Below, one piece after another: positions 1 through 64,000 of a stretch of 64,000 nucleotides of DNA. Position 1 is the stretch's first letter, and every line of letters starts with the position of its first letter. This stretch comes from Candidatus Flemingiibacterium merdigallinarum (GTDB lineage Bacteria; Bacillota; Clostridia; Oscillospirales; CAG-272). The stretch lies in contig CAJFKR010000001.1 of NCBI GenBank assembly GCA_904386005.1, positions 37,130 through 101,129 of the forward strand. The letters run 5' to 3'. The notes beneath the pieces were generated by a model, which saw nothing but the letters and a program-made list of their open reading frames with translations, searched no databases and was not told the origin of the DNA. The translations under genes and the position numbers were made by a program.

Positions 1-141
1 CTCGCAGATCTCGCGCAGCTCCTGCTCGCGTCCGACAAGTATCAGCTCGATATCAGAATATTCGGCGAGCGCCTCCGCCGCGCCCTTTAGTATTTCCAGC
101 GGTGCGTTGTCTCCGCCCATCGCGTCAAGTATCAGCTTCAT
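1..141 (-). CDS. plsX: Phosphate acyltransferase PlsX, N-terminal fragment (continues off left edge)
   Basis: Reverse-strand translation from the ATG at 141-139 gives MKLILDAMGGDNAPLEILKGAAEALAEYSDIELILVGREQELREICE. This matches the conserved PlsX N-terminus (DAMGGDxAP). It is truncated by the window edge, so it is absent from the ORF track. Confidence 0.7.
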   Translation of the reverse strand, partial: MKLILDAMGGDNAPLEILKGAAEALAEYSDIELILVGREQELREICE

Positions 142-164
142 TTGCGTATACTCCTATATATTGT

Positions 165-400
165 TATTTCGTAATTGATTGTTTCCTCTGGGGGAGGAGC
201 CTTTTGAAAAAGGCTCCTCCCCGACCCTCCGCGAAAACTTTCGCAGAGTGGGATATATTGGGGATGTTTATTTGTGCACAGTCAGTTTATATGTGCTCGC
301 TGCCAGGACTACAGCCATGCGCCGCCTAATGGGACCCTGCTTCCCAACCGGCGGCTTGGTTTGGTGGGAACTTGTTTGAATTGGTTTGCGGTATTATTGT
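165..400 (+). repeat. Large structured repeat (family L), copy 1, core only
   Basis: It shares blocks with the other four copies: CTGGGGGAGGAGCCTTTTGAAAAAGGCTCCTCCCC hairpin, GACCCTCCGCGAAAACTTT, CATGCGCCGCC and CTGCTTCCCAACCGGCGGCTTGGTTT. It lacks the terminal inverted repeats and the inner variable hairpin. Confidence 0.7.
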
Positions 401-489
401 ATATTTGGATTTGGTGGTTTTGCTGATGTAACTATGCAATCAGCATTATTGTTATCTCCGGCGCGACCGAACAGCCGGTACATTTGCTA

Positions 490-1953
490 TTACTGTTCAT
501 CAGATGTGTCGGCTGCGGCGAGACCGAGCTCGGCGGCTTTAGCCTTGATATTTTCAATCGCGCGGATTCCCATAGCCTCGCCGCGGGCGCGCTTGCCGCC
601 CTTGACGCGGGTCGCGAGAGGCGCGGCTATGCCGAAGTTGACGTTCATCGGCTGAAAGTTCGCGACGTTCGGGTCGGAGACGTAGCGGGCGAGCGCGCCG
701 GTCATGCTCTCGCGGTCGAAATGCGCCGCGTCGAGTCCGAGCGCGTACCGCGCCGCGTTCAGTCCGGCGACGAGTCCGCTCGACGCGCTCTCGACATACC
801 CCTCGACGCCGGTCATCTGTCCGGCGAAGTAGAGCCCGGGGCGGGATTTATACATATAGCAGTCGTCGAGCAGCTTCGGCGAATTCATGAACGTATTGCG
901 GTGCATGACGCCGTAGCGCAGGAACTCGGCGTTCTCGAGTCCGGGAATAAGGCCGAAGACACGCCGCTGCTCGGGGAATTTCAGGTGGGTCTGGAAGCCG
1001 ACGATATTGTACATCGTGCCGTCGAGATTTTCGCGGCGGAGCTGCACTATCGCGTACGCCTCGCGTCCGGTCGACGGTACGGTGATGCCGACCGGCTTCA
1101 TCGGACCGAACAGCAGTGTTTCGCGTCCGCGGCGCGCCATCTCCTCGACCGGCATACAGCCCTCGAACACGGTGGGGCGTTTGGATTTATTGGTGGTATG
1201 ATTATCGTCAATGCGGTCACTGCCGGAATCGTGGTCACTGCCGGAATCGCGGTCAATGTTATTATCTCCGGTCGCTCCGGTACTGCCATCGCCTTTGTCG
1301 AAATCGTGCAGCTCGGCTTCCTCGGCTGTAATCAGCGCGTCATAGAAGCGGTCGTACTCCTCGCGGGTCATCGGGCAGTTGATGTACGACGCCTCGCCCT
1401 TGTCGTAGCGCGACGCGAAGAAGGCTTTTGTCATGTCTATAGACTCGAAGCTGACTATCGGCGCGGCGGCGTCGTGGAAGTAGAGGTAATCGGTGCCGAT
1501 GAGGCGGGCGATATCGCGTGACAGCGAATCGCTTGTGAGCGGTCCGGTCGCGATAACGACGATTCCGTCGGGTATTTCTGTGACCTCGTGCTCCTCGATT
1601 TCAATGAGCGGATGTGAGCGGAGCTTATGCGTGATGTAGTCGGAGAAGCGGTAACGGTCGACCGCGAGCGCGCTGCCCGCCGGAACCTCGCAGGCGTAGG
1701 CGGCTTCGATGACGAGCGAGCCGAGCAGGCGCATCTCCTCTTTCAGCACGCCGACCGCGTTAGTCATCATATTCGACCGAAGCGAATTCGAGCAGACGAG
1801 CTCGGCGAATCCGGAATAGCTGTGCGCTGGGGTGTACTTCTTTGGCTTCATCTCGACGAGCCGAACCCTGACGCCGAGCCGTGCGGCCATATAAGCCGCT
1901 TCGCATCCAGCCAGCCCCGCGCCGACAACGGTAATTTGTGGGGTGTTGTTCAT
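490..1953 (-). CDS. trmFO: Methylenetetrahydrofolate--tRNA-(uracil-5-)-methyltransferase TrmFO
   Basis: 487-aa ORF. The N-terminal FAD fold [12 protein letters not shown] and the motifs [10 protein letters not shown] and FEGCMP are typical of TrmFO/Gid. It follows topA as in the Bacillus dprA-topA-trmFO order. It carries a ~40-aa acidic low-complexity insertion. Confidence 0.9.
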
Positions 1954-1984
1954 AGTTATTTCTTTATGTTTAAGTTAGGGGGGA

Positions 1985-2380
1985 TTAAGAGAGTGGTCTC
2001 TGATTCGGCTCTGCCGAATCAGAGAGAGTGGAGAGCGGAGAGTGGTCTCGGATTCGCGGAGCGAATCCGAGAGCTGCGGTAGAAATTCGCCGTTGGCGAA
2101 TTTCAAATTATTATATACGCTTATGCGTATCTCGTTATTATATACGCTTATGCGTATCTCGCTTTTATGAGCGGGAGGGAGGGAATAGAATTATATTACA
2201 ACTTATCACTCAACCGCCGCAGGCGGTTTTAATCACAAAAATTCCCGCAGGGAATTTTTGTGTACCTCATCTCTCCGCGCAGCGGAGACCACTCTCTCCG
2301 ACTTCGCCGCAGGCGAAGCCGGAGACAACTCTCCACTCTCTCACAGCTTCGCCACAGGCGAAGCTGTGAGACCACTCTCT
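1985..2380. repeat. Modular hairpin-array repeat (family H), two convergent arms around a 137-bp centre
   Basis: The left arm has GAGAGTGGTCTC + hairpin units, then GAGCTGCGGTAG + GAAATTCGCC-GTTG-GGCGAATTTC. The right arm has the same modules in reverse complement and ends on the topA stop codon. The centre contains a 27-bp direct repeat TTATTATATACGCTTATGCGTATCTCG x2. Confidence 0.85.
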
Positions 2381-4643
2381 ATTCGGCGGCTTCTTCCGGC
2401 TCGACCTCTCGCTTGTAGCCGCAGCCGTCGGTCTTGCAGACCAGCAGGTTTTTGCCTTTCTTCTTATACAGCATACCGCCGCAGGTCGGGCATTTTTCAT
2501 TAGTCGGCATATCCCACGACGAGAACTCGCACTCGGGATAGCGTGAACAGCTGTAGAATACCGAGCGGCTGCGACCTTTCTTGACTACGACCTCAGCGCC
2601 GCAGAGCGGGCAGGCGACGCCGATGCCTTTCGTTATCTGCTTCGTGTTCTTGCACTCGGGGTAGCGCGAGCAGGCGTAGAAGTTGCCGTAGCGACCGGTG
2701 CGCAGCACCATCGGGCTGCCGCACTTCTCGCACACCATGTCGGTCTCGGCAACCACCTCGTCGAGCGCCTCGCCGTCCTTTGTGAGCGGCTTCGTGTTCT
2801 TGCAGGCGGGATAGTTCGGACAGGCCGCGAACTTGCCGTAGCGTCCGTTCTTGACGACCATTTTCGCGCCGCACTTCTCGCATACCATGTCGATTTCCTC
2901 AACCGGCAGCGCGTATTCGTCCTTAGTAGTCGAGTTTTCGGCTTTCTCGAGCGTTTTCGCGAAATCGTCATAGAACGCGTGCAAGACTCCGCTGACCGTG
3001 TTCACTCCGTTCGCGATTTCGTCAAGCTCGGTCTCCATCTCGGCGGTGAACTCATAGTCGACAATTTTCGGGAAGTAGTCGACCATGAGACGCGTCGTGA
3101 CCTCGCCAAGCTCGGTCGGCTTCAAGGATTTGTTTTCGCGCACGACGTATCCGCGCGTGATTATTGTTGTTATAATTGTAGCGAACGTGCTCGGACGACC
3201 GATACCCCGCTCCTCGAGGAATTTGACGAGCGACGCTTCGTTATAGCGCGGCGGCGGCTCGGTGAAGTGCTGCTGCGGCTTTGTCTCGTTGTGGCGCAGC
3301 TGCTCTCCCTCGTTGAGATGCGGCAGCTTCGCGCTCTTTTCGGGCGCGTCGCTGTCCTTTTCGCTCGCTTCCTCCGACTCCTCGTACACGGTCATGTATC
3401 CGGGGAATCTTACCGAGTAGCCGCTCGTGCGGAAGATGTAGCCGCCCGACTCGATGTCGGCGCTGATCGTATCGAGCTCCGCCGACGCCATCTGGCTCGC
3501 CATGAAGCGGTCCCAGATCAGCTTATAGAGCCGGTACTGGTCGCCGGTGAGCAGCTTCTTTATCTTCTCGGGTTCGAACTGGGTCGACGACGGGCGTATC
3601 GCCTCGTGCGCGTCCTGCGCGCCGGCTTTGGTCTTATAGATACGGCGCTCCTTCGGGTAGAACTGCTCGCCGTACTTCTCGGTGATATACTCCTTCGCCG
3701 CGTCGGCAGCCTCGTCGGCGATTCGGAGCGAGTCGGTACGCATATAGGTGATAAGACCCTGCACTCCGCCCATCGAGCTGCCGAGGTTTATGCCCTCGTA
3801 AAGCTCCTGCGCGACGCGCATTATCTTCTGTGACTGGAAGCCGAGCCGTCTCGACGCCTCCTGCTGCAGGGTCGACGTCGTGAAAGGCGGAGCGGGATTC
3901 TTCATGCGGACGGCGTTCTTGACCGAGCGGACGACAAACTCGCGTCCCTCGACGGCGGCGACTATCTTCATAGCCTCCTCCTCCGAGTGGAGCTCGAGCT
4001 TTCCGTTCGCGTCGCCGTAGAACTTCGCCTTAATCCTGCCGCCTTTTTTATTCTCGAGCGAGACGTCGATAGTCCAGTATTCCTCGGGATTGAACGCGCG
4101 TATCTCGTTCTCGCGCTCGACTATGATACGGGTCGCGACCGACTGCACGCGTCCGGCCGACAGCCCGCTCTTTACGGTTTTCCAAAGGAACGGACTCAAT
4201 TTATAGCCGACTATTCGGTCGAGCAGGCGGCGAGCCTGCTGTGAGTTGACCAGCCCCATATCGATGTCGCGCGGATTCTTGATACCGGCTTTGACCGCCT
4301 TTTTTGTGACCTCGTTAAAAGTCACGCGGCGGATTTTTTCCTCGGGTATCTCGAGCGCGATTGACAGATGCCACGCGATAGCCTCGCCCTCGCGGTCGGG
4401 GTCGGTCGCGAGGTAGACCTTGTCTGCCGCCTTGGCTTCCTTTTTGAGCTCCTTTATCAGCGGACCCTTGCCGCGGATATTTATATATCTGGCCTTGAAA
4501 TCGTTCTCGATATCGATACCGAGCGAGCTTTTCGGCAGGTCGCGGATATGTCCGGTCGACGCCACGACCTTGTAGCCCGAGCCAAGATAGCCTTTGACCG
4601 TGACCGCCTTTGGCGGCGATTCCATGATTACGAGATTAGCCAT
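2379..4643 (-). CDS. topA: DNA topoisomerase I with four C-terminal zinc ribbons
   Basis: 754-aa ORF with a Toprim N-terminus (LVIMESPPKA, DPDREGEAI). The active-site region is ITYMRTDS. There are four CxxC...CxxC zinc-ribbon repeats at the C-terminus. Confidence 0.95.
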   Translation of the reverse strand: MANLVIMESPPKAVTVKGYLGSGYKVVASTGHIRDLPKSSLGIDIENDFKARYINIRGKGPLIKELKKEAKAADKVYLATDPDREGEAIAWHLSIALEIPEEKIRRVTFNEVTKKAVKAGIKNPRDIDMGLVNSQQARRLLDRIVGYKLSPFLWKTVKSGLSAGRVQSVATRIIVERENEIRAFNPEEYWTIDVSLENKKGGRIKAKFYGDANGKLELHSEEEAMKIVAAVEGREFVVRSVKNAVRMKNPAPPFTTSTLQQEASRRLGFQSQKIMRVAQELYEGINLGSSMGGVQGLITYMRTDSLRIADEAADAAKEYITEKYGEQFYPKERRIYKTKAGAQDAHEAIRPSSTQFEPEKIKKLLTGDQYRLYKLIWDRFMASQMASAELDTISADIESGGYIFRTSGYSVRFPGYMTVYEESEEASEKDSDAPEKSAKLPHLNEGEQLRHNETKPQQHFTEPPPRYNEASLVKFLEERGIGRPSTFATIITTIITRGYVVRENKSLKPTELGEVTTRLMVDYFPKIVDYEFTAEMETELDEIANGVNTVSGVLHAFYDDFAKTLEKAENSTTKDEYALPVEEIDMVCEKCGAKMVVKNGRYGKFAACPNYPACKNTKPLTKDGEALDEVVAETDMVCEKCGSPMVLRTGRYGNFYACSRYPECKNTKQITKGIGVACPLCGAEVVVKKGRSRSVFYSCSRYPECEFSSWDMPTNEKCPTCGGMLYKKKGKNLLVCKTDGCGYKREVEPEEAAE

Positions 4644-4748
4644 TTAGTGTGATTTCTCCTTAAAAATTGATTCGTCAAAAATTGGTTCGTCGATTGGATT
4701 GACAATTGGATATATCTATTTGTATAATGGTGGTTTATATAATTGCGG

Positions 4749-6536
4749 TCAGATGTTACGTCTGAACAGCCCGCCGGGGAGTGATTCGACCGCCGAATAG
4801 AGCTCGAGAATCGTCAATGTCGCGAGCACGTCGCTTGTCGGCAGGTCGTCGCGCGTGAGCTTGTCCGGTGAGACCGCGCTGCCATCTTCAGGCAGCAAGT
4901 TGTAAATTCGCAGCTGCAGCGGGTTTAGCCGGCTTTTATCAAAGCTCGGCTTTTCCGTGGGCGCGGCGTTATGGGACCGGCTCTGTATAGACCGGAAGCC
5001 GCTATTGTTAGGCAAAGAATTGGCGGGCTTAGCAGCTGAATCGCGCGGTCTGTCCTGTGCGGACTGTGTGCAGCCGTCACGGTCGTGCGAGGAAACGGCA
5101 GGCTTAGCAGCTGAATCGCGCGGTCTGTCCTGTGCGGACTGTGTGCAGCCGTCATGGTTGGGCGAGGAGACGGCAGGCTTAGCAGCTGAATCGCGCAGTC
5201 TGTCCTGTGCGGACTGTGTGCAGCCGTCATGGTCGTGCGAGGAAACGGCGGGCTTAGCAGCTGAATCGCGCGGTCTGTCCTGTATAGGCTGGGCAGCCTC
5301 GGTGTGGACGGCTTCATTTGACTTCATGTCAGCCGTGCCAGTGTCTTTGAGCAGCGCGGACGCCGGTTTGAGATTGTCACGCGGCACAGCATTGCCACGC
5401 GGCTCGTCAGCATTGGAACGCACGGTCTCCGGCGGTTTGACGCCGGTCGGTCTGCCGTCAGCATGGCGAGCCGCCACATTCGCTTTTGCCGCGCGCGGCT
5501 GCCCCTCCGGTTGGTCGGACTTTGCACTGCTTCTGTCACGTCCCGACGGGTCAGACAAATCGCGCTCGGGCAACGGCTTCGTCGCGCGCAGCTCATAATG
5601 AAGGTATTTCTCACTGCGGGTCAGCATTTCGTTCGGCGACAGGTTCATCTTGTCGGCGAAATCCCGAAGAATGTCCTCGGCGGAGGCGCACAGGTACGCG
5701 CCGTCGCGTATCAGCAGATTCGTCCCGCGGCTCTCGGGCGAGTTGACGTTGCCGGGTACGGCGTAGACCGGACGCCCTTGGTCAGCCGCGTGACGCGCGG
5801 TTATCAGCGCGCCCGAACGCTCGCCCGCCTCGACTACAAGCAGCGCGTCGGAAAGTCCGCTGATTATACGGTTGCGTATCGGGAACGAATACCTTGACGG
5901 AGGGGTGTTTGGCGCGAACTCGCTTATCAGCATACCGCGCTCGGCAATCTGATCGAGCATGATCTTGTTTTCAGCCGGATACGCGACATTGACGCCGCAC
6001 CCGAGCACCGCTATCGTCGGCGACTCGAAGTAGAGCGCGGTCTGGTTTGCGACCGAGTCAATTCCGTTCGCCGCGCCGCTGATTATGACCGCGTTGTGCG
6101 CGCAGAGCTTGCGCGTGATATCGAACGCGATGTGCTTTCCGTAGTTGGTCATCGCGCGCGTGCCGACGACGCCCACGCTGAATTTGTCGTCGAGCGCTTC
6201 AATGTTTCCTCTGCAATATAGGACAATCGGTCGGTTATACAGACCTTTGAGCCGCTCTGGATAATGTTCGGACGCGCAGCTGACTATTCTGATGCCGCCC
6301 ATGAAGCAGAATTCGATTATATCCTCCGCGCGACTGAGGTCATGGTCGGCAAAGCGCGAGATGAAGCTCGGGTCGAATTTACCTATACCGAGCAGCTCGT
6401 CGCGTCCGGCCTCGTAAATCCGTTTGGGCGGACATTCCTCGCCCGAGCGGGCGTAATACTCGATAAGCCGCACTCCGTCCGAGCTGCCCGCGCCGCAGCG
6501 CAACGCATACCATATCCAGTAGATGATATCCTTCAT
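4749..6536 (-). CDS. dprA: DNA-processing protein DprA/Smf with repeat-expanded linker
   Basis: It has the Rossmann-like DprA core (VGTRAMTNYG, IISGAANGIDSVANQTAL, FPIRNRIISGLS, VVEAGERSGALITA) and a C-terminal winged-helix-like tail. The start is moved from the ORF-track 6887 to the ATG at 6536 (MKDIIYW), which is preceded by AAGGAGGA. The upstream in-frame stretch runs through a repeat element. Confidence 0.85.
   Translation of the reverse strand: MKDIIYWIWYALRCGAGSSDGVRLIEYYARSGEECPPKRIYEAGRDELLGIGKFDPSFISRFADHDLSRAEDIIEFCFMGGIRIVSCASEHYPERLKGLYNRPIVLYCRGNIEALDDKFSVGVVGTRAMTNYGKHIAFDITRKLCAHNAVIISGAANGIDSVANQTALYFESPTIAVLGCGVNVAYPAENKIMLDQIAERGMLISEFAPNTPPSRYSFPIRNRIISGLSDALLVVEAGERSGALITARHAADQGRPVYAVPGNVNSPESRGTNLLIRDGAYLCASAEDILRDFADKMNLSPNEMLTRSEKYLHYELRATKPLPERDLSDPSGRDRSSAKSDQPEGQPRAAKANVAARHADGRPTGVKPPETVRSNADEPRGNAVPRDNLKPASALLKDTGTADMKSNEAVHTEAAQPIQDRPRDSAAKPAVSSHDHDGCTQSAQDRLRDSAAKPAVSSPNHDGCTQSAQDRPRDSAAKPAVSSHDRDGCTQSAQDRPRDSAAKPANSLPNNSGFRSIQSRSHNAAPTEKPSFDKSRLNPLQLRIYNLLPEDGSAVSPDKLTRDDLPTSDVLATLTILELYSAVESLPGGLFRRNI
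5023..5290. repeat. 75-bp in-frame tandem repeat (~3.6 copies) inside dprA
   Basis: The unit GGCTTAGCAGCTGAATCGCGCGGTCTGTCCTGTGCGGACTGTGTGCAGCCGTCA... repeats directly. It encodes DRPRDSAAKPAVSSHDHDGCTQSAQ units between the DprA core and the C-terminal domain. Confidence 0.9.
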
Positions 6537-6589
6537 TAATGGGACGTCCTCCTTTGTTGTTCGGTATTTAGGTGATTGCATAAGTGCGA

Positions 6590-6865
6590 AAGTGTTCGTT
6601 TTTATGTGGGAAGCACCTGCGAGCTGCTGACGCGCGAGCTTTTGAGGCAGCTCGGAAAAAGGCGTCTTGCCATCATTTCGACAAGCGCAGCTTGTCGAAA
6701 TGTAAGCGCAGCTTGTCGAAATGTAAGCGCAGCTTGTCGAAATGTGACCCCCCGCCGCTCCCATACGGCGGCTCGATTTGTGCGTGGTCGTTTGGAGCTT
6801 ATGGTGTATGTTCGTTGACTGCTTAATTGCATAACTATAATTTCCGTCGAACTCATGGCGCGTTG
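6590..6865 (+). repeat. Large structured repeat (family L), copy 2, internally deleted, with 3 x 21-bp hairpin units
   Basis: The 5' nested hairpin GGGAAGCACCT..GAGCTGC..GCAGCTC..AAAAAGGCG resembles copy 5. The 3' block is CCGCCGCTCCCATACGGCGGCTCGATTTGTGCGTGGTCGTTTGGAGCTTATGG...CGTCGAACTCAT. The unit AGCGCAGCTTGTCGAAATGTA occurs 3 times at 6684-6746. Confidence 0.7.
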
Positions 6866-7233
6866 GGTCTATCTTGGCTTTTCGCACATCTAATGATACG
6901 TTTATGAGGTCTTACAAAATAGTATACCGCCATTCGGCGGAAATTTCAAGTCTTTTAACCCCGAATTTGTAAAATTTTATATTAAATAATTGAAGAATTC
7001 TATTTTTGGGGCGGTCGAGCGGGAGCTTTTGTTTATATATACATAAATATGACCGGCCATATTGCGGTCGGTCACATGATTTTATTGTTGTAAATCAACA
7101 CCGCGCGGCTTTTTTGACAAAACAGATAGCCGCGGATTTGTGAATCGACATTCGGGCATGGAGCTATTGACGACAGAACAGAAGGATTCGACCGGCCGCA
7201 TTTTCCGCGGCGAAACACAAGCCGCTCGCCGTG

Positions 7234-8979
7234 TCATTTCCGCAGCGACATCACGAGCCGCTCGTCGGGCGTGACATACGCGGTGTAGTTGGTCGTGTAA
7301 ATGACGAACCCGGGCTTCGAGCCGTTCGGCTTGCGGACATTTTTTATAAGGGTGTAGTCGACCGCGACGTTCTGACCGTCAGACGCCTTCGAGTAGTAGG
7401 CGGCTATCGTCGCGGCTTCGGTGAAGTCGCGCTCGGTCGGCTCGCCGTCCTCACAGAACAGCACGCAGTGCGAGCCGGGCTGATTCTTGACGTGGAACCA
7501 GTAGTCGGACTTTGACGCGACGCGGGTCGTGAGCCAGTCGTTCTGATGATTGTTCTTGCCGCAGAGGACGCGCAGTCCGTCGGTCGTGCGAAATTCCATC
7601 AGCTTCGGCTGTGACAGCTTCTTCGCGGCGTAGCTCTTCATTCGCGACGCGTAGCCCGAGCGGTAGAGCTCGTCGCGTATTTCGAGAATGTCGCTCTCGC
7701 TCTCGGCTCGGGTCAGCGAGTCGAACACCGTGTAGATATAGTCGAGCTCGGCTTCGGCGAGCTTTATCTGCCGCGCCAGCTCGACCTCGGCGGTCTTGCA
7801 CTTCGCGTACTTCTTATAGAATCGCTGCGCGTTCTGCTGAGGCGACAGCCGCTTGTCGAGCCTTATTTTTATCTTGCCGCCGTCCTCGCTGTAGTAGTTG
7901 TCGAGCTCTACCTCCTCGTCGCCGCGCTTCAGCTGCCAGATGTTGGCGGTCACAAGGTCGCCCCAGAGCTTGTAATTCTCCTTTTCGGCGCAGTCGGCGA
8001 GGTCGCTTTTTTGCAGCGCGATCTTCTTTTGAAGTCGGGTCTCGGCGTTGGTTAATAGCCGGAAGATATCGGAGGTGCGCTGCTTTATGCGCTCGGCGCG
8101 GTCGCGGGTGATGAAGAACTCGTCAAGCAGGCTGCCGAAGTCGGGGAACTTAATAACGTCAAAGTCGCCGCCGTATTCGGTCGGTCGGAAAAACGAATAC
8201 TCGACCGGACGACCGTTCGGCTCACGCACGAGCCAAGGCTCGAAGCAGTGTTCGCTGACCATAGCCGCGAACTCGCACAGCGCGTCATACAGCCGCTCGC
8301 CGCATTCGTCCACCGTCGCGCCAAGTCTACCCGCGGCGCGGCAGGCGATCTCGCGCGCGGTCAGGGCTGACAGTCCGTAATAATTCGCGGTGAGAAATTT
8401 ATCGGCGGTCATATCGCCCGAATCTGCCGCGGCGGCGTCAAACGCGGCGCGGTCGGGCTCGAGCGGCAGCATTTTATTCTGCTTCGGCGGCAGCTCGTAG
8501 ACAAAGCCGGGCAGTATCTGCCGCTTGGAGCTTGCCGAAAGGTCGATGATGCGCAGCGCGCTTATGACCTTTTTGTCCGAATCGAGCAGGATTATATTGC
8601 TGTACTTGCCCATAGTCTCGGCGACGAGGTATTTCGGCTTGCGGTAGCCGAGCTCGTCCATGCAGTCGAACGCGAACTCGACCGCGCGCTCGAAGCCGAG
8701 CTGCGTTATTCCGGTGACGCGCGAGCCGGTGAGGTGCTTTCGCAGCAGCATACAGAACATCGGCGCGGTAGTGGGATTCTCTTTCTGCTGCGACGTTATA
8801 TGAAAGCGCGGATTGTTTGTGCCTGCCGACAGCACGAGCCGCAGATTCTCGCGACCGGCGTGCAGCAGCAGGACTATCTCGTCGCGTTCAGGCTGCAGCA
8901 CCTTTTCGACCCGCGCGTCGGTGATACGCGAATTCAACTCATATGTGATTGCCGATACCATTCCGGCGTCAAATGCCAT
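7234..8979 (-). CDS. rqcH: Ribosome quality-control protein RqcH (NFACT / fibronectin-binding protein A family)
   Basis: 581-aa ORF. The N-terminus MAFDAGMVSAITYELNSRI...VEKVLQPERDEIVL and the C-terminal WFHVKNQPGSH motif are typical of FbpA/NFACT proteins. Confidence 0.85.
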   Translation of the reverse strand: MAFDAGMVSAITYELNSRITDARVEKVLQPERDEIVLLLHAGRENLRLVLSAGTNNPRFHITSQQKENPTTAPMFCMLLRKHLTGSRVTGITQLGFERAVEFAFDCMDELGYRKPKYLVAETMGKYSNIILLDSDKKVISALRIIDLSASSKRQILPGFVYELPPKQNKMLPLEPDRAAFDAAAADSGDMTADKFLTANYYGLSALTAREIACRAAGRLGATVDECGERLYDALCEFAAMVSEHCFEPWLVREPNGRPVEYSFFRPTEYGGDFDVIKFPDFGSLLDEFFITRDRAERIKQRTSDIFRLLTNAETRLQKKIALQKSDLADCAEKENYKLWGDLVTANIWQLKRGDEEVELDNYYSEDGGKIKIRLDKRLSPQQNAQRFYKKYAKCKTAEVELARQIKLAEAELDYIYTVFDSLTRAESESDILEIRDELYRSGYASRMKSYAAKKLSQPKLMEFRTTDGLRVLCGKNNHQNDWLTTRVASKSDYWFHVKNQPGSHCVLFCEDGEPTERDFTEAATIAAYYSKASDGQNVAVDYTLIKNVRKPNGSKPGFVIYTTNYTAYVTPDERLVMSLRK

Positions 8980-9007
8980 TTTTATACCTCTGAGAAAAAA
9001 TATTAAA

Positions 9008-9200
9008 GAAAGTGGTTCTGGTTTAAGTGAGAGCTTATATAAGAGTGGTCTGCCGCGCAGCGGCAGAGAGTGAACATGACTTTGTCTTTGACAAAGTCAT
9101 GTGTGGTCATCCACTTCGCGGAGAGCTTTGGTCGGAATTCGCCGCAGGCGAATTCCGGTGCGGGCTGTTTGCGATGGCGTGGCGGGGGAGTGAGCGGAGA
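9008..9200 (+). repeat. Hairpin-array repeat (family H), single arm, variant with 13-bp-stem hairpin
   Basis: Contains AAGAGTGGTC-TGCCGC-GCA-GCGGCA-GAGAGTG, then ACATGACTTTGTC-TTT-GACAAAGTCATGT, then GGAATTCGCC-GCA-GGCGAATTCC. It is near-identical to 11085-11220. Confidence 0.8.
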
Positions 9201-9377
9201 ACGGTTTACGCGGGATAATTATTGCATATCGGTTCACGGGAGCAATTTGCTTGATATGATTCTCACATATCGATTCGCGAACGACGATTCGGCGGCGGAA
9301 TGTGTATGATCGAGGACGACGCATTGACCGCGCGGATACAATATATCGCTTGTTTTGCCAGTTATGTCGGGCTTTGT

Positions 9378-10085
9378 TCAGTCGCTTATTCTGTGTCCGA
9401 CGACGCAAAAGTTCTTCCCTGATTGAATGCCGCCGAGCTTTTTCGCGAGCGCAATCGACGCCTCGTTGTCCGAGCCGCATTCGTACAGCACCGTGTAGCC
9501 CTTGTCGATCAAAAAGCAGGCGAGCGCGGCGGTGCAGGACAGCCCATAGCCCTGATTGCGGTATTCCTCCGCGGTCTCGACTCCGATCTCGATTGTGCGG
9601 GTGTCCGGCTCCTCCTCGGCGAGCATGAACGAATAGTTCGTGGTCGCCGCCGAGACTATCTTGTCGTCGACTACGCAACCGAAGCAGATATGCCCGAAGT
9701 GGTTGAGCGCGGCGAAGTCGTAGCCGGTGAGGTTTTCGTAATCCTCACTTCCATCAAGCTCGCGCGTCGCGGGGAGTATCAGCTCGGAGTGCGGGTCGGT
9801 TATGTGGAAATTCAGAAAATGCGCGTCGCTGTCGTCTGCCGGAGCGAAGCCGATTTTGACAAAATACGGCTCGAATTGCTTCTTTGCCCACGCGACCGCT
9901 TCGGGTGAGAATAATTCGCCGCTCGCGCCGTAGCGGCGCAAAAACTCGTCGGCGATCGCTTTCTGCGAGGGAAAGACGGTGATTTTCGGCTCTCCGTCAG
10001 CCTCGCGCGACACCGAAAAGGGTATGGCTATATCAAATTCGCCGTCCAGCACGAGCTTTTCGGCGCCATCGTCAACAAAAATCAT
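9378..10085 (-). CDS. GNAT-family N-acetyltransferase (C-terminal GNAT domain)
   Basis: The acetyl-CoA binding motif is RNQGYGLSCTAALACFLIDKG, followed by SIALAKKLGG. The start is moved to the ATG at 10085 (MIFVDDG), preceded by AAAGGAG. The ORF-track start at 10172 would overlap the upstream gene. Confidence 0.7.
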   Translation of the reverse strand: MIFVDDGAEKLVLDGEFDIAIPFSVSREADGEPKITVFPSQKAIADEFLRRYGASGELFSPEAVAWAKKQFEPYFVKIGFAPADDSDAHFLNFHITDPHSELILPATRELDGSEDYENLTGYDFAALNHFGHICFGCVVDDKIVSAATTNYSFMLAEEEPDTRTIEIGVETAEEYRNQGYGLSCTAALACFLIDKGYTVLYECGSDNEASIALAKKLGGIQSGKNFCVVGHRISD

Positions 10086-10168
10086 TGTATACGCTCCTTT
10101 CGAGCTGTCCGGATAGGAAAACGGTATATGCGTTTTAGACCGCACGCACAAGCAGACACGCGGTGATA

Positions 10169-10993
10169 TCACACCGCGCCGTCGCCTGACGTCAGGTCGT
10201 CCGCGGCGTCGGATTCGGTCTCGCTGCCCATGGGCTCACTGCCCATGATAAAATAAAATTCAGGCTGATTGATTCCGTCAAAGGCTGGCATTCCCAGATT
10301 GCCCGAAACCTGAGACAAATATTCGGTGCAGAAGCTGAGTCCTGAGAGGGAGCCGAAGCGGAGTCGGTCGGCGGAGATGTCAAACAGCGGATCGCAGTTC
10401 TCACTGCCGGGGTAGATACAGCTGACGTCGAGTATACCCGTGCGCTTAAGCGAGCGGTCATAGCTGCCCTCAATCAGCGCGAACTCGCCGCCCCCGCCGC
10501 TTCCGGTCGCGAACGACAGCTTGCGCACCGGCGGAAGCAGTTTATTGTATTCGTATATCTCGCACACGAAGTCGAGGCGGTTTTCGTCGAGTCCCGCGCC
10601 GTCGAGCAGCGACTCGTCGCCCGACGCGAGGTAGGAGTTGAGCAGCTCGGCGTCGCCGGTCTCGAAGCGGATTATATTGATTTCGTCGTTCTGCTTGATA
10701 AATTTAAGGAAATCGAGCGCGGCTTCGTAGCTTGCCGCGTCGCCGCCGATGAACATACGATAGCCCTTTGTAGTATCGATATAATCGCGCACGTCGTAAT
10801 ACTCAAGGTAGCCGGCGTCGTCGGTATCGACCGGCTCGGTCGACAGTCTGACTCCGAGCTTAAAAAATGAAACGGCTCCGATGTCCGAAAATACAATCGA
10901 TAACACAGCAACGCAGAACGCCGATATGACGAGCAGTATCAGCGTTCTGCGAAGTATCGATGCTATTGTGTGAATCTGTCCCATCAAAATCAC
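10169..10993 (-). CDS. Hypothetical membrane-anchored protein
   Basis: 274-aa ORF with one N-terminal hydrophobic helix (LILLVISAFCVAVLSIVF) and an acidic C-terminal tail. No recognised motifs. Codon composition is like the neighbouring genes. Confidence 0.45.
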   Translation of the reverse strand: MILMGQIHTIASILRRTLILLVISAFCVAVLSIVFSDIGAVSFFKLGVRLSTEPVDTDDAGYLEYYDVRDYIDTTKGYRMFIGGDAASYEAALDFLKFIKQNDEINIIRFETGDAELLNSYLASGDESLLDGAGLDENRLDFVCEIYEYNKLLPPVRKLSFATGSGGGGEFALIEGSYDRSLKRTGILDVSCIYPGSENCDPLFDISADRLRFGSLSGLSFCTEYLSQVSGNLGMPAFDGINQPEFYFIMGSEPMGSETESDAADDLTSGDGAV

Positions 10994-11054
10994 TCCCCGC
11001 TGAAACTACAATTATATTTTATCGCATTTGAACCGATTTGTCAATAGTTTGTAA

Positions 11055-11410
11055 AAAGAGTGGTCGGTTTCGCGAAGCGGCAGAGAGTGGGGAGCGGACA
11101 TGACTTTGTCTTTGACAAAGTCATGTGTGGTCATCCGCTTCTCGGAGAACTGGCACAGGAATTCGCCGGAGGCGAATTCCTGTGTGGGCTGTTTGCGATA
11201 ACAGGGAGGGGGAGACGGCACGAACAGTTATTACATTGAAGAAACCGCCAATTTAATATCTGTGCGGTGACGTTGAGTTGATTTGAAATTCGCCGCAGGC
11301 GAATTTCTTCCTCATCTGTCCGCCGAAGGCGGACACCACTCTCCACTCTCTCGACTTCGCGCGGCGAAGTCGAGACCACTCTCTGCCGCGAAGCGGCAGA
11401 CCACCCTTTT
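11055..11410. repeat. Hairpin-array repeat (family H), two convergent arms
   Basis: The left arm is the same variant as 9008-9200. The right arm in reverse complement reads GGTGGTC-TGCCGC-TTC-GCGGCA-GAGAGTGGTCTCGACTTCGCC..., ending in GAAATTCGCC-TGC-GGCGAATTTC. Confidence 0.85.
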
Positions 11411-11444
11411 GTTAGAACCACTATTTTGTTTTACGCGGTTGATT

Positions 11445-12257
11445 TTAGATGAAGTCGTAAAAGTGTGTGATTTCGATGTCCTCGGGGATGTCCTGACCGT
11501 GCGAGCCGCGGCCGTTTTCCGCGGTGTGGACGCCGTGGTCGGTCGCGAAGCCGACAAGCGTAGCGCGCCCCGACGTAGCCGCCGCTGCCTTTGCCGCCGA
11601 ATGTATGCGCGCGAATGCCTTCGTGTGGTGGCGCAGCCATTCCATGGCCTCCTCGGACTCGGGATAGGTCGCGTGCATGACCGAGTCGTACATTCCGTTG
11701 TATATGACGAGGAAGTCGTATTTATCCTCGGCTATCAGCTCGAGTCCCTTTCTGACCGCCTGCTCGTCGGCGTCGGCAGAAGCTTCGAAGATGTAGTAGT
11801 CCATGTCGCGCTCGAGAAAGATTTTCGAAATCGAGCAGCCCTCGGTCGCGACTATGGCGACACGCTTGCCCTGACGTATCAGCGCGTCGAATATCGTGTC
11901 GATTTTAAGCACCGGCTTCTCGTATTTCTGTATGCCGTGACGCTCGGGCGCGGCTCCGGTATACATCGTCGCGAAGCAGACCGGCGTCACCGACGGCATA
12001 ACCGTCGCGAGCGGGTACTCGAGCGCGCAGCGCTCGGATACGTCCTCGAAATACTCGGGGTATTTTTTATACAGCCACTCGGCCATGGCGTCGGGATTGT
12101 ACATGATTACCCGCTCGGCGGTCTCTTCGCCGCAGAGCTTTTTTAAGTGCCCCGCGCTTTTCTCGGCGCTCTCGGGAGCCTTTATGCCCATGCAGTCGCA
12201 GATATCGGCGCAGAGCGCTGTAAGCGAGGTTCTGGCTTGTTCCATAATTATCACCAT
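11445..12257 (-). CDS. Alkaline-phosphatase-superfamily enzyme (nucleotide pyrophosphatase/phosphodiesterase-like)
   Basis: 270-aa ORF. MPSVTPVCFATMYTGAAPERHGI (nucleophile Thr region) and GFATDHGVH are typical of type I phosphodiesterase/AP-superfamily proteins. The exact start is uncertain (12257 or 12242). Confidence 0.65.
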   Translation of the reverse strand: MVIIMEQARTSLTALCADICDCMGIKAPESAEKSAGHLKKLCGEETAERVIMYNPDAMAEWLYKKYPEYFEDVSERCALEYPLATVMPSVTPVCFATMYTGAAPERHGIQKYEKPVLKIDTIFDALIRQGKRVAIVATEGCSISKIFLERDMDYYIFEASADADEQAVRKGLELIAEDKYDFLVIYNGMYDSVMHATYPESEEAMEWLRHHTKAFARIHSAAKAAAATSGRATLVGFATDHGVHTAENGRGSHGQDIPEDIEITHFYDFI

Positions 12258-12352
12258 GACTTCGCGTTAACGAAGTCTACTTTGCTAAAGCAAAGTATCC
12301 TTTCTTATGTCGATGTTTTGTGACGGCTTGATATTTTGCTTTTCGCGTCTAT

Positions 12353-13270
12353 TCAGATTTCCGCCGTCTCCGAGTACTCGATGTACGGGCGCTCGCCGTC
12401 GAACTTGATTTCGAGGACTACGTATGTGGACTCGTTGTAGCCGATGCTGCCGCCCCAGCGGTCGGCGAAGTATATAAACTTGCCGTCGCGCGGCAGGACA
12501 AACGCCGGCTGCGAGCCGAAGGTCGTCTCGTCTCCGAAATTTTCGAGCAGCGACCAGCTGCCGTCTATCGAGTCGGCGACCGACCACTTGCCTTGATTCG
12601 GCGCCCAGCCGGTGCAATACGAGGACAGCATATAGTATTTTCCGTCCTTTTTGAATATCGCCGGCGCTTCGCGGTACTCGCCCTGCCAGAGGATATTTAC
12701 GAGCCGCTCGGTGTTCATGAAGTCGCGCGTCAGCCGCCAGATGTGCAAATCGGCGTTGTCGCGCGACGCGGCGGCGAAATACGCGGTCCCGTCGTCGTCG
12801 CGGAACAATGTGCAGTCGCGCGCCATGTCGCCGAACGGATTGAAGCTGCCGTGATAGGTGAAGCCGTGGTCGGGGTAGTCGCTCGTCGCTACAGCGCAGC
12901 GCGCCGCGCTGTAATCGACTCCGTTCTCATAGTGCGCCCAGAGCACGTACTTTTTCGTGTGCTCGCAAAAGAGCACCTTCGGGCGCTCGAGGTTGACCTT
13001 GCGCGGCTTGCCGTCGGCGTCGGTGTGAGAAAGCGCAAGGTCGCTGCGTACCCGATAGCCCGCAGTCGGTGTGTCGGTTGTGATTATGTTGCCGCGGAAC
13101 TCGAAGCTTTTTAAGTCTTTTGAGCGGTAGCAGGAAATATAGTTGTTTTCGGTGCGGTTTTCGCCGTACCAGTAGTAATAGCCGTCGCAAAACAGCATAT
13201 GTCCGCCGTGCGCGTGTATTATATTGCCGTCGGCGTCGTACCATTTCTCGCCGTTTTTCAGTGTGTTCAT
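12353..13270 (-). CDS. Glycoside hydrolase family 43-like
   Basis: 305-aa ORF. The N-terminus WYDADGNIIHAHGGHMLFCDGYYYWYGE and repeated beta-propeller blade motifs are typical of GH43. No signal peptide. Confidence 0.8.
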   Translation of the reverse strand: MNTLKNGEKWYDADGNIIHAHGGHMLFCDGYYYWYGENRTENNYISCYRSKDLKSFEFRGNIITTDTPTAGYRVRSDLALSHTDADGKPRKVNLERPKVLFCEHTKKYVLWAHYENGVDYSAARCAVATSDYPDHGFTYHGSFNPFGDMARDCTLFRDDDGTAYFAAASRDNADLHIWRLTRDFMNTERLVNILWQGEYREAPAIFKKDGKYYMLSSYCTGWAPNQGKWSVADSIDGSWSLLENFGDETTFGSQPAFVLPRDGKFIYFADRWGGSIGYNESTYVVLEIKFDGERPYIEYSETAEI

Positions 13271-13538
13271 TGCCGGCCTCCGATCTTTTTTAGGAATGTC
13301 TATATATTATATCACAAGCTCTGCGATTTGGCAACAGAATTTGTGAAATTGATACATAAAATTTTTGACCGGTTATATGCCGCAGCGGTAACTTGCCGCA
13401 GCGTCAACCTGACGCAGACGCAAATCCCCCCGGACAATCAGTCCAGGGGGATTGAGCAGCATATTCGACCGGATCGCGCGAAACGTCTACATATACAGTA
13501 TGTATTGATATACGGACGCAGACAGTCGTATTGATTGA

Positions 13539-14381
13539 TTACGCGCGACGACGCAGGAATGCCGCGCCAGCGGCTGCTACGAGCGCAGCCATAGCTCCGA
13601 TTATCGACAGGTCGGAAGTCTGTGCCGACGATGCCGAAGCTTCAGCCTCTGCCTCAGCTGCCGCTGCGGCTTCAGCCTCCGCGATGAGGTCATCGACAGT
13701 CACGTCGCTGAGCAGGCACTGTCCGTATACCGAGGGGTCGCTCGAAGCCTTGTCCTGCGAGTCCGACCAGCCGAGGCAGACATTGCGCACGCCGCTGCCC
13801 TCGGCGTCGTCGTTGTACTGGAAGTCGATTCCGAAGTATTCGCCGGCTCCGCCTACCGCGCTGATGTCGCAGGAGATTTCATAAAGGAAGCCGCCGTCGG
13901 TCTCCTTGAACGCCGCTTGACTGTCGGCCGGAAGCTCGGAGCTGCCGTCCGCGAGGTAGCGAACCTGAGTCTTAGCCGCGGTCGAATCGGTCGAGTTTTC
14001 GGTCTGCAGGAAGTACTCTATCGAGTCCTGCTCCCACGGGTTTGCGCCGACAAGGCTGATTGTCTTGTCCTGCACCTCAAACAGCATAAAGAGCGTGGAG
14101 TCTCCGTCCCAGAGTACGCGGCAGTTGAGCGTAGCGTAGTCGACGCCCGCCTTTTTCGAGCTGTCGCCGAACCACGCGGACGCGTTCTCCTTGACTGTGT
14201 CGACCGAAATTATCGGGGCGTACTCCCACGCCTCGTCGATAGTTCCATCGACCTTGATGTCTGCGATGTAAGCCTCGCAGGTCTTTCTGCCGTCGACCGC
14301 GGGTGCCGCGGTGACTGCCGGTGCGGCGACCGTGAGTGTGAGTGCCGCTGCCGCGGCGATAGCGAAGATTTTGGATTTCAT
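13539..14381 (-). CDS. Secreted carbohydrate-binding (CBM9-like) protein with C-terminal hydrophobic anchor
   Basis: It has a signal peptide MKSKIFAIAAAAALTLTVAAPAVTA. The DGxIDEAW...W and FQYNDD motifs resemble CBM9/DOMON-type modules. It has an Ala/Glu linker, then SAQTSDLSIIGAMAALVAAAGAAFLRRRA. Confidence 0.55.
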   Translation of the reverse strand: MKSKIFAIAAAAALTLTVAAPAVTAAPAVDGRKTCEAYIADIKVDGTIDEAWEYAPIISVDTVKENASAWFGDSSKKAGVDYATLNCRVLWDGDSTLFMLFEVQDKTISLVGANPWEQDSIEYFLQTENSTDSTAAKTQVRYLADGSSELPADSQAAFKETDGGFLYEISCDISAVGGAGEYFGIDFQYNDDAEGSGVRNVCLGWSDSQDKASSDPSVYGQCLLSDVTVDDLIAEAEAAAAAEAEAEASASSAQTSDLSIIGAMAALVAAAGAAFLRRRA

Positions 14382-14588
14382 GATAATTGTCCTTTCACTT
14401 TAAGATTTGATCGCGCATCCGTCCGCGAAAGCCGCGGCGCGGATACACATATTGATCACACGTAATTATACCATGCCGTGGAGTAATTGTCAATCAAAAA
14501 TGAAAAATTTGTTTTCGGTTTGGCACTAAAACGATACAGCAGTGGCGTGAAATTGTGCAGTAGTCACAACTGTAATCGGCACCTGCAA

Positions 14589-15512
14589 TCAGATGCAGCC
14601 GAGCATCTCGAGCTGCCGCTCGTCAAGACTGCCGTCGCGATAGATTATTATGTCGATAGTGACGACTCCGCCGACCGCGTTGACCTTTTGCACATAGTCG
14701 TGCATATACGCTCCGTCGCGCTTCGCGCCCGGCTTGCACCACGACCCCCACTCGCTGCCGTCGAGCGACCGTCCGAGCGGCGCGAGTATGTGCGCCTGCG
14801 CGCCGTCGACATAGCGCGAAGCGGGGACGAAAACAAAGTCGTTGAACTCACCGCAGGTGAAGTCGGACAGCGCGTAGTCCTTGGTCAGAGTCGGCTTGAC
14901 GCCGTCGTTGTAGGCGATGATAGCGTCGGGATTGCCGTTTCTGACCGCGGTTTGATATAGCTTCAAAAGCTCCTCGTCGTACTTGAAGTAGCGGTAGCAG
15001 CCGTCGATCCACCAGCCCTTGACCTTGTCGCCCCAGCGGCGCGAGTAGTCCTCGAGCACCGCCGCCCACTTCTCGACAAAGCCCCGATTCAGATTCTTAG
15101 TGCGCGGTTCGATATAGCCGAACTTTTCGCCTACCTCCACGTCCTTATACGGCCCGTCGCCGGTATAGTAGAGGTAGAGGTCGATGTCGTATTTGTGCAA
15201 CGCGTCGTACAGTTCGGACACGATATCCCGCTCGGCGCAGCATTCGCCCGGGCGCGTGCCGGCAATCGAGTCGAACGTGTCGTTCGGCGCGAGCATATAC
15301 TTGTGTCCCTGCATGAGCGTGATGAAGTAGTATCCGGCGCCGACCTCGTGCAGCGTCCGAGCGAGCCGCTCGACGTCGATCTGGTCGACGAGCTTCGACC
15401 AATCGACCTGTCCCGCGCCCATATTCGCCGGAGTCCCCGCGCGGTTCTGCTCATGCCAAAGGTAATGCGTAAACACGCCCCATTTTTTGTCGTGCAGTCT
15501 ATCGGTATTCAT
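14589..15512 (-). CDS. GH29-like (alpha-L-fucosidase fold) glycoside hydrolase
   Basis: KKWGVFTHY, AGYYFITLMQGHKYMLAP and RDIVSELYDALHKYDIDLYLYY follow the pattern of the GH29 catalytic domain. The start is moved to the ATG at 15512 (MNTDRLH), preceded by AAGGAGG. Confidence 0.5.
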   Translation of the reverse strand: MNTDRLHDKKWGVFTHYLWHEQNRAGTPANMGAGQVDWSKLVDQIDVERLARTLHEVGAGYYFITLMQGHKYMLAPNDTFDSIAGTRPGECCAERDIVSELYDALHKYDIDLYLYYTGDGPYKDVEVGEKFGYIEPRTKNLNRGFVEKWAAVLEDYSRRWGDKVKGWWIDGCYRYFKYDEELLKLYQTAVRNGNPDAIIAYNDGVKPTLTKDYALSDFTCGEFNDFVFVPASRYVDGAQAHILAPLGRSLDGSEWGSWCKPGAKRDGAYMHDYVQKVNAVGGVVTIDIIIYRDGSLDERQLEMLGCI

Positions 15513-15578
15513 AAAAGCCTCCTTGCGGTTTGCGTGATTCTTGATTTGCGGGTGTGGATGGAGCTTCAAAATAGTTGG

Positions 15579-15815
15579 GAATTAGGAGTTAGGAGTTAGG
15601 AGTTAGGAGTGGAGGAAGAAATTTGCCGGAGGCAAATTTCAATTAATTAAAATATATGGTTGAGCTGACTCTGTAATAATTTTAGTATAATAATATGCAA
15701 AAATCATGAAATTTTTGATAATAAGTTGTAAATAAGCGGCACGCCGCTCCACGTATTAAAATAGGAATTCGCCTTTGGCGAATTCCTACCGCAGCTCTCT
15801 GCGAAGCTGTGAGCG
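15579..15815. repeat. Hairpin-array repeat (family H), two arms
   Basis: The left arm has (TTAGGAGT)x4 then GAAATTTGCC-GGAG-GGCAAATTTC. The right arm in reverse complement reads CACAGCTTCGC-AGA-GAGCTGCGGTAG-GAATTCGCC-AAAG-GGCGAATTC. Confidence 0.8.
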
Positions 15816-15823
15816 CTCGTATA

Positions 15824-15854
15824 AAGAAAAGCGCCGACAGCTTGTGCTGTCGGC
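15824..15854 (-). terminator. Rho-independent terminator of rpmF
   Basis: On the minus strand, GCCGACAGC-ACAA-GCTGTCGGC is followed by GCTTTTCTTT, 12 nt after the rpmF stop. Confidence 0.6.
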
Positions 15855-15865
15855 TTGGCATATTG

Positions 15866-16045
15866 TCAGTCGACGTTGATGACCTGCTTTCCATCGTAGG
15901 AACCGCAGGCTCTGCATACTCTGTGAGCGAGGTTGTACTCACCGCACTTCGGGCACTTTACCATGCCCGGCATATCGAGCTTCCAGACGTTGGAACGTCT
16001 CTTGTCACGTCTTGCCTTTGAGACTTTTTTCTTCGGTACTGCCAT
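15866..16045 (-). CDS. rpmF: 50S ribosomal protein L32
   Basis: It translates to [59 protein letters not shown] (59 aa, below the ORF-track cutoff). This has the classic L32 N-terminus and CxxC...CxxC ribbon. GGAGGTG RBS. It lies downstream of yceD. Confidence 0.9.
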
Positions 16046-16116
16046 TTTGTGACACCTCCTTAACCGTATAACACATTATATTATACATCATAATTTGCCA
16101 TTTTTAGGCTCTGCGC

Positions 16117-16653
16117 TCACACATCGCTGCTATCAAGCAGCTCGGCGAGCTTGGCGAGCCGCGGGTCTATTTCCTTTTTCGGACAGCCGCATTCGCCCTC
16201 GTTCAGATTCTTGCCGCACTTCGGACAGAGTCCGCGGCAGTCCTCACGACAGAGTTCCTTGGTCGGGAAATTCGTGAGCAGCTCCTCGACGGCAGCCGGA
16301 GTCGCGTCGAGCATACCCTCCTCAATGAACAGGTATTCCTCGTCGGCGTCCTCGTCGCTCGTGTTAACAAGCGAGCTTGCCGCCACCGCGGTGCGCTCGA
16401 ATTCCTGCGTGAATACGCGGTGCAGCGGGGCGAGACATCTCGAACACTCGGTGTCGTATTCGACGCTCACGCGCGCGCGAAGCCGCATATATCCGCCCAT
16501 ATTCACAATTTCGCCGCTGACACGCATGGGCTCGGTGAACTCGACAAAGTCGATATCCGTGTCATACGGGAGCTCTCCGTCAAGCGCGACCGTGTAGTCA
16601 AACTCGACCCGGTCGACCTCTCCGGCGAGCATTCGGCGAAGATCTATCTTCAT
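16117..16653 (-). CDS. yceD: YceD/DUF177 family ribosome-maturation protein
   Basis: It has a C-terminal CREDCRGLCPKCGKNLNEGECGC motif and sits immediately upstream of rpmF. The start is placed at the third ATG (MKIDLRR), 10 nt after GAAAGG. Confidence 0.8.
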   Translation of the reverse strand: MKIDLRRMLAGEVDRVEFDYTVALDGELPYDTDIDFVEFTEPMRVSGEIVNMGGYMRLRARVSVEYDTECSRCLAPLHRVFTQEFERTAVAASSLVNTSDEDADEEYLFIEEGMLDATPAAVEELLTNFPTKELCREDCRGLCPKCGKNLNEGECGCPKKEIDPRLAKLAELLDSSDV

Positions 16654-16810
16654 CCTGCTCATACCTTTCAATTCGACCCGGGCGATTTCACGTCTTTTGG
16701 GTCGGACATGGGATATAACTAATTAATTATATATTATTCCGCGCGATTTGTCAAGAGATATCTCCGAAATCGAGAAAAATATTTACATCATGCGCGGCGA
16801 TATGGCTGTG

Positions 16811-17407
16811 TCACATCGAGCGTCGTCCCTCGAGCGCGCGCATCAGGGTCACTTCGTCGGCGTACTCGAGATCGCTGCCGACTGGTATTCCATACGCGAG
16901 ACGAGACACGCCGACTCCGAGCGCCTTTATCTTCTTGGTCAGATACATCGCCGTGGCTTCGCCCTCGACTGTCGGATTGGTCGCGATTATAACCTCGCGG
17001 ACGCTGCCGTCAAGTCTTGACAAAAGCGACGCGATATTGAGCTTGTCCGGTCCTATTCCCGACATCGGCGAAATCACGCCGCCCAGCACGTGATACACGC
17101 CGTTGTATTCGCGCACGCGCTCGAGCGACAGCACCGCGCGCGCGTCCTCGACGACGCAGATCGTCGAGCGGTCGCGCCGCTCGTCGGCACAGACCTGACA
17201 GATATCGCCGTCGGCGATATTGTGGCAGATTTTGCAGGAGTGTATCTGCTCCTTCGCGCCGATTATCGCGTCGGCGAACGCCTTTGCCTCGTCGGCTGTG
17301 TAGTCGAGCAGCGAAAAGGCAAGCCTGACCGCCGTCTTCTGCCCGATGCCGGGCAGACGGCGAAACTGCTCGATGAGTCGCTCAAGCGGAAGTATATATT
17401 CCGCCAT
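16811..17407 (-). CDS. recR: Recombination protein RecR
   Basis: 198 aa. It has the HhH motif LPGIGQKTAVRLAF, the zinc finger CKICHNI...CQVC and the Toprim motif ICVVED. It follows ybaB. Confidence 0.95.
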   Translation of the reverse strand: MAEYILPLERLIEQFRRLPGIGQKTAVRLAFSLLDYTADEAKAFADAIIGAKEQIHSCKICHNIADGDICQVCADERRDRSTICVVEDARAVLSLERVREYNGVYHVLGGVISPMSGIGPDKLNIASLLSRLDGSVREVIIATNPTVEGEATAMYLTKKIKALGVGVSRLAYGIPVGSDLEYADEVTLMRALEGRRSM

Positions 17408-17411
17408 TTAC

Positions 17412-17759
17412 TTAAAACAGACCCGGTACGTTGATGTCGCCGGTGATCTTCTGCATTTCGGCGGCGTTCGTGTCCTCGACCTTGCGGATAGCTTCGTTGA
17501 CCGCCGCGACCAATATGTCGGAGAGCGTCTCGATATCGTCGGGGTCGACGACCTCGGGCTTGAGGTCGATCGAGAGGATCTCCTTCTTGCCGTTGATCTT
17601 CACGCCGACCGCGCCGCCGCCCGCGCTTATCTCATATTCGCGCGCGTCGAGCTGCTCCTGCAGGGCTTCCATATCAGCCTGCATCTTCTGCGCTTGCTTG
17701 ATCATTGCGTTCATGTTCTGGGGACCGCCGCCCATTCCCTTGGGTAAACGTGCTTTCAT
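17412..17759 (-). CDS. ybaB: Nucleoid-associated protein YbaB/EbfC
   Basis: 115 aa. NMNAMIKQAQKMQADMEALQEQL and VNEAIRKV are typical. It lies between dnaX and recR. Confidence 0.9.
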   Translation of the reverse strand: MKARLPKGMGGGPQNMNAMIKQAQKMQADMEALQEQLDAREYEISAGGGAVGVKINGKKEILSIDLKPEVVDPDDIETLSDILVAAVNEAIRKVEDTNAAEMQKITGDINVPGLF

Positions 17760-17820
17760 GACTGCTATTTCCTTTCAGAAGCAAAATTATTCGATATAAA
17801 GTATTGTAAATACATTATAA

Positions 17821-18162
17821 TAACGTGAGTTCTTTGGTTTGGTACTGCGAGATTGTTTGCTTTCACTGGGGGAGGCGCCTTTTGAAAAAGGCACCTCCCC
17901 CAGACCCCCACCGCGAAAACTTTTTATAGGCTTGGGCAAAACATAATTGTTTATAACTGCGCAATTATTTTATTTCTGCTTGTCGTCAGAAACCACAGTG
18001 ATGCGCCGCTTAACGCATCCGCACCTCCGGCGAGGTGCGGATGCTTGGGGCCCCGCTCCCCATACGGCGGCTCGGTTTCTACGTGGTTGTTTGGAACTTA
18101 TAGCGTTTGTTTATCTAAAAATGTTTGATTATATTGCTATAATTTCAATCGAACTCACATTA
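17821..18162 (+). repeat. Large structured repeat (family L), copy 3, with inverted termini
   Basis: The termini are TAACGTGAGTTC ... GAACTCACATTA. The internal blocks are collinear with the copies at 29.4 and 30.9 kb. The variable slot holds the hairpin GCATCCGCACCTC-CGGC-GAGGTGCGGATGC. The 3' end is duplicated (GAACTCACATTATA x2, 18151-18178). Confidence 0.8.
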
Positions 18163-18367
18163 TAGAACTCACATTATAATAGATACGCGGTATTAAAACG
18201 TTATTTTTTTGTAAGAAACCGCTTCGACTGTGCCAAATATGACTGTGCCGAACACGACTTCGTCGTATATTAAAATACCGCGCTCCGGTTGGGATGCCTT
18301 CCGTTTTTAGTATTGCTTTTATGCGACCTTAATATTCGGCAGGATTTCCGCCGTAACGGCTTCTCGG

Positions 18368-20035
18368 TCAGGTCTCCGGCGAGCTGTCCAGCGTCCGCGC
18401 CAGCTCGTCGAGCTCGCGCTGCTTGTCGTCGCGCCGCTCGGGCACATATTCGAGCTTCACCGAGTCGCTTGTGAGCGGCGGGTCGGAGAACTCGTTGAGC
18501 GTCTCGAGCAGAGTCGAAAACATACGCGTGATTATAGCCTGTGCCGCCTGATTGTTCGTCCGGATGTGGACATAGCCGTCGGTGTTGACCGTATAGCCCT
18601 TCGCGGTCTCGCGCATGAAGCTGCCGAGCATCGGGTCGCGTTCGGTGCATTTCTGCACAAAGTCCGCCCAATACGGGAGCTGTCGGTACTCTTTCTTGAC
18701 CGGAGCCGCCGGTTCTGCCGGTGACGGCTGCGGCTGCGCCGACTGTGTTGATTGCGGCTGCGACTGGGATAATTGCGATTGCTGCGACTGTGATGACTGT
18801 GTCTGTGATGATTGCGCCGGCGTCGGTTGCGACTGCGACATTGCCGACTGTGCTTGTGCCTGCTGCGGCTTGTCGACCGACAGCGCGCCGGACTTTATTT
18901 TGCTCTCGAGTGCGGCGATGCGCGACAGTACCGCCTCGTTAGTCGGCGAGAAGCGCTCGTCGCACATACGGACAAGTGTCATTTCGGCGATCACCCGCTT
19001 CGATGAGCTCGCGCGGCGCAGCGTTTCGAGCGTCGAGTCGAGCAGCTTGGCGTGGTAGATTATAGTTTCGGTCGAGAAGCGTTCGGCGACGCGGGCGAGC
19101 TCGTTATACTGCCGTTCGGTGAGGTCGAGGTATTCGGCTCCGCCGCGGGTCGTCTTGACGACGAGCATATCGCGCCAGAAGCTGATCATGTCCTGCCAGA
19201 ATACAGTGAGGTCACGGCTTGAGCGGTAGATTTTGTCGATCTCGGCGAATATCGCGTCGTAGTCGCGCGACGCGACGCCCTCGCACAGCCGTATCACCGC
19301 GTCGCGGCCGCCGGTGCCGGCGACCTCCTCGACAAGCTCCTCGTCGATCGGTCGAGCCTCTCCGGCGCAGAGCTCGAGCAGCGATATCGCGTCGCGCATA
19401 CCGCCCTCGGCGAGGTGCGCGATCATGAACGCGGCCTCGTGGTCGAGCTGTATATTCTCGGCGGCGGCGATTGTCTCGAGCCGGCTCGCGATGACGTCGC
19501 TCGATATCCGTCTGAAGTCGAAGCGCTGGCAGCGGGAGAGGATTGTCGCCGGAATCTTATTGAGCTCGGTCGTCGCGAGTATGAATATGACGTGCGGCGG
19601 CGGCTCCTCGAGCGTTTTCAGGAGCGCGTTGAACGCGCTCGGCGTGAGCATATGCACCTCGTCGATTATATAGACCTTATATTTAAGCTCGGCGGGCAGG
19701 TACTCGACCTCGTCGCGTATCGAGCGGATATCGTCGACGCCGTTGTTGCTCGCCGCGTCCATCTCGACAATGTCGATACAGCTCTGCGACTGCGCGGCTT
19801 TGCAGGACGCGCACTCGCCGCAGGGGTCGCCGTTTTGCGGGTTCTCGCAGCTCACGGCGCGGGCGAGGATTTTGGCGCAGGTGGTCTTTCCGGTGCCGCG
19901 GCTGCCGCAGAAGAGGTAGGCGTGCGACGTAGTTTTTGTCATGACCTCGTGGCGCAGCACCGAGGTGATGTGTTCCTGACCGCACACATCGCCGAACGTC
20001 CGCGGTCTCCATTTACGGTAGAGCGCCTGATGCAA
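18368..20035 (-). CDS. dnaX: DNA polymerase III subunit gamma/tau
   Basis: 555 aa. It has Walker A GSRGTGKTT, the zinc module CGECASC and the DEVHML box. The linker is Q/S-rich. GAGGAGGG RBS. Confidence 0.95.
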   Translation of the reverse strand: MHQALYRKWRPRTFGDVCGQEHITSVLRHEVMTKTTSHAYLFCGSRGTGKTTCAKILARAVSCENPQNGDPCGECASCKAAQSQSCIDIVEMDAASNNGVDDIRSIRDEVEYLPAELKYKVYIIDEVHMLTPSAFNALLKTLEEPPPHVIFILATTELNKIPATILSRCQRFDFRRISSDVIASRLETIAAAENIQLDHEAAFMIAHLAEGGMRDAISLLELCAGEARPIDEELVEEVAGTGGRDAVIRLCEGVASRDYDAIFAEIDKIYRSSRDLTVFWQDMISFWRDMLVVKTTRGGAEYLDLTERQYNELARVAERFSTETIIYHAKLLDSTLETLRRASSSKRVIAEMTLVRMCDERFSPTNEAVLSRIAALESKIKSGALSVDKPQQAQAQSAMSQSQPTPAQSSQTQSSQSQQSQLSQSQPQSTQSAQPQPSPAEPAAPVKKEYRQLPYWADFVQKCTERDPMLGSFMRETAKGYTVNTDGYVHIRTNNQAAQAIITRMFSTLLETLNEFSDPPLTSDSVKLEYVPERRDDKQRELDELARTLDSSPET

Positions 20036-20085
20036 GCCGATCCCTCCTCAATAATCTCAAAAAAAACGGACAAGCTATAAAATAA

Positions 20086-20357
20086 GACCATACACCTTCG
20101 ATTTGAGCTGACCCTATGCGCGCTCTCTCCGGCACACGCTCGGGACAGGCAGCCTCGCGGCACATAAAAGTAACCGCTTAATGCTGCTTGGTTCCCCACC
20201 TGACATGGTTCACGGCCTTTCATTGCGCGAGACCCATCCGTCAACACGTATAATCCGGAGCGCAGACCACACAGAATCAGCCCTCGTCGAAGGAATCCAC
20301 CCCTGCTGCAGCGGATTGCAGGTACAAGGCACCGCTAATTCCCCGGCTGGTATGGCC
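20086..20357 (-). ncRNA. ffs: Signal recognition particle RNA, long Bacillus-type (~270 nt)
   Basis: The minus strand contains GGTGCCTTGTACCTGCAATCCGCTGCAGCAGGGG (Alu-domain 5' region) and CCATGTCAGGTGGGGAACCAAGCAGCATTAAGCGG (domain IV; compare E. coli GGUCAGGUCCGGAAGGAAGCAGCC). It sits immediately upstream of dnaX as in Bacillus. A 17-nt inverted repeat (ACAAGCTATAAAATAAG) plus a T-run flank it as a precursor stem/terminator. End coordinates are approximate. Confidence 0.85.
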
Positions 20358-20634
20358 TTATTTTATAGCTTGTCTTGGTTATTTATCGGGACAATCCCCG
20401 ACATCAATATATTATACCAGAAACAGAGACAAAATGCAAGCCCTTTAGAAAAAAATCTTTCCTAATGAAAAAAATTAACAGTATCACGCGGGCGCGGAGT
20501 GCCCGCGCGCTTGGAGTCAGGGCGGGCAGACCGCGAATGCGGCGGCGTTCCCGCGCGATAACGATTTGTCCGCCGGCTCACGCGGTCGTTTTCGCCGCGC
20601 CGGATAAGTCCGCGCCCGCGGCAAGCCTTTCGTA

Positions 20635-23361
20635 TCATGCCGCGGGCATATTCATCCGCGTTTTTATGACGGCGACTGTTATAAACAGCGCGAGCGAGGC
20701 AAGTGAAATCGCCGCGCCCAGTATAAAGCCGGGCGGGGTGTAGGTTATAGTCAGGCTGTCAACATCCCGCGGCAGTTCAATCAGCGTGAGCGCGTCGAGC
20801 GCCTCGCGCACCGAGCCGGAGGGGAGCGCGTTTCCATCCGCGCTGATATGGAGCCCGTCGCTGTAGGGCAGAGTGAGCAGCAGGCGGCGGATATTCGGGT
20901 CGGATATCGACACTGTCAGCGTCGAGCCGGAGAGAGTGGTGCGCGCTCCGCCGAGCTTTTCGACCGCCGAGCTGAGCGCGTCGAGATTCTCGCTTCGGAT
21001 GTGCAGCCGGTCGATTTCGATTTCATAATCCGATTCGAGCAGGAGTGTGACTCGCTCGCCGTCCTCACAGTATCCGAGCGGGATCACGCCCTGCGTGTAG
21101 CCGTCGAAAACGCTGCCGCGCGCCTCGCCGTTTACAGTGAGGCGCACATATTGCAGCCGCGGCAGCTCGGCGTACATTACGACCGGACGGCCGTTTCCGA
21201 CGAAGTTTACCTCGATTCGGTTCGTACCCGCGTCGATTTCATACTCGACCGGCTCGAAGATTTCAGAATCGCAGCCGAGCAGCGCCGAGTAGAGCGACTC
21301 GACATTGTCGAGCGGGATTCCGGTCAATGACAGCTCATCGAGCTTGTCCGACCACACCGGTATCGCGAGGTCGAGCGCGGCTCGGTTCTCGTACACGCCG
21401 TCGACCGTGTAAGCCAGCAGCTCGCCGTCGGCTCTTATGCAGTCGTCGCCGACAAGATAGCGTATGCCGAGCAGGCTGTCAGCCGCGAGCGAGCCGCCGC
21501 CGTTGTAGCTGACATACGCGCGGTCAGCCGGAAAGCCGAGTCGCTGCAGGAATACCGCGTCGGACAGCTTCATTGACGACGAGTAGTGGCTGACACTATT
21601 GTAGCCGAGCAGCAGCGAGTCGTTGAAGCTGCGCGGCTCGAGCAGCTCGCAGCGGTAGAAGCCGCCGTCGGACAGATGGTCGGCGGCGTCAAGGCGGGCG
21701 GCGTTCGTGTCTACGAACTCGCGATAGGCGGCGGCGCTCGAAGCGTCGCCGTAGCAGCCCGCGACGCTGTCAAGCGTGAGCGCGGCGCTGAATACGAGCT
21801 CGCCGCAGAGCAGCAGCGACACGGCGAGTCGGGCGATAACGCCGGATTTACGAGCGACGCCGTTTTTGTGAGCGCCGGATATGCCGGACAGGAACAATGA
21901 ATACAGGGCTATGAGCAAGAAATTCAGGATGATAATCGGCTTTGTGAATCTACCGTCTCCTGCGAGTGTGAGCGACGCTCCGGAGAAGCATAATATCGCG
22001 GCGATGACTGCCGGTCTCATGTCCGAGCGCTCGAGCCGGTTTCGCGCGGTGATTATCAGGCTGAACGAAAGCAAAAACGAGTAGCGGTAGCCGAACCAGG
22101 TCGGCGGGTTGAACAGGTGCCAAGCGAGGTTGAGCGGCGCGACAAAGCAGCTCGCGACGAGGGCACCGAGCAGCAGTATATGCGCGACCCGCTCACGCAG
22201 CGGCGCGGTGCGGTCGAACAAATAGGCGAGCGCGAGTATCGCGACTCCGACGCCGCAGTATATATTCGGCAGCCCCGCGGCGTAGTCGGCGGCGTTCGCG
22301 GAGCCGACAAACAGTCGACTGAAAAGCTCGTCCAGCCGGAAGCTCTTATCGAAGCCGATCAGAATATAGAAGTGCGCGCCGGTCGCGCAGAGCGCGGCGG
22401 CGAGGAGCAGTGTGCGCGGGATTCGCGCGGGGATATTTCGGCGGGCGGAGCCGTCGGTAGACGGGATATTGTCGGCAGCCGATCGCGCTGACCCGAGCGG
22501 TGCGGAATCTGAACTGAGTGTCATGGAATCTGACCCGCGTGGTGCGGAATCTGACCCGCGTGGTGCTGACATCGTGCTGAGCGTCGTGGAATCTGACCCG
22601 AGCGTCGCGGGCATCGCGACGCTCGAACCGGTGCGCGAGTATATGTCCCACAGAAATATCGCCGCGGCGGCGGACACAATCAGCAGGTACATCCGCACAT
22701 ATTCGGGCGACATAAGGTCGGGCGGCTCGACCTTGCCGCCGCTCATAGACAGCCCGACCGGAATCAGCAGGACCGCGTTCAGCCCTCCGGCGACAAGCGA
22801 CGATATCGCGAAGCGTATACACGAGGTCGCAAGCATTCGCGCCGGATGTGTTTCGCGCAGCAGCGCGTACAGGAAGTATACCACACTGAATATGCACAGC
22901 ATATAGCCGATGTAGTAATTACAGAATATCGCTCCGGCGAGCGAGAGTATATACAGCAGGAATTTCCCCCTATATATCAGCCGCTCGATTCCGAGCGATA
23001 TCAATGGCAGCAGCACCAGCGCGTCGAGCCACATTATATTTATCGAATACAGTGTGAAATACGCCGAGAAGCTCCAGGCGAGCGACAGCGCGAGGTTTGC
23101 CGCGCCGTTTGTGCCTCTCGCCGACAGGTAGTATGACATCGTGAGCGCGGCGAGCGACAGCTTTAGTATATACAGCACCGACACTGCCTCGGGCAGATAT
23201 TCAAGCGGGAACAGCAGAAATATCAGATTGAGCGGACTCGCGAGGTAGTAAGCCGCGAGCGAATAGATATCTCCGCCGATTGATTTGTGCAGGCTGTAGA
23301 ACAGTCCGTCCGACAGCAGCGACTTCACGTCTCCGAAAAAGCAGGAGTACTGACTGTACAT
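20635..23361 (-). CDS. yfhO: YfhO-family polytopic membrane glycosyltransferase (true start probably upstream, about 23505)
   Basis: 908-aa ORF with many TM helices and the N-terminal region SDMYSQY...LAAYYLASPLNL typical of YfhO. The in-frame upstream sequence encodes the expected first TM helix but contains no ATG/GTG/TTG (see findings). A low-complexity SAPRGSDS loop is inserted. Confidence 0.8.
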   Translation of the reverse strand: MYSQYSCFFGDVKSLLSDGLFYSLHKSIGGDIYSLAAYYLASPLNLIFLLFPLEYLPEAVSVLYILKLSLAALTMSYYLSARGTNGAANLALSLAWSFSAYFTLYSINIMWLDALVLLPLISLGIERLIYRGKFLLYILSLAGAIFCNYYIGYMLCIFSVVYFLYALLRETHPARMLATSCIRFAISSLVAGGLNAVLLIPVGLSMSGGKVEPPDLMSPEYVRMYLLIVSAAAAIFLWDIYSRTGSSVAMPATLGSDSTTLSTMSAPRGSDSAPRGSDSMTLSSDSAPLGSARSAADNIPSTDGSARRNIPARIPRTLLLAAALCATGAHFYILIGFDKSFRLDELFSRLFVGSANAADYAAGLPNIYCGVGVAILALAYLFDRTAPLRERVAHILLLGALVASCFVAPLNLAWHLFNPPTWFGYRYSFLLSFSLIITARNRLERSDMRPAVIAAILCFSGASLTLAGDGRFTKPIIILNFLLIALYSLFLSGISGAHKNGVARKSGVIARLAVSLLLCGELVFSAALTLDSVAGCYGDASSAAAYREFVDTNAARLDAADHLSDGGFYRCELLEPRSFNDSLLLGYNSVSHYSSSMKLSDAVFLQRLGFPADRAYVSYNGGGSLAADSLLGIRYLVGDDCIRADGELLAYTVDGVYENRAALDLAIPVWSDKLDELSLTGIPLDNVESLYSALLGCDSEIFEPVEYEIDAGTNRIEVNFVGNGRPVVMYAELPRLQYVRLTVNGEARGSVFDGYTQGVIPLGYCEDGERVTLLLESDYEIEIDRLHIRSENLDALSSAVEKLGGARTTLSGSTLTVSISDPNIRRLLLTLPYSDGLHISADGNALPSGSVREALDALTLIELPRDVDSLTITYTPPGFILGAAISLASLALFITVAVIKTRMNMPAA

Positions 23362-23645
23362 ATCGCTGACGAGCAGCGTGTCGTCTCCGAAAGGCGCGAT
23401 TCCGAGCAGCGCGAATATCGCGGTCGCGGCCGCGAGCGCGGCAAAAAAGGCTGCGAGGTGGGGGATCAGATGGGATTTTCTGTCTATAAACGAGGGTTTT
23501 ATGATTCTGTTCGCTCCTTTATTCAGGATTCGCCGATAATCGAATTGGTTCAGAGCTGCTGATAATCGACGTCGGTCTTATGGACTTACGACAACTAATG
23601 TCGGCGACAATCAATGTCGGCGGCAATCGACGTCGGGTTAGCGGT

Positions 23646-24656
23646 TTACTTGCGATTGTCCTTGGCGTCGCGGTCTCTCACATAATAAAACAGATACTGC
23701 TGCGCGATTCCGGCGTAGCGGCCGAGTCGGGTTATATCGAGCCCCTGCGGGTAGTATTCGGCGAGGACTCGCTTGATCCATACGTCGATCGGGAACGCGT
23801 CGGTCTTGCCGAACGCGAACAGCAGCGCGCAGTTCGCGACCTTAGGACCTATGCCCTTGACCTCGCAGAGCAGCTCGCGCGCGTCGTCGGTGGGCGCGGC
23901 GAAGATGCGATTATAGTCGAGTCTGCCGTCGGCGGCGCGTGACGCGGCGTCGTATATGTATTTTGCGCGGAAGCCCAACTTGAGCTTCGCGAGCCCGTCC
24001 TCGCCGAGCCGGCAGAGCGACTCGGGTGTGGGGAAGGAGTAGCGCGCCGGCTCGGGTATATACACGGTCTGCGGAGTCGCCGCAGGTTCGGGAACCGACG
24101 CGTCCGATGGGAGTGCCGCCGGCTCGCCGCACTCGCGTGACAGCGCGGAAATCAGTCCTTTGATGCGCGGGATGTTGTTGTTCTGCGAGATTATGAACGA
24201 GCAGACTGTCTCCCACGGATCCTGATTGAGTATGCGTATACCCGAGCCGCATTCCATCGCGTCGGCTATGACCTGATCGTACCCGCCGCAAGCGGCGGCG
24301 AATCCGGCAGCGATGTCGGCGCGCACCGCGGCGTAGTCGGTGTCGAGCGAGAGGTAGTGCCGCCAGAGCCGCTCATATTCGTCCGGCGTAGTATTGTATA
24401 TGATCAGCCGGTCGGGCGACTCCTGTCCGAATCGGACATATTTGCCGTGAGCGACCCCCTCGAACTCGAGCGGCGCGGTCAGCGCGCGCGCACTCTCGAC
24501 CGGCTCAAATCGAAAGCACTGCCCGCAGTCGAAGATCTGCTCGATACGGAAATATTCGAGTCCGGTGAGCTCGACGCAGGGCACCGAGCCGAGCGTGAAG
24601 CTGCGGGATACGTGAGTGTGTTTGTATTCAGTATGTGTGGTTTGTGCGCTTGTCAT
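23646..24656 (-). CDS. ogg: 8-oxoguanine DNA glycosylase/AP lyase (Ogg, HhH-GPD family)
   Basis: The HhH-GPD motif is VKGIGPKVANCALLFAFGKTDAFPIDVWIKR, with the catalytic Lys and Asp positions conserved. There is an OGG_N-like N-terminus (IFDCGQCFRFEP). The start is moved to the ATG at 24656 (MTSAQTT). Confidence 0.75.
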   Translation of the reverse strand: MTSAQTTHTEYKHTHVSRSFTLGSVPCVELTGLEYFRIEQIFDCGQCFRFEPVESARALTAPLEFEGVAHGKYVRFGQESPDRLIIYNTTPDEYERLWRHYLSLDTDYAAVRADIAAGFAAACGGYDQVIADAMECGSGIRILNQDPWETVCSFIISQNNNIPRIKGLISALSRECGEPAALPSDASVPEPAATPQTVYIPEPARYSFPTPESLCRLGEDGLAKLKLGFRAKYIYDAASRAADGRLDYNRIFAAPTDDARELLCEVKGIGPKVANCALLFAFGKTDAFPIDVWIKRVLAEYYPQGLDITRLGRYAGIAQQYLFYYVRDRDAKDNRK

Positions 24657-24808
24657 GTCACTTGACCTCTCACAAATTTTAATTTTGTATGTACAATGCC
24701 TTATAGCACTTGCTTTATTTCTATTATAAAGGTATAATATTAATAAATCAAGCATTCAGCCGGATTAGTCGGCTGAATCACGATTACTTGATGAAAGGTT
24801 AATGCTTC

Positions 24809-25543
24809 ATGGAAAAAATATATACGATACCGGTCAATGAAGCCTTCGAAGCTTCGGCGGCCGATCCGGCGTGCGGCTGTCCGTTCTGCACGCTCTATTC
24901 GAAGCTCGAGGAAAACGAGCTCGATTTGATACTCGGCGCGTCGATGATGGAGCCGGATGTGCGAATCAAGACGAACGAGCTGGGCTTCTGCAAGACGCAC
25001 TACGACATGATGTTCACGCGCAAGAATCGGTTAGGGTTAGCGCTGATGCTCGAAAGCCACCTAAACGAGCTGCGCCGCGAGGTGGACTCGGGCGGGCTTT
25101 CGCTGATGAAGTCGCCCGGCACCGACCAGATGAAGCGGCTCGAGCGGCTCGAGCACGACTGTTATGTCTGCGGCAGGATTGAGTTTTCGCTTAGCAAGAT
25201 GTTCGAGACGGCGGTACTATTATGGGAGCGCGACCCCGAGTTCAGAAAGAAGTTGAGCGCGCAGCCATACATTTGTCTTGTACACTATCGGAAGTACATT
25301 GAGTTCGGCCGGCGCGCCCTACCGAAGAAGCTCTTTTCCGAATTCTACCGCGAGGTTTCGGGCGTTGTGCTGTCCTACTTCGACACGCTGCGCGAGGATG
25401 TGAGCTGGTTCTGCAAGAAATTCGACTACCGCTACAACGACGAGCCCTGGTACAACTCCAAGGACGCGGTAGAAAGAGCTATAAAATTCCTCTCTGGCGG
25501 CGGGGACACCCCCGCGGGCGGCGGGGACGCCCCGCGGCAATAG
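24809..25543 (+). CDS. Cys-rich hypothetical protein (resembles DUF6062 family)
   Basis: 244 aa. It begins MEKIYTIPVNEAF..CGCPFC and continues with GFCKTHY and CYVCGRIE, giving a putative Zn-binding pattern. The last 15 codons are encoded by the adjacent GC-rich repeat. Confidence 0.55.
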   Translation: MEKIYTIPVNEAFEASAADPACGCPFCTLYSKLEENELDLILGASMMEPDVRIKTNELGFCKTHYDMMFTRKNRLGLALMLESHLNELRREVDSGGLSLMKSPGTDQMKRLERLEHDCYVCGRIEFSLSKMFETAVLLWERDPEFRKKLSAQPYICLVHYRKYIEFGRRALPKKLFSEFYREVSGVVLSYFDTLREDVSWFCKKFDYRYNDEPWYNSKDAVERAIKFLSGGGDTPAGGGDAPRQ

Positions 25544-25890
25544 TCAAGGGATAGTATCTGCGAGACCGACGCTGGGCAAAATCATTTGTGGTCGAATTGA
25601 GACGCGCAGCGTCTCAATTCGAGACTGCGGCGGGGACGCCCCCGCGGGCAGAGTCAAGGGCGGGGACGCCCCCGCGGGCGGAGTCAAGGGATAGTTTCTG
25701 CGGGGTGAAAGCGAGCGGAATCATTCGTGGTCGAATAAACTCGCGCAGCGAGTTTATTCGAGAGTGCGGGCAGAGTCAAGGGCGGGGACGCCCCCGCGGG
25801 CAGAGTCAAGGAATAGATTCTGCGGGGCTAAAGCGAGTAGAATCATTTATGGTCGAATAAACTCGCGCAGCGAGTTTATTCGAGACTGCG
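25499..25890 (+). repeat. Tandem structured repeat (family G), three units of ~125-140 bp
   Basis: Each unit has three parts. First, 1-2 copies of GCGGGGACGCCCCCGCGGGCAGAGTCAAGG. Second, GATAGTTTCTGCGGGG..AAAGCGAG..GAATCATT.GTGG. Third, TCGAA-stem-GCA-stem-TTCGAGA.TGCG. See findings for the compensated stem changes. Confidence 0.9.
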
Positions 25891-26032
25891 CATATTTTTC
25901 GAAGATAACATATCTCGTCGGTTGCCGCATCATCACATATACGGCGCGGTCTGCTTTCATATTGAAAGCAGACCGCTTCGTTTTGCGCTCGGGAGCATAT
26001 ATCGCCCTCGGGGTGATTCATTTCTCGTGCCG

Positions 26033-27538
26033 TCATTCAAGTCCGATATGGGCTTCGATTATGCTGTTGTAATATTCAATAGCAGCCGCCTCGCGCGCCT
26101 GGTAGTAGGACGCGAAGTCGGTCGAATTCTGCTTCATCAGATTGGTCAGCGACCATTGCATTCCGGTAGGACCCTCGTATACATAGCCGAAATTCTGCGT
26201 TCTGCCGCCGAGTATCAGGTCGAGCATCTGCACTGACATCTCGTCGCGCGAGTATTTTCCGCTGAGCACTATGTCGTACATGGCCGGCACGCAGGTTCGG
26301 TAGGACTCGGCGTTCAGGCATTCGACAATGACTCCGGTGCGTTCAAGGTCGCTCACCGTCACCGGCACGCACATCAGCGGAGCGTGGCCGTCCACGTGCG
26401 TATAATATCCGTCCTGCGCCTCGTCGTATTTCGGGAACGGGATTATTCCGAAATCCTCCTCCATCGCGCGCAGCTGGTCTATTACATATATACGCAGTGC
26501 GGCGATGAGCGCCTTGCCCTCGCTGAACAGATTCGCGACCGCGTCGTCGTGGCTTATGCCGAGTCCGGCGGTGTAGCTGTCGGTGACGACATAGGTCTGG
26601 TTGTCAGAATGGAGTATCTGGTCGACTTTTTCGACTATCGACACCATACGCTCGGTGTTGAGCGACAGCTCGGGCAGACCGTCGCTATTTGTACTCGTGA
26701 CCTTCTGGTTGAGCGCGAACATCCAGTTGACAATAGCCGAATTGTCGTGCGTGACGAATCCGTATCGGTCGTTGTCGTCAAACTGACCGTCGCCGTTGAG
26801 GTCTTCCGACGCTGTTTTCAGAAGACTGTTGAAATAGTCGACCGTCCACTTGCCGTCGATGACCGTCTCATATATGCCGTCGATACCGAAGTCTTCAGCG
26901 AGCCGCATATTATAGACCATCGCCCACGCGTAGTCGATTGCCGAAATGCAGAGGTCGCCGACCGCGAGATAAAGTTGTCCGTCGATAGTCAGCTCGTCGG
27001 CTACGCTTTTGTTCCACCAAGGCTTGTCGAAGTCGACATATTCGAGCGAGTACCAGTTATGAAAGAGCCCGTCGGCGGCGAGCCGTCCGGCTTCGATCGT
27101 ATGCACGAGCGCGAGGTCGACGTAATCGTCGCCCGCCATTATGCTCTGGCGAAGCAACGCGGGCGGATTGCTCTCGGGCTCCTCCGACTCGTAGACCGGT
27201 TCGATTTTGATATTCAGTCGTTCCTCGACGTTGATATTGCGGCGATAGACCGCGTCGTTGATAGTCTCGCCGTTTTCGGTGTCGGCCGATAGCTCCTTGC
27301 GATGGTGGTCGGCGTCGCGGGACTGTATACGGAATACATATCCGTCGTAGTCGACGTTCTCGGGGACTTCTTCGCGTATGGCTTCGCGCTCGTCGGTTTC
27401 GGCTGACGATACCGGGGCGGCTTGAGTCGTTGTCTCGTGCGACTCCTCCTGCGACGCGCAGGACGAGGCTGCGGCGAGCTGTACCATTGCCAGCAGGAGC
27501 GCGGCTGTACGGGTGACGTGTGAAAAACGCAGTTTCAT
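26033..27538 (-). CDS. Extracellular solute-binding lipoprotein, LplA-type (paralog 1)
   Basis: 501 aa with the lipobox LAAASSC. The motifs NDAVYRRN, DKPWWNK, DLNGDGQFDDNDRYG and DFGIIPFPKYDE are shared with the four paralogs. Confidence 0.85.
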   Translation of the reverse strand: MKLRFSHVTRTAALLLAMVQLAAASSCASQEESHETTTQAAPVSSAETDEREAIREEVPENVDYDGYVFRIQSRDADHHRKELSADTENGETINDAVYRRNINVEERLNIKIEPVYESEEPESNPPALLRQSIMAGDDYVDLALVHTIEAGRLAADGLFHNWYSLEYVDFDKPWWNKSVADELTIDGQLYLAVGDLCISAIDYAWAMVYNMRLAEDFGIDGIYETVIDGKWTVDYFNSLLKTASEDLNGDGQFDDNDRYGFVTHDNSAIVNWMFALNQKVTSTNSDGLPELSLNTERMVSIVEKVDQILHSDNQTYVVTDSYTAGLGISHDDAVANLFSEGKALIAALRIYVIDQLRAMEEDFGIIPFPKYDEAQDGYYTHVDGHAPLMCVPVTVSDLERTGVIVECLNAESYRTCVPAMYDIVLSGKYSRDEMSVQMLDLILGGRTQNFGYVYEGPTGMQWSLTNLMKQNSTDFASYYQAREAAAIEYYNSIIEAHIGLE

Positions 27539-27711
27539 GTTCTATCCTCGCTTATATTATTAATGGCAATCTTATTTTACCACATCCGACGCAAATATGC
27601 AAGCGTGTTTTCGATTTATACTTGTATAAAATGAGTAAATATAGCCGTGACGAGCTGCTTTAGGCAGCTGCGAATAAATATTCACATACATACTGTCACA
27701 AAATTTATAAT

Positions 27712-27762
27712 AATTATTCAAATCCACTTGACATAGCAGCCCTGATGTGAGATAATATATAT
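27712..27762 (+). promoter_or_regulatory. Sigma-A-type promoter cassette (TTGACA-N17-TGAGATAAT) upstream of SBP paralog 2
   Basis: AATTATTCAAATCCACTTGACA-N17-GATAATATATATA, with -35 at 27728-27733 and -10 at 27751-27756. The same cassette recurs at 29822-29872. Confidence 0.5.
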
Positions 27763-27875
27763 AAACAAAATAGCTCTCACGGAACTAAGGTCGCAATTTT
27801 ATTCGATATTGACAACAGCCGGCACATCGCGTGCTCGAGGTTTTCCGACGAGGGTATAAAGAAAGGATGATCTTG

Positions 27876-29317
27876 ATGAAAAAGCTGTCTTTGATACTCG
27901 CTCTCGCCGTTCTGGCGTCCGCGGCTCTGTCCTGCGGCGAGACGGTCACACACGAGGTTACTACCCTGACCGACGAGGTTGAGCCAGTCGAAGAAAATCC
28001 CGACCCATTGCCTGAGGATCTGGCTTTCGACGGGCAGACTGTGAACTTCTACTCCTGCGACTATATCTACAATCGCGATTACGCCGTCAACTTCGTCACA
28101 GAGGAGAACGGCGAGGTGCTCAACGACGCGCAGTACTACACCGAGCTGTGGGTAGAGGATCGGCTCGGTATCGAGATTGTCGAAACGCTCGGTCCGGAGG
28201 TGGTCGACGACTTCGACGCCGAAATAAGAAGCCTGATAATGGCGCAGGACACTACCTACGATATATACACGAATATGGACCGCTATATGATAACCGCGGT
28301 CATGAACGGATGTTCATCGCGACCTCCGACCTGCCCTATGTCAATCTCGACGCCGAATACTGGAACCCGAAAGCGACCTCGCGTTTTTCGGTCGGGCACA
28401 AGATCTACTATACAATGACCTCGTTCAATCTCTGCTCGTATTCGAATACAAACGCCATATTCATGAACGCCGATATCGCCGACGAAATGCGGCTTGACGG
28501 CATATACGACCTCGTCCGCGACGGCAAGTGGACTTATGACAAGCTCAAGGAATACGCGCAGGCGGCCTATCGCGACCTCAACGGCAACACCGCCCCCGAC
28601 CTCGGCGACCAGTTCGGCTTCTGCCCCGGCTCGGGCAAAAACGCGTGGGTAAACGCTGTCGTCGGCGCGGGTCTGTCGGACGACATCATGCACAAGGACT
28701 CGAACGATTACTTCGTATACGAGCTGTCCGATAAGATGTACGACGTGCTCGAAATGTACTATAATATGGTACACGAGCAGTATGTGTACAACGGCGAGGG
28801 AGGGGTGAAGTTCGAAGAAACTCCGCATCTGTTCCACGACGGCAAGCTCTCGGATATGCTCGGCTACCGCGAGCTGGAGTTCGATTTCTCGGTGCTGCCG
28901 ATTCCGAAGTATGACGAGAGCCAGGACAGCTACTACTGCCGTACATACGACACCTTCTTTACAATGGCGCCGACCACCTGCACAAAGACCGAGCTGTGCG
29001 GCGCGGCGCTCGAGGCGCTCTCGTACAAGGCGCACACCGACCTGCTTCCGGCGTATATCAACGACACCCTGCAAGTAAAGCTGGTGCGCGACGAGGAGTC
29101 GGCCGAAATGATCCGCATCGCGCTCGACACGCGCACAATCTCACTCGCCGAAGCGTATATGTTCAGCCTGTGGGGCAATTATAATCTGTACAGCAATTAT
29201 ATCTGCGGCACGAACTCCAGTCCCGCCTCCTATATTGATTCGGTCAAAACGCAGACTGAAACGCAGATAGCCGAGATGAACGAGACCTTCAAGGAATTGA
29301 TTGACAGACAGCGGTGA
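27876..29317 (+). pseudogene. Solute-binding lipoprotein, LplA-type (paralog 2), interrupted by a 1-nt deletion near 28310
   Basis: ORFs 27831-28418 and 28148-29317 are the N- and C-terminal parts of one SBP (lipobox LSC). Paralog alignment predicts ...ITAVMNG/MFIATSDLPYVNLDAEYWN. The DNA reads AACGGATGTTC where AAC-GGN-ATG-TTC is needed. Confidence 0.75.
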
Positions 29318-29356
29318 GAAGATAACGCCGACCGTTTCGGGCTGTATATTGTATAT

Positions 29357-29688
29357 TAACGTGAGTTCGATAGAGATACTGCGATACTGTTTGCTCTCAC
29401 TGGGGGAGGCGCCTTTTGAAAAAGGCGCCTCCCCCAGACCCCCTCCGCGAAAACTTTAATAATTTAGGTCAAAACATAATTGTTTATGACTGCGCAGAGA
29501 TTATATATCTGCTTGCTGTTAGAACAACAGAGATGCGCCGCCTTTGGCAGGTTCGTCCGAAGGACGAAACTGCTGGGGCCACTGCTTCCCAACCGGCGGC
29601 TGGTTTCTACGTGGTCGCTTGAAGCTTATATTGTTTGTTCAGTTGATTGCGTAATTACATTGTTATAATTCTCATCGAACTCACGTTA
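29357..29688 (+). repeat. Large structured repeat (family L), copy 4 (reference copy)
   Basis: The termini are TAACGTGAGTTCGAT ... ATCGAACTCACGTTA. It has a perfect 17-bp-stem hairpin CTGGGGGAGGCGCCTTTT-GA-AAAAGGCGCCTCCCCCAG. The GCGCCGCC...GGCGGC pair encloses the hairpin CAGGTTCGTCC-GAA-GGACGAAACTG. Confidence 0.85.
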
Positions 29689-29821
29689 TACGACTATATG
29701 GATGAATCGACTGTGGCAGTGGCGATTCATCTTTAATTCATCTTTACTATTGTCAACGCGCCGCGGGTGGATATGTTCCGCCGCGGGAGATTTGTCACTG
29801 TCCTGCCATATTATATCTACA

Positions 29822-29872
29822 AATTATTCAAAACCACTTGACACCCTATCGCATATATGAGATAATATATAT
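29822..29872 (+). promoter_or_regulatory. Sigma-A-type promoter cassette upstream of the sugar-phosphate isomerase gene
   Basis: AATTATTCAAAACCACTTGACA-N17-GATAATATATATA, with -35 at 29838-29843 and -10 at 29861-29866. It is near-identical in its flanks to 27712-27762. Confidence 0.5.
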
Positions 29873-29905
29873 ACTTAATATTAAGCAAAGAGAGGTATAC
29901 ATAAT

Positions 29906-30820
29906 ATGAAATTTGGAATGAGCGCGTACTGCCTTACTCCGGCTATGGAGCAGGGGCGGATGAGCGTATATGACGTGATCGATTTCGCGAAGGCGCATGG
30001 CTGCGAGCATATCGAGTTCGTGCCGTTCAGCCTGCCGTTTGTCGACCCGCAGAGCTCGAAGCTCAATGAATCGCTCTGCGACAGCGTCCGCGAGAAGTGC
30101 GAGAGCGTCGGGATTGAAATCTCGACCTATTCGGTCAACGCCGACCTTTTGAAGCCGGACATTGCTGACCGCGGACGCGAGATCGAGCGGGTCAAGCGGC
30201 ATATCGACGCCGCCGCGCGGCTGGGACTAAAGCGTATGCGTTATGACACATCGTCGTTCCGCCGCCCGTTCGAGACTAACACGGTCGAAAATTTCTACCG
30301 AGAGCTGCCGATGATGATCGAGGGCATCCGCGAGCTGCACGACTACACAAGCGAGCGCAAAATCACGACCACGCTCGAGAATCACGGCTTCTTTGTCAAC
30401 GGCTCCGACCGCATTCTGCACCTGATACAGTCGACCGGCTTTGACGACATCAAGATGACGCTCGACGTCGGCAACTTCCAGTGCGTGGACGAGGACAGCG
30501 TAGCCGCCGTCAAGAAGTGTCTGCCCTATGCCGAAATCATTCATCTGAAGGATTTCTATGTCCGCAAGAAATCGGCTCTGCCGGGTCAGACCGAGATGTT
30601 CAACTGCAACATGGGCAGCTGGTTCGAGACTATGGGCGGACGTATGCTCCGCGGCTCGATACTCGGTCAGGGCGACCTCGATATCTGGGAGATACTGCGC
30701 GTCGTCAAGGCGTCCGGCTTCGACGGCTATATCTCGCTCGAGTTCGAGGGCATGGAGCCCTGCGAGCAGGGCACCGAAATCTCGCTCGCTATGGCGCGCG
30801 CAATCTGGGAGCGGGTCTGA
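29906..30820 (+). CDS. Sugar-phosphate isomerase/epimerase (xylose isomerase-like TIM barrel)
   Basis: 304 aa. Motifs are typical of the AP_endonuc_2/TIM-barrel family (LENHG, HLKD, ISLEFEG). GAGAGG RBS. Confidence 0.85.
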   Translation: MKFGMSAYCLTPAMEQGRMSVYDVIDFAKAHGCEHIEFVPFSLPFVDPQSSKLNESLCDSVREKCESVGIEISTYSVNADLLKPDIADRGREIERVKRHIDAAARLGLKRMRYDTSSFRRPFETNTVENFYRELPMMIEGIRELHDYTSERKITTTLENHGFFVNGSDRILHLIQSTGFDDIKMTLDVGNFQCVDEDSVAAVKKCLPYAEIIHLKDFYVRKKSALPGQTEMFNCNMGSWFETMGGRMLRGSILGQGDLDIWEILRVVKASGFDGYISLEFEGMEPCEQGTEISLAMARAIWERV

Positions 30821-30867
30821 TTAATAGCGGTCGAGAACATATTGGCGAAATGTTAGTATAATCAAAC

Positions 30868-31296
30868 TAACGTGAGTTCGACGACATACTTTTGATTAAT
30901 ACTGCTATGTTGTTTGTTTTCACTGGGGGAGTGTGCCTACGAGTTGCTGACGCAACTCGGAAAAAGGCACCTCCCCGGCACTTAGGCGAGCTTGCTCGCC
31001 TAAGTGCTGACCCCACACCGCGAAAACTTTAATAATTTAGGGCAAGGCATAGATGATTATAACAACGCAGAGATTATATTACTGCTTGTTGTTTGAAACC
31101 ACAGAGATGCGCCGCACATCGACTTTGCATCTCGGAGAGATGCAAAGTCGTGGCAGGTTCGTCCGCAGGACGAACCTGCTGGGGCCACTGCTTCCCAACC
31201 GGCGGCTGGTTTCTACGTGGTCGTTTGAATCTTATATTGTTTGTTCAGTTGATTGCGTAATTACATTGTTATATAATTCTTATCGAACTCACTTTA
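30868..31296 (+). repeat. Large structured repeat (family L), copy 5 (largest, extra nested hairpins)
   Basis: The termini are TAACGTGAGTTCGAC ... ATCGAACTCACTTTA. Extra hairpins are GAGTTGC-TGAC-GCAACTC, GGCACTTAGGCGAGC-TT-GCTCGCCTAAGTGCT and CGACTTTGCATCTC-GGAG-AGATGCAAAGTCG. It ends 14 nt before the GGAGGA RBS of the next gene. Confidence 0.85.
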
Positions 31297-31322
31297 AATC
31301 ATACACTTTCGGAGGAATACCT

Positions 31323-32774
31323 ATGAAAAACAAGGCAATTTCACTCGTGCTGCTCCTGTCAATGCTGCTCGTGTCGCAGTCCTGCGGCGAGGCTGCCACC
31401 GACGGCGGCGACGCCACCGTCTCCGATGATGTGACCACCGCCGCGCCCGAGACCGACTATATCGAAACGCTTGGAGAAGAGGATTTCGGCGGCGCGGAGT
31501 TCGTGATTTTAGCGCATGAAGCCGAGGCTTTCCCGAACCTCGGCTCGGGCGAGCTGACCGGCGACCCGGTCAACGACGCGCTCTATAAGCGCGAGCAGGA
31601 CATTTCCGAGCTGTACAATGTCACGATTGTACACGACGGTCCGTCCGACCGCGGCGTGCTCAAGAACAACCTACAGAACAGCGTGCTCGCCGGAGACGAG
31701 GCGTACCAGCTCGTCATGACGTCGATGGCAGACGGTATCAACACGCTGATGCCGAACGGTATACTCTATGAACTGAACTCGCTGCCCTCACTCGATTTGT
31801 CGAATGAGTGGTGGAACCAGAATCTAAACCGAAATCTGAATTTTTCGGGCAAGGTGTATACGGCGACCGGACCTATCTGCCGTGTATACTACAACACGCC
31901 GATGGTCACCGCGTTCAACACGCAGCTTTGCGAGAATTACGGCTTCGAGAACCTATACGATGTGGTCGAGTCGGGCAAGTGGACAATAGACAAATTCGGA
32001 GAGCTTATGAAGGTTGGCACCGAGGATTTGAACGGCGACGGAATCTACGACGACACCGACCGCTACGCGCTGCTGCTCGACGACGAGGACGGCAAGGCGT
32101 TATTCGTATCCGCAGGCGGCAAGCTGACCGAAATTGCCGAGGACGGCAGCTATTATCTCGACCTCGCGTCCGAGAAGAATCTGTCGCTGCTCGACCGGCT
32201 CGTCGGCATTTTCGGCGACCGCTCGACGTCATATCATGTGCCGTCGCTCGACGCCACGACCGAGAAGATGTTTATGGAATCGCGGTCGACGTTTGTAATT
32301 ATTTCTATCGGCAACATAATCAGCCACTTCCGCGATATGCAGGCTGACTACGGTATAATCCCGATGCCAAAAGCCGACGAGTCGCAGGAGGACTACATCA
32401 CCTACGGCAACCCGTGGTTCGCGTCCGGAGTCGCGGTGCCGGCGAACTGCTCGACGCCCGAGATGACCGGACTTGTCATGGAAGCGCTCGCGTACATATC
32501 CCACCGCGACCTGGTTCCGGCGATATACGATGTGACCTTACAGGAGAAGCTGACTCGCGACGAAAAGTCAAAGACGATGCTCGACCTTATTTACCGCGAC
32601 ATATACTTCGACTTAAACTCCATTTACAACTTCGGCGACTCTGCGAACAAGCTCCGTCTTGCCGCGGTCGGCAGCGCGACGACTTCATTCGCGACGACCT
32701 GGGCGTCGATTGAGGCGGCGGCGAAATCCGCGCTTAACGAGATAGTCGAAGCCGAAGCCATAGCGGGAGAGTAA
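31323..32774 (+). CDS. Extracellular solute-binding lipoprotein, LplA-type (paralog 3)
   Basis: The start is moved from 31053 to the ATG at 31323 (MKNKAISLVLLLSMLLVSQSC lipobox), which follows GGAGGA. The upstream in-frame stretch is repeat family L. It shares the SBP motifs SNEWWNQ, DLNGDGIYDDTDRY and DYGIIPMPKADE. Confidence 0.85.
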   Translation: MKNKAISLVLLLSMLLVSQSCGEAATDGGDATVSDDVTTAAPETDYIETLGEEDFGGAEFVILAHEAEAFPNLGSGELTGDPVNDALYKREQDISELYNVTIVHDGPSDRGVLKNNLQNSVLAGDEAYQLVMTSMADGINTLMPNGILYELNSLPSLDLSNEWWNQNLNRNLNFSGKVYTATGPICRVYYNTPMVTAFNTQLCENYGFENLYDVVESGKWTIDKFGELMKVGTEDLNGDGIYDDTDRYALLLDDEDGKALFVSAGGKLTEIAEDGSYYLDLASEKNLSLLDRLVGIFGDRSTSYHVPSLDATTEKMFMESRSTFVIISIGNIISHFRDMQADYGIIPMPKADESQEDYITYGNPWFASGVAVPANCSTPEMTGLVMEALAYISHRDLVPAIYDVTLQEKLTRDEKSKTMLDLIYRDIYFDLNSIYNFGDSANKLRLAAVGSATTSFATTWASIEAAAKSALNEIVEAEAIAGE

Positions 32775-33097
32775 AGAAGAGTGGTCTCGGAACTGCCGTA
32801 GGCAGTTCCGAGAGAGTGGAGAGTGGTCTGCCGCGGAGCGGCAGAGAGTGGTCTCCGCCTTCGGCGGAGAGCTGCGGTAGAAAAATTGCCTACGGCAATT
32901 TTTCAAAATTTATAAGAAAACGGCGACATTATAAAGAGACGACTATATTAAAAGAGACGACAACGATAAAAATAGTCGACCGTTTTTTCTGCCGCGGAGC
33001 GGCAGATTCAATCAAAAATTCCCGCAGGGAATTTTTGTACCGCAACTCCTCACTCCTCACTCCTAATTCCTCACTCGAAACACCTCACTCCTAACTC
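32775..33097. repeat. Hairpin-array repeat (family H), two convergent arms
   Basis: The left arm starts right after the stop codon with three GAGAGTGGTC(TC)+hairpin units, then GAGCTGCGGTAG-AAAAATTGCC-TAC-GGCAATTTTT. The right arm in reverse complement has (TTAGGAGTGAGG)n, then GCGGTAC-AAAAATTCCC-TGC-GGGAATTTTT. Confidence 0.85.
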
Positions 33098-33123
33098 AAA
33101 ATTATTAACTACCTGTCGAAAGG

Positions 33124-34248
33124 ATGAATACAATGGCTACAGTTACCGAAACCGCCGCACTCAGCCCGTGCGAGCTTATAATGAAACCGACCGACCCGAA
33201 GTATACCGACGTCACGATCCGCCAGTTCCAAGGCTGCCCGACGATCGCCGCGACGCGCGGCGGGCGGCTGTATGTCGGCTGGTACAGCGGCGGCGTGCGC
33301 GAGCCGCACATCGATAATTTCAACCTGCTTGTATACAGCGACGACTACGGCAAAAGCTGGTCCGAGCCGCTGCTCGTAATCCCGTCGAGCCGCGAGCGGC
33401 TGGTTCACGCGCTCGACATACAGCTCTGGCTGTCGCCCGACGGGCGGCTGCACGTCTACTGGGTGCAGAACAATGTAAAGCCGGCGATAAAAAATCCCGA
33501 CGGCAGCTATGTCTACCCGGGCTACGAGTCGGACGGCTATATCTTCAACGACTTTACACACGCCGAGTGGTGCGTAGTCTGCGACGACCCCGACGCCGAG
33601 AATCCTGTGTTCGGCGAGGCGCGTTACGTCGACCGCGGATTTTTGCGCTGCAAGCCGCTTGTCACGTCGAGCGGGCGTATTCTCAATTTCAACTACGACC
33701 AGATGAGCGAATATTACGGCTACTCGTATTCGGACGACGGCGTCAATTTCACTCACGCCTACGGCGGAAAGAAGCTGCCGACGCCGTTCGACGAGACGAT
33801 GGAGTACGAGCGCCGCGACGGCAGCATCCGTATGCTCGCGCGCACATCGGTCGGATTCGCCGCCGAGAGCATATCATACGACAACGGCAGCAGCTGGACC
33901 GACGGTATCAAGACCGACATCCCGAACGCGAACACGCGCCTATATGTTTCGCGCACGCCGTCCGGACGGGTGATTATGGTCGGCAACGACTCGTCTAAGT
34001 CGCGCTGCCGCATGACCGTATATCTATCGGACGACGACGGCAAAAGCTGGGGTTGCAAGCGCTGCATAGACGAGCGCGAGGCGCTGTCCTATCCCGACGT
34101 CGACTTCCATGACGGCAGGATATATCTTGTCTACGACCGCGAGCGCAGCGGGCAGAACAGCGCGAAGGAGATACTGTTTACGAGCTTTACCGAGGAGGAC
34201 GTCATCTCGGGCGGCAGGATTGACGTCGCGGTTATCAGCAAGCCGTGA
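33124..34248 (+). CDS. BNR/Asp-box repeat protein, sialidase-like glycoside hydrolase
   Basis: 374 aa with Asp-box motifs SDDYGKSWSEP, SDDGVNF, DNGSSWTD and SDDDGKSWG. No signal peptide. The start could be 33124 or 33133. Confidence 0.7.
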   Translation: MNTMATVTETAALSPCELIMKPTDPKYTDVTIRQFQGCPTIAATRGGRLYVGWYSGGVREPHIDNFNLLVYSDDYGKSWSEPLLVIPSSRERLVHALDIQLWLSPDGRLHVYWVQNNVKPAIKNPDGSYVYPGYESDGYIFNDFTHAEWCVVCDDPDAENPVFGEARYVDRGFLRCKPLVTSSGRILNFNYDQMSEYYGYSYSDDGVNFTHAYGGKKLPTPFDETMEYERRDGSIRMLARTSVGFAAESISYDNGSSWTDGIKTDIPNANTRLYVSRTPSGRVIMVGNDSSKSRCRMTVYLSDDDGKSWGCKRCIDEREALSYPDVDFHDGRIYLVYDRERSGQNSAKEILFTSFTEEDVISGGRIDVAVISKP

Positions 34249-34388
34249 TCGAAGCGGGGCGGGTGTGCGGGCAGCGGTCGCGTGTGCGCGGAGAACTTTC
34301 GTGGCGGCGCGGATGTATGGCCTGTCGCGCAGGTGCGAATATAGTGAGCTGCCGCGGCAATTCGAGTATATCGTGATAGGAGACAGTC

Positions 34389-34967
34389 ATGAAATTATTG
34401 CTTATTGTCGCCGCGGTCGCGGCTTTGATAGCTCTGATACCATATCTGCGCATATTTATAAAGCGGCTCGAGCTGTATTTTCGGCTGCGCGGCTATTGCC
34501 GGCGCAAGGGGTTCGCTTTGCAGCCGACGCACACATTCTGGATGTTCGGCTCGAGGCGAGGCAGGAGGTGCGACTTCTATATTGTCAGCGACTTCGCCGT
34601 ATATTCGGTCAAGCTCTGGGCGATGAGGAGCTACCACACCGAGCTGCATTTCACCGAAGACGGCAGCTATTTCGTGCGCGGCTATATAGCGTTTGCCGCC
34701 GGACTCCTGTCGAGGATTCCGGTCGACTCAAAACGACGGCGGCTTCACGTCTGCGACTTCAGACCGGATTTTCGCGACGAGTGGTATATTAAGCCGTTTT
34801 ATCCGGTGCTGCTTATCAATCCGACCTGCTATGAGTTCAGATACAACACAAACGACGGCGAGACGGTCGTCGGCGCGGGCGAAATGCTGCACGGTATGTA
34901 TATCTACACGCTGTCGCGGCTGCTTGGCGAGCTTGATTCTATCGAGCAGGGCATGAATTGGAGGTGA
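34389..34967 (+). CDS. Hypothetical membrane-anchored protein, first gene of the MutS-like operon
   Basis: 192 aa with an N-terminal TM helix LLLIVAAVAALIALIPYL. RBS is TAGGAGA. The stop lies 4 nt before the next start. No recognised family. The strand pattern CDFYIVSDFAVYSVKLW weakly resembles a D...(E/S)xK nuclease-fold core. Confidence 0.5.
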   Translation: MKLLLIVAAVAALIALIPYLRIFIKRLELYFRLRGYCRRKGFALQPTHTFWMFGSRRGRRCDFYIVSDFAVYSVKLWAMRSYHTELHFTEDGSYFVRGYIAFAAGLLSRIPVDSKRRRLHVCDFRPDFRDEWYIKPFYPVLLINPTCYEFRYNTNDGETVVGAGEMLHGMYIYTLSRLLGELDSIEQGMNWR

Positions 34968-34971
34968 CTGT

Positions 34972-36576
34972 ATGCGGTCATTTCTGCCGTATGACCGCGG
35001 CGTGACGATACCCGACCGCGTCTTTGAGGATTTGCAGACAAGGCGGATCTTTCCAGAGCGCGCCGTCAGAATCCTGAAATATCCCTGTAGACCCGAGACT
35101 CTGCGGCAACGTCAGCGGCTGTTCCGGCTGCTGCTGTGCGGCGAGTTTTGCGAGCGGTTCGAGCGTTTTCACGTGTCGCTGTCCGAGCTGCGCAGGCTCG
35201 ACGAAAGATTCAAGGCGAGTGCCGAAAATTCGGTGGTGCGCGGTCTTGCCGCGGCACAGCTTATCGAAAAATACCTCTCGGTCAAAGCCGAACTTCTCGA
35301 GCTTTGTCGCTTCGACAAGTCCGACGGCTGTAAATCGTCAGATGATGAGCCGTCCGGCGGCACGTGGTGCGACCGGCTGCTTGACCTGTGGAGCGATGAG
35401 GACGAGTCGATACGCGAGCGGCTCAATGCCTGCCGTCCGGCGATAGAATCGATCAAGAGCTTCGGACTGTCGCTGCAAGGCAAAAGCTGGATTGTACCAC
35501 TGCCGGACGGCGAGACCTATTCGGAACAGCTCTGCCGTTTGGCGGAGTCGCTCGGATTCAAGCTTTCGCCGCGAAACACGCGCGAGACCGCGCTCGATTC
35601 GGCGCTCGACGACGCAATCTGCCGCTTGTATCCCGAGGAGACATCGCGGCTGAAAGAACTTGCTTCGTTATGCTCTGATAAAGGCAATACGGACATCACG
35701 GCGCAAAGCTGCGCGGGCGACACGACGCAAAGCTGCGCTGACAGCTCGAATTTCTCACTGCGCGAAGCTATCGATACACTTGTCGGATATATCGACGAGA
35801 CGGCGTTCTGTCTCGAGGTCGCCGGATTCGTGCGCTCGGCGGCGGCAAAGGGGATCGAATACTGCTTTGCGCGCATTTCGACCGAGCGCGAGTATATCGC
35901 CGATTCACTGTACGACGTCACACTGCTCGCACAGAACGTTGTAAATATAGTGCCGAACGATGTGTATTTCGACGAGAGCGAGCGGTTTTACTTTTTAGTC
36001 GGCGCGAACGGCGGCGGTAAGACGACCTACCTGCGCGCGATCGGTCAGAATCTGCTGCTGTTTCTGTGCGGCGCGCCGGTATTCGCGTCGTCGGCGTCGA
36101 TATACCCGTTCCGTCACCCTGAGACGGTATTTGCCGATTCGTGTGACGGCGATGTCATACGCGAACGTTTATCTGAAATATTGCCGGACAGCTTTCTTTT
36201 GCTCAATGAAATCTACAGCTCGCTTGACGAGGAGCGAGGACTCGCATACGCGCTCGACTGCGCGGCAAGGCTTAGTAGGGCTGGCAGCTTCGGACTGTTC
36301 GTGACGCATTTCTACGGCGTCAGACAATCGGGGCTGCCGCTGCTCGAAACGCTGACCGCGGATGATAATACATCCGACCGCGCCGTGTCTGACCACGCTG
36401 CGTCCGACCGCGCCGCGTCCGGCGACACCGGCAGTGTGCGCACCTATAAAATCGTCCGTGCCACCGGTACGGCGAGCTCGCACGCGCTCGATATACTGAA
36501 AAAATACCGGCTTGACCCCGAATCATTGCGCGTGAGAATGAAAGCCATGCGTCAAAGGGAGGGTGGCGATGAATAA
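34972..36576 (+). CDS. MutS-related ABC ATPase A (MutS domain III/V only; Walker B D-to-N)
   Basis: 534 aa. Walker A is LVGANGGGKTTYLRAIG (compare MutS GPNMGGKST). Walker B is SFLLLNEIYSSLD (N replaces D). The C-terminus is YKIVRATGTASSHALDILKKYRL (compare MutS YKL..G.A..S.G..VA). There is no mismatch-binding domain I and no Smr domain. RBS TGGAGGTG. Confidence 0.7.
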   Translation: MRSFLPYDRGVTIPDRVFEDLQTRRIFPERAVRILKYPCRPETLRQRQRLFRLLLCGEFCERFERFHVSLSELRRLDERFKASAENSVVRGLAAAQLIEKYLSVKAELLELCRFDKSDGCKSSDDEPSGGTWCDRLLDLWSDEDESIRERLNACRPAIESIKSFGLSLQGKSWIVPLPDGETYSEQLCRLAESLGFKLSPRNTRETALDSALDDAICRLYPEETSRLKELASLCSDKGNTDITAQSCAGDTTQSCADSSNFSLREAIDTLVGYIDETAFCLEVAGFVRSAAAKGIEYCFARISTEREYIADSLYDVTLLAQNVVNIVPNDVYFDESERFYFLVGANGGGKTTYLRAIGQNLLLFLCGAPVFASSASIYPFRHPETVFADSCDGDVIRERLSEILPDSFLLLNEIYSSLDEERGLAYALDCAARLSRAGSFGLFVTHFYGVRQSGLPLLETLTADDNTSDRAVSDHAASDRAASGDTGSVRTYKIVRATGTASSHALDILKKYRLDPESLRVRMKAMRQREGGDE

Positions 36577-38095
36577 AGTCAGTCTGATGAGCCGTCGTCA
36601 AAATAGGGCTCAAAGCGAATTTATCTGTGACGCGACCGACCTTATCGTTCGACCGGCAAGGTCGGACGGCGGAGCTGTGCGGGAATTGCTGACACCGCTC
36701 ATTCGGGCGAGCGCAGATGTCGATGATATTATCTACCGGCAGGATATATTGCGCGAGTTTTGCGCCAGTGACCAGCTGCTCGCGCGGCTGAATATATTGT
36801 TTGAGCGGTTCAACGAATGCCGCGGCGAGTGGCTGAAATTCCGGAGCGACCGCCGGAACGCCGCGTCGAATCAATCGCTGTCCAATTACGGCGACTTCGC
36901 ACAGCTTCAGTGCCGGAATACGGCGGGGATATTAAAGCGAGTACTGCTCTTGCTGCGCGAGGTCAGGTCTCAGCTCGGCTCACCCGAGTCGGACGGTCTG
37001 CGTAAACTCGCCGCGGCTGTAGGCGCCGCCGACGGCGACAGCTTTTCCGAGCTGCTGTCGCTCTGCGGTCAGCTCGAATACCGCGCGCCGAATCACCCGA
37101 CCGACCTGCACATTGCGCTTGACAGTCTCGGTCGGATTGTCGGCGCGGAGCTGTGCGACCACAGTCAGATCAAAATCGTCGAGTGCGACCTCGAGCCTAA
37201 GGGCTGGCGTGCGCGGATTGGCGAGTCGGTATCAGACCTAATCGGCTTTTGCCGCGGCAAAAGCTTCGGCTCGAGTCAGACCGAAAATCCAACCGAATAC
37301 ACTCCCGTATGCGAGAGGGTGGGGAATGTGAATGTCAGTCTCTATGAGCAGCTCACATCACAGCCTTATTCGAGCCTTGCCGACCTCATGTCCGACCTTG
37401 CCGGTCAGATTTTCGACTGCTTTGCCGAGACTAAAAACGAGCTTGCGTTTTACGAGTCCGCGCTCAAATACTGCCACATTCTCGTTGAGCGCAATCTGCC
37501 GCTGACCTATCCGACATTCGGCGAGAATACAGTCATCGAGTCGCTATGCGACCTGCATCGCTCGCTCACGCCGGCAGAGTATACCGAATCTCAGTCGATA
37601 GTACCATTCGATTTCAAGGTCGACGCGAAATCGGGAACGCTCGTATACGGCGACGCCGACGGCAAGACCACATTCCTGCGCACACTCGCGGCAATACAGC
37701 TGCTCGCGCAGTCGGGGCTGCCGATACCGGCAGGACGCGCCGAGCTGCGGGTATATCGTCAGCTGTTCATAGCGTTCACCGAAGCGGAGGACACATTGTC
37801 GGAGGAGTATGGCGCGGGGCGCTTCGAGCAGGAGGCACACCGGATCCGCGACATCATCGACCGTCTCGAGCCGGGCGGACTCGTGATGCTCGACGAGCCG
37901 TTCCAGTCGACCGATCCGACTGAGGGCGCGCGCTGGCTTTACAATATCCTCGGCTACATCTCGGACATCGGCGGGCAGTGGGTGGCGGCGACAAGCCTTT
38001 CGGGACTGCGCCGCGCCGCATCGAACGGCGACGGACAGCCGGTCGGAGCGTATTTGTATAGTATAGCCGCCGACCACAAAATGGCGCGTGAATGA
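36569..38095 (+). CDS. MutS-related ABC ATPase B (degenerate Walker A, intact Walker B)
   Basis: The ATG at 36569 follows GGGAGGG and overlaps the upstream stop (ATGAATAA). The P-loop is VYGDADGKTTFLRTL (first Gly replaced). Walker B is GLVMLDEPFQSTDP. The N-terminal helical region is MutS2-like (DDIIYRQDILREF). Confidence 0.7.
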   Translation: MNKVSLMSRRQNRAQSEFICDATDLIVRPARSDGGAVRELLTPLIRASADVDDIIYRQDILREFCASDQLLARLNILFERFNECRGEWLKFRSDRRNAASNQSLSNYGDFAQLQCRNTAGILKRVLLLLREVRSQLGSPESDGLRKLAAAVGAADGDSFSELLSLCGQLEYRAPNHPTDLHIALDSLGRIVGAELCDHSQIKIVECDLEPKGWRARIGESVSDLIGFCRGKSFGSSQTENPTEYTPVCERVGNVNVSLYEQLTSQPYSSLADLMSDLAGQIFDCFAETKNELAFYESALKYCHILVERNLPLTYPTFGENTVIESLCDLHRSLTPAEYTESQSIVPFDFKVDAKSGTLVYGDADGKTTFLRTLAAIQLLAQSGLPIPAGRAELRVYRQLFIAFTEAEDTLSEEYGAGRFEQEAHRIRDIIDRLEPGGLVMLDEPFQSTDPTEGARWLYNILGYISDIGGQWVAATSLSGLRRAASNGDGQPVGAYLYSIAADHKMARE

Positions 38096-38104
38096 AAGAA
38101 TCGA

Positions 38105-38145
38105 GTCCTGACAGTTTCAGCCGCTGTCGGGACGATTGTTTTTAC
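38105..38145 (+). terminator. Rho-independent terminator after the MutS-like operon
   Basis: GTCCTGACAG-TTTCAGCCG-CTGTCGGGAC is followed by GATTGTTTTT, 10 nt after the stop. Confidence 0.55.
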
Positions 38146-38296
38146 ACAAAACTTTATACAAATTGTAAATTTCGGGGTATGGCATATACAAACGCGCGAA
38201 ATTATGATATAATTTAATATAGTACACAACCACACGCGGACATCGCAAAGTTGTTCTCCGTGTGCGATACCATCGCTTCGAAGGGGGCAAGTTCGG

Positions 38297-38968
38297 GTGG
38301 AAAACAAAGGAATGAACAATCGTTATCGTGAAAAGAAGCACTATTCGGTGCTGCCGTATTATGTAATCGGCATAAGCTGGATAATTTTCGCGCTGCTGTT
38401 CCCGATGTATACGGTCGGGCACTATGTCGTAATCGCGCTGATATCGGTCGCCGAATTCGTCGTGCTGCGCGGCATAATCCCGCCGAAGATCGAGCGGATA
38501 GCTCTGCCCTACGAGCCGCCGAAAACCGGCATCGCCGACGTCGACGACACAATGGAGCTGGGCGCTGAATATATACGCAAATTCGACGAGATCGGCGGCG
38601 AGCTGTACGCGGTCTCGCCCGCGCTCGCGGACAAGCTCGCGGACATACGTGAGCTGATGAGCACGATATTCGAATACGTCGCGAAGAATCCCGACCGTCT
38701 GCCGCGGATACGCCGCTTCACCGGCTACTATCTGCCGACGCTCGAAAAGCTGACAAGAACCTACGTCGAGCTGTCGCACCAGAAGCTGCGCGGCGAGAAC
38801 ATACAAAAGACATTGACGAACATAGAGGGCATCCTCGACACGATTAAACCGGCGTTCGAGAATCTCTACAACAGTCTCTACGAGGACAAGGCGGTCGACA
38901 TCTCGGCCGAGATAACCGTACTCGAAAACTTGATCGAAAAAGAAGGACTTTCGGGAGATAAGCAGTAA
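38297..38968 (+). CDS. xpaC: XpaC-like protein (5-bromo-4-chloroindolyl phosphate hydrolysis protein family)
   Basis: 223 aa with two N-terminal TM helices, then a helical domain. It sits immediately upstream of a TelA/YaaN homolog, as in the B. subtilis xpaC-yaaN pair. GTG start 8 nt after GAAGGGGG. Confidence 0.65.
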   Translation: MENKGMNNRYREKKHYSVLPYYVIGISWIIFALLFPMYTVGHYVVIALISVAEFVVLRGIIPPKIERIALPYEPPKTGIADVDDTMELGAEYIRKFDEIGGELYAVSPALADKLADIRELMSTIFEYVAKNPDRLPRIRRFTGYYLPTLEKLTRTYVELSHQKLRGENIQKTLTNIEGILDTIKPAFENLYNSLYEDKAVDISAEITVLENLIEKEGLSGDKQ

Positions 38969-39005
38969 TCGAACGGTAGATGCTCTGGATGATGCGAGAG
39001 CCGGA

Positions 39006-39186
39006 CTTAAGAGTTAAGAGTGGTCTCCGCTGCGCGGAGAGAGTGGTCTCGCCTTCGGCGAGAGAGTGGTCTCCGCTTCGCGGAGAGCTGTGGTGGAAAA
39101 ATTCCCTGCGGGAATTTTTCAATTATCAAAACGCGTATGCGTGGATTGCGGCTTTGCTTTCTGCCAAAACTCCTCACTCCTAACTT
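39006..39186. repeat. Hairpin-array repeat (family H)
   Basis: It reads TTAAGAGTTAAGAGTGGTCTCCGC-TGC-GCGGAGA GAGTGGTCTCGCC-TTC-GGCGAGA GAGTGGTCTCCGC-TTC-GCGGAGA GCTGTGGTGG-AAAAATTCCC-TGC-GGGAATTTTT. A remnant opposite arm is AACTCCTCACTCCTAACT. Confidence 0.85.
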
Positions 39187-39259
39187 GCCAAGCTCATAAC
39201 CCGAAATCCGCGCACAAACATAAAAAATTAAACTATCCTTTCTGGGGGTATATGGAATT

Positions 39260-40396
39260 ATGGACAACAATAAACTTGTTCCGGAGCTGACATTGACTCC
39301 GAATGTGCAGGCGTCGGCTGACAGCGAAATTTTGCAGACGGCTCAATCGGCACAGAATACTGAACCTATGCCGACCGACTCGCTGTCGCCCGAGGAGCTC
39401 GCTATGGTCGAGCAGTTCGCCGCGAAGATAGACGTCACCGACCCGAACATCGTGCTGAACTACGGCGTCGGCGCACAGCAGAAGGTCGCGAATTTCTCGG
39501 ACAACGCGCTGGCGAACGTGCAGACAAAGGATCTCGGCGAGGTCGGCGACATGATATCCGATCTTGTAGGCGAGCTGCGCGAATTCGACGCGGAGGAAAA
39601 GTCGGGCTTCTTCGGCTTGTTCAAGTCGAAAGGCAGCAAGATATCGCAGTTCCGCGCGAAATACGAAAAGGCGGACGTGAACATCGAGAAGATCACCTCC
39701 GCGCTCGAGAGTCATCAGGTGCGCCTGATGAAGGACGTGGCTATACTCGACCAGCTGTATGAGGTGAACCTCACTAACTTCAAGGAGCTGTCGATGTACA
39801 TCCTCGCCGGCAAGAAGCGGCTCGAGGAGGTGCGCTCGGGCGAGCTGGTGCAGCTGACCGAGAAGGCGAAAAGGTCGAATCTGCCCGAGGACGTGCAGGC
39901 GGCGAAGGATTTGAACGACAAGCTCGAACGATTTGAAAAGAAGATAAGCGACCTTGAGCTGACCCGCGCAATCTCGATTCAGATGGCGCCGCAGATCCGG
40001 CTGATACAGAACAACAACTCGATAATGAGCGAGAAGATACAGACGACAATCGTCAACACAATCCCGCTCTGGAAGAGCCAGATGGTCATAGCGCTCGGGC
40101 TCACTCACTCGCAGCAGGCGCTGAAAGCCCAGCAGCAGGTGACCGACATAACAAACGAGCTGCTCAAGAAAAACGCCGAGATGCTCAAGGTATCGACTAT
40201 CGAGACGGCGAAGGCCGCCGAGCGCGGTATCGTCGACATCGAGACCCTGCGTCAGACAAACGAGACGCTCATATCGACGCTCGACGAGGTCGTGCAGATT
40301 CAGAACGAGGGCAGGGCGAAGCGCAAGGAAGCCGAAGCCGAGCTCGGCCGCATCGAGAATCAGCTGAAGCAGAAGCTGCTTGAAATGAAGAGATAA
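39260..40396 (+). CDS. telA: Toxic anion resistance protein TelA/YaaN family
   Basis: 378 aa. LSPEELAMVEQFAAKIDVTDPNIVLNYGVGAQQKVANFSDNAL and KDLGEVGDMISDL match the TelA N-terminal signature. The rest is coiled-coil rich. Confidence 0.85.
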   Translation: MDNNKLVPELTLTPNVQASADSEILQTAQSAQNTEPMPTDSLSPEELAMVEQFAAKIDVTDPNIVLNYGVGAQQKVANFSDNALANVQTKDLGEVGDMISDLVGELREFDAEEKSGFFGLFKSKGSKISQFRAKYEKADVNIEKITSALESHQVRLMKDVAILDQLYEVNLTNFKELSMYILAGKKRLEEVRSGELVQLTEKAKRSNLPEDVQAAKDLNDKLERFEKKISDLELTRAISIQMAPQIRLIQNNNSIMSEKIQTTIVNTIPLWKSQMVIALGLTHSQQALKAQQQVTDITNELLKKNAEMLKVSTIETAKAAERGIVDIETLRQTNETLISTLDEVVQIQNEGRAKRKEAEAELGRIENQLKQKLLEMKR

Positions 40397-40491
40397 CCAT
40401 CGGGTCTGATGAGCCGTCCGGCAAGTCAGACCCTGTTGGCATTCGGGCGTTACTATCGGTATTCAGGTCATAATGCTAAAAGCAGGTCAGA

Positions 40492-41076
40492 ATGATAAAA
40501 GGGGCAGGTGTTGTCACAATGAAGCTACTTAAAAAGACGCCGGTCGCGGTCATAATCATGCTCGCGGCGGTGCTGCTGTCATTTTTCTTCGGCAGCGTAT
40601 ACTCGCTGTCACGCGAGCGCGGGGCGATAATGGACGGATTCGAGTCGGGCACAGACGAGATAGTGTCGATACAATATGAGCTCGACTACATCGCGCAGAA
40701 CGCGCGCAATCTCGTATCCATAGCCGGAAACTATCCGGACATGGCTGACTCCGACGCGCTCGATTCTACCAAGACGGCGCTGAATGAACTGACCTCTGCC
40801 AAGTCAGTTTCCGCCAAGGCGGCGGCGCTCGACAAGCTGGTGTCAGCTGCCGAGGTCCTGCTCGCGAGCCTCAATCCGGCTGACATGAAGCCGGTCGACC
40901 GCGACTATCACTCGACTATCGGCAGTGACATAAAGGCGTCGCTCAGCCGCATATCGTCGAGCAGCTATAATGACGCGGTCGCCGAGTTCAACGAGCGGCT
41001 GGAGAGTTTTCCGGTGAATCTGACCGCGGGACTGTTCGGTGTTACCGCGCTCGAGCCATTCGAGATCACCGAATGA
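40492..41076 (+). CDS. LemA-like membrane protein
   Basis: It has an N-terminal TM helix (VAVIIMLAAVLLSFFFG) and the C-terminal motif YNDAVAEFNERLESFPVNLTAGLFGV..EPFE, typical of LemA. The start is ambiguous (40492 or 40519). Confidence 0.55.
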   Translation: MIKGAGVVTMKLLKKTPVAVIIMLAAVLLSFFFGSVYSLSRERGAIMDGFESGTDEIVSIQYELDYIAQNARNLVSIAGNYPDMADSDALDSTKTALNELTSAKSVSAKAAALDKLVSAAEVLLASLNPADMKPVDRDYHSTIGSDIKASLSRISSSSYNDAVAEFNERLESFPVNLTAGLFGVTALEPFEITE

Positions 41077-41081
41077 ACTGC

Positions 41082-41235
41082 TCGCGGCAGAGCGAAACGG
41101 TCGCGGCAGAGCGAAACGGTCGCGGCAGAGCGAAACGGTCGCGGTGGAGCGAAATGGTCGCGGCAGAATGAAACGGTCTCGGCAGAGCGAAACGGTCGCG
41201 GCAGAGCGAAACGGTCGCGGTGGAATGAATCGGCT
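41082..41235 (+). repeat. 19-bp tandem repeat, 8 copies (degenerate copies to about 41295)
   Basis: The unit is CGCGGCAGAGCGAAACGGT, with variants CGCGGTGGAGCGAAATGGT, CGCGGCAGAATGAAACGGT and CTCGGCAGAGCGAAACGGT. It starts 6 nt after the lemA-like stop. Confidence 0.9.
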
Positions 41236-41436
41236 GCAATGAGGTGAAGCAGTCGGGTCGCCGCGATTCGGTCGCGGCGGAATGAATCGGTCACATCAGC
41301 CAAGATTGAAATATATTTTGCAAACTTCACAATATATTTGAGGACACGACCATAATTCGAGTGGTATAATAATATTACTGAAACCACAGGTGAGCGGCTT
41401 CTGCCGTCACTTCAAACTTGATTAAGGAGAATCGCA

Positions 41437-42810
41437 ATGTCTGAACCTTTGATAAGAGAGCGTATCGAGGAAAATGTCAATACCGCGTCAGAGCCGTCCG
41501 AGCTTAAAATCACCGACCTGCGGGTCACGAACATCGACGGCGCGCCGAAGCACTGCCCGCTCATCAAAATCTACACGAACCAAGGAATGGTCGGCTACGG
41601 CGAGGTGCGCGACGCGTCGAGCGCGACCTACGCGCTGATGCTCAAAAGCCGCATTGTGGGCGAGAATCCCTGCAATGTGGACAAGCTGTTCCGCCGTGTC
41701 AAGCAGTTCGGCGGCAACTCGCGTCAGGGCGGCGGCGTGTCGGGAGTCGAGGTCGCGCTCTGGGACATCGCGGGCAAGGCGTGGGGCGTGCCGGTCTGGC
41801 AGATGCTCGGCGGCAAATTCCGCGACAAGGTGCGTGTCTACTGCGACACCGACGTCGACGGCAAGCACACCGGCGCGGACATGGGACGCGCGCTGAAAGC
41901 CCGCATGGAAGCCGGCTACACATTTCTCAAAATGGACCTCGGAATCGAGCTCATGCTCGACGAGCCGGGCTGCCTGAACGCGCCGCTCGGATTCCTCGAG
42001 GACATTAAGAAGTATTCGGCGAAGGCGCTGGCGCATCAGAAGGGGTCGATTGACTACGACATGATGATGGGCAAGAACTACGAGACCTTCACAATCCCGC
42101 ACCACGCGACCGGAATACATATCACCGAAAAGGGACTCGACTATCTCGAAAACTACGTGCGCGAGGTGCGCGAGATAATCGGCTACGAGGTGCCGCTGGC
42201 TATCGACCATTTCGGGCACGTCTGCATCGAGGACTGCATACGCTTCGCGCGGAGAATCGAGAAGTACAACATCTCGTGGATGGAGGACGTCGCGCCGTGG
42301 CACTACACCGAGCACTACGCGAAGATAGCGCGCGCGACGACCGTGCCGATCTGCACCGGCGAGGACATATACCTCGCCGAGAGCTTCGAGCCGCTGATGA
42401 AGTGCGGGGGAGTATCGGTGATACATCCCGACACGCTCACGGTCGGCGGTATGCTCGAGATGAAGAAGCTCGGCGATATGTGCGAGAAGTACGGAGTGGC
42501 GATGGCGATACACATGGCCGAGAGTCCGATCGGCTTCATGGCGGCTTTGCACGCGGGCGCGGCGGTGCAGAATCTGCTGGCGGTCGAGTACCACTCGTCC
42601 GACGTCAAGTGGTGGAACGACCTTGCCAACGGAATCGACAATCCGATAATCAAGGACGGCTTCGCGACCGTGCCGATGAAGCCGGGTCTGGGCATAGATT
42701 CGCTGAACGAGGAGCTGATAGCCGAGCACATCCACAAGAAGTACCCGGGTCAGTGGGAGCCGACCGACGAATGGAACAAGGAATGGGCAAACGACCGCAC
42801 CTGGTCGTGA
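41437..42810 (+). CDS. Enolase-superfamily enzyme (mandelate racemase/muconate lactonizing family; sugar-acid dehydratase-like)
   Basis: 457 aa. Motifs are KIYTNQGMVGYGE, LKMDLG, AIDHFGH, WMEDV and CTGEDIY, matching the metal-ligand pattern of MR/MLE-family dehydratases. AAGGAGA RBS. Confidence 0.85.
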   Translation: MSEPLIRERIEENVNTASEPSELKITDLRVTNIDGAPKHCPLIKIYTNQGMVGYGEVRDASSATYALMLKSRIVGENPCNVDKLFRRVKQFGGNSRQGGGVSGVEVALWDIAGKAWGVPVWQMLGGKFRDKVRVYCDTDVDGKHTGADMGRALKARMEAGYTFLKMDLGIELMLDEPGCLNAPLGFLEDIKKYSAKALAHQKGSIDYDMMMGKNYETFTIPHHATGIHITEKGLDYLENYVREVREIIGYEVPLAIDHFGHVCIEDCIRFARRIEKYNISWMEDVAPWHYTEHYAKIARATTVPICTGEDIYLAESFEPLMKCGGVSVIHPDTLTVGGMLEMKKLGDMCEKYGVAMAIHMAESPIGFMAALHAGAAVQNLLAVEYHSSDVKWWNDLANGIDNPIIKDGFATVPMKPGLGIDSLNEELIAEHIHKKYPGQWEPTDEWNKEWANDRTWS

Positions 42811-43311
42811 GCGGGGCTGACGCGGATATACAGCGGGATTATGTATGCCGTATCCGCGGATTTGACATACAGGCTGTATCCGTGGCTTTCATATAATTGC
42901 AAATACAAAAGGGAAGGCGATGCCGTTATGGCTGCCTTCCCTTGTGTTATGTCTGCTGTCGGACGGTGGATTCGACTGAATATACTGTATATGCGGATGA
43001 ATATACAGCCGGATATACGAGTATATATACAGCGCATATGCGTGTATTCATATAGATGCGGTCACATGCGAAAACTGTGTGCGTTGAATCTGCGCTTGGT
43101 CGGAGCCGACTGCCATGTCACAATATTGCAGTCGCGGCTGGTGTGAATCTGCGCTCGCGGACGATTGTATATCGCCTACCGGCGGTTATGCGGAGAATAA
43201 ACCCGCACACTAAACCCACGCTCGGTCGGAATTGACTGCATTGTCACAACCTCGCCGTCGCGGTGCGGACAGCATGAATATCCGCTCGCAGTCGTAGACA
43301 TCCTGTTGCAC

Positions 43312-45594
43312 TTACTCCGCAAATACGACCCGCACGCTGAAGCTGCGCTCGGTCGGAGTCGAATCCCATGTCACGACCTCGCCGTCGCGGCGCGCGGTCA
43401 AGGTGAACACGCGCTTGCCGTCGGCGTCGTATATCGACGTCGATGCGGTCTCGCCGTCGCGGAGATTGTATACGACGAACTCGCAGCCGTCGAGATAGTC
43501 GTATTCGAAATTGCCCGAAAAGTTGCCGTACGCGACAATCGAGCCCTCGCGGGCGAGCAGCGGCAGCTCGAGATAGCCGCAGCGTCGGTGGTAATACCTG
43601 CCGCCGACATACCGCTCGCCGGTTATTATGTCCTGCCAGATACCGTCGGGCAGATAGAAGTCGACGCCGCCCGACTCGTCGAACACCGGCGCTACGAGCA
43701 GATTGTCGCCGAGCATATACTGCGTGTCGAGTCGACGCGCCGCGAGGTCGTCTGGAAACTCGAGCAGCATCGCGCGCATCATCGGAAGACCGGTCGTATG
43801 CGTCTTTACTGCCTGCGACCACAGATAGGGCATCAGCCGACCTTTCAGCTTCGTAAAGAATCGCAGCACGTCGACCGACTCCTCGTCGAACAGCCACGGC
43901 ACGCGGTAGGACGAGCTGCCATGCAGCCGACTGTGCGACGACAGCAGTCCGAACGCCGCCCAACGCTTGTACACATCGGGTGACGCGGTCGCCTCGAAGC
44001 CGCTGATATCGTGGCTGTAGTAGCCGAAGCCGCAGAGTCCGAGCGACAGTCCGCCGCGCAGCGTCTCTGCCATCGACACATACTCGGCGGTGCAGTCTCC
44101 GCCCCAGTGTACCGGGAATTTCTGCGAGCCGGTCGTCGCGCTGCGGGCGAACAGGCAGGCTTTGCCGTCGCCGTAGTATTCGCACAGCAGCTCGTACACT
44201 GTCTTGTTGTAGAGATAGGTGTAGTAGTTGTGCATATCGATTGGGTCGGAGCCGTCATGATATACCGCGTCGGTCGGTATGCGCTCGCCGAAGTCGGTTT
44301 TGAGATTGGTCACGCCCATGTCGAGCAGTTTGCGCAGCTTCGATTTGTACCAGTCGCGGGCCGCCGGATTCGTAAAGTCGACTATAGCCAGTCCCGGCTG
44401 CCAGAGGTCGCACTGGAACACGCCGCCGCCGCGCGTTTTTACAAGATACCCGCCGTCGCGCGCTTCGTCGAACAGCGGCGAAAGCTGCGCGATGTACGGG
44501 TTTATCCACACGCAGACCGCAAGACCGCGCTCGCGCAGGCGTTTCAGCATAGCCTCGGGGTCGGGGAACTGCCGCCTGTCCCACTCGAAGTCGCACCAGC
44601 GGAACTCGCGCATCCAAAAGCAGTCGAAGTGGAACACCTGCAGCGGTATGTCGCGCTCGGCCATGCCGTCGATGAACGAGTTTATCGTCTCCTCGCTGTA
44701 GTCGGTCGTGAACGAAGTCGACAGCCACAGACCGAACGAATACTCGGGCACGAGCGGCGGTTTTCCGGTCAACTTTGTATAATTCATGACCGCGGACGCC
44801 GGACTGCCGCCGCCGATTACATAGTATTCGAGCGACTCGCTGGGGACTGTGAAGCTGACTCCCGACACCGAGTCGGACGCGGCTTCAAACGACACATAGC
44901 CGCTTGTGTTCACAAACACGCCGTAGCCGCGGTCGGACAGGTAGAACGGCACGCATTTGTAGCTCTGCGCCGAGCCTGTGCCGCCGTCCGAGTTCCACAT
45001 CTCGACCGCCTGTCCGTTCTTGACGAACGGCGTGAACTTCTCGCCGAATCCATATACGCACTCGCCGACTCCGAGCGAGAGCTTTTCCTGAATGTATGCC
45101 GGCGCGTCGTCCGGCTTATCGAAGAAGCGCGGGACCACGGCGCGTCCGGTCGGCGGCATATCGTTGACTATGTACGAAAGCGAGCGTGCGCCGCTCGACG
45201 TCAGCTTGCGCGGGATACCGGCATTGTCGAAGAACTCGACTCTCCAGCCGCCGAGGTCAATACGCACCGAAGTGCGCCCCGAGACAAGCGTCACCGCTTT
45301 GTCGTCGACTATGATGTCGGGCGTGAAGCTGTCGTCGCGCGCAAGCTCGAAGCCTTGGCTACGGCGCGCTCCGGCGTAGTGCACGACCCGCACGCCGATG
45401 ACGTTTTCGAGGTAGGAGAAGAACGTCACCTCGAGGTTCGGACCTCCGAGCGTCATGCCGCGGTTGTAGATTTTGGACGGCGTCGCGAGCAATGTGACCG
45501 AATGCTCGTCGCGCCGCAGGACTTCATAGGCTTCGGTGGCGTAGCTTATGTCATAGCCTTTCTTTCTGAGCCACAATCCGTCGTTGAATATCAT
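43312..45594 (-). CDS. GH31 alpha-xylosidase/alpha-glucosidase (YicI-like)
   Basis: The nucleophile motif is NLKTDFGE and the acid/base motif is VHWGGDC. It has the GH31 N-terminal beta-sandwich. The start is moved to the ATG at 45594 (MIFNDGLW) after GAGAGGAAG. Confidence 0.9.
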   Translation of the reverse strand: MIFNDGLWLRKKGYDISYATEAYEVLRRDEHSVTLLATPSKIYNRGMTLGGPNLEVTFFSYLENVIGVRVVHYAGARRSQGFELARDDSFTPDIIVDDKAVTLVSGRTSVRIDLGGWRVEFFDNAGIPRKLTSSGARSLSYIVNDMPPTGRAVVPRFFDKPDDAPAYIQEKLSLGVGECVYGFGEKFTPFVKNGQAVEMWNSDGGTGSAQSYKCVPFYLSDRGYGVFVNTSGYVSFEAASDSVSGVSFTVPSESLEYYVIGGGSPASAVMNYTKLTGKPPLVPEYSFGLWLSTSFTTDYSEETINSFIDGMAERDIPLQVFHFDCFWMREFRWCDFEWDRRQFPDPEAMLKRLRERGLAVCVWINPYIAQLSPLFDEARDGGYLVKTRGGGVFQCDLWQPGLAIVDFTNPAARDWYKSKLRKLLDMGVTNLKTDFGERIPTDAVYHDGSDPIDMHNYYTYLYNKTVYELLCEYYGDGKACLFARSATTGSQKFPVHWGGDCTAEYVSMAETLRGGLSLGLCGFGYYSHDISGFEATASPDVYKRWAAFGLLSSHSRLHGSSSYRVPWLFDEESVDVLRFFTKLKGRLMPYLWSQAVKTHTTGLPMMRAMLLEFPDDLAARRLDTQYMLGDNLLVAPVFDESGGVDFYLPDGIWQDIITGERYVGGRYYHRRCGYLELPLLAREGSIVAYGNFSGNFEYDYLDGCEFVVYNLRDGETASTSIYDADGKRVFTLTARRDGEVVTWDSTPTERSFSVRVVFAE

Positions 45595-45879
45595 ATTCGC
45601 ACTTCCTCTCATTTTTGTTATAACAATACAATATCGCTGCCGCCGTTTTTTATAGTATATCATGCCGCGGCAGCGATGTCAATACAAAAGGACGCCGGAG
45701 CTTCCGACGTCCTTGATTTTTGTGTGAATTCATTTGATTCTGTAATGCGGCGCTTATTTTTATGACCGCGCGGGAATGAGCTTATTTGGGTTACGCGATT
45801 TCGTTTTGGGCGCGCCGGAAGCTTCTGCCCGCGCAGGGTCGCCGCGAGCGGCGGGTTCGGTCGGGGATGAGAGCTTATT

Positions 45880-46983
45880 TCAGTCGTTCCTGACCGTCAC
45901 GCCGTACCAACCGTCGTCAGTCTCGGTGTAGATTGTGACGGCGTTCTCTCCGGTGTCAGCCGCGCAGCGGATAGAGATAATATCATCTCCGGCGAGGTAG
46001 CAGGTCGGACCGGTTATGTCAGTTGTAATCAGCGTAATCGTGCCGGTCACAAGGTCGAACTCGTACAAACCGCGCACACGCTGTTCGCCCTCGTTGGGCT
46101 GCGACGCCTGTCGACCGTTGAATATCACGCGGTCGTCGTCGACAAGGAGAACGTCGCACCAGAAATCGCCGCCGTTTAGAAGCAGCACTTGCTCTATTTT
46201 ACCGGTCGCGGCTACATAGCGATAAATCGCGGCGTTGTCGTTGTACTGATAGGTGTAGAAATACACTGCGCCGTCGCGGTACTGCGGCTTGTTGATACCG
46301 CCGTCGACCGCGAATCGACCGCCGGTCAGGTTTGTAAGTTCGAGCGTCTCGAGGTCGCAGGCGTACAGGTCGACCGGGTCGGCAAGGTAGAGACAGCCAT
46401 CCGCGACCGAAATCGTCAGTCCCAGCCACTCGTGCCCTTTGCCGTCGACGAGCTTTTCCCCTTTGCCGTCCGCAAGGCTCATGCGGTATATCGACTCGGC
46501 ATGGAGCGCGGCGTCGGCGGTGTTGTGATAGTATACATAGCCGTCATAGAACAGCGCGCCAAACGCGTCGGCGATGAACAGCTCGGGCTCGCCGTCCGTG
46601 ACGCGGTAGACATTGTAGCTGCCGTCGGCGGCGGTCGCCGAAAAATAGATATCGCCGTCATATTCGGATATGTACTGCGCCGTGCCGAGCTCGCCGGTGA
46701 CAAGGGTACCTGCTCCGTCGGCATTTGCCGATTCGGCTATTGCCGATTTGGTCTTGTCCCAGCGGTAGAGGCGGCGACCGTCGAACACGTTCGCCCACCA
46801 GACGCTGTCGTCGGTCTCATAGAAGCGTCCGGCTGACGCGCGGTTCGCAATAAGGTCGCCGTATGCGTCGGACGACGCATCGGTTGAAGCATCAACAACT
46901 GCATCTATTGATGCTCCGTTCGTGTTCGGGAACGCTCCGAGTCCCATCAGTACGCTGAGGATAATCGCGATGACATTTTGCAT
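45880..46983 (-). CDS. Secreted beta-propeller-like protein (DUF5050-like)
   Basis: It has a signal peptide MQNVIAIILSVLMGLGAF. Repeated blade-like segments (IYF/VYY...D..IYR) resemble DUF5050. The start at the ATG 46983 lies 8 nt after GGAGGTG. Confidence 0.5.
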   Translation of the reverse strand: MQNVIAIILSVLMGLGAFPNTNGASIDAVVDASTDASSDAYGDLIANRASAGRFYETDDSVWWANVFDGRRLYRWDKTKSAIAESANADGAGTLVTGELGTAQYISEYDGDIYFSATAADGSYNVYRVTDGEPELFIADAFGALFYDGYVYYHNTADAALHAESIYRMSLADGKGEKLVDGKGHEWLGLTISVADGCLYLADPVDLYACDLETLELTNLTGGRFAVDGGINKPQYRDGAVYFYTYQYNDNAAIYRYVAATGKIEQVLLLNGGDFWCDVLLVDDDRVIFNGRQASQPNEGEQRVRGLYEFDLVTGTITLITTDITGPTCYLAGDDIISIRCAADTGENAVTIYTETDDGWYGVTVRND

Positions 46984-47142
46984 TTGGTACACCTCCGATT
47001 ATTGCAGCTTATAAGCTGTTTTGAATTTTGTTTATATGTTATATTAGACGTATAATGATACAATTTTGTTCGGTTAATTTATAAATTGCCCCACGTATTA
47101 TTGCTTTTACAATATCAACGTGGGGCTGCATATTACGACTGT

Positions 47143-47901
47143 CTATGCTATCATATCACAGAGTTTATCATAATACCCGGCATAATCTTCATTACCGGAG
47201 ATAGCCGCTATCGCTTCTTCTATAACATCATTAGTGATGTTATAATGTTCAAGTTCGGCATCGCTCATATTGGCTATCCAGCGAACATCAAATTCTCTGC
47301 CTCCATGAGTAATGGTCACAGCCTCTACAAGATTGTTCTCGGTGGCATTGGGATCATAATCATAATAAATACCGCCGGAAGATCTTGACGCCGATGTCAT
47401 ATCAGGGAAGTAGTTCAATGGGTCAACAGCAGTTCCTGCATACCAATCGGTACCAATTGTATATGGCGTGTCGTTTTCTCTGATTTCGAAGTGGAGATGA
47501 ACTCCTGTCGAATCATTACCGGTGGTGTTCATCTCGCCGATCTTATCTCCCTCGTCGACCGGACCATCATCAATAATATCCGTCAGTGTATCAGGATTTG
47601 TGAGATGGTTATACTTCGCGCCGACATAATACGACCCCATAGGGTTGTTGACACGGCAAACATACCCAGCACTTTGGTCATAGCTGTATTTATACACATT
47701 GCCGTCAGCAAATGAGTAAACATCGTCGCCTGCAACACCGGGAGTTATCGGACCAATATCAATCGCTTGGTGACGATCCGAGTAATACTGGGTTATGCGC
47801 GTACTCTCAGTTGGCCATGTATATGCAGACGTGCTGACACCTAAAAGGGTTATTGAAATTGCAGTCGATAAAACAACGGCAATATTTTTTATCTTTTTCA
47901 T
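47143..47901 (-). CDS. Secreted M23-family (LytM-type) metallopeptidase with unknown C-terminal domain
   Basis: It has a signal peptide MKKIKNIAVVLSTAISITLLG. The HxxxD motif is DRHQAIDIG and the HxH motif is GVHLHFEI. It is AT-rich relative to the window. The start at 47901 follows AAAGGAA. Confidence 0.8.
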   Translation of the reverse strand: MKKIKNIAVVLSTAISITLLGVSTSAYTWPTESTRITQYYSDRHQAIDIGPITPGVAGDDVYSFADGNVYKYSYDQSAGYVCRVNNPMGSYYVGAKYNHLTNPDTLTDIIDDGPVDEGDKIGEMNTTGNDSTGVHLHFEIRENDTPYTIGTDWYAGTAVDPLNYFPDMTSASRSSGGIYYDYDPNATENNLVEAVTITHGGREFDVRWIANMSDAELEHYNITNDVIEEAIAAISGNEDYAGYYDKLCDMIA

Positions 47902-48080
47902 ACAATTCCTTTCTGTTGACATAATAAATCAACACTAATGTGAATTTTCGAATACATGTTAATCATAATCTCCACATTGGCGTATCCTCCATTCCACTTC
48001 ACCGCCTGCGTTTAACCGTAAGCGATTATATTCACATAACAACAGTATTTTGTTGTTATATATCGATAAGTCATGCCTTA

Positions 48081-48503
48081 TTATGGGCAAGTCTTAACCT
48101 GTGTGTCCTGCACCGGTTCGTCATAATCAGGCGTCGAAACAGTAGCTTCGAATTCAACCTTATATTCACGCCCACTCACTGCCGTGAAAGTTTCGTTGAT
48201 AGTCAATATGTTGTCGTCGACATCATATGACCAATCCTTGGGAATTTCCACCCAACTACCGCTTGAGTTTTTGTAGTACAAAGTCGCTGTGGCTGTGATG
48301 TTGGTGACATCTGTATTTCCGCCTACAAACACATTGTATGTTGCTTGTGTTCCATGGAAATTTAAGTAGCAATCCAAAAACTCAACATTAGTCCATCTTC
48401 GGTCGAGATTTAAACCATAAGCATTACTTACAGCGCTTATTTGCATACAAACAACCGAAATTGTTAGTAAGAAAACGAGCACCGTTTTAAGAATACGTTT
48501 CAT
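48081..48503 (-). CDS. Small secreted protein of unknown function
   Basis: 140 aa with a signal peptide MKRILKTVLVFLLTISVVCMQISA. The composition is beta-rich. It lies in the AT-rich island between the anti-sigma and M23 genes. GGGGGA RBS. Confidence 0.45.
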   Translation of the reverse strand: MKRILKTVLVFLLTISVVCMQISAVSNAYGLNLDRRWTNVEFLDCYLNFHGTQATYNVFVGGNTDVTNITATATLYYKNSSGSWVEIPKDWSYDVDDNILTINETFTAVSGREYKVEFEATVSTPDYDEPVQDTQVKTCP

Positions 48504-48639
48504 AACGAGTCCCCCTTTGAAAATTGTCCTTTCACTATATATAACGCTTCACAAGGTCATTTCGTTTGAAGATTTTCGAAAATATTTTTGAAAATTCTAT
48601 TTTCAGCAATTTATATAAAATTTTACATAATTTTTGTGT

Positions 48640-48667
48640 AAAAAAGAGGGCACTGCTTATGTGCCCA
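48640..48667 (-). terminator. Rho-independent terminator after the anti-sigma gene
   Basis: The minus strand reads GGGCAC-ATAAGCAG-TGCCC, followed by TCTTTTTT. Confidence 0.55.
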
Positions 48668-48679
48668 AAAATTATGGAT

Positions 48680-49384
48680 TTATTCTATTGACTCGGCTAA
48701 CTCCATGATAAACTCTCGTTCAATATCCGCATTCTCACGTACTATTCTATACGAATACAAGCCGTCCTGCCATATCAAAATCAACGTACCCTTATCCGTG
48801 AGATCAAGCCAGTAACCTTCATGTCCGTTGACCGTAGTCTTTTCAATGACAGTTGCTTCGTTGTCATAATTTGAGCCTGCATTATCCAGTATATTTTGAG
48901 AATATAGAATAGTTTCTTCTCCGTCATGTAAATATAGAACATAATATGTGAATTCGTTGTCCAACAGCACTTCCTTTTCCCATTCGTCCGGCACAGTCGG
49001 CTCGCGCTTTTCCTCTATAAAGGATGGCGGGGCTTCATTCGCGCTGTCAGGCACAAACTGCACCGAAAAGTACTCGTCGTACCAATCGAAAACCGCGTTC
49101 CAGAACGACTCGCGCACCGCTTCAATGCTCATCGCAAAAACGAAAGCCGTGGTGCATAATACCAGAATCACCGCCGCCGCCCGTCTTGCAAAGGCGTAAA
49201 CGAACCCATATTCCTGCCGTCTCCACTCGCGGTTGATTATTCTGTTGATTTTTTTGTCCAGCGCCTTGGGTATCTCTATATTAGAAATGTCGACAGCGTC
49301 GAATTCGGAGATGTTCTTTTCAGCGAGAACATGGGCGGAAAGCATTATCAGCGCGTCGAGCTTGTCATTTTTCAAATCACTCAC
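48680..49384 (-). CDS. Membrane anti-sigma factor with DUF4367-like extracytoplasmic domain
   Basis: The GTG start at 49384 overlaps the sigma-factor stop (GTGAGTGA). It has a single TM helix AAAVILVLCTTAFVFAM. The C-terminal ...VNGHEGYW...ILIWQDG pattern resembles DUF4367. The ORF-track extension to 49579 overlaps the sigma gene. Confidence 0.6.
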   Translation of the reverse strand: MSDLKNDKLDALIMLSAHVLAEKNISEFDAVDISNIEIPKALDKKINRIINREWRRQEYGFVYAFARRAAAVILVLCTTAFVFAMSIEAVRESFWNAVFDWYDEYFSVQFVPDSANEAPPSFIEEKREPTVPDEWEKEVLLDNEFTYYVLYLHDGEETILYSQNILDNAGSNYDNEATVIEKTTVNGHEGYWLDLTDKGTLILIWQDGLYSYRIVRENADIEREFIMELAESIE

Positions 49385-49952
49385 CAAATTCCTCTCGTAA
49401 TATTTCCCGAAGCTTCTTCTTCGCCTGAAAAATGCGGTTCCGCATCGCGCTGTCGCTGATACCGACGAGCTTCGCGGCTTCGGCGCAGGACAGGCCGCAA
49501 TAGTACACCAAGTTGACCGCGTCCGCAAGGTCTGACGAAATGCGCAGAAGCGCGTCTCTGACATGGCGATACTCTTCATTGCTTATTACAGTTTCTTCTG
49601 TATTTGAACTTGTATCTTCCACATCAAGCGGCAGAATGTCGTCATCATCAGATTTATAGAACATCTCGCCTTCATATTTTTGCTTGGTTTGTTTTCTTCT
49701 ATAAATATTGATGGCAACATTACGAGCTATTGTATTGGTAAGAATCATCAATCTATTTTTCAGCTCGTCTTTATTGCTTTCACGAAACGCGTCAATGTTA
49801 TTTATTATTTGAATCATAGTCTCTTGAAGCGCTTCGCCGGCGTCATGCTCATTATGTAATATACCAATTGCAATAGCGTATATTTTGTTTTTATGACATT
49901 CATATATTTCCGCGACAAAGCTGCGGTCATCGTCACAAAGCGCGGCTAACAT
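49377..49952 (-). CDS. ECF-like sigma-70 family RNA polymerase sigma factor
   Basis: 191 aa. Region 2 is IYAIAIGILHNEHDAGEALQETMIQI. The region 4 HTH is YYCGLSCAEAAKLVGISDSAMRNRIFQAKKKL. It is translationally coupled to the downstream anti-sigma factor. Confidence 0.8.
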   Translation of the reverse strand: MLAALCDDDRSFVAEIYECHKNKIYAIAIGILHNEHDAGEALQETMIQIINNIDAFRESNKDELKNRLMILTNTIARNVAINIYRRKQTKQKYEGEMFYKSDDDDILPLDVEDTSSNTEETVISNEEYRHVRDALLRISSDLADAVNLVYYCGLSCAEAAKLVGISDSAMRNRIFQAKKKLREILREEFGE

Positions 49953-50140
49953 TGTATAGAACAGCGTTATCGCCCCCTTGTATTAATTATATTTGACTAA
50001 CTTTGTTTTGTCAATAATATTGTAATAATTTTTGCAAAATATTTATAACATCGTATAATACTTGACAAAGGATTATAATTATAATATAATTTATGAAAAG
50101 TGTTACATTCTGAGTAATTTCATAGCAAAGGAGCAACATC

Positions 50141-51130
50141 ATGCCAAATCGCAATTCGCGGCTCTTTCGAGAGCTGACGCGCGGCGAGCTCGCAGCCGCG
50201 GTTCGCCGCCACTTTGGGGCGGTCGACTTCACCGCGCGTCTCATGGACGGCGGACTGTTCAACACCACATATCTTTTGTCGCTTTCGGACGGCAGGCGGT
50301 ACGTGCTGCGCTCAGGTCCGGTCAATCGTCAGCTGCTGCTGCCGTTCGAGCTGCGGCTCTTTCAGTCGGAGACGGCGGTATATAAGCTCTGCCATGAGCG
50401 CGGAATCCCCGTGCCGAATGTGGTCGAGCTGGTTCTGCCCGACGACCGCGCCGACAGCAGTATCGACTGCCGCGGATACATGATAACCGAATACATAGAC
50501 AGCCTGCCAATGACCTCCGAGCTGATATCGCCCGACGAAAAGTCCGTGCTGCGCCGCGAGCTCGGGGAGATCACCGCGCGTTTTAATTCAATTGAGGGGG
50601 CGCGCTTCGGTCGCGTCTGCGACGTGCTCGGAGCATCTGACGCAGGTGGCGGCTCCGGCTTCGCGCGTTGGAGCGACTGGCTCGAGTCCGAGTTCGCCGC
50701 TGCCTGCGGCGCGATACGACCATACAAGGTCTTTTCCGAGACTGAACTCGACTGTATTTTGAATTTGCCCGAAAAATTCCGCGACCTAATTGACAAGGTA
50801 AAAGCTCCACGGCTGGTACACGCCGACCTGTGGGAGGGCAATGTTCTCGTCACGCCCGACAAAAAGCATATCGCCGCGATAATCGACGCCGACCGCGCGT
50901 TGTTCGGAGATGTAGGCTTCGAGCTCGCCGGCGGCTGGAACGACACCCCCGAATTCTACTCGGGCTGGGGAGAGCCGCCGTCCGGAATTGACTACGAGAC
51001 TCGGCGGCTGATTTACCTCGCGCTCTACCGTCTTATTGACACCTACGTGTATTTCGCCGAATACGCCGATCCGGAGAGCGGCACCCAGACACGTAACAAG
51101 GCGCTCGACGCCATTGGTCGGCTCGGCTGA
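50141..51130 (+). CDS. Phosphotransferase-family kinase (APH/choline-kinase fold)
   Basis: 329 aa. The catalytic loop is LVHADLWEGNVLV and the metal-binding motif is IIDADRALFGD. AAGGAG RBS. A promoter TTGACA-N17-TATAAT lies at 50062-50090. Confidence 0.75.
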   Translation: MPNRNSRLFRELTRGELAAAVRRHFGAVDFTARLMDGGLFNTTYLLSLSDGRRYVLRSGPVNRQLLLPFELRLFQSETAVYKLCHERGIPVPNVVELVLPDDRADSSIDCRGYMITEYIDSLPMTSELISPDEKSVLRRELGEITARFNSIEGARFGRVCDVLGASDAGGGSGFARWSDWLESEFAAACGAIRPYKVFSETELDCILNLPEKFRDLIDKVKAPRLVHADLWEGNVLVTPDKKHIAAIIDADRALFGDVGFELAGGWNDTPEFYSGWGEPPSGIDYETRRLIYLALYRLIDTYVYFAEYADPESGTQTRNKALDAIGRLG

Positions 51131-51384
51131 ATCCGGATACGCGCCGGATTATAATCTGATTTATGATTATGTCATTGAAATGGTGTGAAAATACGGTATA
51201 CAGTCATTCGAAGCGTTTACCGATGACATTTGCGCAATTTCAAATATACAATTATACCATATAGAATAATCCGCAGCTCTCAAATAAGAAAATAATTTTA
51301 TGCATCTGATATAGTCTTGACATTCCCGCAAAATTATTGTACAATATAGTTGATTAATATAAACAAAAGGAGATCACGAGCTTT

Positions 51385-52947
51385 GTGACTTCAATGTGGC
51401 AGCAACGAATGACGTCCTCGACGCAAGGCTCGGTAGTGAAAGAAATGGCAAGGATTGATAACACAACGCGGATAATAAAACGCTTTGAAGCCGGCGCGCT
51501 GCTTTGCGCAATGCTCTGGCAGCTTGTTTCCTGCGCGGGCACGCAGCCGCAGACCGACGAAACTACGACCTCGGTCTCGACCGAGACGGACAGCGCGGAC
51601 AATGAAATCACCGAATCTTCGGGCGTTCCCGCCGATCTGGATTTGGACGGCGAGGTCATCACCGTATGGTGTACCACCGAAGCATATGATATCCTCGCGC
51701 TTGAGGAGCAGACCGGCGATATACTTGACGATACTATCTATATGGCAAATTCGGCCGTTCAAGAGCGGCTCAACTGCGGCATCGAGTTTGTAAATTCGGG
51801 TTACGGAAGCAGCACCGACACCGCGGCGATTTCAACTCTGCTTCTGGCGGATGATACAACCTACGACCTGTATCTTCCGGTTCAGTGGTCGGGCGGCAAG
51901 CTTGTCTCGCAGGGACTGTATCTGAATGTCGCCGACGCGCCCTACATAAGCTTCGACAAGCCCTGGTGGGATCTTGACTATATGAAGGAAATGTCGGTCG
52001 GCAATGAGAAGATTTTCACCCTTGTCGGCGACTATTCGCGCCACCGCACCGAGATGCTGAATTGTATTTATTACAACAAGCAGCTCTACGAGGATTTTTA
52101 TGGCGACGGTGATGGGCTATATCAGGTGGTTCTGGACGGCGAATTCACACTTGAGCGATACAAGCAGATCTGCGAGGACGTCTACGTTGACATTGACAAC
52201 GACGGCGCGGTCAGCCTTGGCGACCGTCTTGGCGCCGTTCAGTGCTGGAACGGACACACCATGGCGCTGCTATATTGCTCGGAGCTGCGCATTACCGAGC
52301 GCGACGAAGACGGTATACCCTACCTTGTCATGAACACCGAGCACAATATGGATATTATCCGCTCCGTTTATGAGCTGTCGCGCGAAACCACCGGCATTTT
52401 CTACGGCACGGAAGTTGAAAGTATAAATGGCGAACATCAGACCGAGCGTTTTTTAAGCGACAACGCGATGTTCTATTACGGCAGTATGGGCAGCTCGTCA
52501 ACGCTGCGCGATATGCGGAGCGACTACGGCGTAATTCCTTACCCCAAGTACGATGAAAATCAGGAGAATTATCACTCTATGATCGGCGAAACCATGACCT
52601 TTGCCGCACTGCCGTACAACTGCCAGAAGGTTGACGCGGTCTGCGCGTTTATCGAGGAGCTCGCTTTCGAGGGCTACCACAATGTTCTGCCCACGTATTA
52701 CGAAACGGTTCTGAAGACCAAGTATGTCAGAGACGACAGTTCCGGTCAGATGCTGGATATCATCCGCGATAATCTGGTAACCGATATCGCGCTCATTTAC
52801 GGCAGCGCCTTCGGCGATCTTTGCTACGCTCCCCGCGAGCTCATCAAGAGCGGCTCGGGTGAATTTGCCGCAAAATACGCTTCACTCGAATCGGCTGCAA
52901 TCGCTTCAAGCGAGGAGCTGATCGAGCAGTTCACTGAAATGGATTGA
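51385..52947 (+). CDS. Extracellular solute-binding lipoprotein, LplA-type (paralog 4)
   Basis: It has the lipobox LVSCAG. The paralog motifs are DKPWWDL, DIDNDGAVSLGDRLG and DYGVIPYPKYDE. The start is uncertain (GTG 51385 or ATG 51445). A promoter TTGACA-N17-TACAAT lies at 51317-51345. Confidence 0.8.
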   Translation: MTSMWQQRMTSSTQGSVVKEMARIDNTTRIIKRFEAGALLCAMLWQLVSCAGTQPQTDETTTSVSTETDSADNEITESSGVPADLDLDGEVITVWCTTEAYDILALEEQTGDILDDTIYMANSAVQERLNCGIEFVNSGYGSSTDTAAISTLLLADDTTYDLYLPVQWSGGKLVSQGLYLNVADAPYISFDKPWWDLDYMKEMSVGNEKIFTLVGDYSRHRTEMLNCIYYNKQLYEDFYGDGDGLYQVVLDGEFTLERYKQICEDVYVDIDNDGAVSLGDRLGAVQCWNGHTMALLYCSELRITERDEDGIPYLVMNTEHNMDIIRSVYELSRETTGIFYGTEVESINGEHQTERFLSDNAMFYYGSMGSSSTLRDMRSDYGVIPYPKYDENQENYHSMIGETMTFAALPYNCQKVDAVCAFIEELAFEGYHNVLPTYYETVLKTKYVRDDSSGQMLDIIRDNLVTDIALIYGSAFGDLCYAPRELIKSGSGEFAAKYASLESAAIASSEELIEQFTEMD

Positions 52948-53086
52948 TGTTCGGCGCGTTTTCGCGTAATGACAGATCAACCCGATGGGAATTGTTCTGA
53001 CAGAAGCTCAAATCCGCGAGCTTACAGACTGTGTTCGGTTTTCAAGACCACTACAGATCATAGAAAAATGAAAGGAATGATTAATC

Positions 53087-53647
53087 ATGATAAAGGTAGC
53101 ACTGCTTGGCGACTCAATTCGCCAGATAGGCTATGGACCTAAGGTGCCGTCGTTGCTCGGCGACGAATACAGCGTATGGCAGCCGAATGACAACTGCCGC
53201 TTTGCGCTGTATACTCTGCGCGGAATGTTCGACTGGCGCGCGCAGCTCGAGGGCTGCGACGTGATTCACTGGAACAACGGACTCTGGGACGTCTGCGAGC
53301 TGTTCGGCGACGGACCGTTCACCGAGCCGACTTATTATGTCGAGACGATGCTGCGAATCGCGGGTTTGCTGCAAAAATACGCCCGCCGCGTGATTTTCGC
53401 GACGACGACTCCGGTGCTGCCGGCGAACGCGCACAACAAGAACGCGGTCATCGCCGACTACAACCGCATAATCGTACCGAAGCTCGAGGCTCTCGGCATC
53501 GCTATCGACGACCTTTACTCGATAGTCTATCCGAAACTCGACGAATACATCCGCTCGGACGACAACATACACCTGACCGAAGCCGGTATCGACGCCTGCT
53601 CAGCCGCGGTCGCCGACTCGATAAGACGCGCCGCAGCCGAACTGTAA
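53087..53647 (+). CDS. SGNH/GDSL-family hydrolase
   Basis: 186 aa. Block I is ALLGDSI and block V is DNIHLTEAG. Confidence 0.8.
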   Translation: MIKVALLGDSIRQIGYGPKVPSLLGDEYSVWQPNDNCRFALYTLRGMFDWRAQLEGCDVIHWNNGLWDVCELFGDGPFTEPTYYVETMLRIAGLLQKYARRVIFATTTPVLPANAHNKNAVIADYNRIIVPKLEALGIAIDDLYSIVYPKLDEYIRSDDNIHLTEAGIDACSAAVADSIRRAAAEL

Positions 53648-53650
53648 GGT

Positions 53651-53705
53651 AAAAAATAAACCGTGCGAGCTCCGTCAAACGGAAAGCCGCACGGTTTATT
53701 ATTTC
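53651..53705. terminator. Bidirectional terminator hairpin between the SGNH hydrolase gene and rpsR
   Basis: AAAAAATAAACCGTGCG-loop-CGCACGGTTTATTATTT, with an A-run upstream and a T-run downstream. It lies between convergent genes. Confidence 0.6.
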
Positions 53706-53757
53706 ATTTGCGTAAGTTAATATAACTAATGCAGTTCTACAGCTGCAGCAGACCTTA

Positions 53758-54021
53758 TCAGTCGCTGATATAGGGCAGGAGCGCTACGTGACGCGAACGC
53801 TTGATAGCGACCGTCAGCTGACGCTGATGCTTTGCGCAGGTGCCGGAGATGCGTCTCGGAAGGATCTTAGCGCGCTCGGAGATATACTTTCTCAGGCGGG
53901 CTACATCCTTGTAATCAATCTCGTCGATATGCTCGGCGCAGAACTGGCAAACCTTCTTCTTCCGACGTACCGCGGGGCGGTAGGGCTTGGAAGTATCTTT
54001 TTCGGTTCTCTCTTTATCCAT
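53758..54021 (-). CDS. rpsR: 30S ribosomal protein S18
   Basis: 87 aa. The sequence [63 protein letters not shown] is the classic S18 sequence. Confidence 0.95.
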
Positions 54022-54046
54022 TTCTATGAAACCTCCTTTGTATTGA

Positions 54047-54553
54047 TCAGAACGGGAGCTCGTCGTCGTCGCTCAGCACCTCGAACTGGGGCGCCTGACC
54101 GTTCTGGGGCGCCGGAGCCTGTCCGGCTTGTGGTGTCGAATAGGGCGCGTCGCCGTATCCGGACGGCATATACGCCTGTGCGGACGGCTGAGAGCCCAGG
54201 TTCTCGCTCTTCGAGTCGACAAAATAGGTGTCGTCCACAACGACATCAGTAGCGTAACGCTTATTGCCCTGCTGGTCATTGTAGGTGCGTGTCTGAATTG
54301 AACCGATAACGCAGATAGACGAACCTTTGTGGAAATACTTGGATATAAATTCGGCTCTCTCGCGCCACGCGACGCAGTTGATGAAGTCAGCCTGCGGCTG
54401 ACCCATAGAGCCGTCCTCATTGCGAGACCTGTAATTGCGGTTCACGGCGATTCCGAAAGTCAGCACCATAACGCCGCTCGGCGTCTGCCGCAGCTCGGGG
54501 TTGGCGGTAAGTCTGCCGCCGAGTATTACCTTATTGAGGTTGAAATTTGCCAT
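54047..54553 (-). CDS. ssb: Single-stranded DNA-binding protein
   Basis: 168 aa. It has an OB-fold N-terminus ([21 protein letters not shown]), a Gly/Pro/Gln-rich tail and the terminal DDDELPF motif. Confidence 0.95.
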
Positions 54554-54676
54554 CGTCTTCCTCCGCTTATAAGCATTGTCAATCAGAACGTGAATCCTCT
54601 TGGGTTAAGTCCGCCGAATCTTGACGCGCGGTCGCTTTACCGCGAACCCGCGTCTCGCGGAAAATTCGCCCTGCGA

Positions 54677-55069
54677 TTATTCGTTTTCAGCCGGAGCTTC
54701 AGCAGTCTCATCAGCCTCTGCGGGAGCGGCTGCTTCAGCCGCGGTCTCGACCGGCGCGGTCTTAGCCGACGCCTTTTTTTCGTCGTGCTTTACGACGATC
54801 GAACGCATGATGCCGTCGGTAATGCCGAACACACGCTCGAGCTCTGCCGGGAATGCCGGCTCGCTCTTGAATTCGACGAGGACGTAATAGCCCTCAACGA
54901 GGTCGTTGATCGGATACGCGAGCTTGCGTCTGCCCCATTCGTTGATCGATTCGATAGTGCCGTTTTGCGCGATAAGCGATGTGAACTTGTCAACAACCGC
55001 CTTGATCGCGTCGTCGCCTTCCTGAGTATCGACAATAAACAGAGTTTCATAGCTTGAAAGCTTTTCCAT
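54677..55069 (-). CDS. rpsF: 30S ribosomal protein S6 (with Ala/Glu-rich C-terminal tail)
   Basis: 130 aa with YETLFIVD and WGRRKLAYPINDLVEGYYVLVEF. It is the first gene of rpsF-ssb-rpsR. Confidence 0.95.
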   Translation of the reverse strand: MEKLSSYETLFIVDTQEGDDAIKAVVDKFTSLIAQNGTIESINEWGRRKLAYPINDLVEGYYVLVEFKSEPAFPAELERVFGITDGIMRSIVVKHDEKKASAKTAPVETAAEAAAPAEADETAEAPAENE

Positions 55070-55173
55070 TTGTTACACCTCCTCATGGACATAAGACCCG
55101 ACGATACAAGAATTTCATCGGGCAAGGAGAGAATTTCTTCACCATTGGCGCAGAAATCCCATACCAGTTTATT

Positions 55174-55202
55174 ATTATACCACATAATCCTGTTTGTGTC
55201 AA
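55174..55202 (-). promoter_or_regulatory. Sigma-A promoter of rpsF-ssb-rpsR
   Basis: The minus strand has TTGACA (55202-55197)-N17-TATAAT (55179-55174). This leaves a ~100-nt leader containing the hairpin CCCGA...TCGGG. Confidence 0.55.
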
Positions 55203-55361
55203 GACCTTTTTAGAAAATTTAGACTTGATGCACCGGTATCACAGAATATTTACATATGATTAATTTTATATTGACAAAACATTATGAATAGTTTATAATA
55301 ATATTAATTATACCAGCTGGCATTGTGTCTGGCTATATAAATCAACATGAAGGAGATAATC

Positions 55362-56801
55362 ATGCACAAACCAATCAGCATAATTTCACTGTCGTTAATC
55401 GCGGCGCTGATTTGTTGCGGATGCGCTGGACAGGACGAAACTCCAGTGCTTGCCGTTACAAACGATACCACCGCGGAGGAGACGGTAGCGAAGCCCGAGC
55501 TCGAGGTCAAGGACTTCGGCGGCTATGGCTTCAACATCCTTGTACATACGCAGGGAACGCCCGGCTCGTGGCATCAGCACCTCGATTTCGGCTGGTCGGA
55601 GGAGGCGGCGGGCGACCTAATCAACGACGCGGTATATACGCGCAATCTGATCATTGAGGAGCGCTACAATGTTACAATAAACAGCATCGAGGCCGACGAC
55701 CCGTACAATATGGGCAAGAACGCGATACTCGCCGGAACGAATGAATACGATGTGATAATGCCGTATATCGACCAGTCGTTCACACTCGCCGAGGAGGGGC
55801 TGCTCGTCGACTTCAACGAGCTCGACGGGCTCGATATTACGAATTCGTGGTGGGATCAGGCGATCAAGCGCGACCTCTCGCTGCGCGGTCGGATGTATGT
55901 GCTGACTGGAGATATCAGCATGGCGGACGAGGAGCTGAACTACGGCGTCTATTTCAACAAAGGACTGATCGACGAATACAGCCTCGACGACCCGTATCAG
56001 CTCGTGCGCGACAACAAATGGACTATAGACCAGCTGCACTCGATGGCAAAGTCGGTGACGCACGACCTGAACGGTGACAGCATTGTCGACGAAAACGATA
56101 TGTACGGAGTCCTCACCGACTACGCAGTCGCTCCGGTGTGGTTCTTCGCGCTCGGCGGGCAGATGGCGGGGCTTAAAGCCGACGGAACGCCCGAAATCCT
56201 GCTCGGCAGCGAGCGGGCGAGCGACATCATGGACAAGCTCTCGGGATTCTTCAACGACGCCGAGGCGGTGCTGAACGAGAGCAAGACCAAGGGCTCGTGG
56301 ACCGGATTTGACCAGATGCTGATCACCAACCGTGCGCTCTTCCGCGCCGGCAGTATCTACGATATGCCGTTCTACCGCGATATGGAGAACGACTTCGGCG
56401 TACTCCCGTACCCGAAGCTGAAAAGCGAGCAGGACGATTACTACCACATCATCGCGACACAGGTCTGCGCGGGTATCTGCGTGCCGGTCGGCGGCGAGGA
56501 TCTCGCGCGTACCGGACTTTTGCTCGAAGCGCTCGCGAGCGAGTCGCGCGATACCGTGACCAAGGCTTACTACGACATCAACCTCTACAAGAAATTGACC
56601 CGTGACAGCGAGAGCGGCGAGATGCTCGACATCATCTTCGCGACCAAGCGCTATGACCTCGCCAAGACCTTCGCGTGGGGCGGGCTTGAGGATGTGATTC
56701 GCAACGGCGTCAAGTCGGGACAGAACTTCGTGTCGCTCCTCGCCGCGGCCGAATCCAAGGCGAACGCCGAGATGATGCAGTCATACGAACTGTTTGAATA
56801 G
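55362..56801 (+). CDS. Extracellular solute-binding lipoprotein, LplA-type (paralog 5)
   Basis: The start at the ATG 55362 (MHKPISIISLSLIAALICCGC lipobox) follows GAAGGAGA. The paralog motifs are NSWWDQ, DLNGDSIVDENDMYG and DFGVLPYPKLKSE. A promoter TTGACA-N17-TATAAT lies at 55271-55299. Confidence 0.85.
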   Translation: MHKPISIISLSLIAALICCGCAGQDETPVLAVTNDTTAEETVAKPELEVKDFGGYGFNILVHTQGTPGSWHQHLDFGWSEEAAGDLINDAVYTRNLIIEERYNVTINSIEADDPYNMGKNAILAGTNEYDVIMPYIDQSFTLAEEGLLVDFNELDGLDITNSWWDQAIKRDLSLRGRMYVLTGDISMADEELNYGVYFNKGLIDEYSLDDPYQLVRDNKWTIDQLHSMAKSVTHDLNGDSIVDENDMYGVLTDYAVAPVWFFALGGQMAGLKADGTPEILLGSERASDIMDKLSGFFNDAEAVLNESKTKGSWTGFDQMLITNRALFRAGSIYDMPFYRDMENDFGVLPYPKLKSEQDDYYHIIATQVCAGICVPVGGEDLARTGLLLEALASESRDTVTKAYYDINLYKKLTRDSESGEMLDIIFATKRYDLAKTFAWGGLEDVIRNGVKSGQNFVSLLAAAESKANAEMMQSYELFE

Positions 56802-56912
56802 CATTCTATGTTTTTGAAACGACTTATAAGCGATCCGTTGGCGGCATATTGCCGCCAACGGTCAGTCCGCGTAGATGGCGTAAAAATATTTTTATATTTT
56901 TTCAAAAACCTA

Positions 56913-56941
56913 TTGACAAAACGATTCATCTATGGTATAAT
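56913..56941 (+). promoter_or_regulatory. Consensus sigma-A promoter of tRNA-Gln
   Basis: TTGACA (56913-56918)-N17-TATAAT (56936-56941), 20 nt upstream of the tRNA 5' end. Confidence 0.6.
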
Positions 56942-56961
56942 ACTATTTGTTAAGCAACCAA

Positions 56962-57035
56962 TGGGGATTTGTGTAATGGCAGCACAGCAGACTCTGACTC
57001 TGTATGTGGGAGTTCGAATCTCTCATCCCCAGCCA
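56962..57035 (+). tRNA. tRNA-Gln (anticodon CTG), CCA-encoded
   Basis: 74 nt. The acceptor stem is TGGGGAT/ATCCCCA (U1-A72, as in bacterial tRNA-Gln). It has a 3-bp D stem GTG/CAC, anticodon stem GCAGA/TCTGT with loop CTCTGAC, T arm GGGAG-TTCGAAT-CTCTC, discriminator G and CCA. Confidence 0.9.
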
Positions 57036-57042
57036 ATATTTG

Positions 57043-57074
57043 CGCCGGAAAGCGATCGCTTTCCGGCGTTTTTT
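57043..57074 (+). terminator. Rho-independent terminator of tRNA-Gln
   Basis: CGCCGGAAAGCG-AT-CGCTTTCCGGCG is followed by TTTTTT. Confidence 0.7.
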
Positions 57075-57183
57075 CACATTTTGAGAAATAGTCGCGAATC
57101 TACAGACCGCGACTAAATAGCGCGGTCGCCGCTCCGTTAAGTAAATAATGATCAATTATAATTGTAAATAATAACCGGGAGGG

Positions 57184-57212
57184 ATTGAAAAGCACATCAG
57201 CTTATAGTATAA
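57184..57212 (+). promoter_or_regulatory. Sigma-A-type promoter of the 1519-aa gene
   Basis: TTGAAA (57184-57189)-N17-TATAAT (57207-57212). The RBS AAGGAGA lies 8 nt before the ATG at 57259. Confidence 0.5.
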
Positions 57213-57258
57213 TATAAAATAATCACATCCGAACTGCTGTATATAAGGAGACACAGAT

Positions 57259-60200
57259 ATGACTTTGCTCGAAAAATGCCAGAACTGGAACGGCGACCGC
57301 GAGTATCAGAAGATAATCGACGCTATCGAGGCTCTGCCGGAGGACGAACGCACGCCCGAGCTCGACAGCGAGCTTGCCCGCGCGTACAATAACCGCGCCG
57401 AAGCCGGCGACCGCGAGCTGTTTAAAAAGGCGATAGAACTGCTCGAGCCGCACGCCGAGTACTTCTCCGGCGACCACTGCTGGAACTACCGCATGGCCTA
57501 CGCGTATTATTACCTTGACCGCGAGGACCTCGCGCTCGAATACTTCGAAGCCGCGCTGAAAGCCCGCCCGGGAGATGAGGATACACAGGAATTCATCGAG
57601 CAGTGCCGAAGCGCGCTCGCGCTGCCGCTTTTTCCGAAAAACTTCCGTGAGCGCACAGCCGAGGCGTGGCAGACCTTCGCGTCGCGTGAAGCCGAGCTGA
57701 GAGGACTGCTCTGCGGCGGCGATAAATCCGGAATCAGCCCCGAGGACAGCGAGAAGCTGCTGCGCGAATGCGGGGATATACTTGAGCTTGTATTCACCGA
57801 CCCTACGTTCGGGCTGGGCGTCGGAACAAAGTGCGAATTGACATTGTCAGCCGACGGCGACCGCGCGAAGCTCTATGAGCTGCAATATTTCAAGGAGCAC
57901 GCGCCCGACGAGGTTTTGCGTCACTGGGACATAATCGTCGCAAGACCGCGCAATTCCGACTTTGAGCTGCGAGTTGACGACTTGTGGATCGGCGGCGATG
58001 ATGTTTGGGTACTCGCAGAGCCAAACGGAGAAAACTCGCCAAACGGAGAAAACTCGCCAAACGGCGAAAATTCGCCAAGCGGCGATAATTCAGTGAAGCT
58101 GACTATGTACTGCGAGAAGCTGCTCCCGCTGCTTGCCGAAAACGATGACCGCGTCTGGTGGACGCTCGGTTCGCTCTGCGACTTCGCAATCGGCGAGGTC
58201 AACTCGATAGCGATTGTCGACGGGCTTGAAATCTCCGACAAGCCGCTCGACGGCGCGGTGTCATTGTCCGCGTTGCCGGAGAAGCTGAAGGAGCTCGGAA
58301 TCAAGCTGTATTCGGACGCGGGTGAATATCTCGAGAACAGCTATCTCAGCTATCAGCTCGAGCCGAACCCCGACCGCGACGCCGACTGGCGAATGGATAC
58401 TGTCGCCGGCACGACCCGACTGCCCGCGCTGATAAACGACTATCTGCACGAAGACAGCACGACCTTCAACAGCTTTTTCGCCGACCATATCGCCGCCGGA
58501 TTTATCATCTTCCCGCTCGACGGCTTTAACGATAACGAGGACTCCGAGCGCGGCGCCGAGACGCGCAGTGCGCAGATCTACGCTTTCCGCGACCGGCTCG
58601 AGTCAGCTCTGGTCGAGAAATGCGGCGACGCGATTACGATAATCGGTGACGCGACCGGACTTTACTGCGGCTATGTTGACTTCATCGCGTGGGATCTGCG
58701 GGCGGTGTTAGTCGCGGCGAGCGAATTCTTTGACGACAGCGATATAGCGTGGGCGTCGTTCCACTCGTTCAACCGCGACACGAACACGATCGCGCTGAAA
58801 ACCGACGACGAGCCGCCCGAGATACACGAAGACACCGGCTCTATTCTGTCGTCAGACGACATTGCCGAGCTTGAGGATATGACCGACAACCGCAGCGGCT
58901 ACTATTACCGCATGGTTAACTACATAGACGAATTTGTCGCGAAGGGCGTCGAGGAAAAACGCTTTACGCAGCGTCAGGCTCGCCGCGACTTGCAGGTCGC
59001 GCTCTGGTACGCGTACGGCTGCCTGAACTGCGACAAATACGAATACTACTACCGCGCCGCGCAGTGGATGCCGGCCTCCGAGTCGAACGCCAAGGGCTGC
59101 GGCACGTGGTACTACCGCTATTCCTGCGCGCTCACCTACTGCGGCAGACTCGAAGAAGCATTGCGCTACGCCGAACAAGGCGCGCTCGAGGAACCCGACT
59201 ATCCGTGGATATACCTCCAGCTCGGCAAGCTGCGCGCTTATTTCGGCGACAAGGCGGGCGCGCTCAAAGCGGTTGATACCGGACTCAAACTTGTGCCGCG
59301 CGACCATGAGTTCACGACGCTGAAAGCCGAAATCGACGCCGGAGCGACGCTCGAGCAGATGGAATACCACTGGATCAACGCCGACGACGACCAAGATCTG
59401 CAAAACGGTCTGTCTGAGGACGGAGACGCGAAGCTGCGGACTATCAGCTGCATTGTCACAAATCCCGACGGACTCGAATATTTCCACAGTCTGTTCGGCG
59501 ACAACCTATCCGAATACTTAAAGGATTCGCCCTATTGCAGCTTCCGCTATCCGGTCGGCGATTACAATATTACCGTGCTGTTCAGCATGAACGAAGCGGC
59601 ACTGTCGAAGCTGCCGCGCGAGTGGATGTCGGCGCGCAAGGCACAGCTCGACGACTGCTCGCTGCTCGAATACACGGCGAGCGACGGAAATGTCGGTCGG
59701 CTTGATATGGTCATATTCGGTCTTGACCTGAAGACCGAGCTGCGCTACAAGACGCTCGGCAACGCGCCGCGCGAATTCCGGCTGTTCCTTGACAGGGACG
59801 GAAACCGGCTCGGCGACGAGGAGTACCGCGAAGAGGACGGGGGCGGCGAGACTGAATCGGCTGACGTCACCTACTACACCGAGGACGAGATGAAGGCCGT
59901 CGAGGAGCACATCGAACGCTGCTTCGGCAAATTCGGCAACGTCTGGCACGAGATCAAGTCGCAGGACATACACGTCGACATCTGCGTGATTCCGCCGGAC
60001 GACGGGCGCGATTACTGCACGCTTGTGACAATGGGCATGGGCGCGCGCCGCATGAACGTACCCGAGAATCTCGCCGAGCACAATCTCGACCGCGCCGAGC
60101 TGGCTATAGCCCTGCCGAGCGACTGGAAGCTCGATCAGGATTCGATTAAGGACGAGAACTGGTACTGGCCAATCCGGCTGTTAAAGACGCTCGCGCATCT

Positions 60201-61818
60201 GCCGATAGACTGCGACACCTGGCTCGGCTGGGGACACACTGTAGACAATCAGGAGCCGTTCGCCGAGACGACGAAGCTGTCGGCGGTGCTGCTCGTATCC
60301 GCGCAGTCGAAGTGTGAGGACGCCGGCGTCTGCACGCTTCCGGACGGCAGCGAAGTCAATTTCTACAGTCTGATACCGATATATCCCGACGAGATGGAAT
60401 ACAAGAAGTCGCACAACGCCGACAAGCTGCTCGAGCGCATGGAAAATGTAAGCTTTATAGTCGACCCCGGACGCGCCGACGCGATGGACGGTTATGATCC
60501 CGACAATGATGAGGACGACGAGGACGACACGTTTGATACAGATGTAAACAGCGATTCTGACAGCGACTACATCATGGACATGGGTGAGTGGCACCTCGAA
60601 GTGCTGCACGAGAAGGAGCTGCCGGTCGACGACATCACGGTATACAATCACATGGCGATCTACCTGCGCTGGGCTATCGAGAACCACCTGATGAGCCACG
60701 AGTTCCTGCAGGAGCATATGGACATCGCGAACAAAGTGCTGTATGACCCGTCGAGTATCGACCTTCGCGAATTTATACGCGACGGGCTGGGCGGAATGCT
60801 GACTACCGCGCTGTTCGACGACGAGGGCGACGCGCTCGCGCGCTACTACTACGGCGACAACGCCTACCCGCACTACCCGTCGGACATAGACGACTACGCG
60901 CTGAAATACTTCGGTCCGAAGCGCTATCACTCGCGCGAATTCAAGGACGAGGCGTATCTGTACATACCGTTTGACGAGGACTATTACCGCAACATGGCGT
61001 CGGTCATAGACCGTCGCCGCCGCAACTTCGAAAGCCAGAGCTACGCCGACGACTTGGAGCCGTCACAGCTTGCCAAAGACATTATGCGCTATCTCGGCTG
61101 CGAGTGCGAATACTTCCCGCCGATGGCGGACGACGACCCGATTTCGTCGGCATACAGCTACTCGCGCCGTCTGGGCGTGCGCGAGGGATACGTATCGGTT
61201 TTAATCGCGGTCGACGATACACTCCTCGAGTGCCTTGTTATGAACTCAGACCCCGACTGCGAGGACGATTATCGGAAGTCGGCGGTCGAGCGGTATCGTA
61301 AGGAACAGCTCGCGAATACAATAGGCGACGGTCGCGCGATACTCGCGAAGTATATTGACACGCGCCGCGAGGAAGCCGCGGACGACGACATGGACTGGGA
61401 TGAGCTTGTCGGCGAGGTCGCAGGCGGCGAAGCTGTCGACCGTATGGCGTCGTACTGGGACTACGAGACGGAAATGACGGTGCCGCTGATATTAGCGAAG
61501 ATTCCGGTGAAGAATCCCTGGGAGGTCTTCGCGTACCTACCGTTCGGAGGCTGGAACGAGTGTCCGGACACGCCCGAGCTGATGGCGGTCGCGAAGTACT
61601 GGTACGAGGAGTACGGCGCGGTTCCCGCCGCGCTGACGCACGATGTACTCGAGTTCATTCTCCCCGAGCCGGTCAAGTCTGACAAGTCGCTCCCGCTTGC
61701 CGTCGAGCAGTACGGATTTTGTCCGGACATAATAGACCAAGGCGACGAAGATATGACGATAGGCAAGCTCGCCGACATCTTGAGCAAATCGAGCGTCTGG
61801 TATTTTTGGTGGGACTGA
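57259..61818 (+). CDS. Giant cytoplasmic multi-domain protein (TPR-like + SUFU-like + DUF4253-like modules)
   Basis: It is an uninterrupted 1519-aa ORF with a good RBS, promoter and terminator. No signal peptide or TM helix. See findings for the domain reasoning. It contains the in-frame 18-bp repeat (PNGENS)x3 at about 58020-58080. Confidence 0.8.
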   Translation: MTLLEKCQNWNGDREYQKIIDAIEALPEDERTPELDSELARAYNNRAEAGDRELFKKAIELLEPHAEYFSGDHCWNYRMAYAYYYLDREDLALEYFEAALKARPGDEDTQEFIEQCRSALALPLFPKNFRERTAEAWQTFASREAELRGLLCGGDKSGISPEDSEKLLRECGDILELVFTDPTFGLGVGTKCELTLSADGDRAKLYELQYFKEHAPDEVLRHWDIIVARPRNSDFELRVDDLWIGGDDVWVLAEPNGENSPNGENSPNGENSPSGDNSVKLTMYCEKLLPLLAENDDRVWWTLGSLCDFAIGEVNSIAIVDGLEISDKPLDGAVSLSALPEKLKELGIKLYSDAGEYLENSYLSYQLEPNPDRDADWRMDTVAGTTRLPALINDYLHEDSTTFNSFFADHIAAGFIIFPLDGFNDNEDSERGAETRSAQIYAFRDRLESALVEKCGDAITIIGDATGLYCGYVDFIAWDLRAVLVAASEFFDDSDIAWASFHSFNRDTNTIALKTDDEPPEIHEDTGSILSSDDIAELEDMTDNRSGYYYRMVNYIDEFVAKGVEEKRFTQRQARRDLQVALWYAYGCLNCDKYEYYYRAAQWMPASESNAKGCGTWYYRYSCALTYCGRLEEALRYAEQGALEEPDYPWIYLQLGKLRAYFGDKAGALKAVDTGLKLVPRDHEFTTLKAEIDAGATLEQMEYHWINADDDQDLQNGLSEDGDAKLRTISCIVTNPDGLEYFHSLFGDNLSEYLKDSPYCSFRYPVGDYNITVLFSMNEAALSKLPREWMSARKAQLDDCSLLEYTASDGNVGRLDMVIFGLDLKTELRYKTLGNAPREFRLFLDRDGNRLGDEEYREEDGGGETESADVTYYTEDEMKAVEEHIERCFGKFGNVWHEIKSQDIHVDICVIPPDDGRDYCTLVTMGMGARRMNVPENLAEHNLDRAELAIALPSDWKLDQDSIKDENWYWPIRLLKTLAHLPIDCDTWLGWGHTVDNQEPFAETTKLSAVLLVSAQSKCEDAGVCTLPDGSEVNFYSLIPIYPDEMEYKKSHNADKLLERMENVSFIVDPGRADAMDGYDPDNDEDDEDDTFDTDVNSDSDSDYIMDMGEWHLEVLHEKELPVDDITVYNHMAIYLRWAIENHLMSHEFLQEHMDIANKVLYDPSSIDLREFIRDGLGGMLTTALFDDEGDALARYYYGDNAYPHYPSDIDDYALKYFGPKRYHSREFKDEAYLYIPFDEDYYRNMASVIDRRRRNFESQSYADDLEPSQLAKDIMRYLGCECEYFPPMADDDPISSAYSYSRRLGVREGYVSVLIAVDDTLLECLVMNSDPDCEDDYRKSAVERYRKEQLANTIGDGRAILAKYIDTRREEAADDDMDWDELVGEVAGGEAVDRMASYWDYETEMTVPLILAKIPVKNPWEVFAYLPFGGWNECPDTPELMAVAKYWYEEYGAVPAALTHDVLEFILPEPVKSDKSLPLAVEQYGFCPDIIDQGDEDMTIGKLADILSKSSVWYFWWD

Positions 61819-62027
61819 GCGGGTACGGCGGGTACGACCCGCGGCGAAAGTCAAGATGAAGATTGCGAAATATCGGAGGCAAGAGGAATCTTTACGGTCG
61901 AAAAAAGCCGCCAAAAGGCGGCTTTTTTCGAGACAGCGGCAGCGCAGGTACGGCGGGTGCGACCTGCGGCAAAAGTCAAGGTGAAGATTGCGAAATATCG
62001 GAGGCATGAGGAATCGATACGGTTATG
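61819..62027 (+). repeat. Tandem structured repeat (family G), two units
   Basis: The first unit reads GCGGGT-ACGGCGGGTACG-ACCCGC GGCGAAAGTCAAG ATGAAGATTGCGAAATATCGGAGGCAAGAGGAATCTTTACGG TCGAA-hairpin-TTCGAGA. The second unit has the stem GCAGGT/ACCTGC and lacks the last hairpin. Confidence 0.8.
61898..61931 (+). terminator. Terminator hairpin of the 1519-aa gene (part of repeat family G)
   Basis: TCGAAAAAAGCCGCC-AAAA-GGCGGCTTTTTTCGA, a GC stem flanked by an A-run and a T-run. Confidence 0.6.
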
Positions 62028-62176
62028 AAATAACATTATTATATTAACAAAGTTTTCAGTTTTTAAATATCCATTATTAATTTACCGCAAATTAACACTT
62101 AATCTTGCCGGATATGATATAATATATTATGTGAAAACCTTGCATTATAGTTCACAATAAAATATGAAAGGCTGTG

Positions 62177-63706
62177 ATGCCGTTGACGAGAGCACTTTTC
62201 TCAAAGCTCCGAGAAGCGTTGGTATCGGTTTTACCTGTGACGCTGATCGTCATTATCCTGTATTTCACCCCGCTGGTCTGGCTGACCTCGACCGAGCTTA
62301 TCGTTTTTATAATATCCTCGCTTGGTCTGATACTCGGAATTGCGTTATTCAATCTCGGCGCGGATATGGCGATGACGCCTATGGGCGAGCACACCGGCGC
62401 GGGACTGACCCGCTCGGGCAGTCTTGCGCTGCTGCTCGGGGTCTGCTTTTTGATGGGACTGTTCATCACCATCGCCGAGCCGGATCTGACCGTACTCGCG
62501 TCTCAGGTGAGCGGTCTTATCAGCGAGACGACGTTAGTCGTCACGGTCGGCGCCGGAGTCGGTATCTTTCTTGTCCTGTGCGTTTTGAAAATTGTATTTC
62601 AAAAGAGTCTCGCGTCGCTGCTCATGTATTTTTACATGATACTCTTCGCGCTCGCGTCGATGGTACTGGTAGTCGGCGGCGAGGGCTTTCTCGCTATCGC
62701 GTTCGACTCGGGCGGAGTCACGACCGGACCCATCACGGTCCCGTTCATAATGGCGCTCGGCGTCGGTATCGCCGCGACGATAGGCGGCAAGAACGCGAGT
62801 GAGAACAGCTTCGGGCTTATCGCGATGTGTTCGGTCGGACCGATACTCGCGGTGCTGCTGCTTGGCAGCGGCGCGCGCGGCGAGCTTAATTACAGCGTGC
62901 CCGACTATTCAGTCGAGACGCGGCTTGATGAGCTGCTCCCCAAAATCATCGCTATCGTAAAAGAGGTGGCGATCGCGCTCGGATTAATCGTGATATTTTT
63001 CATGATACTCCAGCTCGTATATTTGAAGCTTCCGAAGCGGCTGCTCGGTCGAATCGCGGTCGGAATCGGCTATACCTTTGTCGGACTGGTGATATTTTTG
63101 ACGGCTGTTACGGTCGGCTTTATGCCGGTCGGCTACCGTCTCGGCACAGAGCTGTCGGCGAACTCGCCGGCGGTACTGATAGGGTTCGGATTCATAATTG
63201 GCTTTGTTACGGTGCTTGCCGAGCCGGCGGTTCACGTTTTAAACAAGCAGGTCGAGGAGCTGACCGGCGGAACGGTCAGCCGGATGTCGATGCTCGCCGC
63301 GCTGTCGATCGGCGTGGGCATATCGATCGCGCTGTCGATGCTGCGGATAGTATTCGAATTCAACATACTCTACTACCTGATACCCGGCTACTTAATCTCG
63401 CTCGGACTTTCGTTCTTTGTACCCGGACTGTACACCGCGATCGCGTTCGATTCGGGCGGAGTCGCGAGCGGACCGCTGACGTCGAGCTTCATTCTGCCGC
63501 TCGCGGTCGGCGTATGTGTTTCGCTGCACGGCGAGGCGTCGGTTTTGACCGACGCGTTCGGAATCGTCGCGATGGTAGCGTTGACGCCGCTTATCACGAT
63601 ACAGCTGCTCGGTTTCCGCGCGGTTATGCGCCGCCGTATCAGCGAGCGTGTCGCGATGCGGCGTATGCTCGAGTCTGACGACGAGCAGATCATCGAATTC
63701 ATGTGA
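62177..63706 (+). CDS. DUF1538-family polytopic membrane protein (two tandem DUF1538 halves)
   Basis: About 509 aa with many TM helices. An internal duplication is visible: AFDSGGVTTGPITVPFIMALGVG in the first half and AFDSGGVASGPLTSSFILPLAVG in the second. It is followed by a P-II-like gene, as is usual for this family. Confidence 0.8.
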   Translation: MPLTRALFSKLREALVSVLPVTLIVIILYFTPLVWLTSTELIVFIISSLGLILGIALFNLGADMAMTPMGEHTGAGLTRSGSLALLLGVCFLMGLFITIAEPDLTVLASQVSGLISETTLVVTVGAGVGIFLVLCVLKIVFQKSLASLLMYFYMILFALASMVLVVGGEGFLAIAFDSGGVTTGPITVPFIMALGVGIAATIGGKNASENSFGLIAMCSVGPILAVLLLGSGARGELNYSVPDYSVETRLDELLPKIIAIVKEVAIALGLIVIFFMILQLVYLKLPKRLLGRIAVGIGYTFVGLVIFLTAVTVGFMPVGYRLGTELSANSPAVLIGFGFIIGFVTVLAEPAVHVLNKQVEELTGGTVSRMSMLAALSIGVGISIALSMLRIVFEFNILYYLIPGYLISLGLSFFVPGLYTAIAFDSGGVASGPLTSSFILPLAVGVCVSLHGEASVLTDAFGIVAMVALTPLITIQLLGFRAVMRRRISERVAMRRMLESDDEQIIEFM

Positions 63707-63724
63707 TTTAATGTGAGGTCGGCT

Positions 63725-64000
63725 ATGAACAAGGAAATATCGAAAATCAAGCTGGGCAATGAGACCTCGAGTGGTCGGCTGAAGCTGCTCTGCGTTATAG
63801 TCAATCGCGAAAAGGCGGAGTTTTACATCGATCTTGTATCCGGCTTTGAGGTGAATTTACAAGCGGCGATGCTGGCGCGAGGCACAGCCAACACCGAGAT
63901 GCTGAATCTGCTCGGTCTTGACGGCAATGAAAAGGCAGTGATACTCGGCGTTATACGCGAGGATCGGACCGAAGCCGCGCTCGACGCGCTGAAATCAAAG
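63725..64000 (+). CDS. P-II-like small regulatory protein, partial (runs off right edge)
   Basis: The ATG at 63725 follows GTGAGGT. It translates to MNKEISKIKLGNETSSGRLKLLCVIVNREKAEFYIDLVSGFEVNLQAAMLARGTANTEMLNLLGLDGNEKAVILGVIREDRTEAALDALKSK. The beta-alpha-beta pattern resembles the P-II-like proteins that accompany DUF1538 genes. Confidence 0.6.
   Translation, partial: MNKEISKIKLGNETSSGRLKLLCVIVNREKAEFYIDLVSGFEVNLQAAMLARGTANTEMLNLLGLDGNEKAVILGVIREDRTEAALDALKSK

Follow-up and report, generated by a model that had tools for sequence, protein, structure and literature searches.

The IVS of Coxiella burnetii is bounded by terminal inverted repeats that are cut by RNase III, and it carries tandem heptamers of variable number beside S23p (PMC4990558). 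IVSs are located in helix 25 or 45 of 23S rRNA, with one copy per rRNA operon. The hairpin arrays that we describe here resemble IVSs with an S23p ORF in their terminal inverted repeats, predicted to pair into a stem around a centre, in the tandem 7- to 8-nt repeats of their arms, whose number varies between strains (PMC4990558), and in a patchy, lineage-specific distribution typical of selfish DNA. Unlike IVSs, they lie between protein-coding genes and are dispersed over about 109 intergenic regions of a genome without an S23p gene; their arms are built up as chains of perfect triloop hairpins, and cutting by RNase III is only putative.

A second likeness is to the REP/BIME/REPIN sequences (PMC3733652, PMC2817692, PMC3116915), which are also high-copy, short extragenic palindromes arranged in mosaic arrays with constant linkers and in inverted doublets, found after genes and inside operons and species specific in sequence. 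The REP/REPIN-RAYT group is recognized by a conserved tag, GTAG or CGTC, that marks one of the two ends of the palindrome (PMC3733652). In contrast to the REP/RAYT families of Proteobacteria, the arrays have no detected RAYT and no conserved GTAG. Their stems are perfect and come in 90 different sequences, as opposed to one imperfect REP consensus, their units follow one another head-to-tail up to a distinct A/T-flanked hairpin, and their host lies within the Clostridia; the REP/BIME/REPIN surveys covered contain no family of this kind.

Pneumococcal BOX elements share with the arrays a modular build (boxA-boxB(n)-boxC) in which the middle units vary in number, a predicted tendency to fold strongly, and an intergenic location; a dedicated transposase is not known for either. 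BOX modules measure 45 to 59 nt and have a fixed sequence, whereas the units described here span 23 to 40 nt and are constant only in the linker and the stem base. A sequence relation is not expected. Bacterial MITEs (Correia/NEMIS, RUP, and IS630-derived elements) likewise have inverted ends around a short noncoding centre and insert at gene boundaries, and in a relative of our organism (genome G422) full-length and empty versions that share their arms are found, as for MITEs. Unlike MITEs, the arrays have no end-matched partner transposase, no clear target duplication, centres that are not conserved, and arms with multiple hairpins in place of simple repeats.

Results

A dispersed repeat family

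The DNA analyzed, referred to below as the window, is a stretch of 64,000 nt from Candidatus Flemingiibacterium merdigallinarum (GCA_904386005.1, contig CAJFKR010000001.1, positions 37,130 to 101,129 of the forward strand), an uncultured gut Clostridia with a genome of 3.5 Mb, 94% complete. Six loci in the window are copies of a single repeat family; the common modules from which an initial annotation had assembled them were present at 6/6. That annotation had proposed a dispersed, modular, extragenic hairpin family of the REP/BIME/BOX type, and a genome-wide scan agreed: the family occupies about 109 intergenic regions of the 3.5-Mb genome, with inverted doublets and the same grammar (A or B(n), then C and a terminal hairpin) throughout.

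The 12-mer GAGAGTGGTCTC, with at most one mismatch, occurs 13 times in the window, as opposed to 0.21 expected. Its exact form was counted 83 times in the genome, as against 0 to 2 times in 60 relatives, and its backwards control had 0 matches in the organism's own genome. The pattern of the terminal hairpin (T hairpin) was found 119 times in the genome compared to 0 to 3 times in congeners; the roughly 109 occupied intergenic regions contain about 110 T hairpins. The locus at 39006 to 39186 is identical in sequence across three independent public assemblies, which rules out an assembly artefact; an exact-protein look-up for strain variants returned identical copies only. Among 185,579 species representatives, the 19-mer double linker had one other match, in an unrelated Thiodiazotropha genome, which we took as chance, and it was also found in metagenome contigs of a related strain. 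Matches to the 19-mer in three JGI metagenome contigs that we inspected were rejected as chance; the arrays are missing there. At the gathering score, Rfam placed no family at any of the six loci, and its sole matches in the window were SRP RNA and tRNA. A description of the family did not turn up in the literature searched. The repeat is a REP/BIME-like, lineage-specific, noncoding insert that is so far undescribed.

Anatomy of the arms

Each arm begins on the gene side with the outer end (A/T)AAGAGTGG. Its middle consists either of n hairpins of the form TCTC-X/3-nt loop/X'-GAGA with GAGTGG linkers (B-type arms) or of purine-rich tandem runs of TTAGGAGT-type 8-mers (A-type arms), or of both, and its inner part is a GCTGTGGWA linker followed by the A/T-flanked T hairpin. 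An element is either a single arm or two facing arms with an AT-rich, unconstrained centre between the two. The outer end is followed by one to five B units, after which come the C linker and its T hairpin. Neighbouring hairpins are spaced 6 nt apart in 46 cases and 13 nt apart in 26, which corresponds to GAGTGG and GAGTGGAGAGTGG, respectively. Loops are 3 nt long in 155 of 167 linker-bounded units, with a C-G closing pair, and GNA/TNC loops dominate (63%).

The annotated stem length of 6 to 10 bp did not hold: stems also take in TCTC, which belongs to the 12-mer, and GAGA on the 3' side, and they measure 7 to 15 bp, which makes the real unit GAGTGG plus TCTC-X, loop, and X'-GAGA. A conserved GTAG just before the palindrome was not recovered either. 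GTAG starts the T stem in 18/64 arms (28%), GAAG in 12, and other tetranucleotides in the remainder, and the consensus at this site is GCTGTGGWA. Runs of TTAGGAGT and of (AGAGTGG)n occur as tandem repeats in the arms, and the repeat copy number differs between strains at two loci (L008 and L031). In several arms, the outermost 15 to 19 nt are partially tandem-duplicated.

Two facing arms at four of the six loci in the window had been annotated, and we confirmed this count. At locus 1, the trmFO-side arm (1985 to 2104, plus strand) has the outer end TTAAGAGAGTGG, B hairpins at 1997 to 2025 and 2046 to 2072, the linker GCTGCGGTA, and the T hairpin GAAATTCGCC.gtt.GGCGAATTTC at 2082 to 2104. The centre (2105 to 2233) is AT-rich and unique to the locus; 27 nt of it are duplicated in tandem, and it contains an additional hairpin. 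The topA-side arm (2234 to 2380, minus strand) starts inside the topA stop codon (TAG-AGAGTGG) and comprises three B hairpins, one of them imperfect in the register used, and the T hairpin CACAAAAATTCCC.tgc.GGGAATTTTTGTG. Locus 2 is a single arm (9008 to 9190, plus strand) with a degenerate outer linker, the B hairpin TCTGCCGC.gca, the variant unit ACATGACTTTGTC.ttt.GACAAAGTCATGT, the T hairpin CGGAATTCGCC.gca (9133 to 9157), and a tail. Its identity to positions 11092 to 11214 in locus 3 is 85%. The left arm of locus 3 (11055 to 11183, plus strand) contains a degenerate B unit, the ACATGACTTTGTC unit, and the T hairpin CACAGGAATTCGCC.gga at 11153 to 11183. Its outer end adjoins a promoter-like site, TTGACA-17-TAAAAT, that belongs to the following gene. 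The right arm (11285 to 11412, minus strand), downstream of the gene at 11445 to 12257, has three B hairpins and the T hairpin GAAATTCGCC at 11285 to 11307.

At locus 4, an A-type arm (15580 to 15640, plus strand) with four copies of TTAGGAGT, GGAGGAA, and the T hairpin GAAATTTGCC.gga.GGCAAATTTC at 15618 to 15640 faces an arm (15763 to 15815, minus strand) composed of the T hairpin AGGAATTCGCC.ttt at 15763 to 15787, the linker TACCGCAGCTC, and a decayed B unit. The B-type arm of locus 5 (32775 to 32904, plus strand) begins 1 nt past the stop codon of the ORF at 31053 to 32774; this 573-aa ORF had been labelled SBP, but it has no Pfam match at E≤1e-5. The arm holds three B hairpins, the linker GCTGCGGTA, and the T hairpin at 32880 to 32904, and its predicted folding energy is -68.8 kcal/mol (z = -7.2) for the RNA and -45.8 kcal/mol (z = -9.8) for the DNA. 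The facing A-type arm (33013 to 33097, minus strand) has the T hairpin CAAAAATTCCC.gca at 33013 to 33037 and ACTCCTCA/ACTCCTAA repeats, which continue as far as the leader of a BNR-repeat gene (33124). Locus 6 consists of a B-type arm (39006 to 39120, plus strand) with TTAAGAGTTAAGAGTGG, three 7-bp B hairpins, the linker GCTGTGGTG, and the T hairpin at 39096 to 39120, and of the remnant of a facing A-type arm, AAAACTCCTCACTCCTAAC (39167 to 39186, minus strand).

Position, orientation, and insertion history

All copies of the family lie in the gaps that separate protein-coding genes, such as topA and trmFO or xpaC and telA, and none of 76 arms was located inside a gene, as judged by gene calls from a crude ORF scorer. 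Outer ends adjoin stop codons or ribosome-binding sites. The annotated tendency of arms to start at stop codons was seen across the genome, with 14 of 40 gene-3'-proximal arms no more than 7 nt from the stop. Without exception, arms are directed away from the gene next to them; arm pairs were facing in 15 cases and back-to-back in 0, and 11 T hairpins are common to two arms. Partners match in type in 18 cases and are mixed in 6.

Comparison of orthologous loci showed that copies entered formerly tight gene junctions after the species split from its congeners. In four congeners, topA and trmFO overlap (ATGA), whereas a 425-nt two-armed block separates them here (1954 to 2378). The spacer between the xpaC-like gene and telA, the site of locus 6, is 46 to 50 nt in two congeners and 292 nt here, with an inserted block of about 240 nt. 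At one locus with the same two bounding genes, the element content differs between two strains and includes a two-armed element that is 74% like another locus of the genome, its centre included. Whole-arm identity between unlinked loci is 75 to 93%, and the absence of near-identical copies (the best pair is at 93%) gives no sign of recent spread. Later change in the arrays was shown to occur mainly by duplication and deletion of units and by exchange between copies. Partner arms of one element are not mutually closest relatives, and recent mirror copying was rejected on these grounds.

Stem pairing and a possible constraint on DNA

The annotated pattern of paired stem substitutions within a constant architecture was borne out by counts. 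Good arms contain 187 hairpins with 90 distinct stems. In the linker-bounded units that fold, chosen without a pairing requirement, 1,691 of 1,703 stem pairs (99.3%) are Watson-Crick, and 158/167 linker-bounded units are perfect palindromes. The non-Watson-Crick pairs among the 1,703 included 3 G·T as opposed to 5 A·C, i.e., no G·T excess. Eight strain comparisons were made overall; at six loci, picked for holding the exact 19-mer, substitutions relative to the related strain were found at 2/489 stem sites, compared to 119/2,003 sites (5.9%) in coding DNA and 166/1,084 in other noncoding DNA. Single changes at the 489 stem sites numbered 0, whereas 10 to 24 wobble-forming ones would be expected if the sites were neutral. 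Single-base changes in stems are strongly purged. Hypervariable hairpin tips, suspected from one locus, were rejected when six loci showed that stems are the slowest-changing sites; the rare changes at tips look like exchange with other copies. Fold z-scores range from -7 to -16.

The missing tolerance of G·T is more in line with a constraint on the DNA than with an ordinary one on the RNA. It is possible, though we consider it unlikely, that the perfect palindromes act as DNA hairpins or cruciforms that are bound or processed by a structure-specific protein. They would form on single-stranded DNA during replication or copying, or be extruded by transcription-driven supercoiling, with any effects on RNA as by-products. 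Watson-Crick-only pairing and stem conservation above that of coding DNA point in this direction, as do the DNA fold (z = -9.8) and the orientation rule, which is set by geometry rather than by the direction of transcription. Nearly all loops are 3 nt with a C-G closing pair, 63% of them GNA/TNC, and the d(C-GNA-G) mini-hairpin is a very stable motif in DNA. The partial duplications of the outermost 15 to 19 nt may also be interpreted as polymerase slippage at hairpins. Stems of 7 to 15 bp with GC-rich centres, however, extrude poorly as cruciforms, no candidate binding protein or nuclease was identified, and weak selection for maximal RNA stability in a large population could purge G·U as well. 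Such a DNA-level role would be compatible with an IVS-type origin.

Sister families and a proposed S23p connection

The same grammar with other linkers was found in at least four other families of the order, in a patchy distribution. In 12 genomes of the order, 12/12 examined genes for the S23p four-helix-bundle protein (PF05635/TIGR02436) are flanked or preceded by mirrored arms. One of them, in a genome of the same family as our organism, is accompanied by AGAGTGC/GAATGCA heptamers, a TATGGAT linker, and a GAATTTG... hairpin. An HMM search and a tblastn search with 10 S23p proteins detected 0 S23p genes or remnants in the organism's own genome; the link to S23p is thus one of architecture and short motif similarity, not of alignable homology. 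Nor is the co-occurrence exclusive, since S23p genes are also present in genomes without T-hairpin expansion.

We propose, at a probability of about 0.5, that the six loci are gene-less miniatures of the IVS/S23p-type class of elements, which related Clostridia carry with S23p; the AT-rich centre between the arms would be the place where relatives carry the S23p gene. Their mode of action may be sketched by analogy with IVSs. Where read-through produces a transcript of the element, two facing arms would pair by way of their linkers or repeat runs, and the predicted fold closes at the outer ends: RNAfold of the topA-trmFO spacer (1954 to 2382) gave -218 kcal/mol (z = -15.9), with the left and right outer linkers paired. 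Such pairing would create a branched double-stranded structure, a possible substrate of RNase III, and the local hairpins might cap the new 3' and 5' ends or serve as partial terminators. Cutting by RNase III together with end capping could make an insert tolerable inside an operon and insulate the neighbouring genes. Besides the S23p-free genome, the nonexclusive co-occurrence, and the missing tolerance of G·T, further observations count against the miniature-IVS reading. Many arms are single, which makes an inter-arm stem impossible for them, and pairing between B-type arms is limited to 6- to 13-nt linkers broken by hairpins, unlike the classical 20-bp RNase III substrate.

A bolder proposal, which we regard as doubtful, is that S23p proteins and mirrored heptamer/hairpin arrays form a repeat-protein partnership comparable to REP-RAYT, i.e., an undescribed class of mobile elements. 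Its cassettes would yield both the classical 23S rRNA IVSs and gene-less miniature families of >100 members at operon junctions. Each linker 7-mer would be a recognition word for the protein, the Watson-Crick-only triloop palindromes and element-specific linkers would reflect copying or binding that depends on DNA hairpins, and neither a RAYT nor a DDE transposase would be involved.

Transposases and terminators

In a MITE of a DDE transposon (e.g., of the IS630/Tc1 type), the facing arms would be terminal inverted repeats served by a transposase elsewhere in the genome, with ends matching AGAGTGGTCTC. The conserved termini of the 16 two-armed copies (AGAGTGG...CCACTCT) conform to this, and so do their flanks, of which one is A-rich and the other T-rich, with TA or TAA directly at the end in about 6/16. 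The genome also contains an IS630-type DDE_3 gene that is missing from five congeners. We nevertheless consider a MITE of this type very improbable. The IS630 copy has unrelated ends (CCAATTAATACTTGAA...), and no DDE_3 was found in the other genomes with sister families, on which grounds IS630 was rejected as a partner. The 16 two-armed copies show no clear or consistent direct repeat as a target-site duplication, no centre matches another locus in the genome, and partner arms, as noted above, are not each other's closest relatives.

The initial annotation had favoured a classical REP/REPIN family mobilized by a RAYT (a Y1 HUH transposase), in keeping with the high copy number of short extragenic palindromes, the inverted doublets, and the GTAG beside the T hairpin in some copies. 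This did not withstand the search for the gene and now appears highly improbable. PF01797 (Y1_Tnp; E≤0.01) was not detected in the organism's own genome (G000), in a genome with a sister family (G039, 98% complete), or in G016, while controls matched in 6/14 genomes; at 94% completeness of the own genome, its absence there is not absolute. No transposase was found among the ORFs enclosed by facing arms 0.7 to 4 kb apart, which encode a ferredoxin-reductase-like protein, binding lipoproteins, an oxidoreductase, a large glycosidase-like protein, and an AraC regulator, and a quick ORF read near the T-hairpin clusters of G069 and G095 revealed nothing transposase-like. GTAG is limited to 18/64 arms, and REP stems, imperfect and of one sequence per family, are unlike the stems here.

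The initial annotation suggested that the arrays may double as terminators or 3'-UTR stabilizers. Runs of A and T lie within the stem of the T hairpin and behind it, and the hairpin is weakly terminator-like: at positions 1 to 20000 of the window, one T hairpin passed a simple terminator scan, with 35 terminator-like sites found as opposed to 24.6 expected. That one hit aside, independent, ordinary terminators or chance hairpins in place of one family are refuted by the common linkers and grammar, the 75 to 93% arm identity between unlinked loci, the 13 window copies of GAGAGTGGTCTC as opposed to 0.21 expected, and the absence of the family from congeners.

Discussion

The strict orientation of the hairpin arrays, the very strong constraint on their stems, and the link to S23p/IVS-type cassettes of relatives are absent from the initial annotation. 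The family offers a clean example from nature of how strongly perfect pairing can be selected for: 90 different stems coexist, and stems change >10-fold more slowly than coding DNA. In practical terms, the arrays break short-read assemblies, mediate exchange between loci, and would be suitable as strain markers.

The miniature-IVS reading bears on the origin and spread of bacterial rRNA IVSs and on the role of the S23p ORF (PMC4990558). Within one order of gut Clostridia, arms of the same kind are found in three settings: around S23p genes, in empty versions that share these arms, and, in the species described here, at >100 intergenic sites of a genome without S23p.

Architecture and distribution of the repeat family

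The arrays belong to a genuine, lineage-specific family of inserted repeats with a strict geometry. The modules described in the initial annotation were found on reading the sequence at all six loci in the window (1985-2380, 9008-9200, 11055-11410, 15579-15815, 32775-33097, and 39006-39186), with a shift in the register of module B. The TCTC of its 12-mer word is the base of the stem and pairs with GAGA on the far side, and the unit is therefore the linker GAGTGG followed by the hairpin TCTC-X.loop.X'-GAGA. Each arm consists of an outer end, (A/T)AAGAGTGG; one to five B hairpins, with GAGTGG (46 cases) or GAGTGGAGAGTGG (26 cases) between them, or, alternatively, a run of the 8-mers TTAGGAGT/GTGAGGAGT, formerly module A; a linker with the consensus AGAGCTGTGGWA; and a terminal hairpin, T, of the type GAAATTYGCC.nnn.GGCRAATTTC with a short AT-rich tail, beyond which the compared copies had no sequence in common.

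In about 10 arms, a TCTC-type hairpin is replaced by a variant unit whose own stem, ACATGACTTTGYC.nnn.GRCAAAGTCATGT, is fixed (window positions 9070-9098 and 11098-11126; also contigs C10, C16, C22, and C74). The outermost 15 to 19 nt, comprising the linker and the start of the first stem, are tandemly duplicated in several arms, e.g., AAAGAGTGGTCTCCGGCG-TTGATG-AAAGAGTGGTCTCCGGC (C18:19895, C10:29339, C1:315960, and C16:24799), a duplication that may have arisen by slippage or during insertion. Every B unit contains the linker-stem junction GGTCTC/GAGACC (e.g., window positions 1995-2000), a sequence recognised by type IIS enzymes of the Eco31I/BsaI type.

With up to one mismatch, the 12-mer occurs 13 times in the window as opposed to 0.21 expected. 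As the initial annotation had supposed, the family is dispersed: the genome (3.49 Mb in 153 contigs, 94% complete) contains 83 exact 12-mers and 119 T hairpins, and parts of the element are found in about 109 intergenic regions. In 60 relatives, 31 species of the same genus among them, the 12-mer occurred 0 to 2 times, the level of a backwards-read control, and congeners had 0 to 3 T hairpins. Among 185,579 species representatives, the 19-mer double linker had one other match, in an unrelated Thiodiazotropha genome, which was taken as chance; three inspected JGI matches lacked arrays and were rejected as chance as well. In metagenomes, this 19-mer was found in 38 contigs, nearly all from the assemblies ERZ1643251 and ERZ1643249. 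Contigs from these two had flanks about 88 to 98% identical to our genome and thus come from related strains. Three independent assemblies are identical at 39006-39186. Rfam had no match at the six loci; its sole matches in the window were a large-type bacterial SRP RNA (20088-20355, minus strand) and a tRNA gene (56962-57032, plus strand). In the papers searched, we found no such elements described for Clostridia or for sites other than rRNA genes.

The window holds other repeats. One of about 300 nt (families D3, D5, D7, D13, and D16), with a hairpin GGGGGAGG-N-CCTCCCCC and conserved blocks, is present in four copies (154-361, 17832-18111, 29366-29667, and 30889-31273). A hairpin repeat, AATCATTTGTGGTCGAAT-palindrome-ATTCGAGACTGCG (D9 and D15), forms three tandem copies 122 to 139 nt apart at 25580-25890, between ORFs 24809-25543 (plus) and 26033-27538 (minus). 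About 14 copies of a 19-nt tandem repeat (D1, 41037-41299) start at the end of ORF 40492-41076, and an 80-nt direct repeat (D18, 61819-62023; 90% identical copies 125 nt apart) begins directly after the stop of a 1,519-aa ORF (57259-61818).

Insertion between genes

In four congeners, the stop codon of topA overlaps the start codon of trmFO (ATGA); in our genome, the two genes are 425 nt apart, separated by two facing arms and a centre. The xpaC-telA spacer is 46 and 50 nt in the two congeners having the pair and 292 nt here. By this comparison of spacers, the elements are insertions.

Although coding sequence makes up 83% of the genome, none of the 76 well-formed arms lies inside a gene, as called by a crude custom codon-usage ORF scorer. 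Every arm is oriented with its outer end toward the nearest gene and T toward the middle of the spacer. For 40 arms, the nearest gene end was a 3' end, and 14 of these begin no more than 7 nt from the stop codon; at topA, as annotated, the arm starts at the stop, with TAG overlapping the first linker. For 35 arms it was a 5' end, and 11 of these adjoin the upstream side of the ribosome-binding site, about 20 nt before the start; the arm at 11055 adjoins a promoter-like -35 box instead. Arm pairs within one spacer were facing in 15 cases and back-to-back in none (p = 6e-5), and 11 T hairpins had arms on both sides. Partner arms were of the same type (hairpin or 8-mer) in 18 cases and mixed in 6. 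Spacers of divergent genes carried elements less often than expected (8 versus 25.5). The neighbouring genes have no common function (topA, trmFO, an NFACT protein, a GNAT acetyltransferase, a phosphodiesterase, a BNR-repeat protein, and telA).

Constraint on the hairpins and turnover of the arrays

The perfect hairpins are under very strong constraint. When B units were bounded by linkers alone, with pairing not required for selection, 158 of the 167 foldable units were perfect palindromes and 155 had a 3-nt loop. Their 1,703 stem pairs comprised 1,691 Watson-Crick, 3 G·T, 5 A·C, and 4 other pairs, a 0.7% mismatch that is valid for recognisable units only because another 86 segments between linkers failed to fold (among those inspected, parsing artefacts or non-element DNA prevailed, and some were truncated or decayed units). 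The 187 hairpins carry 90 distinct stems, with a semi-constant base (TCTC in 135), a semi-constant top (CGC, GCC, or GGC), and a variable middle of 3 to 5 bp. Hairpins at either end of an array are usually longer (12 to 13 bp) than those in the middle (7 to 8 bp). Loops are closed by a C-G pair and are mostly GNA or the complement TNC. The predicted folding energy of a 139-nt arm is -68.8 kcal/mol (z = -7.2) for RNA and -45.8 kcal/mol (z = -9.8) for DNA.

Eight orthologous loci were compared with two related strains, and arrays were present at all eight. At six ERZ1643251 loci, substitutions amounted to 119/2003 in coding DNA (5.9%), 166/1084 in other noncoding DNA (15%, partly alignment noise), 14/276 in linkers and 4/74 in loops (about 5% each). 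Stems had 2/489 (0.4%), a rate in which ascertainment bias, possible because stems were defined as perfect in our genome, explains at most a factor of about two. Both stem changes form one compensated pair, and stems differed from coding DNA (Fisher test, p = 1e-9) and from linkers (p = 3e-5). No G·U-forming stem change was seen, with 10 to 24 expected under neutrality.

The arrays changed mainly through larger events. A hairpin (24 nt) or an entire arm (138 nt) was duplicated, a linker was lost together with half of T (22 nt), and the number of linker 7-mers varied. Two hairpin tips with their loops were swapped for variants known from other copies (GCC.gcg.GGC versus GGC.ttt.GCC; TTCAC.aaa versus TTCGC.gaa), and the 5' half of one chimeric, now imperfect hairpin matches another copy. 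Between genes C18:23595-24984 and C18:25596-27012, the ERZ1643249 strain has a two-armed element that resembles our element at C15:12456 (74% over the T hairpins, centre, and right arm), and our genome has other content between these two genes. Thus, the family evolves by gain and loss of units and exchange between copies, and single-base stem changes are purged. The closest arm pair in our genome is at most 93% identical; hence, there is no sign of very recent spread.

Sister families and candidate mobilisers

A T-pattern scan of 400 genomes of the order revealed patchy expansions in other families: 30, 19, and 9 hairpins in genomes G069, G095, and G039 of one genus (f4/g9), 12 in G109 (f19), 12 and 11 in G284 and G422 (f17/g22), and 15 in G097 (f6/g11), where two inspected loci resemble plain or nested palindromes rather than arrays. 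The loci share the grammar and differ in the words. In f4/g9, the layout is repeated linker-hairpin units, xAAGGAG, CAAATTGCC.nnn.GGCAATTTG, AATTATT, a second T, and the mirror image. Both arms of one element use its own linker (GGTAAAT, GCTAAAT, GTGAAAT, GTGATAT, or TGAAT), and the element is therefore a two-armed unit. Purine-rich 6- to 8-mer runs replace the hairpins in f19 and f17. At one G069 locus (C4:1-5200), seven T hairpins flank three ORFs within 3.3 kb; one ORF (121 aa) resembles, by eye, the Prp protease of the L21-Prp-L27 ribosomal operon.

The likeness to REP, BIME, and BOX elements drawn in the initial annotation is fair as a description of appearance, while membership of the REP-RAYT class fails on two defining features. 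No Y1 transposase (RAYT) was detectable in our 94% complete assembly, G039, or G016, with positive controls, and the supposedly conserved GTAG tag precedes T in only 28% of arms. No transposase was found between facing arms in our genome. The genome does have an IS630-type gene, with ends unrelated to the arms, and the other array-bearing genomes lack it. Two-armed copies have A/T-rich flanks, and about 6 of 16 have TA at their end, which is too weak for a target duplication call.

A proposed link to S23p cassettes

S23p genes (PF05635/TIGR02436), known from 23S rRNA intervening sequences (IVSs), sit in the same architecture in relatives. PF05635 was found in all six genomes in which sister arrays were seen and in several without T expansion. 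Mirrored arms of the type described here flank the gene or immediately precede it at 12 of 12 loci examined in 12 genomes; its product is a TIGR02436 "four helix bundle protein". The order in G284, G422, and G033 is repeat run, T-like hairpin, S23p, second hairpin, and mirrored run; G422 has, in addition, an element with the same arms that is empty, the two hairpins lying 13 nt apart. The arm in G033, of the same family as our genome (AGAGTGC/GAATGCA heptamers, TTATGGAT, GAATTTG...), is close to our AGAGTGG, TGTGGTA, GAAATTCG..., and in congeners G013 and G025 hairpin-type arms with ATATCAC or GTGAAAT linkers precede S23p. S23p is absent from our genome, with no PF05635 match and a best tblastn E value of 0.075 for 10 S23p proteins.

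In G085, G039, G025, and G049, S23p and its upstream two-armed arrays lie directly after a tRNA gene, with a strong terminator hairpin between tRNA and arrays in the first three; this points to a favoured landing site of the gene-carrying form.

In Coxiella, the terminal inverted repeats of the IVS form a stem cut by RNase III, and tandem heptamers of variable number lie next to the S23p start (PMC4990558). Our inference is that these elements in our genome date from an old burst and represent S23p/IVS-type cassettes reduced to gene-less miniatures. In a read-through transcript, the facing arms would pair; RNAfold closes the whole topA-trmFO spacer at the outer linkers (-218 kcal/mol, z = -15.9). 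By analogy with IVSs, the paired arms may then be cut by RNase III, and the local hairpins may cap the new transcript ends. Such cutting and capping would explain why inserts are tolerated in translationally coupled junctions. Three points argue against an effect at the RNA level alone: many arms stand singly, arms of the hairpin type can form only interrupted helices, and G·U pairs are not tolerated at all. A constraint acting on both strands, or on hairpins formed by DNA, would agree with them; we therefore keep a role at the DNA level as a serious rival, albeit a less likely one.

The nearest known kind is the IVS/S23p element, from which ours differ in lying outside rRNA, lacking the gene, reaching a high copy number, and having arms made of hairpin arrays. 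They would be a new form of IVS/S23p element.

Follow-up and report, generated by a model that had tools for sequence, protein, structure and literature searches.

The window, by which we mean the whole 64,000-nt stretch of DNA analysed here, contains five intergenic copies of a short repeat, together with the RNA genes and other repeats listed in Table 1. The neighbours of these copies have little in common: plsX, an unnamed gene of ~600 aa (4749–6537), ybaB, a sugar-phosphate isomerase gene and a lipoprotein gene. A search for repeats, an alignment of the five sequences and a profile scan of the window recovered all five collinear + strand copies that had been claimed in a first-pass annotation made from the sequence alone, and the collinear blocks that they share read as described there. 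The profile scan put their limits at 155–380, 6580–6855, 17822–18162, 29357–29688 and 30868–31295. One diagnostic block (TTTNTNCGTGGTNGNTTGRANCTTAT) occurs four times in the window against 0.00 expected, and a second (CNCCGCGAAAACTTT) four times against 0.97 expected.

Two of the copies (4 and 5) are complete. Copy 1 is degenerate, with both terminal repeats absent and nothing at the apex of its second hairpin (P2, described below). Copy 2, also degenerate, lacks the left repeat, carries a threefold tandem expansion of a 21-nt unit and retains just a remnant of its right end (6847–6858). The right end of copy 3 is followed by a 14-nt tandem duplication (TAGAACTCACATTA), which this strain shares with its nearest relatives (L024–L026) and which is absent from the orthologous copies of L019, L027 and L028. 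The termini reported for three copies, TAACGTGAGTTCGA ... TCGAACTCAC(G/A/T)TTA, are found in copies 3, 4 and 5.

Table 1. Coordinates of the repeat copies, their component parts and other features of the window.
Feature	Position	Strand	Remarks
Copy 1	155–380	+	Profile score 146 bits; between trmFO/gid and plsX
Copy 2	6580–6858	+	Profile score 72 bits
Copy 3	17821–18176	+	Between dnaX and ybaB
Copy 3, left terminal repeat	17821–17834	+
Copy 3, right terminal repeat	18149–18162	+
Copy 3, extra 14-nt duplication	18163–18176		Right end
Copy 3, flanking repeat TATAATA	17816–17822 and 18175–18181
Copy 4, complete element	29357–29688	+	Profile score 332 bits, model positions 1–317
Copy 4, left terminal inverted repeat TAACGTGAGTTCGAT	29357–29371	+	Exact match
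Copy 4, hairpin P1 CTGGGGGAGGCGCCTTT / AAAGGCGCCTCCCCCAG	29400–29437	+	17-bp stem
Copy 4, conserved block CCGCGAAAACTTT	29445–29457	+	Zero diversity in model columns 101–110 (copies at 32 different sites)
Copy 4, long imperfect hairpin P2, ACaAC-AGAGAT-GC-GCCGCC ... GGCGGC-TG-GTTTCT-AC-GTGGT	29524–29615	+	Apex is the 'variable slot'
Copy 4, apical module hairpin CAGGTTCGTCC-GAAG-GACGAAACTG	29548–29572	+	19 in family copies, 0 outside
Copy 4, most conserved interior block, 40 nt, CTGCTTCCCAACCGGCGGCTGGTTTCTACGTGGTCG	29582–29617	+	Column diversity 3–4% vs 20–30% in neighbouring segments
Copy 4, predicted outward promoter: TTGATT, 15-nt spacer, TG-T-TATAAT	29643–29669	+
Copy 4, right terminal inverted repeat ATCGAACTCACGTTA	29674–29688	+
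Copy 5, complete element	30868–31296	+	Profile search
Copy 5, nested hairpin in P1 loop	30940–30959
Copy 5, additional hairpin 3′ of P1	30977–31008
Copy 5, two apical P2 hairpins	31120–31150 and 31154–31178
Copy 5, predicted promoter TTGATT-17 nt-TATAAT	31249–31277	+	Promoter scan, 10/12 matches
Second repeat family	2040–2110, 2257–2298, 9034–9082, 11137–11181, 11281–11343, 11367–11415, 15759–15807, 32844–32883, 39060–39101		Both orientations
Tandem array, period 19 nt	41037–41299
Tandem array, period 75 nt	4997–5283
Tandem array, period 21 nt	22488–22610
Tandem array, period ~122–139 nt	25580–25890
Tandem array, period ~126 nt	43075–43394
Tandem array, period 125 nt	61819–62023
71-nt repeat	27693–27763 and 29803–29873
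Large bacterial SRP RNA	20088–20355	-	190.7 bits; directly upstream of dnaX
tRNA	56962–57032	+

Modular organisation of the element

Read from the left, the element consists of a terminal repeat, a variable spacer, a hairpin (P1), a CCGCGAAAAC(TTT) block, a variable segment, a long imperfect hairpin (P2), an A+T-rich stretch that holds the motifs TTGATT and TGnTATAAT, and the right terminal repeat. It is 300–430 bp long and has no open reading frame conserved across copies, with indels that are not multiples of three. Coding potential was rejected on these grounds: an SD-TTG reading frame that can be followed in copy 4 is broken in other copies by 1-nt and module indels.

Seven variants of the apical stem of P1 occur across the family, including GGCGCC/GGCGCC, GGTGCC/GGCACC, GGAGCC/GGCTCC, GCCCC/GGGGC and GACCC/GGGTC, and all are complementary bar one C-A intermediate. 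The consensus form of P2 is ACCAC-AGAGAT-GC-GCCGCC ... GGCGGC-TG-GTTTCT-AC-GTGGT; in the RNAalifold consensus its columns 182–200 pair with columns 224–244, with 97% of cells paired. The variable slot described earlier proved to be the apex of this hairpin, a correction to its nature that leaves its reported contents intact: the slot is empty in copy 1, holds one hairpin in copies 3 and 4 (a different one in each) and two in copy 5. Extra hairpins are also found in the P1 loop and directly after P1, and the nested hairpin said to lie inside the GGGGGAGG/CCTCCCCC stem is seen in copy 5.

The hairpin modules were considered as independent small mobile palindromes, an idea that we discarded: none was found away from family copies, and the sole module match scored outside the family (L020:1962) adjoins a short family fragment. 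We also set aside the idea that P2 arose when two degenerate terminal repeats came to abut, as ACGTGGTCGTTTGA resembles the terminal sequence ACGTGAGTTCGA too weakly to support such a claim.

Diversity is clustered along the element (lag-1 autocorrelation 0.27, compared with 0 ± 0.06 after shuffling; 0/2000). The terminal repeats show almost none, CCGCGAAAAC is invariant, and CTGCTTCCCAACCGGCGGCTGGTTTCTACGTGGTCGTTTG varies by 3–4%. Two interior blocks are conserved as tightly as the terminal repeats themselves.

Copy number, orientation and exchange of modules in the lineage

When metagenomes were scanned for one of the conserved blocks, 23 contigs were recovered, the majority of them terminating within the element. 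These contigs, with others obtained via neighbouring genes, make up 364 kb of lineage DNA, in which a profile search detected at least 46 distinct copies, often at contig ends. The proteins flanking the window copies are identical to those of GCA_019115025.1. Searches of 185,579 species-representative genomes gave no match to the first pattern and 55 single matches to an 18-nt core, all in unrelated GC-rich taxa and taken as chance; the whole element had no match in plasmid and phage collections.

That every copy lies on the + strand is true of the window, where five out of five is in any case a weak signal (two-sided 1/16), but it is not a property of the family, because contigs L009, L011, L012 and L018 carry copies in opposite orientations within 2–3 kb of each other. 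The presence of both orientations on single contigs likewise rules out a replication-linked strand bias.

Orthologues of copy 3 occupy the dnaX-ybaB spacer in L019, L024–L028 and L084–L090. Among these orthologous copies the P1 stem varies between strains, and the P2 apex may contain hairpin C, hairpin B, both B and A, or none. That copies at one and the same site differ in their modules indicates an exchange between family copies, for which gene conversion is the probable route. Copies at different sites show a median difference of 17%. The family numbers dozens of copies per genome, which persist at orthologous sites while swapping modules.

Folding and covariation

With conserved blocks between its helices and variable hairpins at the helix tips, the element has the look of a structured RNA, and the first-pass annotation had called its core ncRNA-like. 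On this reading, P1 and P2, along with a terminal helix in which the two repeats pair, would belong to a + strand structured RNA, either a mobile RNA gene or a cis-regulatory RNA. The apparent constraint on the interior blocks would suit such a role, and the stems do stay complementary through sequence change. Both strands fold far better than shuffled sequences, with z-scores of −8 to −10, but this excess is expected of any element built from inverted repeats. The best hairpins are strand-symmetric, and mismatch types in P1 are balanced (13 G-U and 23 A-C among 404 Watson-Crick cells). In favour of an RNA, the P2 flanks and a helix downstream rely on G-U pairs that form on the + strand only (80 G-U vs 1 A-C, and 162 vs 11), but these helices sit in sequence rich in G+T, which readily yields pairs of this kind.

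Covariation tells a similar story. For the core helices, the values observed across 21 sequences were reached by 65/500 and 111/500 shuffles, indicating no covariation beyond column composition. For the whole structure, 95.1% of cells were paired in 11 diverse full copies compared with 94.0 ± 0.4 after shuffling (0/500), and the covariation score was reached by 4/500 shuffles, although related sequences may outdo this control even when they lack any structure. The RNAalifold covariation term was +0.07 kcal/mol, so covariation contributes nothing to the consensus fold, and the palindromic hairpins are the one place where compensatory variants stand out clearly.

Comparison with Rfam 15 yielded no match to the element at gathering thresholds across the whole window and chance-level matches only when E values up to 10 were accepted for 29300–31350. 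Promoter and terminator scans found neither a promoter upstream of the structured part nor a terminator downstream of it, and the hairpins were rejected as intrinsic terminators because no T runs follow them on either strand. Copies lie sense or antisense to the surrounding operons. A riboswitch or leader role, suggested by three window copies that abut the start of a minus-strand gene, was dropped because the neighbouring genes are unrelated and their orientation to the copies is mixed. Taken together, these results make a functional RNA conceivable but poorly supported, and on balance unlikely. The hairpins are kept as symmetric palindromes, which may act at the DNA level or in RNA transcribed from either strand.

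Terminal repeats shared with IS982-family elements

Viral contigs were scanned for the right end of copy 4 (ATCGAACTCACGTTA). Most matches were chance; at five loci (L117, L138, L139, L143 and L151) the sequence recurs in inverted orientation ~1 kb away, delimiting elements of 0.99–1.09 kb. A single open reading frame of ~300 aa lies between the ends of four of them, while that of L138 is disrupted. The two reading frames tested scored 276.5 and 266.5 bits against NCBIfam NF033520 (IS982 family transposase; cutoff 130) and also match Pfam DDE_Tnp_1_3. A search of plasmid proteins found relatives at ~57% identity annotated as 'IS982 family transposase'. In two such records, a plasmid of Bacteroides finegoldii (NZ_OY725921.1) and pLiLS1 of Leptospira interrogans (NZ_CP039260.1), the transposase gene lies between inverted pairs of ACGTGA(A/G)TTCGA that span 1033 and 1008 bp end to end. 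With no more than one mismatch, TAACGTGAGTTCGA stands at both ends of the five viral-contig elements and of L167 and L168, where family membership rests on NF033520 for the two reading frames tested and on RefSeq annotation for L167 and L168. The left repeat of copy 4 itself also bounds the IS982-family elements L117, L138, L143, L151 and L168.

Members of the IS982 family have a mean length of ~1 kb, terminal repeats of 11–32 bp and direct repeats of 2–10 bp, and 57/69 of them start with AC (PMC7335449). The repeat of the window element, ACGTGAGTTCGA(T), starts with 5′-AC, agrees with the partial consensus AC-N6-T and, at 12–13 nt (14–15 nt if TA is included), falls within the published range of 11–32 bp (PMC7335449). 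The same ACGTGAGTTCGA repeat is shared by the IS982 elements on pLiLS1, the B. finegoldii plasmid and five IMG/VR contigs, the terminal 12–15 nt of which, with their AC start, are identical to those of the window element or one base off. Both kinds of element have AT-rich flanks with short direct repeats, and both have an A+T-rich segment just inside the end, often with a −10-like box. The likeness stops after the terminal 14–23 nt: the window element has no transposase, measures 0.3–0.43 kb rather than ~1 kb and has an unrelated interior. The same ends are found on other short elements with unrelated interiors (L104, L135, L141, L162 and L014 125–303).

On this evidence, the repeat very probably represents a new family of IS982-type MITEs from an uncultured gut Firmicute, transposase-less and equipped with hairpin modules and a predicted outward promoter; its interior is unusually modular and in part under constraint. 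The first-pass annotation was right in kind, having described a multi-copy repeat with terminal inverted repeats of the MITE type, and wrong in family, having assigned it to IS630/Tc1-mariner, whereas all of the transposase-bearing elements found with these termini belong to IS982. Its statement that the repeat fits no named RNA or IS family survives as regards Rfam, plasmid and phage matches, but the ends do match IS982-family insertion sequences. Its report of no transposase in the window holds for the IS982 type, which is what our tblastn screen covered. Because neither the window nor the 364 kb of lineage DNA gave a tblastn match to an IS982-type transposase, we infer, rather than observe, a trans-acting enzyme in the host. 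Under the proposed mechanism, an IS982-family DDE transposase supplied in trans would recognise the ends of the element and move it into AT-rich intergenic DNA, with duplication of a few bases.

One of the short elements with the same ends, L014 125–303 (L014b), is ~180 bp long, has an unrelated interior and occurs in this lineage. It sits nested in the TATAAT/promoter region of a family copy with a perfect TATTATA on both sides, an arrangement suggesting that this transposition system was active in the lineage fairly recently.

Target sites and insertion polymorphism

Among 17 elements with these ends, TA lies directly outside ACGTGAG / CTCACGT at 17/17 left and 16/17 right ends. Perfect flanking repeats of 6–7 nt, of the form TA-N(2-3)-TA, accompany six of the 17, examples being TATAATA (window copy 3) and TATATTA (the L117 element). 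Perfect repeats of at least 6 nt are thus present in 6/17 cognate pairs of flanks compared with 2.2% of non-cognate pairs, a result matched by 0/50,000 permutations. Clean flanking repeats are seen in four of eight lineage elements.

Related genomes are polymorphic for the insertion at two sites. In L172–L180, which are 92–97% identical to the window, a 70-nt spacer takes the place of copy 5, and alignments break at window positions 30866 and 31296. In this unoccupied allele (ATAATCAAATCATACAC) the insertion point lacks a TA, and AAA is the only sequence found on both sides of the element, although the junction is imperfect and the flank has locally diverged. In L091, the dnaX-ybaB spacer is 149 nt long and the element is absent. 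Among close strains we found no empty plsX or dnaX-ybaB sites, all being occupied. An empty allele does exist at the copy-5 locus, without the single TA that an IS630-type insertion would call for. The simplest reading of the flanks is that TA forms part of the terminal repeat (TAACGTGAG...) and that 2–3 nt of target would be duplicated; the same data can also be read as a 7-nt repeat of a TA-NNN-TA target with AC ends. Both lengths fall in the 2–10 bp span of direct repeats published for IS982.

The copy-5 site shows further variation. A strain that is 99% identical upstream (L016 / L093 3734–5400, compared with window 30820–31363) has an extra 1.6-kb lipoprotein paralogue at the place of copy 5, so that the site is known in three states: the paralogue, the window element and the 70-nt spacer. 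The left flank of copy 5 (window 30843–30869; AAATGTTAGTATAATCAAACTAACGT) resembles a degenerate right end of the family, with a TATAAT box followed by the repeat, and the 'empty' alleles (L172 ~3440–3470) retain ACATTATAATAATCAAATCATAC just upstream of the lipoprotein gene. This stretch may be a relic end acting as the native promoter.

Might the repeat be a non-mobile, host-selected intergenic sequence, REP/BIME- or BOX-like, that serves mRNA stability or regulation, has spread by recombination and has ends that merely resemble those of IS982? Its modular make-up, with hairpins usable on either strand, would suit that role, as would its intergenic positions inside operons (e.g. dnaX-ybaB-recR), the way in which its copies have long been retained at orthologous sites while undergoing gene conversion, and its conserved interior blocks. 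Yet chance is an unlikely source of a 14–15 nt identity to true IS982 ends at each terminus, another element that has these ends and a perfect flanking repeat is nested in a family copy, and presence or absence varies among related strains. We consider this explanation improbable. The least tenable is the original proposal of an IS630/Tc1-mariner-type MITE that inserts at TA with TA duplication, which we regard as very improbable: its likeness to such MITEs lies in short terminal repeats beside TA, but the element falls outside the family by the family's own criteria, transposase-bearing elements with these ends are IS982, and a simple TA duplication is excluded by flanking repeats that exceed 2 nt (reaching 6–7 nt) and by an unoccupied allele that lacks TA at the insertion point.

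Predicted outward promoter and conserved interior

A perfect TGnTATAAT lies 4–6 nt before the right repeat and points outward in 25 of 33 distinct right ends, a position that places the predicted transcription start inside the right repeat and running outward. Copy 5 owes its 17-nt spacing to 2 extra nt that other copies lack. Its −10 box stops 45 nt short of the start codon (ATG, 31323) of a lipoprotein-like gene that encodes 483 aa and has a GGAGG ribosome-binding site. In L023, a gene start lies directly past the right end. We infer from this arrangement that the element can supply a promoter where its right end faces a gene, and that copy 5 would do so for the lipoprotein-like gene. A crude call of open reading frames showed the orientation of copies to neighbouring genes to be mixed, so promoter delivery would be occasional and not the rule. 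Complete outward promoters have been described for the IS982 members IS1187, ISAba4 and ISAba825 (PMC9330008).

A purely selfish MITE does not explain the conservation of the interior blocks. The nested element L014b lacks them, so they are not required by every element with these ends; they could be accessory transposition sites, could bind a protein upstream of the promoter or could belong to an RNA. A further proposal is that the whole conserved interior (P1, CCGCGAAAAC, P2 and the 40-nt CTGCTTCCCAACCGGCGGCTGGTTTCTACGTGGTCG) is functional cargo carried between IS982 ends, whether as a + strand structured RNA or as a regulated promoter cassette, and we think this doubtful. In its cassette version, a protein-binding site that includes the imperfect palindrome CCAACCGGCGGCTGG could lie upstream of the outward promoter. 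Were the cargo proposal true, transposition would spread a ready-made regulatory module through the genome.

Comparison with known systems and significance

Correia elements of Neisseria and the BOX and RUP elements of Streptococcus pneumoniae are, like the window element, intergenic, multi-copy and hairpin-forming. BOX is modular, and Correia elements can supply promoters or alter mRNA processing. All three differ from the window element in being unrelated to it in sequence and host; in Correia and RUP, moreover, TA is duplicated and the link is to IS families other than IS982.

IS982-derived MITEs are known already, for example MITECca01 from a Cardinium endosymbiont, which is likewise short and transposase-less, has IS982-family repeats and has been amplified in one lineage (PMC9769881). 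It differs from the window element in belonging to another host phylum, in taking its repeats from ISCca4 and in its length of ~240 bp, and the available portion of its description mentions neither modular hairpins nor an outward promoter (PMC9769881). The parental IS of MITECca01 is present in the same genome (PMC9769881), whereas none was found for the window element in 364 kb of lineage DNA.

In metagenome-assembled genomes, MITEs frequently go unnoticed or are wrongly classified, and they interrupt assemblies; many of the related contigs end within this element. The link with IS982 ends replaces the IS630 assignment and accounts for the TA found at the flanks. The family also marks intergenic sites at which genes may have gained an outward promoter, the clearest case being copy 5, upstream of a lipoprotein gene, where related strains lack the element. 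To our knowledge, little has been established about the mechanism of IS982 transposition; the interior blocks may reveal accessory sites for that process or a mobile regulatory module.

Other repeats in the window

A second interspersed intergenic repeat family occurs in the window as chains of short GC-rich hairpins with conserved linkers (GAGAGTGGTC and GAGCTGCGGTAG), often terminating in a terminator-like hairpin (AAATTCGCC-loop-GGCGAATTT). Six tandem arrays are also present, and in the one at 25.6 kb each unit contains a 12-bp hairpin. Finally, both copies of a 71-nt repeat carry TTGACA-17-GATAAT with TG before the −10 box; the second is situated between copy 4, which it closely follows, and the isomerase gene, which it precedes, and the repeat is probably a shared native promoter region.

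Follow-up and report, generated by a model that had tools for sequence, protein, structure and literature searches.

MutS and MSH2-MSH6 form dimeric ABC sites whose asymmetric use is established, and both carry a mismatch-binding domain I and a connector. MutS2 is a homodimer that is devoid of MutS domains I and II; it ends in KOW and Smr domains, and its Walker B motif is of the DE type. KamC (~500 aa), the lysine 5,6-aminomutase reactivase, is an ATPase of the MutS-domain-V kind that lacks repair domains. Closest to the locus described here are MutS4A and MutS4B, named by Lin, Nei & Ma 2007 (PMC2190696) and further treated by Kim et al. 2017 (PMC5742357): domain-V-only proteins encoded by adjacent genes, with the MutS4A stop overlapping the MutS4B start (PMC2190696). 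Both papers argue for horizontal transfer of MutS4 (PMC2190696, PMC5742357). MutS4A/B has been an orphan MutS branch since it was named in 2007, functionally unstudied bar one indirect report of a raised recombination frequency in M. smegmatis.

Operon layout and relationship to MutS4A/MutS4B

The window (the whole stretch of 64,000 nucleotides that was analysed) comes from an uncultured gut Clostridia bacterium and contains a three-gene operon with all genes on the + strand:

34389-34967, + strand: gene 1, 192-aa membrane-anchored protein (ORF)
34960-34966, + strand: Shine-Dalgarno GGAGGTG of gene A, overlapping the gene 1 TGA stop
34972-36576, + strand: gene A, 534-aa MutS4A-like subunit with helical lever/core and ABC ATPase, its C-terminal residues 503-522 being conserved (ORF, Pfam, profiles, model)
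36373-36421, + strand: 15-nt tandem repeat, 3.3 copies, encoding the (SDRAA)n low-complexity insert of A (TRF)
36569-38095, + strand: gene B, 508-aa MutS4B-like subunit from ATG (ORF, Pfam, profiles)
38105-38143, + strand: terminator-like hairpin of 11 bp (38105-38133) with T-run, 10 nt past the gene B stop
38185-38213: promoter-like site downstream of the hairpin

The stop of gene 1 is followed by a 4-nt gap and the gene A ATG at 34972. The end of A and the start of B share 8 nt, ATGAATAA at 36569-36576; GGGAGGG precedes this overlap, and the gene B ATG falls within the 3' end of gene A (an alternative GTG start lies at 36563). An earlier note had described three tightly coupled ORFs, and its coordinates, both junctions and every motif that it quoted are present in the sequence. 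The hairpin after gene B is predicted to mark the end of the operon.

The Pfam MutS_V model scored above its cut-off of 30.2 bits in B (39.8 bits) and below it in A (23.5 bits). Despite this score A is unambiguously a MutS-type ATPase, because its family profile aligned with residues 352-790 of MSH2 (domains III-V by published boundaries) at E=1e-23 and its AlphaFold model (pLDDT 82.9) matched MSH2 and MutS at E=6e-16 in Foldseek. The matches at E ~1e-15 comprise MutS, MSH2 and MutS2, and PDB 3k0s (D693N) is among the structural matches. The profiles of A and B align solely to MSH2 residues 333/352-792, and hhalign of A versus B (E=1e-37 across 432 columns) reveals full-length paralogues. MutS_I (PF01624), MutS_II (PF05188) and Smr (PF01713) gave no Pfam match in either subunit, nor did Pfam reveal any other C-terminal domain; by contrast, the true MutS2 sequences (P0064 and P0081-P0089) do have PF01713. 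Pfam, the profiles and the model of A agree with the earlier proposal of a MutS ABC ATPase plus domain III-like region without mismatch-binding, connector and Smr domains, and its further claim that the trio differs from canonical mismatch repair is supported. The proposed low-complexity insert in A corresponds to the tandem repeat and falls in a region of low pLDDT (residues 466-488); relatives of A range from 534 to 614 aa, and B is devoid of A's conserved C-terminal segment.

The other described MutS relatives share parts of this make-up. The fold of A is common to MutS and MSH2-MSH6, which unlike A and B (508-534 aa) possess domain I and the connector, and NCBIfam MutS models scored only 33-36 against cut-offs of 480-642. 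With MutS2, A and B have the lever/core and ATPase in common as well as the absence of domains I and II, but there are two distinct subunits here, with NE rather than DE and with a separate nuclease-like partner. The best PDB sequence match of B is MutS2 7vuf (E=3e-10 with the single sequence, E=4e-22 with the profile), and its best solved relatives are MutS2 cores, the ribosome-bound 7qv3 and 8qpp among them. KamC (NF052383) is the best NCBIfam match of B (E=2e-15). These resemblances, along with an NFACT/RqcH gene two genes away at one locus (L091), would fit a translation or protein quality-control ATPase that acts like the ribosome-collision sensor MutS2 or the enzyme reactivase KamC rather than on DNA. 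We consider this very improbable, as A and B have neither Smr nor a KOW match, the RqcH neighbour was seen once and the fold of the partner protein is putatively of nuclease type. KamC identity itself was rejected: solely the ATPase core of B aligns, the scores (56 bits for B, 31 for A) are far under the cut-off of 300, no lysine aminomutase genes lie nearby and the flanking genes show no recurrent kam-type or B12 mutase family.

A and B are best read as a divergent copy of the already named MutS4A/MutS4B pair, an identity that the earlier note had missed. First, they have the MutS ATPase without domains I, II and Smr (MutS_V being their sole Pfam match). Second, paralogous A and B genes are adjacent, in this order and on the same strand, in the window and in 77/77 informative loci. 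Third, the A stop overlaps the B start, here by 8 nt. Reference pairs from Thermoanaerobacterium, Alicyclobacillus and Burkholderia (L003, L088, L089), taken as MutS4 from gene arrangement and taxon and not from the paper's accessions, have the same arrangement with a 4-nt overlap. Canonical MutS4 and the window pair have in common the MutS core/ATPase part alone, side-by-side paralogues and a length of ~500 aa each. The grouping of A and B with MutS4 is supported by the shared NE Walker B, which is DE in MutS1 and MutS2; a neighbour-joining tree of the ATPase domain united all MutS4-type sequences in one clade with a bootstrap of only 44%, and placed A with MutS4A at 5-16% and B with MutS4B at 7%. 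The divergence is considerable: A is only ~23% identical to Thermoanaerobacterium MutS4A and has the H-loop His that canonical MutS4A lacks (VTF), and, unlike canonical pairs, the window clade has a conserved, membrane-anchored third gene.

An A-B heterodimer, as the earlier note had envisaged, is a reasonable expectation, given that the two genes are paralogous over their full length and that their translational coupling is conserved; A and B would then form a MutS-like dimer with two composite nucleotide sites.

Nucleotide sites of the two subunits

The motifs of the nucleotide sites map as follows:

36001-36024, + strand: GANGGGKT, the canonical Walker A of A (residues 344-351); its G, N, G, G, K and T do not vary across 86 A orthologues
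36193-36210, + strand: Walker B of A, FLLLNE (residues 408-413); N and E each 100% in A orthologues
37649-37672, + strand: P-loop of B, GD-ADGKTT, one residue short of GxxxxGKT; unique among 77 aligned B orthologues
37883-37897, + strand: Walker B of B, VMLDE; DE versus NE in 95% of B orthologues

From GANGGGKTT and LLLNE in A and GDADGKTT and VMLDEP in B, all of which are present, the earlier note had deduced that the two sites are reciprocally degenerate. This claim fails at the family level. The NE Walker B, in which Asn replaces the Mg-coordinating Asp, occurs in 100% of A and 95% of B orthologues and also in canonical MutS4A and MutS4B, whereas the combination of DE, one-residue P-loop deletion and absent H-loop His in B is found only in the lineage of this window. 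Relatives that are 92-95% identical (P0001, P0011, P0012) retain a canonical GDTGSGKT P-loop in B, and a one-residue deletion fits better than the suggested loss of the first Gly. As judged from these alignments, what looked like "complementary degeneracy" is peculiar to one lineage and no design principle of the family, which removes a false lead.

What the family does have throughout is a natural counterpart of a well-studied switch mutation, as the Walker B Asn of MutS4 occupies the position of D693 in E. coli MutS, where the D693N substitution weakens Mg2+ coordination and impairs fast switching (PMC2857095). By analogy, the family-wide Asn suggests that the A-B pair may operate as a slow, signal-gated nucleotide switch rather than as a fast ATPase. 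Since the B site of the window lineage looks degenerate (P-loop deletion, no H-loop His), A would provide the main catalytic site.

The membrane-anchored partner

Hydropathy and an AlphaFold2 model (pLDDT 91.9) both support the single TM helix that had been proposed for the gene 1 product: it is N-terminal and hydrophobic (residues ~2-20) and is followed by a K/R-rich stretch, which places the globular alpha/beta domain in the predicted cytoplasmic orientation. Pfam, NCBIfam and PADLOC gave no match to this protein, which belongs to a family of 753 representatives at E<=1e-3. In both the PDB and BFVD, every top Foldseek match has a restriction-endonuclease-type fold (Hjc, RecU, VRR-NUC, PD-(D/E)xK), yet none is significant (best E=0.013, TM-scores <=0.52).

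Among 160 members D62 and K75 are each conserved to 96%, and K135 is conserved too. D62 and K75 correspond to the motif D and K of Hjc/Hje, RecU and VRR-NUC in order and spacing (D, 10 residues, SxK), but the catalytic D...(D/E)-x-K triad is incomplete: position 73, that of the second acid, is Ser (50%) or Ala (37%) and never an acid in the 160 members. The gene 1 product further differs from these nucleases in its additional beta-strands and in the membrane anchor at its N terminus. The missing acid might be supplied by E66 (73%; the window has Val there) or by D/E165 (86%), and a Ser/Ala-type variant at the second acid occurs in Cfr10I-type enzymes. The earlier note had put forward a nuclease-like D...(E/S)xK core as speculation, and a nuclease-fold partner is weakly plausible. 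A restriction-endonuclease-like cytoplasmic domain held at the inner face of the membrane could then serve as tether and/or effector of the A-B clamp.

Distribution, neighbourhood and possible roles

To follow conservation we sampled 80 species-level genomes of uncultured gut Clostridia in the neighbourhood survey that the earlier note had proposed for the trio. A is followed by B in 77/77 informative loci, as stated above, and the membrane protein lies directly upstream in 52/72 (~72% of species) and is missing in 20/72. When loci were searched from the membrane protein, 5/7 informative loci contained the A-B pair; L006 and L007 have the membrane protein without it. The trio holds up as a conserved and tightly coupled module. 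At least 298 species-level genomes in GTDB contain a relative of A, a large clade limited to gut Clostridia, and in one lineage of these bacteria nearly every member has the module, in a vertically coherent pattern. This clade has acquired a dedicated membrane-anchored partner with a (weakly matched) nuclease fold.

ATPase plus nuclease-fold is a build that resembles many defence systems, MutS4 pairs are patchy with some on plasmids, both MutS4 papers argue for horizontal transfer, and the flanking genes of the operon differ between species. An anti-phage or anti-plasmid module, with a MutS-like clamp as the sensor of foreign nucleic acid and a membrane-tethered nuclease-like effector that it switches on, had been put forward in the earlier note, with PADLOC as a check. 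In PADLOC-DB 2.0, B and the membrane protein had no match, and A had just P-loop noise (38 residues at the best E, 6e-4). Apart from generic HTH or radical-SAM similarity, none of the 106 immediate neighbours matches a defence effector, and no relative was found on a viral contig. Moreover, the module is inherited coherently in one lineage, and in close relatives it shares synteny with housekeeping genes. As flanking genes and contigs give no link, we regard a defence function as distinctly unlikely.

A second alternative is an ion- or fluoride-type stress-response module in which riboswitch control was replaced, for example by the sigma-70-like protein that is co-encoded in 17 species. A fluoride riboswitch (RF01734) lies immediately upstream of all three canonical pairs examined (L003, L088, L089), consistent with a report that 'mutS' genes can have the crcB motif upstream (Weinberg et al. 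2010, PMC2864571). The loci of the canonical pairs also contain ClC, MFS, Mn-efflux and DUF190 genes, a sigma-70 gene at the L088 locus likewise has a fluoride riboswitch, and the window operon has XpaC-type (PF10112), TelA and LemA genes beside it, on its downstream side. On the other hand, Rfam detected no fluoride riboswitch in the window, whether at gathering scores or at E<=10 across 33800-35100, an interval that includes the upstream gap. The 87 loci of the window's clade yielded none with a purpose-built model, and fluoride transporters are not a recurrent feature of the flanking genes. The earlier note was right that the operon adjoins xpaC-telA-lemA, but a functional link does not follow: the hairpin and the promoter-like site between them indicate a separate transcription unit, and the adjacency is confined to relatives ~90% identical and was not seen in the 80 other species. 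We thus judge a fluoride-type role for the window operon unlikely; with the riboswitch absent, a role cannot be transferred from canonical MutS4 pairs.

On balance we favour, with moderate confidence, the view that the operon encodes a divergent, lineage-specific MutS4A/MutS4B pair with an added membrane-anchored partner, including the heterodimer, switch and tether roles proposed above. The substrate of the A-B pair is most likely nucleic acid, which is an assumption, and the physiological role most likely a stress or damage response. Ribosomes or proteins can also be the targets of MutS-type ATPases, as MutS2 and KamC illustrate, which counts against assuming a nucleic-acid substrate. A bolder extension, which we offer as speculation that would probably not hold, is that the membrane nuclease-fold protein and the NE-type MutS4A/B heterodimer constitute an unrecognised membrane surveillance/repair machine in gut Clostridia, and that the whole MutS4 family, which has Asn at the Mg position and in many phyla is controlled by fluoride riboswitches, would serve as a nucleotide switch for perturbed Mg-nucleotide chemistry such as metal-fluoride poisoning of ATPases/GTPases. 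The Walker B Asn, D62/K75 and the fluoride control of canonical pairs offer testable handles on a non-repair MutS heterodimer.

The coupled operon and its two MutS-like products

We confirmed the earlier observation: the three ORFs and their junctions were reproduced, and the description of a three-ORF operon in the earlier note was accurate. The trio and its 3' flank comprise the following features of the window.

34389-34967, + strand: gene 1, ORF of 192 aa
34972-36576, + strand: gene A, ORF of 534 aa
36569-38095, + strand: gene B, ORF of 508 aa
38105-38133: strong terminator-like hairpin, 10 nt 3' of the B stop
38185-38213: promoter-like site, 3' of the hairpin and 5' of the following gene

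Gene 1 has an AGGAGA of its own 7 nt 5' of its ATG, a Shine-Dalgarno sequence overlaps the gene 1 stop at the gene 1/A junction (GGAGGTGActgtATG; stop-to-ATG spacing of 4 nt), and GGGAGGG lies ahead of the A/B junction (ATGAATAA), where B starts 8 nt inside the end of A. On the basis of the hairpin and the promoter-like site after B, the trio is a single transcription unit, apart from the XpaC-type (PF10112), TelA and LemA genes that do lie downstream of B, as had been noted. A functional link to these genes did not hold up: they form a separate transcription unit, and the gene order AP_endonuc_2, BNR_2, trio, XpaC, TelA, LemA is common to relatives that are ~90% identical and was found in no other species among 80+ loci. 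The TelA cluster is a neighbour of the trio, not a partner.

The Pfam MutS_V model scored B above threshold (39.8 bits) and A below it (23.5 bits). Profiles built from orthologues removed the resulting doubt about A: the A profile matched MSH2 (E=1e-23) over residues 352-790, which we take from published domain boundaries to be domains III to V, and the B profile matched both MutS2 (E=4e-22) and MSH2 residues 333-792 (E=2e-19). The AlphaFold model of A (pLDDT 82.9, with disorder confined to low-complexity inserts at residues 244-257 and 466-488) likewise matched MSH2, MutS and the MutS2 core in structure searches (E about 1e-15). A and B align with each other end to end (hhalign, E=1e-37 over 432 columns) and are thus full-length paralogues, B being ~35 residues shorter at the C-terminus and without A's conserved C-terminal segment (residues 503-522). 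Pfam returned no MutS_I, MutS_II or Smr match in either protein, in agreement with the proposed absence of mismatch-recognition and Smr domains, and NCBIfam matches of A and B to MutS, MutS2 and KamC were partial and far below threshold.

A-type proteins tolerate expandable low-complexity inserts. In the window, A contains a 15-nt repeat in 3.3 copies (36373-36421), and close relatives of A range from 534 to 614 aa. The 763-aa homologue P0201 was considered as an A-B fusion and rejected: its extra length comes from a ~310-aa low-complexity repeat insertion between the lever and the ATPase of an A-type protein.

An A-profile scan of GTDB, with each species represented by a single genome, yielded 298 relatives. 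The best 80 of these were examined as loci, and all are MAGs of uncultured Clostridia, Eubacteriales or Oscillospiraceae recovered from the guts of animals and humans. ORFs were sorted by HMM and counts were restricted to loci with enough flanking sequence. The neighbourhood survey that the earlier note had called for bore out the conservation of the trio: B directly follows A in 77/77 loci with sufficient downstream sequence, and the small protein directly precedes A in 52/72 with sufficient upstream sequence. In the other 20, many of which belong to the lower-scoring A orthologues, the small protein is missing and the genes upstream are unrelated. Searching outward from small-protein homologues, we found A-B directly downstream on 5/7 informative contigs, the exceptions being L006 and L007; a 500-aa neighbour of the L006 homologue was tried as a cryptic MutS and rejected (hhalign probability 0.1%, weak beta-helix match). 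The A-B pair is obligate, and the small protein has often been added to it in this clade specifically.

The small membrane protein

The gene 1 product matched nothing in Pfam, NCBIfam or PADLOC, and an exhaustive profile search gathered a family of 753 cluster representatives, almost all of which are ~185 aa long and stand alone. A single N-terminal hydrophobic helix is followed by a K/R-rich stretch, which by the positive-inside rule would place the globular domain in the cytoplasm. The AlphaFold model (pLDDT 91.9) had no significant Foldseek match in PDB or BFVD (E 0.013 or weaker, TM-score <=0.52); the top matches in both libraries, all below significance, were almost all of the restriction-endonuclease fold (Hjc/Hje, RecU, VRR-NUC, "PD(D/E)XK endonuclease" and R2 RLE).

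This trend, together with D62 and K75 (each 96% conserved across 160 family members), lends weak support to the fold behind the earlier "D...SxK" guess. Catalysis is putative. An acid two residues before K75 was never seen among the 160 members, which have Ser or Ala instead. Candidate substitute acids among them are D/E165 (86%) and E66 (73%), the latter replaced by Val in the window. The small protein may be a new, conserved, membrane-anchored partner of the MutS4 pair with a nuclease-like fold, as the model weakly suggests.

Probable MutS4 kinship and the nucleotide sites

The MutS4 subfamily was defined by Lin, Nei and Ma (2007; PMC2190696) as domain-V-only proteins encoded by neighbouring genes, the MutS4A stop codon overlapping the MutS4B start; they reported it from Thermoanaerobacter and a handful of other bacteria as well as from Thermoplasma/Ferroplasma, its function being unstudied. 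Kim et al. (2017; PMC5742357) described the adjacent A/B pair with stop/start overlap as a "signature structure" and reported that a mycobacterial MutS4 operon raises recombination frequency in M. smegmatis. We found MutS4-type pairs, each with a 4-nt overlap, in a Thermoanaerobacterium genome (L003), an Alicyclobacillus plasmid (L088) and a Burkholderia plasmid (L089). Identity between the window's A and the product of the leading gene of the L003 pair is 23%, and searches with the B type return the second-gene type of MutS4 pairs. Plasmid tblastn returned distant MutS4-type pairs only and no close relative, and a cluster look-up supplied no informative names. A bootstrapped NJ tree of ATPase domains (63 taxa) joined all MutS4-type sequences in one clade apart from MutS2 with a weak bootstrap of 44% and low support for the positions of A and B within the clade. 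The locus probably belongs, in divergent form, to the named, uncharacterised MutS4A/B kind. The L003 contig also carries group II intron RNA domains (13059-13143 and 15484-15676, - strand) with an RVT_1 reverse transcriptase gene, ~4 kb 3' of the MutS4 pair.

The earlier note had read the nucleotide sites of A and B as complementarily degenerate, citing LLLNE in the Walker B of A and a damaged P-loop in B. In an ATPase-domain alignment, Walker B is hhhhDE in MutS1 and MutS2 and hhhhNE in all MutS4-type groups (canonical MutS4A, canonical MutS4B, and gut-clade A and B); in the genome survey the Asn is present in 100% of 86 A and 95% of 77 B sequences. Since both subunits carry it family-wide, LLLNE is the family norm rather than an A-specific defect. 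What sets the window apart is its B: Walker A is canonical (GxNGSGKT) in every A and every other B, and the window's B alone among the 77 has a one-residue P-loop deletion (GD-ADGKT) and a DE Walker B; it is also one of few without the H-loop His. Relatives 92-95% identical to it (P0001, P0011, P0012) keep GDTGSGKT, and at this level of identity the P-loop (window:37649-37672) is polymorphic, with GD-ADGKT in 12 clusters versus canonical-length GDTGSGKT in 3. Because the P-loop varies between such close relatives, constraint on the B site may be relaxed or shifting in the window's lineage. The asymmetry described in the earlier note is real in this lineage, in which the B site seems weakened or non-catalytic, and it is recent and local. 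A different asymmetry occurs in canonical MutS4A, where the H-loop His is lost (VTF).

The MutS4 Walker B Asn aligns with D693 of E. coli MutS, and PDB 3k0s is among the structural matches of the A model. The D693N substitution lowers Mg2+ affinity, impairs fast switching and reduces repair in vivo (PMC2857095). As the natural Asn is the counterpart of D693N, we infer by analogy that MutS4 proteins would switch slowly between nucleotide states and coordinate Mg2+ weakly.

Gene neighbourhood and candidate roles

Across 80+ loci, a single family recurs beside the trio: a ~553-aa cytoplasmic protein that combines sigma-70 regions 2 and 4 with a ~380-aa uncharacterised C-terminal domain. Its gene, absent from the window, abuts the small-protein gene on the same strand in 17 species, ending exactly at the small-protein start, and forms a four-gene operon with the trio there. 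Examples are:

L008:318-1979, sigma-70-like gene
L017:4749-6410, sigma-70-like gene
L025:2964-4625, sigma-70-like gene
L031:4734-6395, sigma-70-like gene

Other flanking genes encode ABC exporters in about 10 loci, as pairs beside the module, and HTH regulators in a few. The neighbourhood is not that of a defence island. The earlier note had proposed a defence module, and nothing in the tests run favours this role: PADLOC gave nothing meaningful on the three trio proteins and only HTH-type matches and one radical-SAM similarity on 106 neighbours, and the A-profile scan found no relative of A on viral contigs.

A fluoride- or stress-type role is plausible on the strength of the canonical pairs. 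A fluoride riboswitch (RF01734, Rfam) lies directly 5' of the MutS4 pair in L003, L088 and L089, and others precede the ClC and MFS genes, another MutS_V gene and a gene for a sigma-70 factor; the plasmid pairs have ClC-type channel, MFS, Mn-efflux and DUF190 genes as neighbours. The elements before the pairs or neighbouring ClC, MFS or MutS_V genes, and the sigma-70 case on the Alicyclobacillus plasmid, are:

L003:6323-6386, RF01734
L003:3041-3104, RF01734
L088:4584-4645, RF01734
L088:8599-8665, RF01734
L089:4716-4777, RF01734
L089:1183-1249, RF01734
L088:12048-12108, RF01734 before a sigma-70 family sigma factor gene
L088:12184-13032, that sigma factor gene

The crcB motif is, by its Rfam family name, this fluoride-sensing riboswitch. 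Such motifs precede "mutS" genes (Weinberg 2010, PMC2864571), and since RF01734 lies directly 5' of canonical pairs, these long-noted genes appear to be MutS4 pairs. By contrast, no fluoride riboswitch was found in the window, including in a search of 33800-35100 (an interval that covers the gap 5' of gene 1) at E<=10, or in the 87 gut-clade loci with a model built from these seven riboswitches. Either the gut clade has lost the fluoride-riboswitch circuit or it never possessed it, and the fluoride or stress role is not supported for this clade. The riboswitch-preceded sigma-70 gene of L088 is of note given that, in 17 species of gut Clostridia, a sigma-70-like gene directly adjoins the trio.

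Given the architecture observed, A and B most likely form a heterodimeric, slow-switching MutS-type clamp that would act on nucleic acid and work with the small protein as a membrane-tethered effector or tether. The MutS4A/B pair was already named; the membrane-anchored partner with its putative nuclease-like fold and the lack of a riboswitch are new.

Several individual loci had further neighbours. In L001 (967-5993), PqqD-like, radical SAM/SPASM and two ABC exporter genes directly upstream of the trio have the look of a RiPP cluster, and in L005 (5073-7998) a Dlt-like set (PP-binding carrier, MBOAT, 348-aa protein) ends 3 nt from the small-protein gene. RqcH acts with MutS2 in Bacillus, and one metagenomic contig has an NFACT/RqcH gene two genes away from the trio (L091:1268-3031, - strand), a single case that may be due to chance. 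Elsewhere in the window, 46001-50000 has a GC content of 0.42-0.50 (window average about 0.56) and negative GC skew and may be a horizontally acquired island, and Rfam identified a bacterial large SRP RNA (20088-20355, - strand) and a tRNA gene (56962-57032, + strand).
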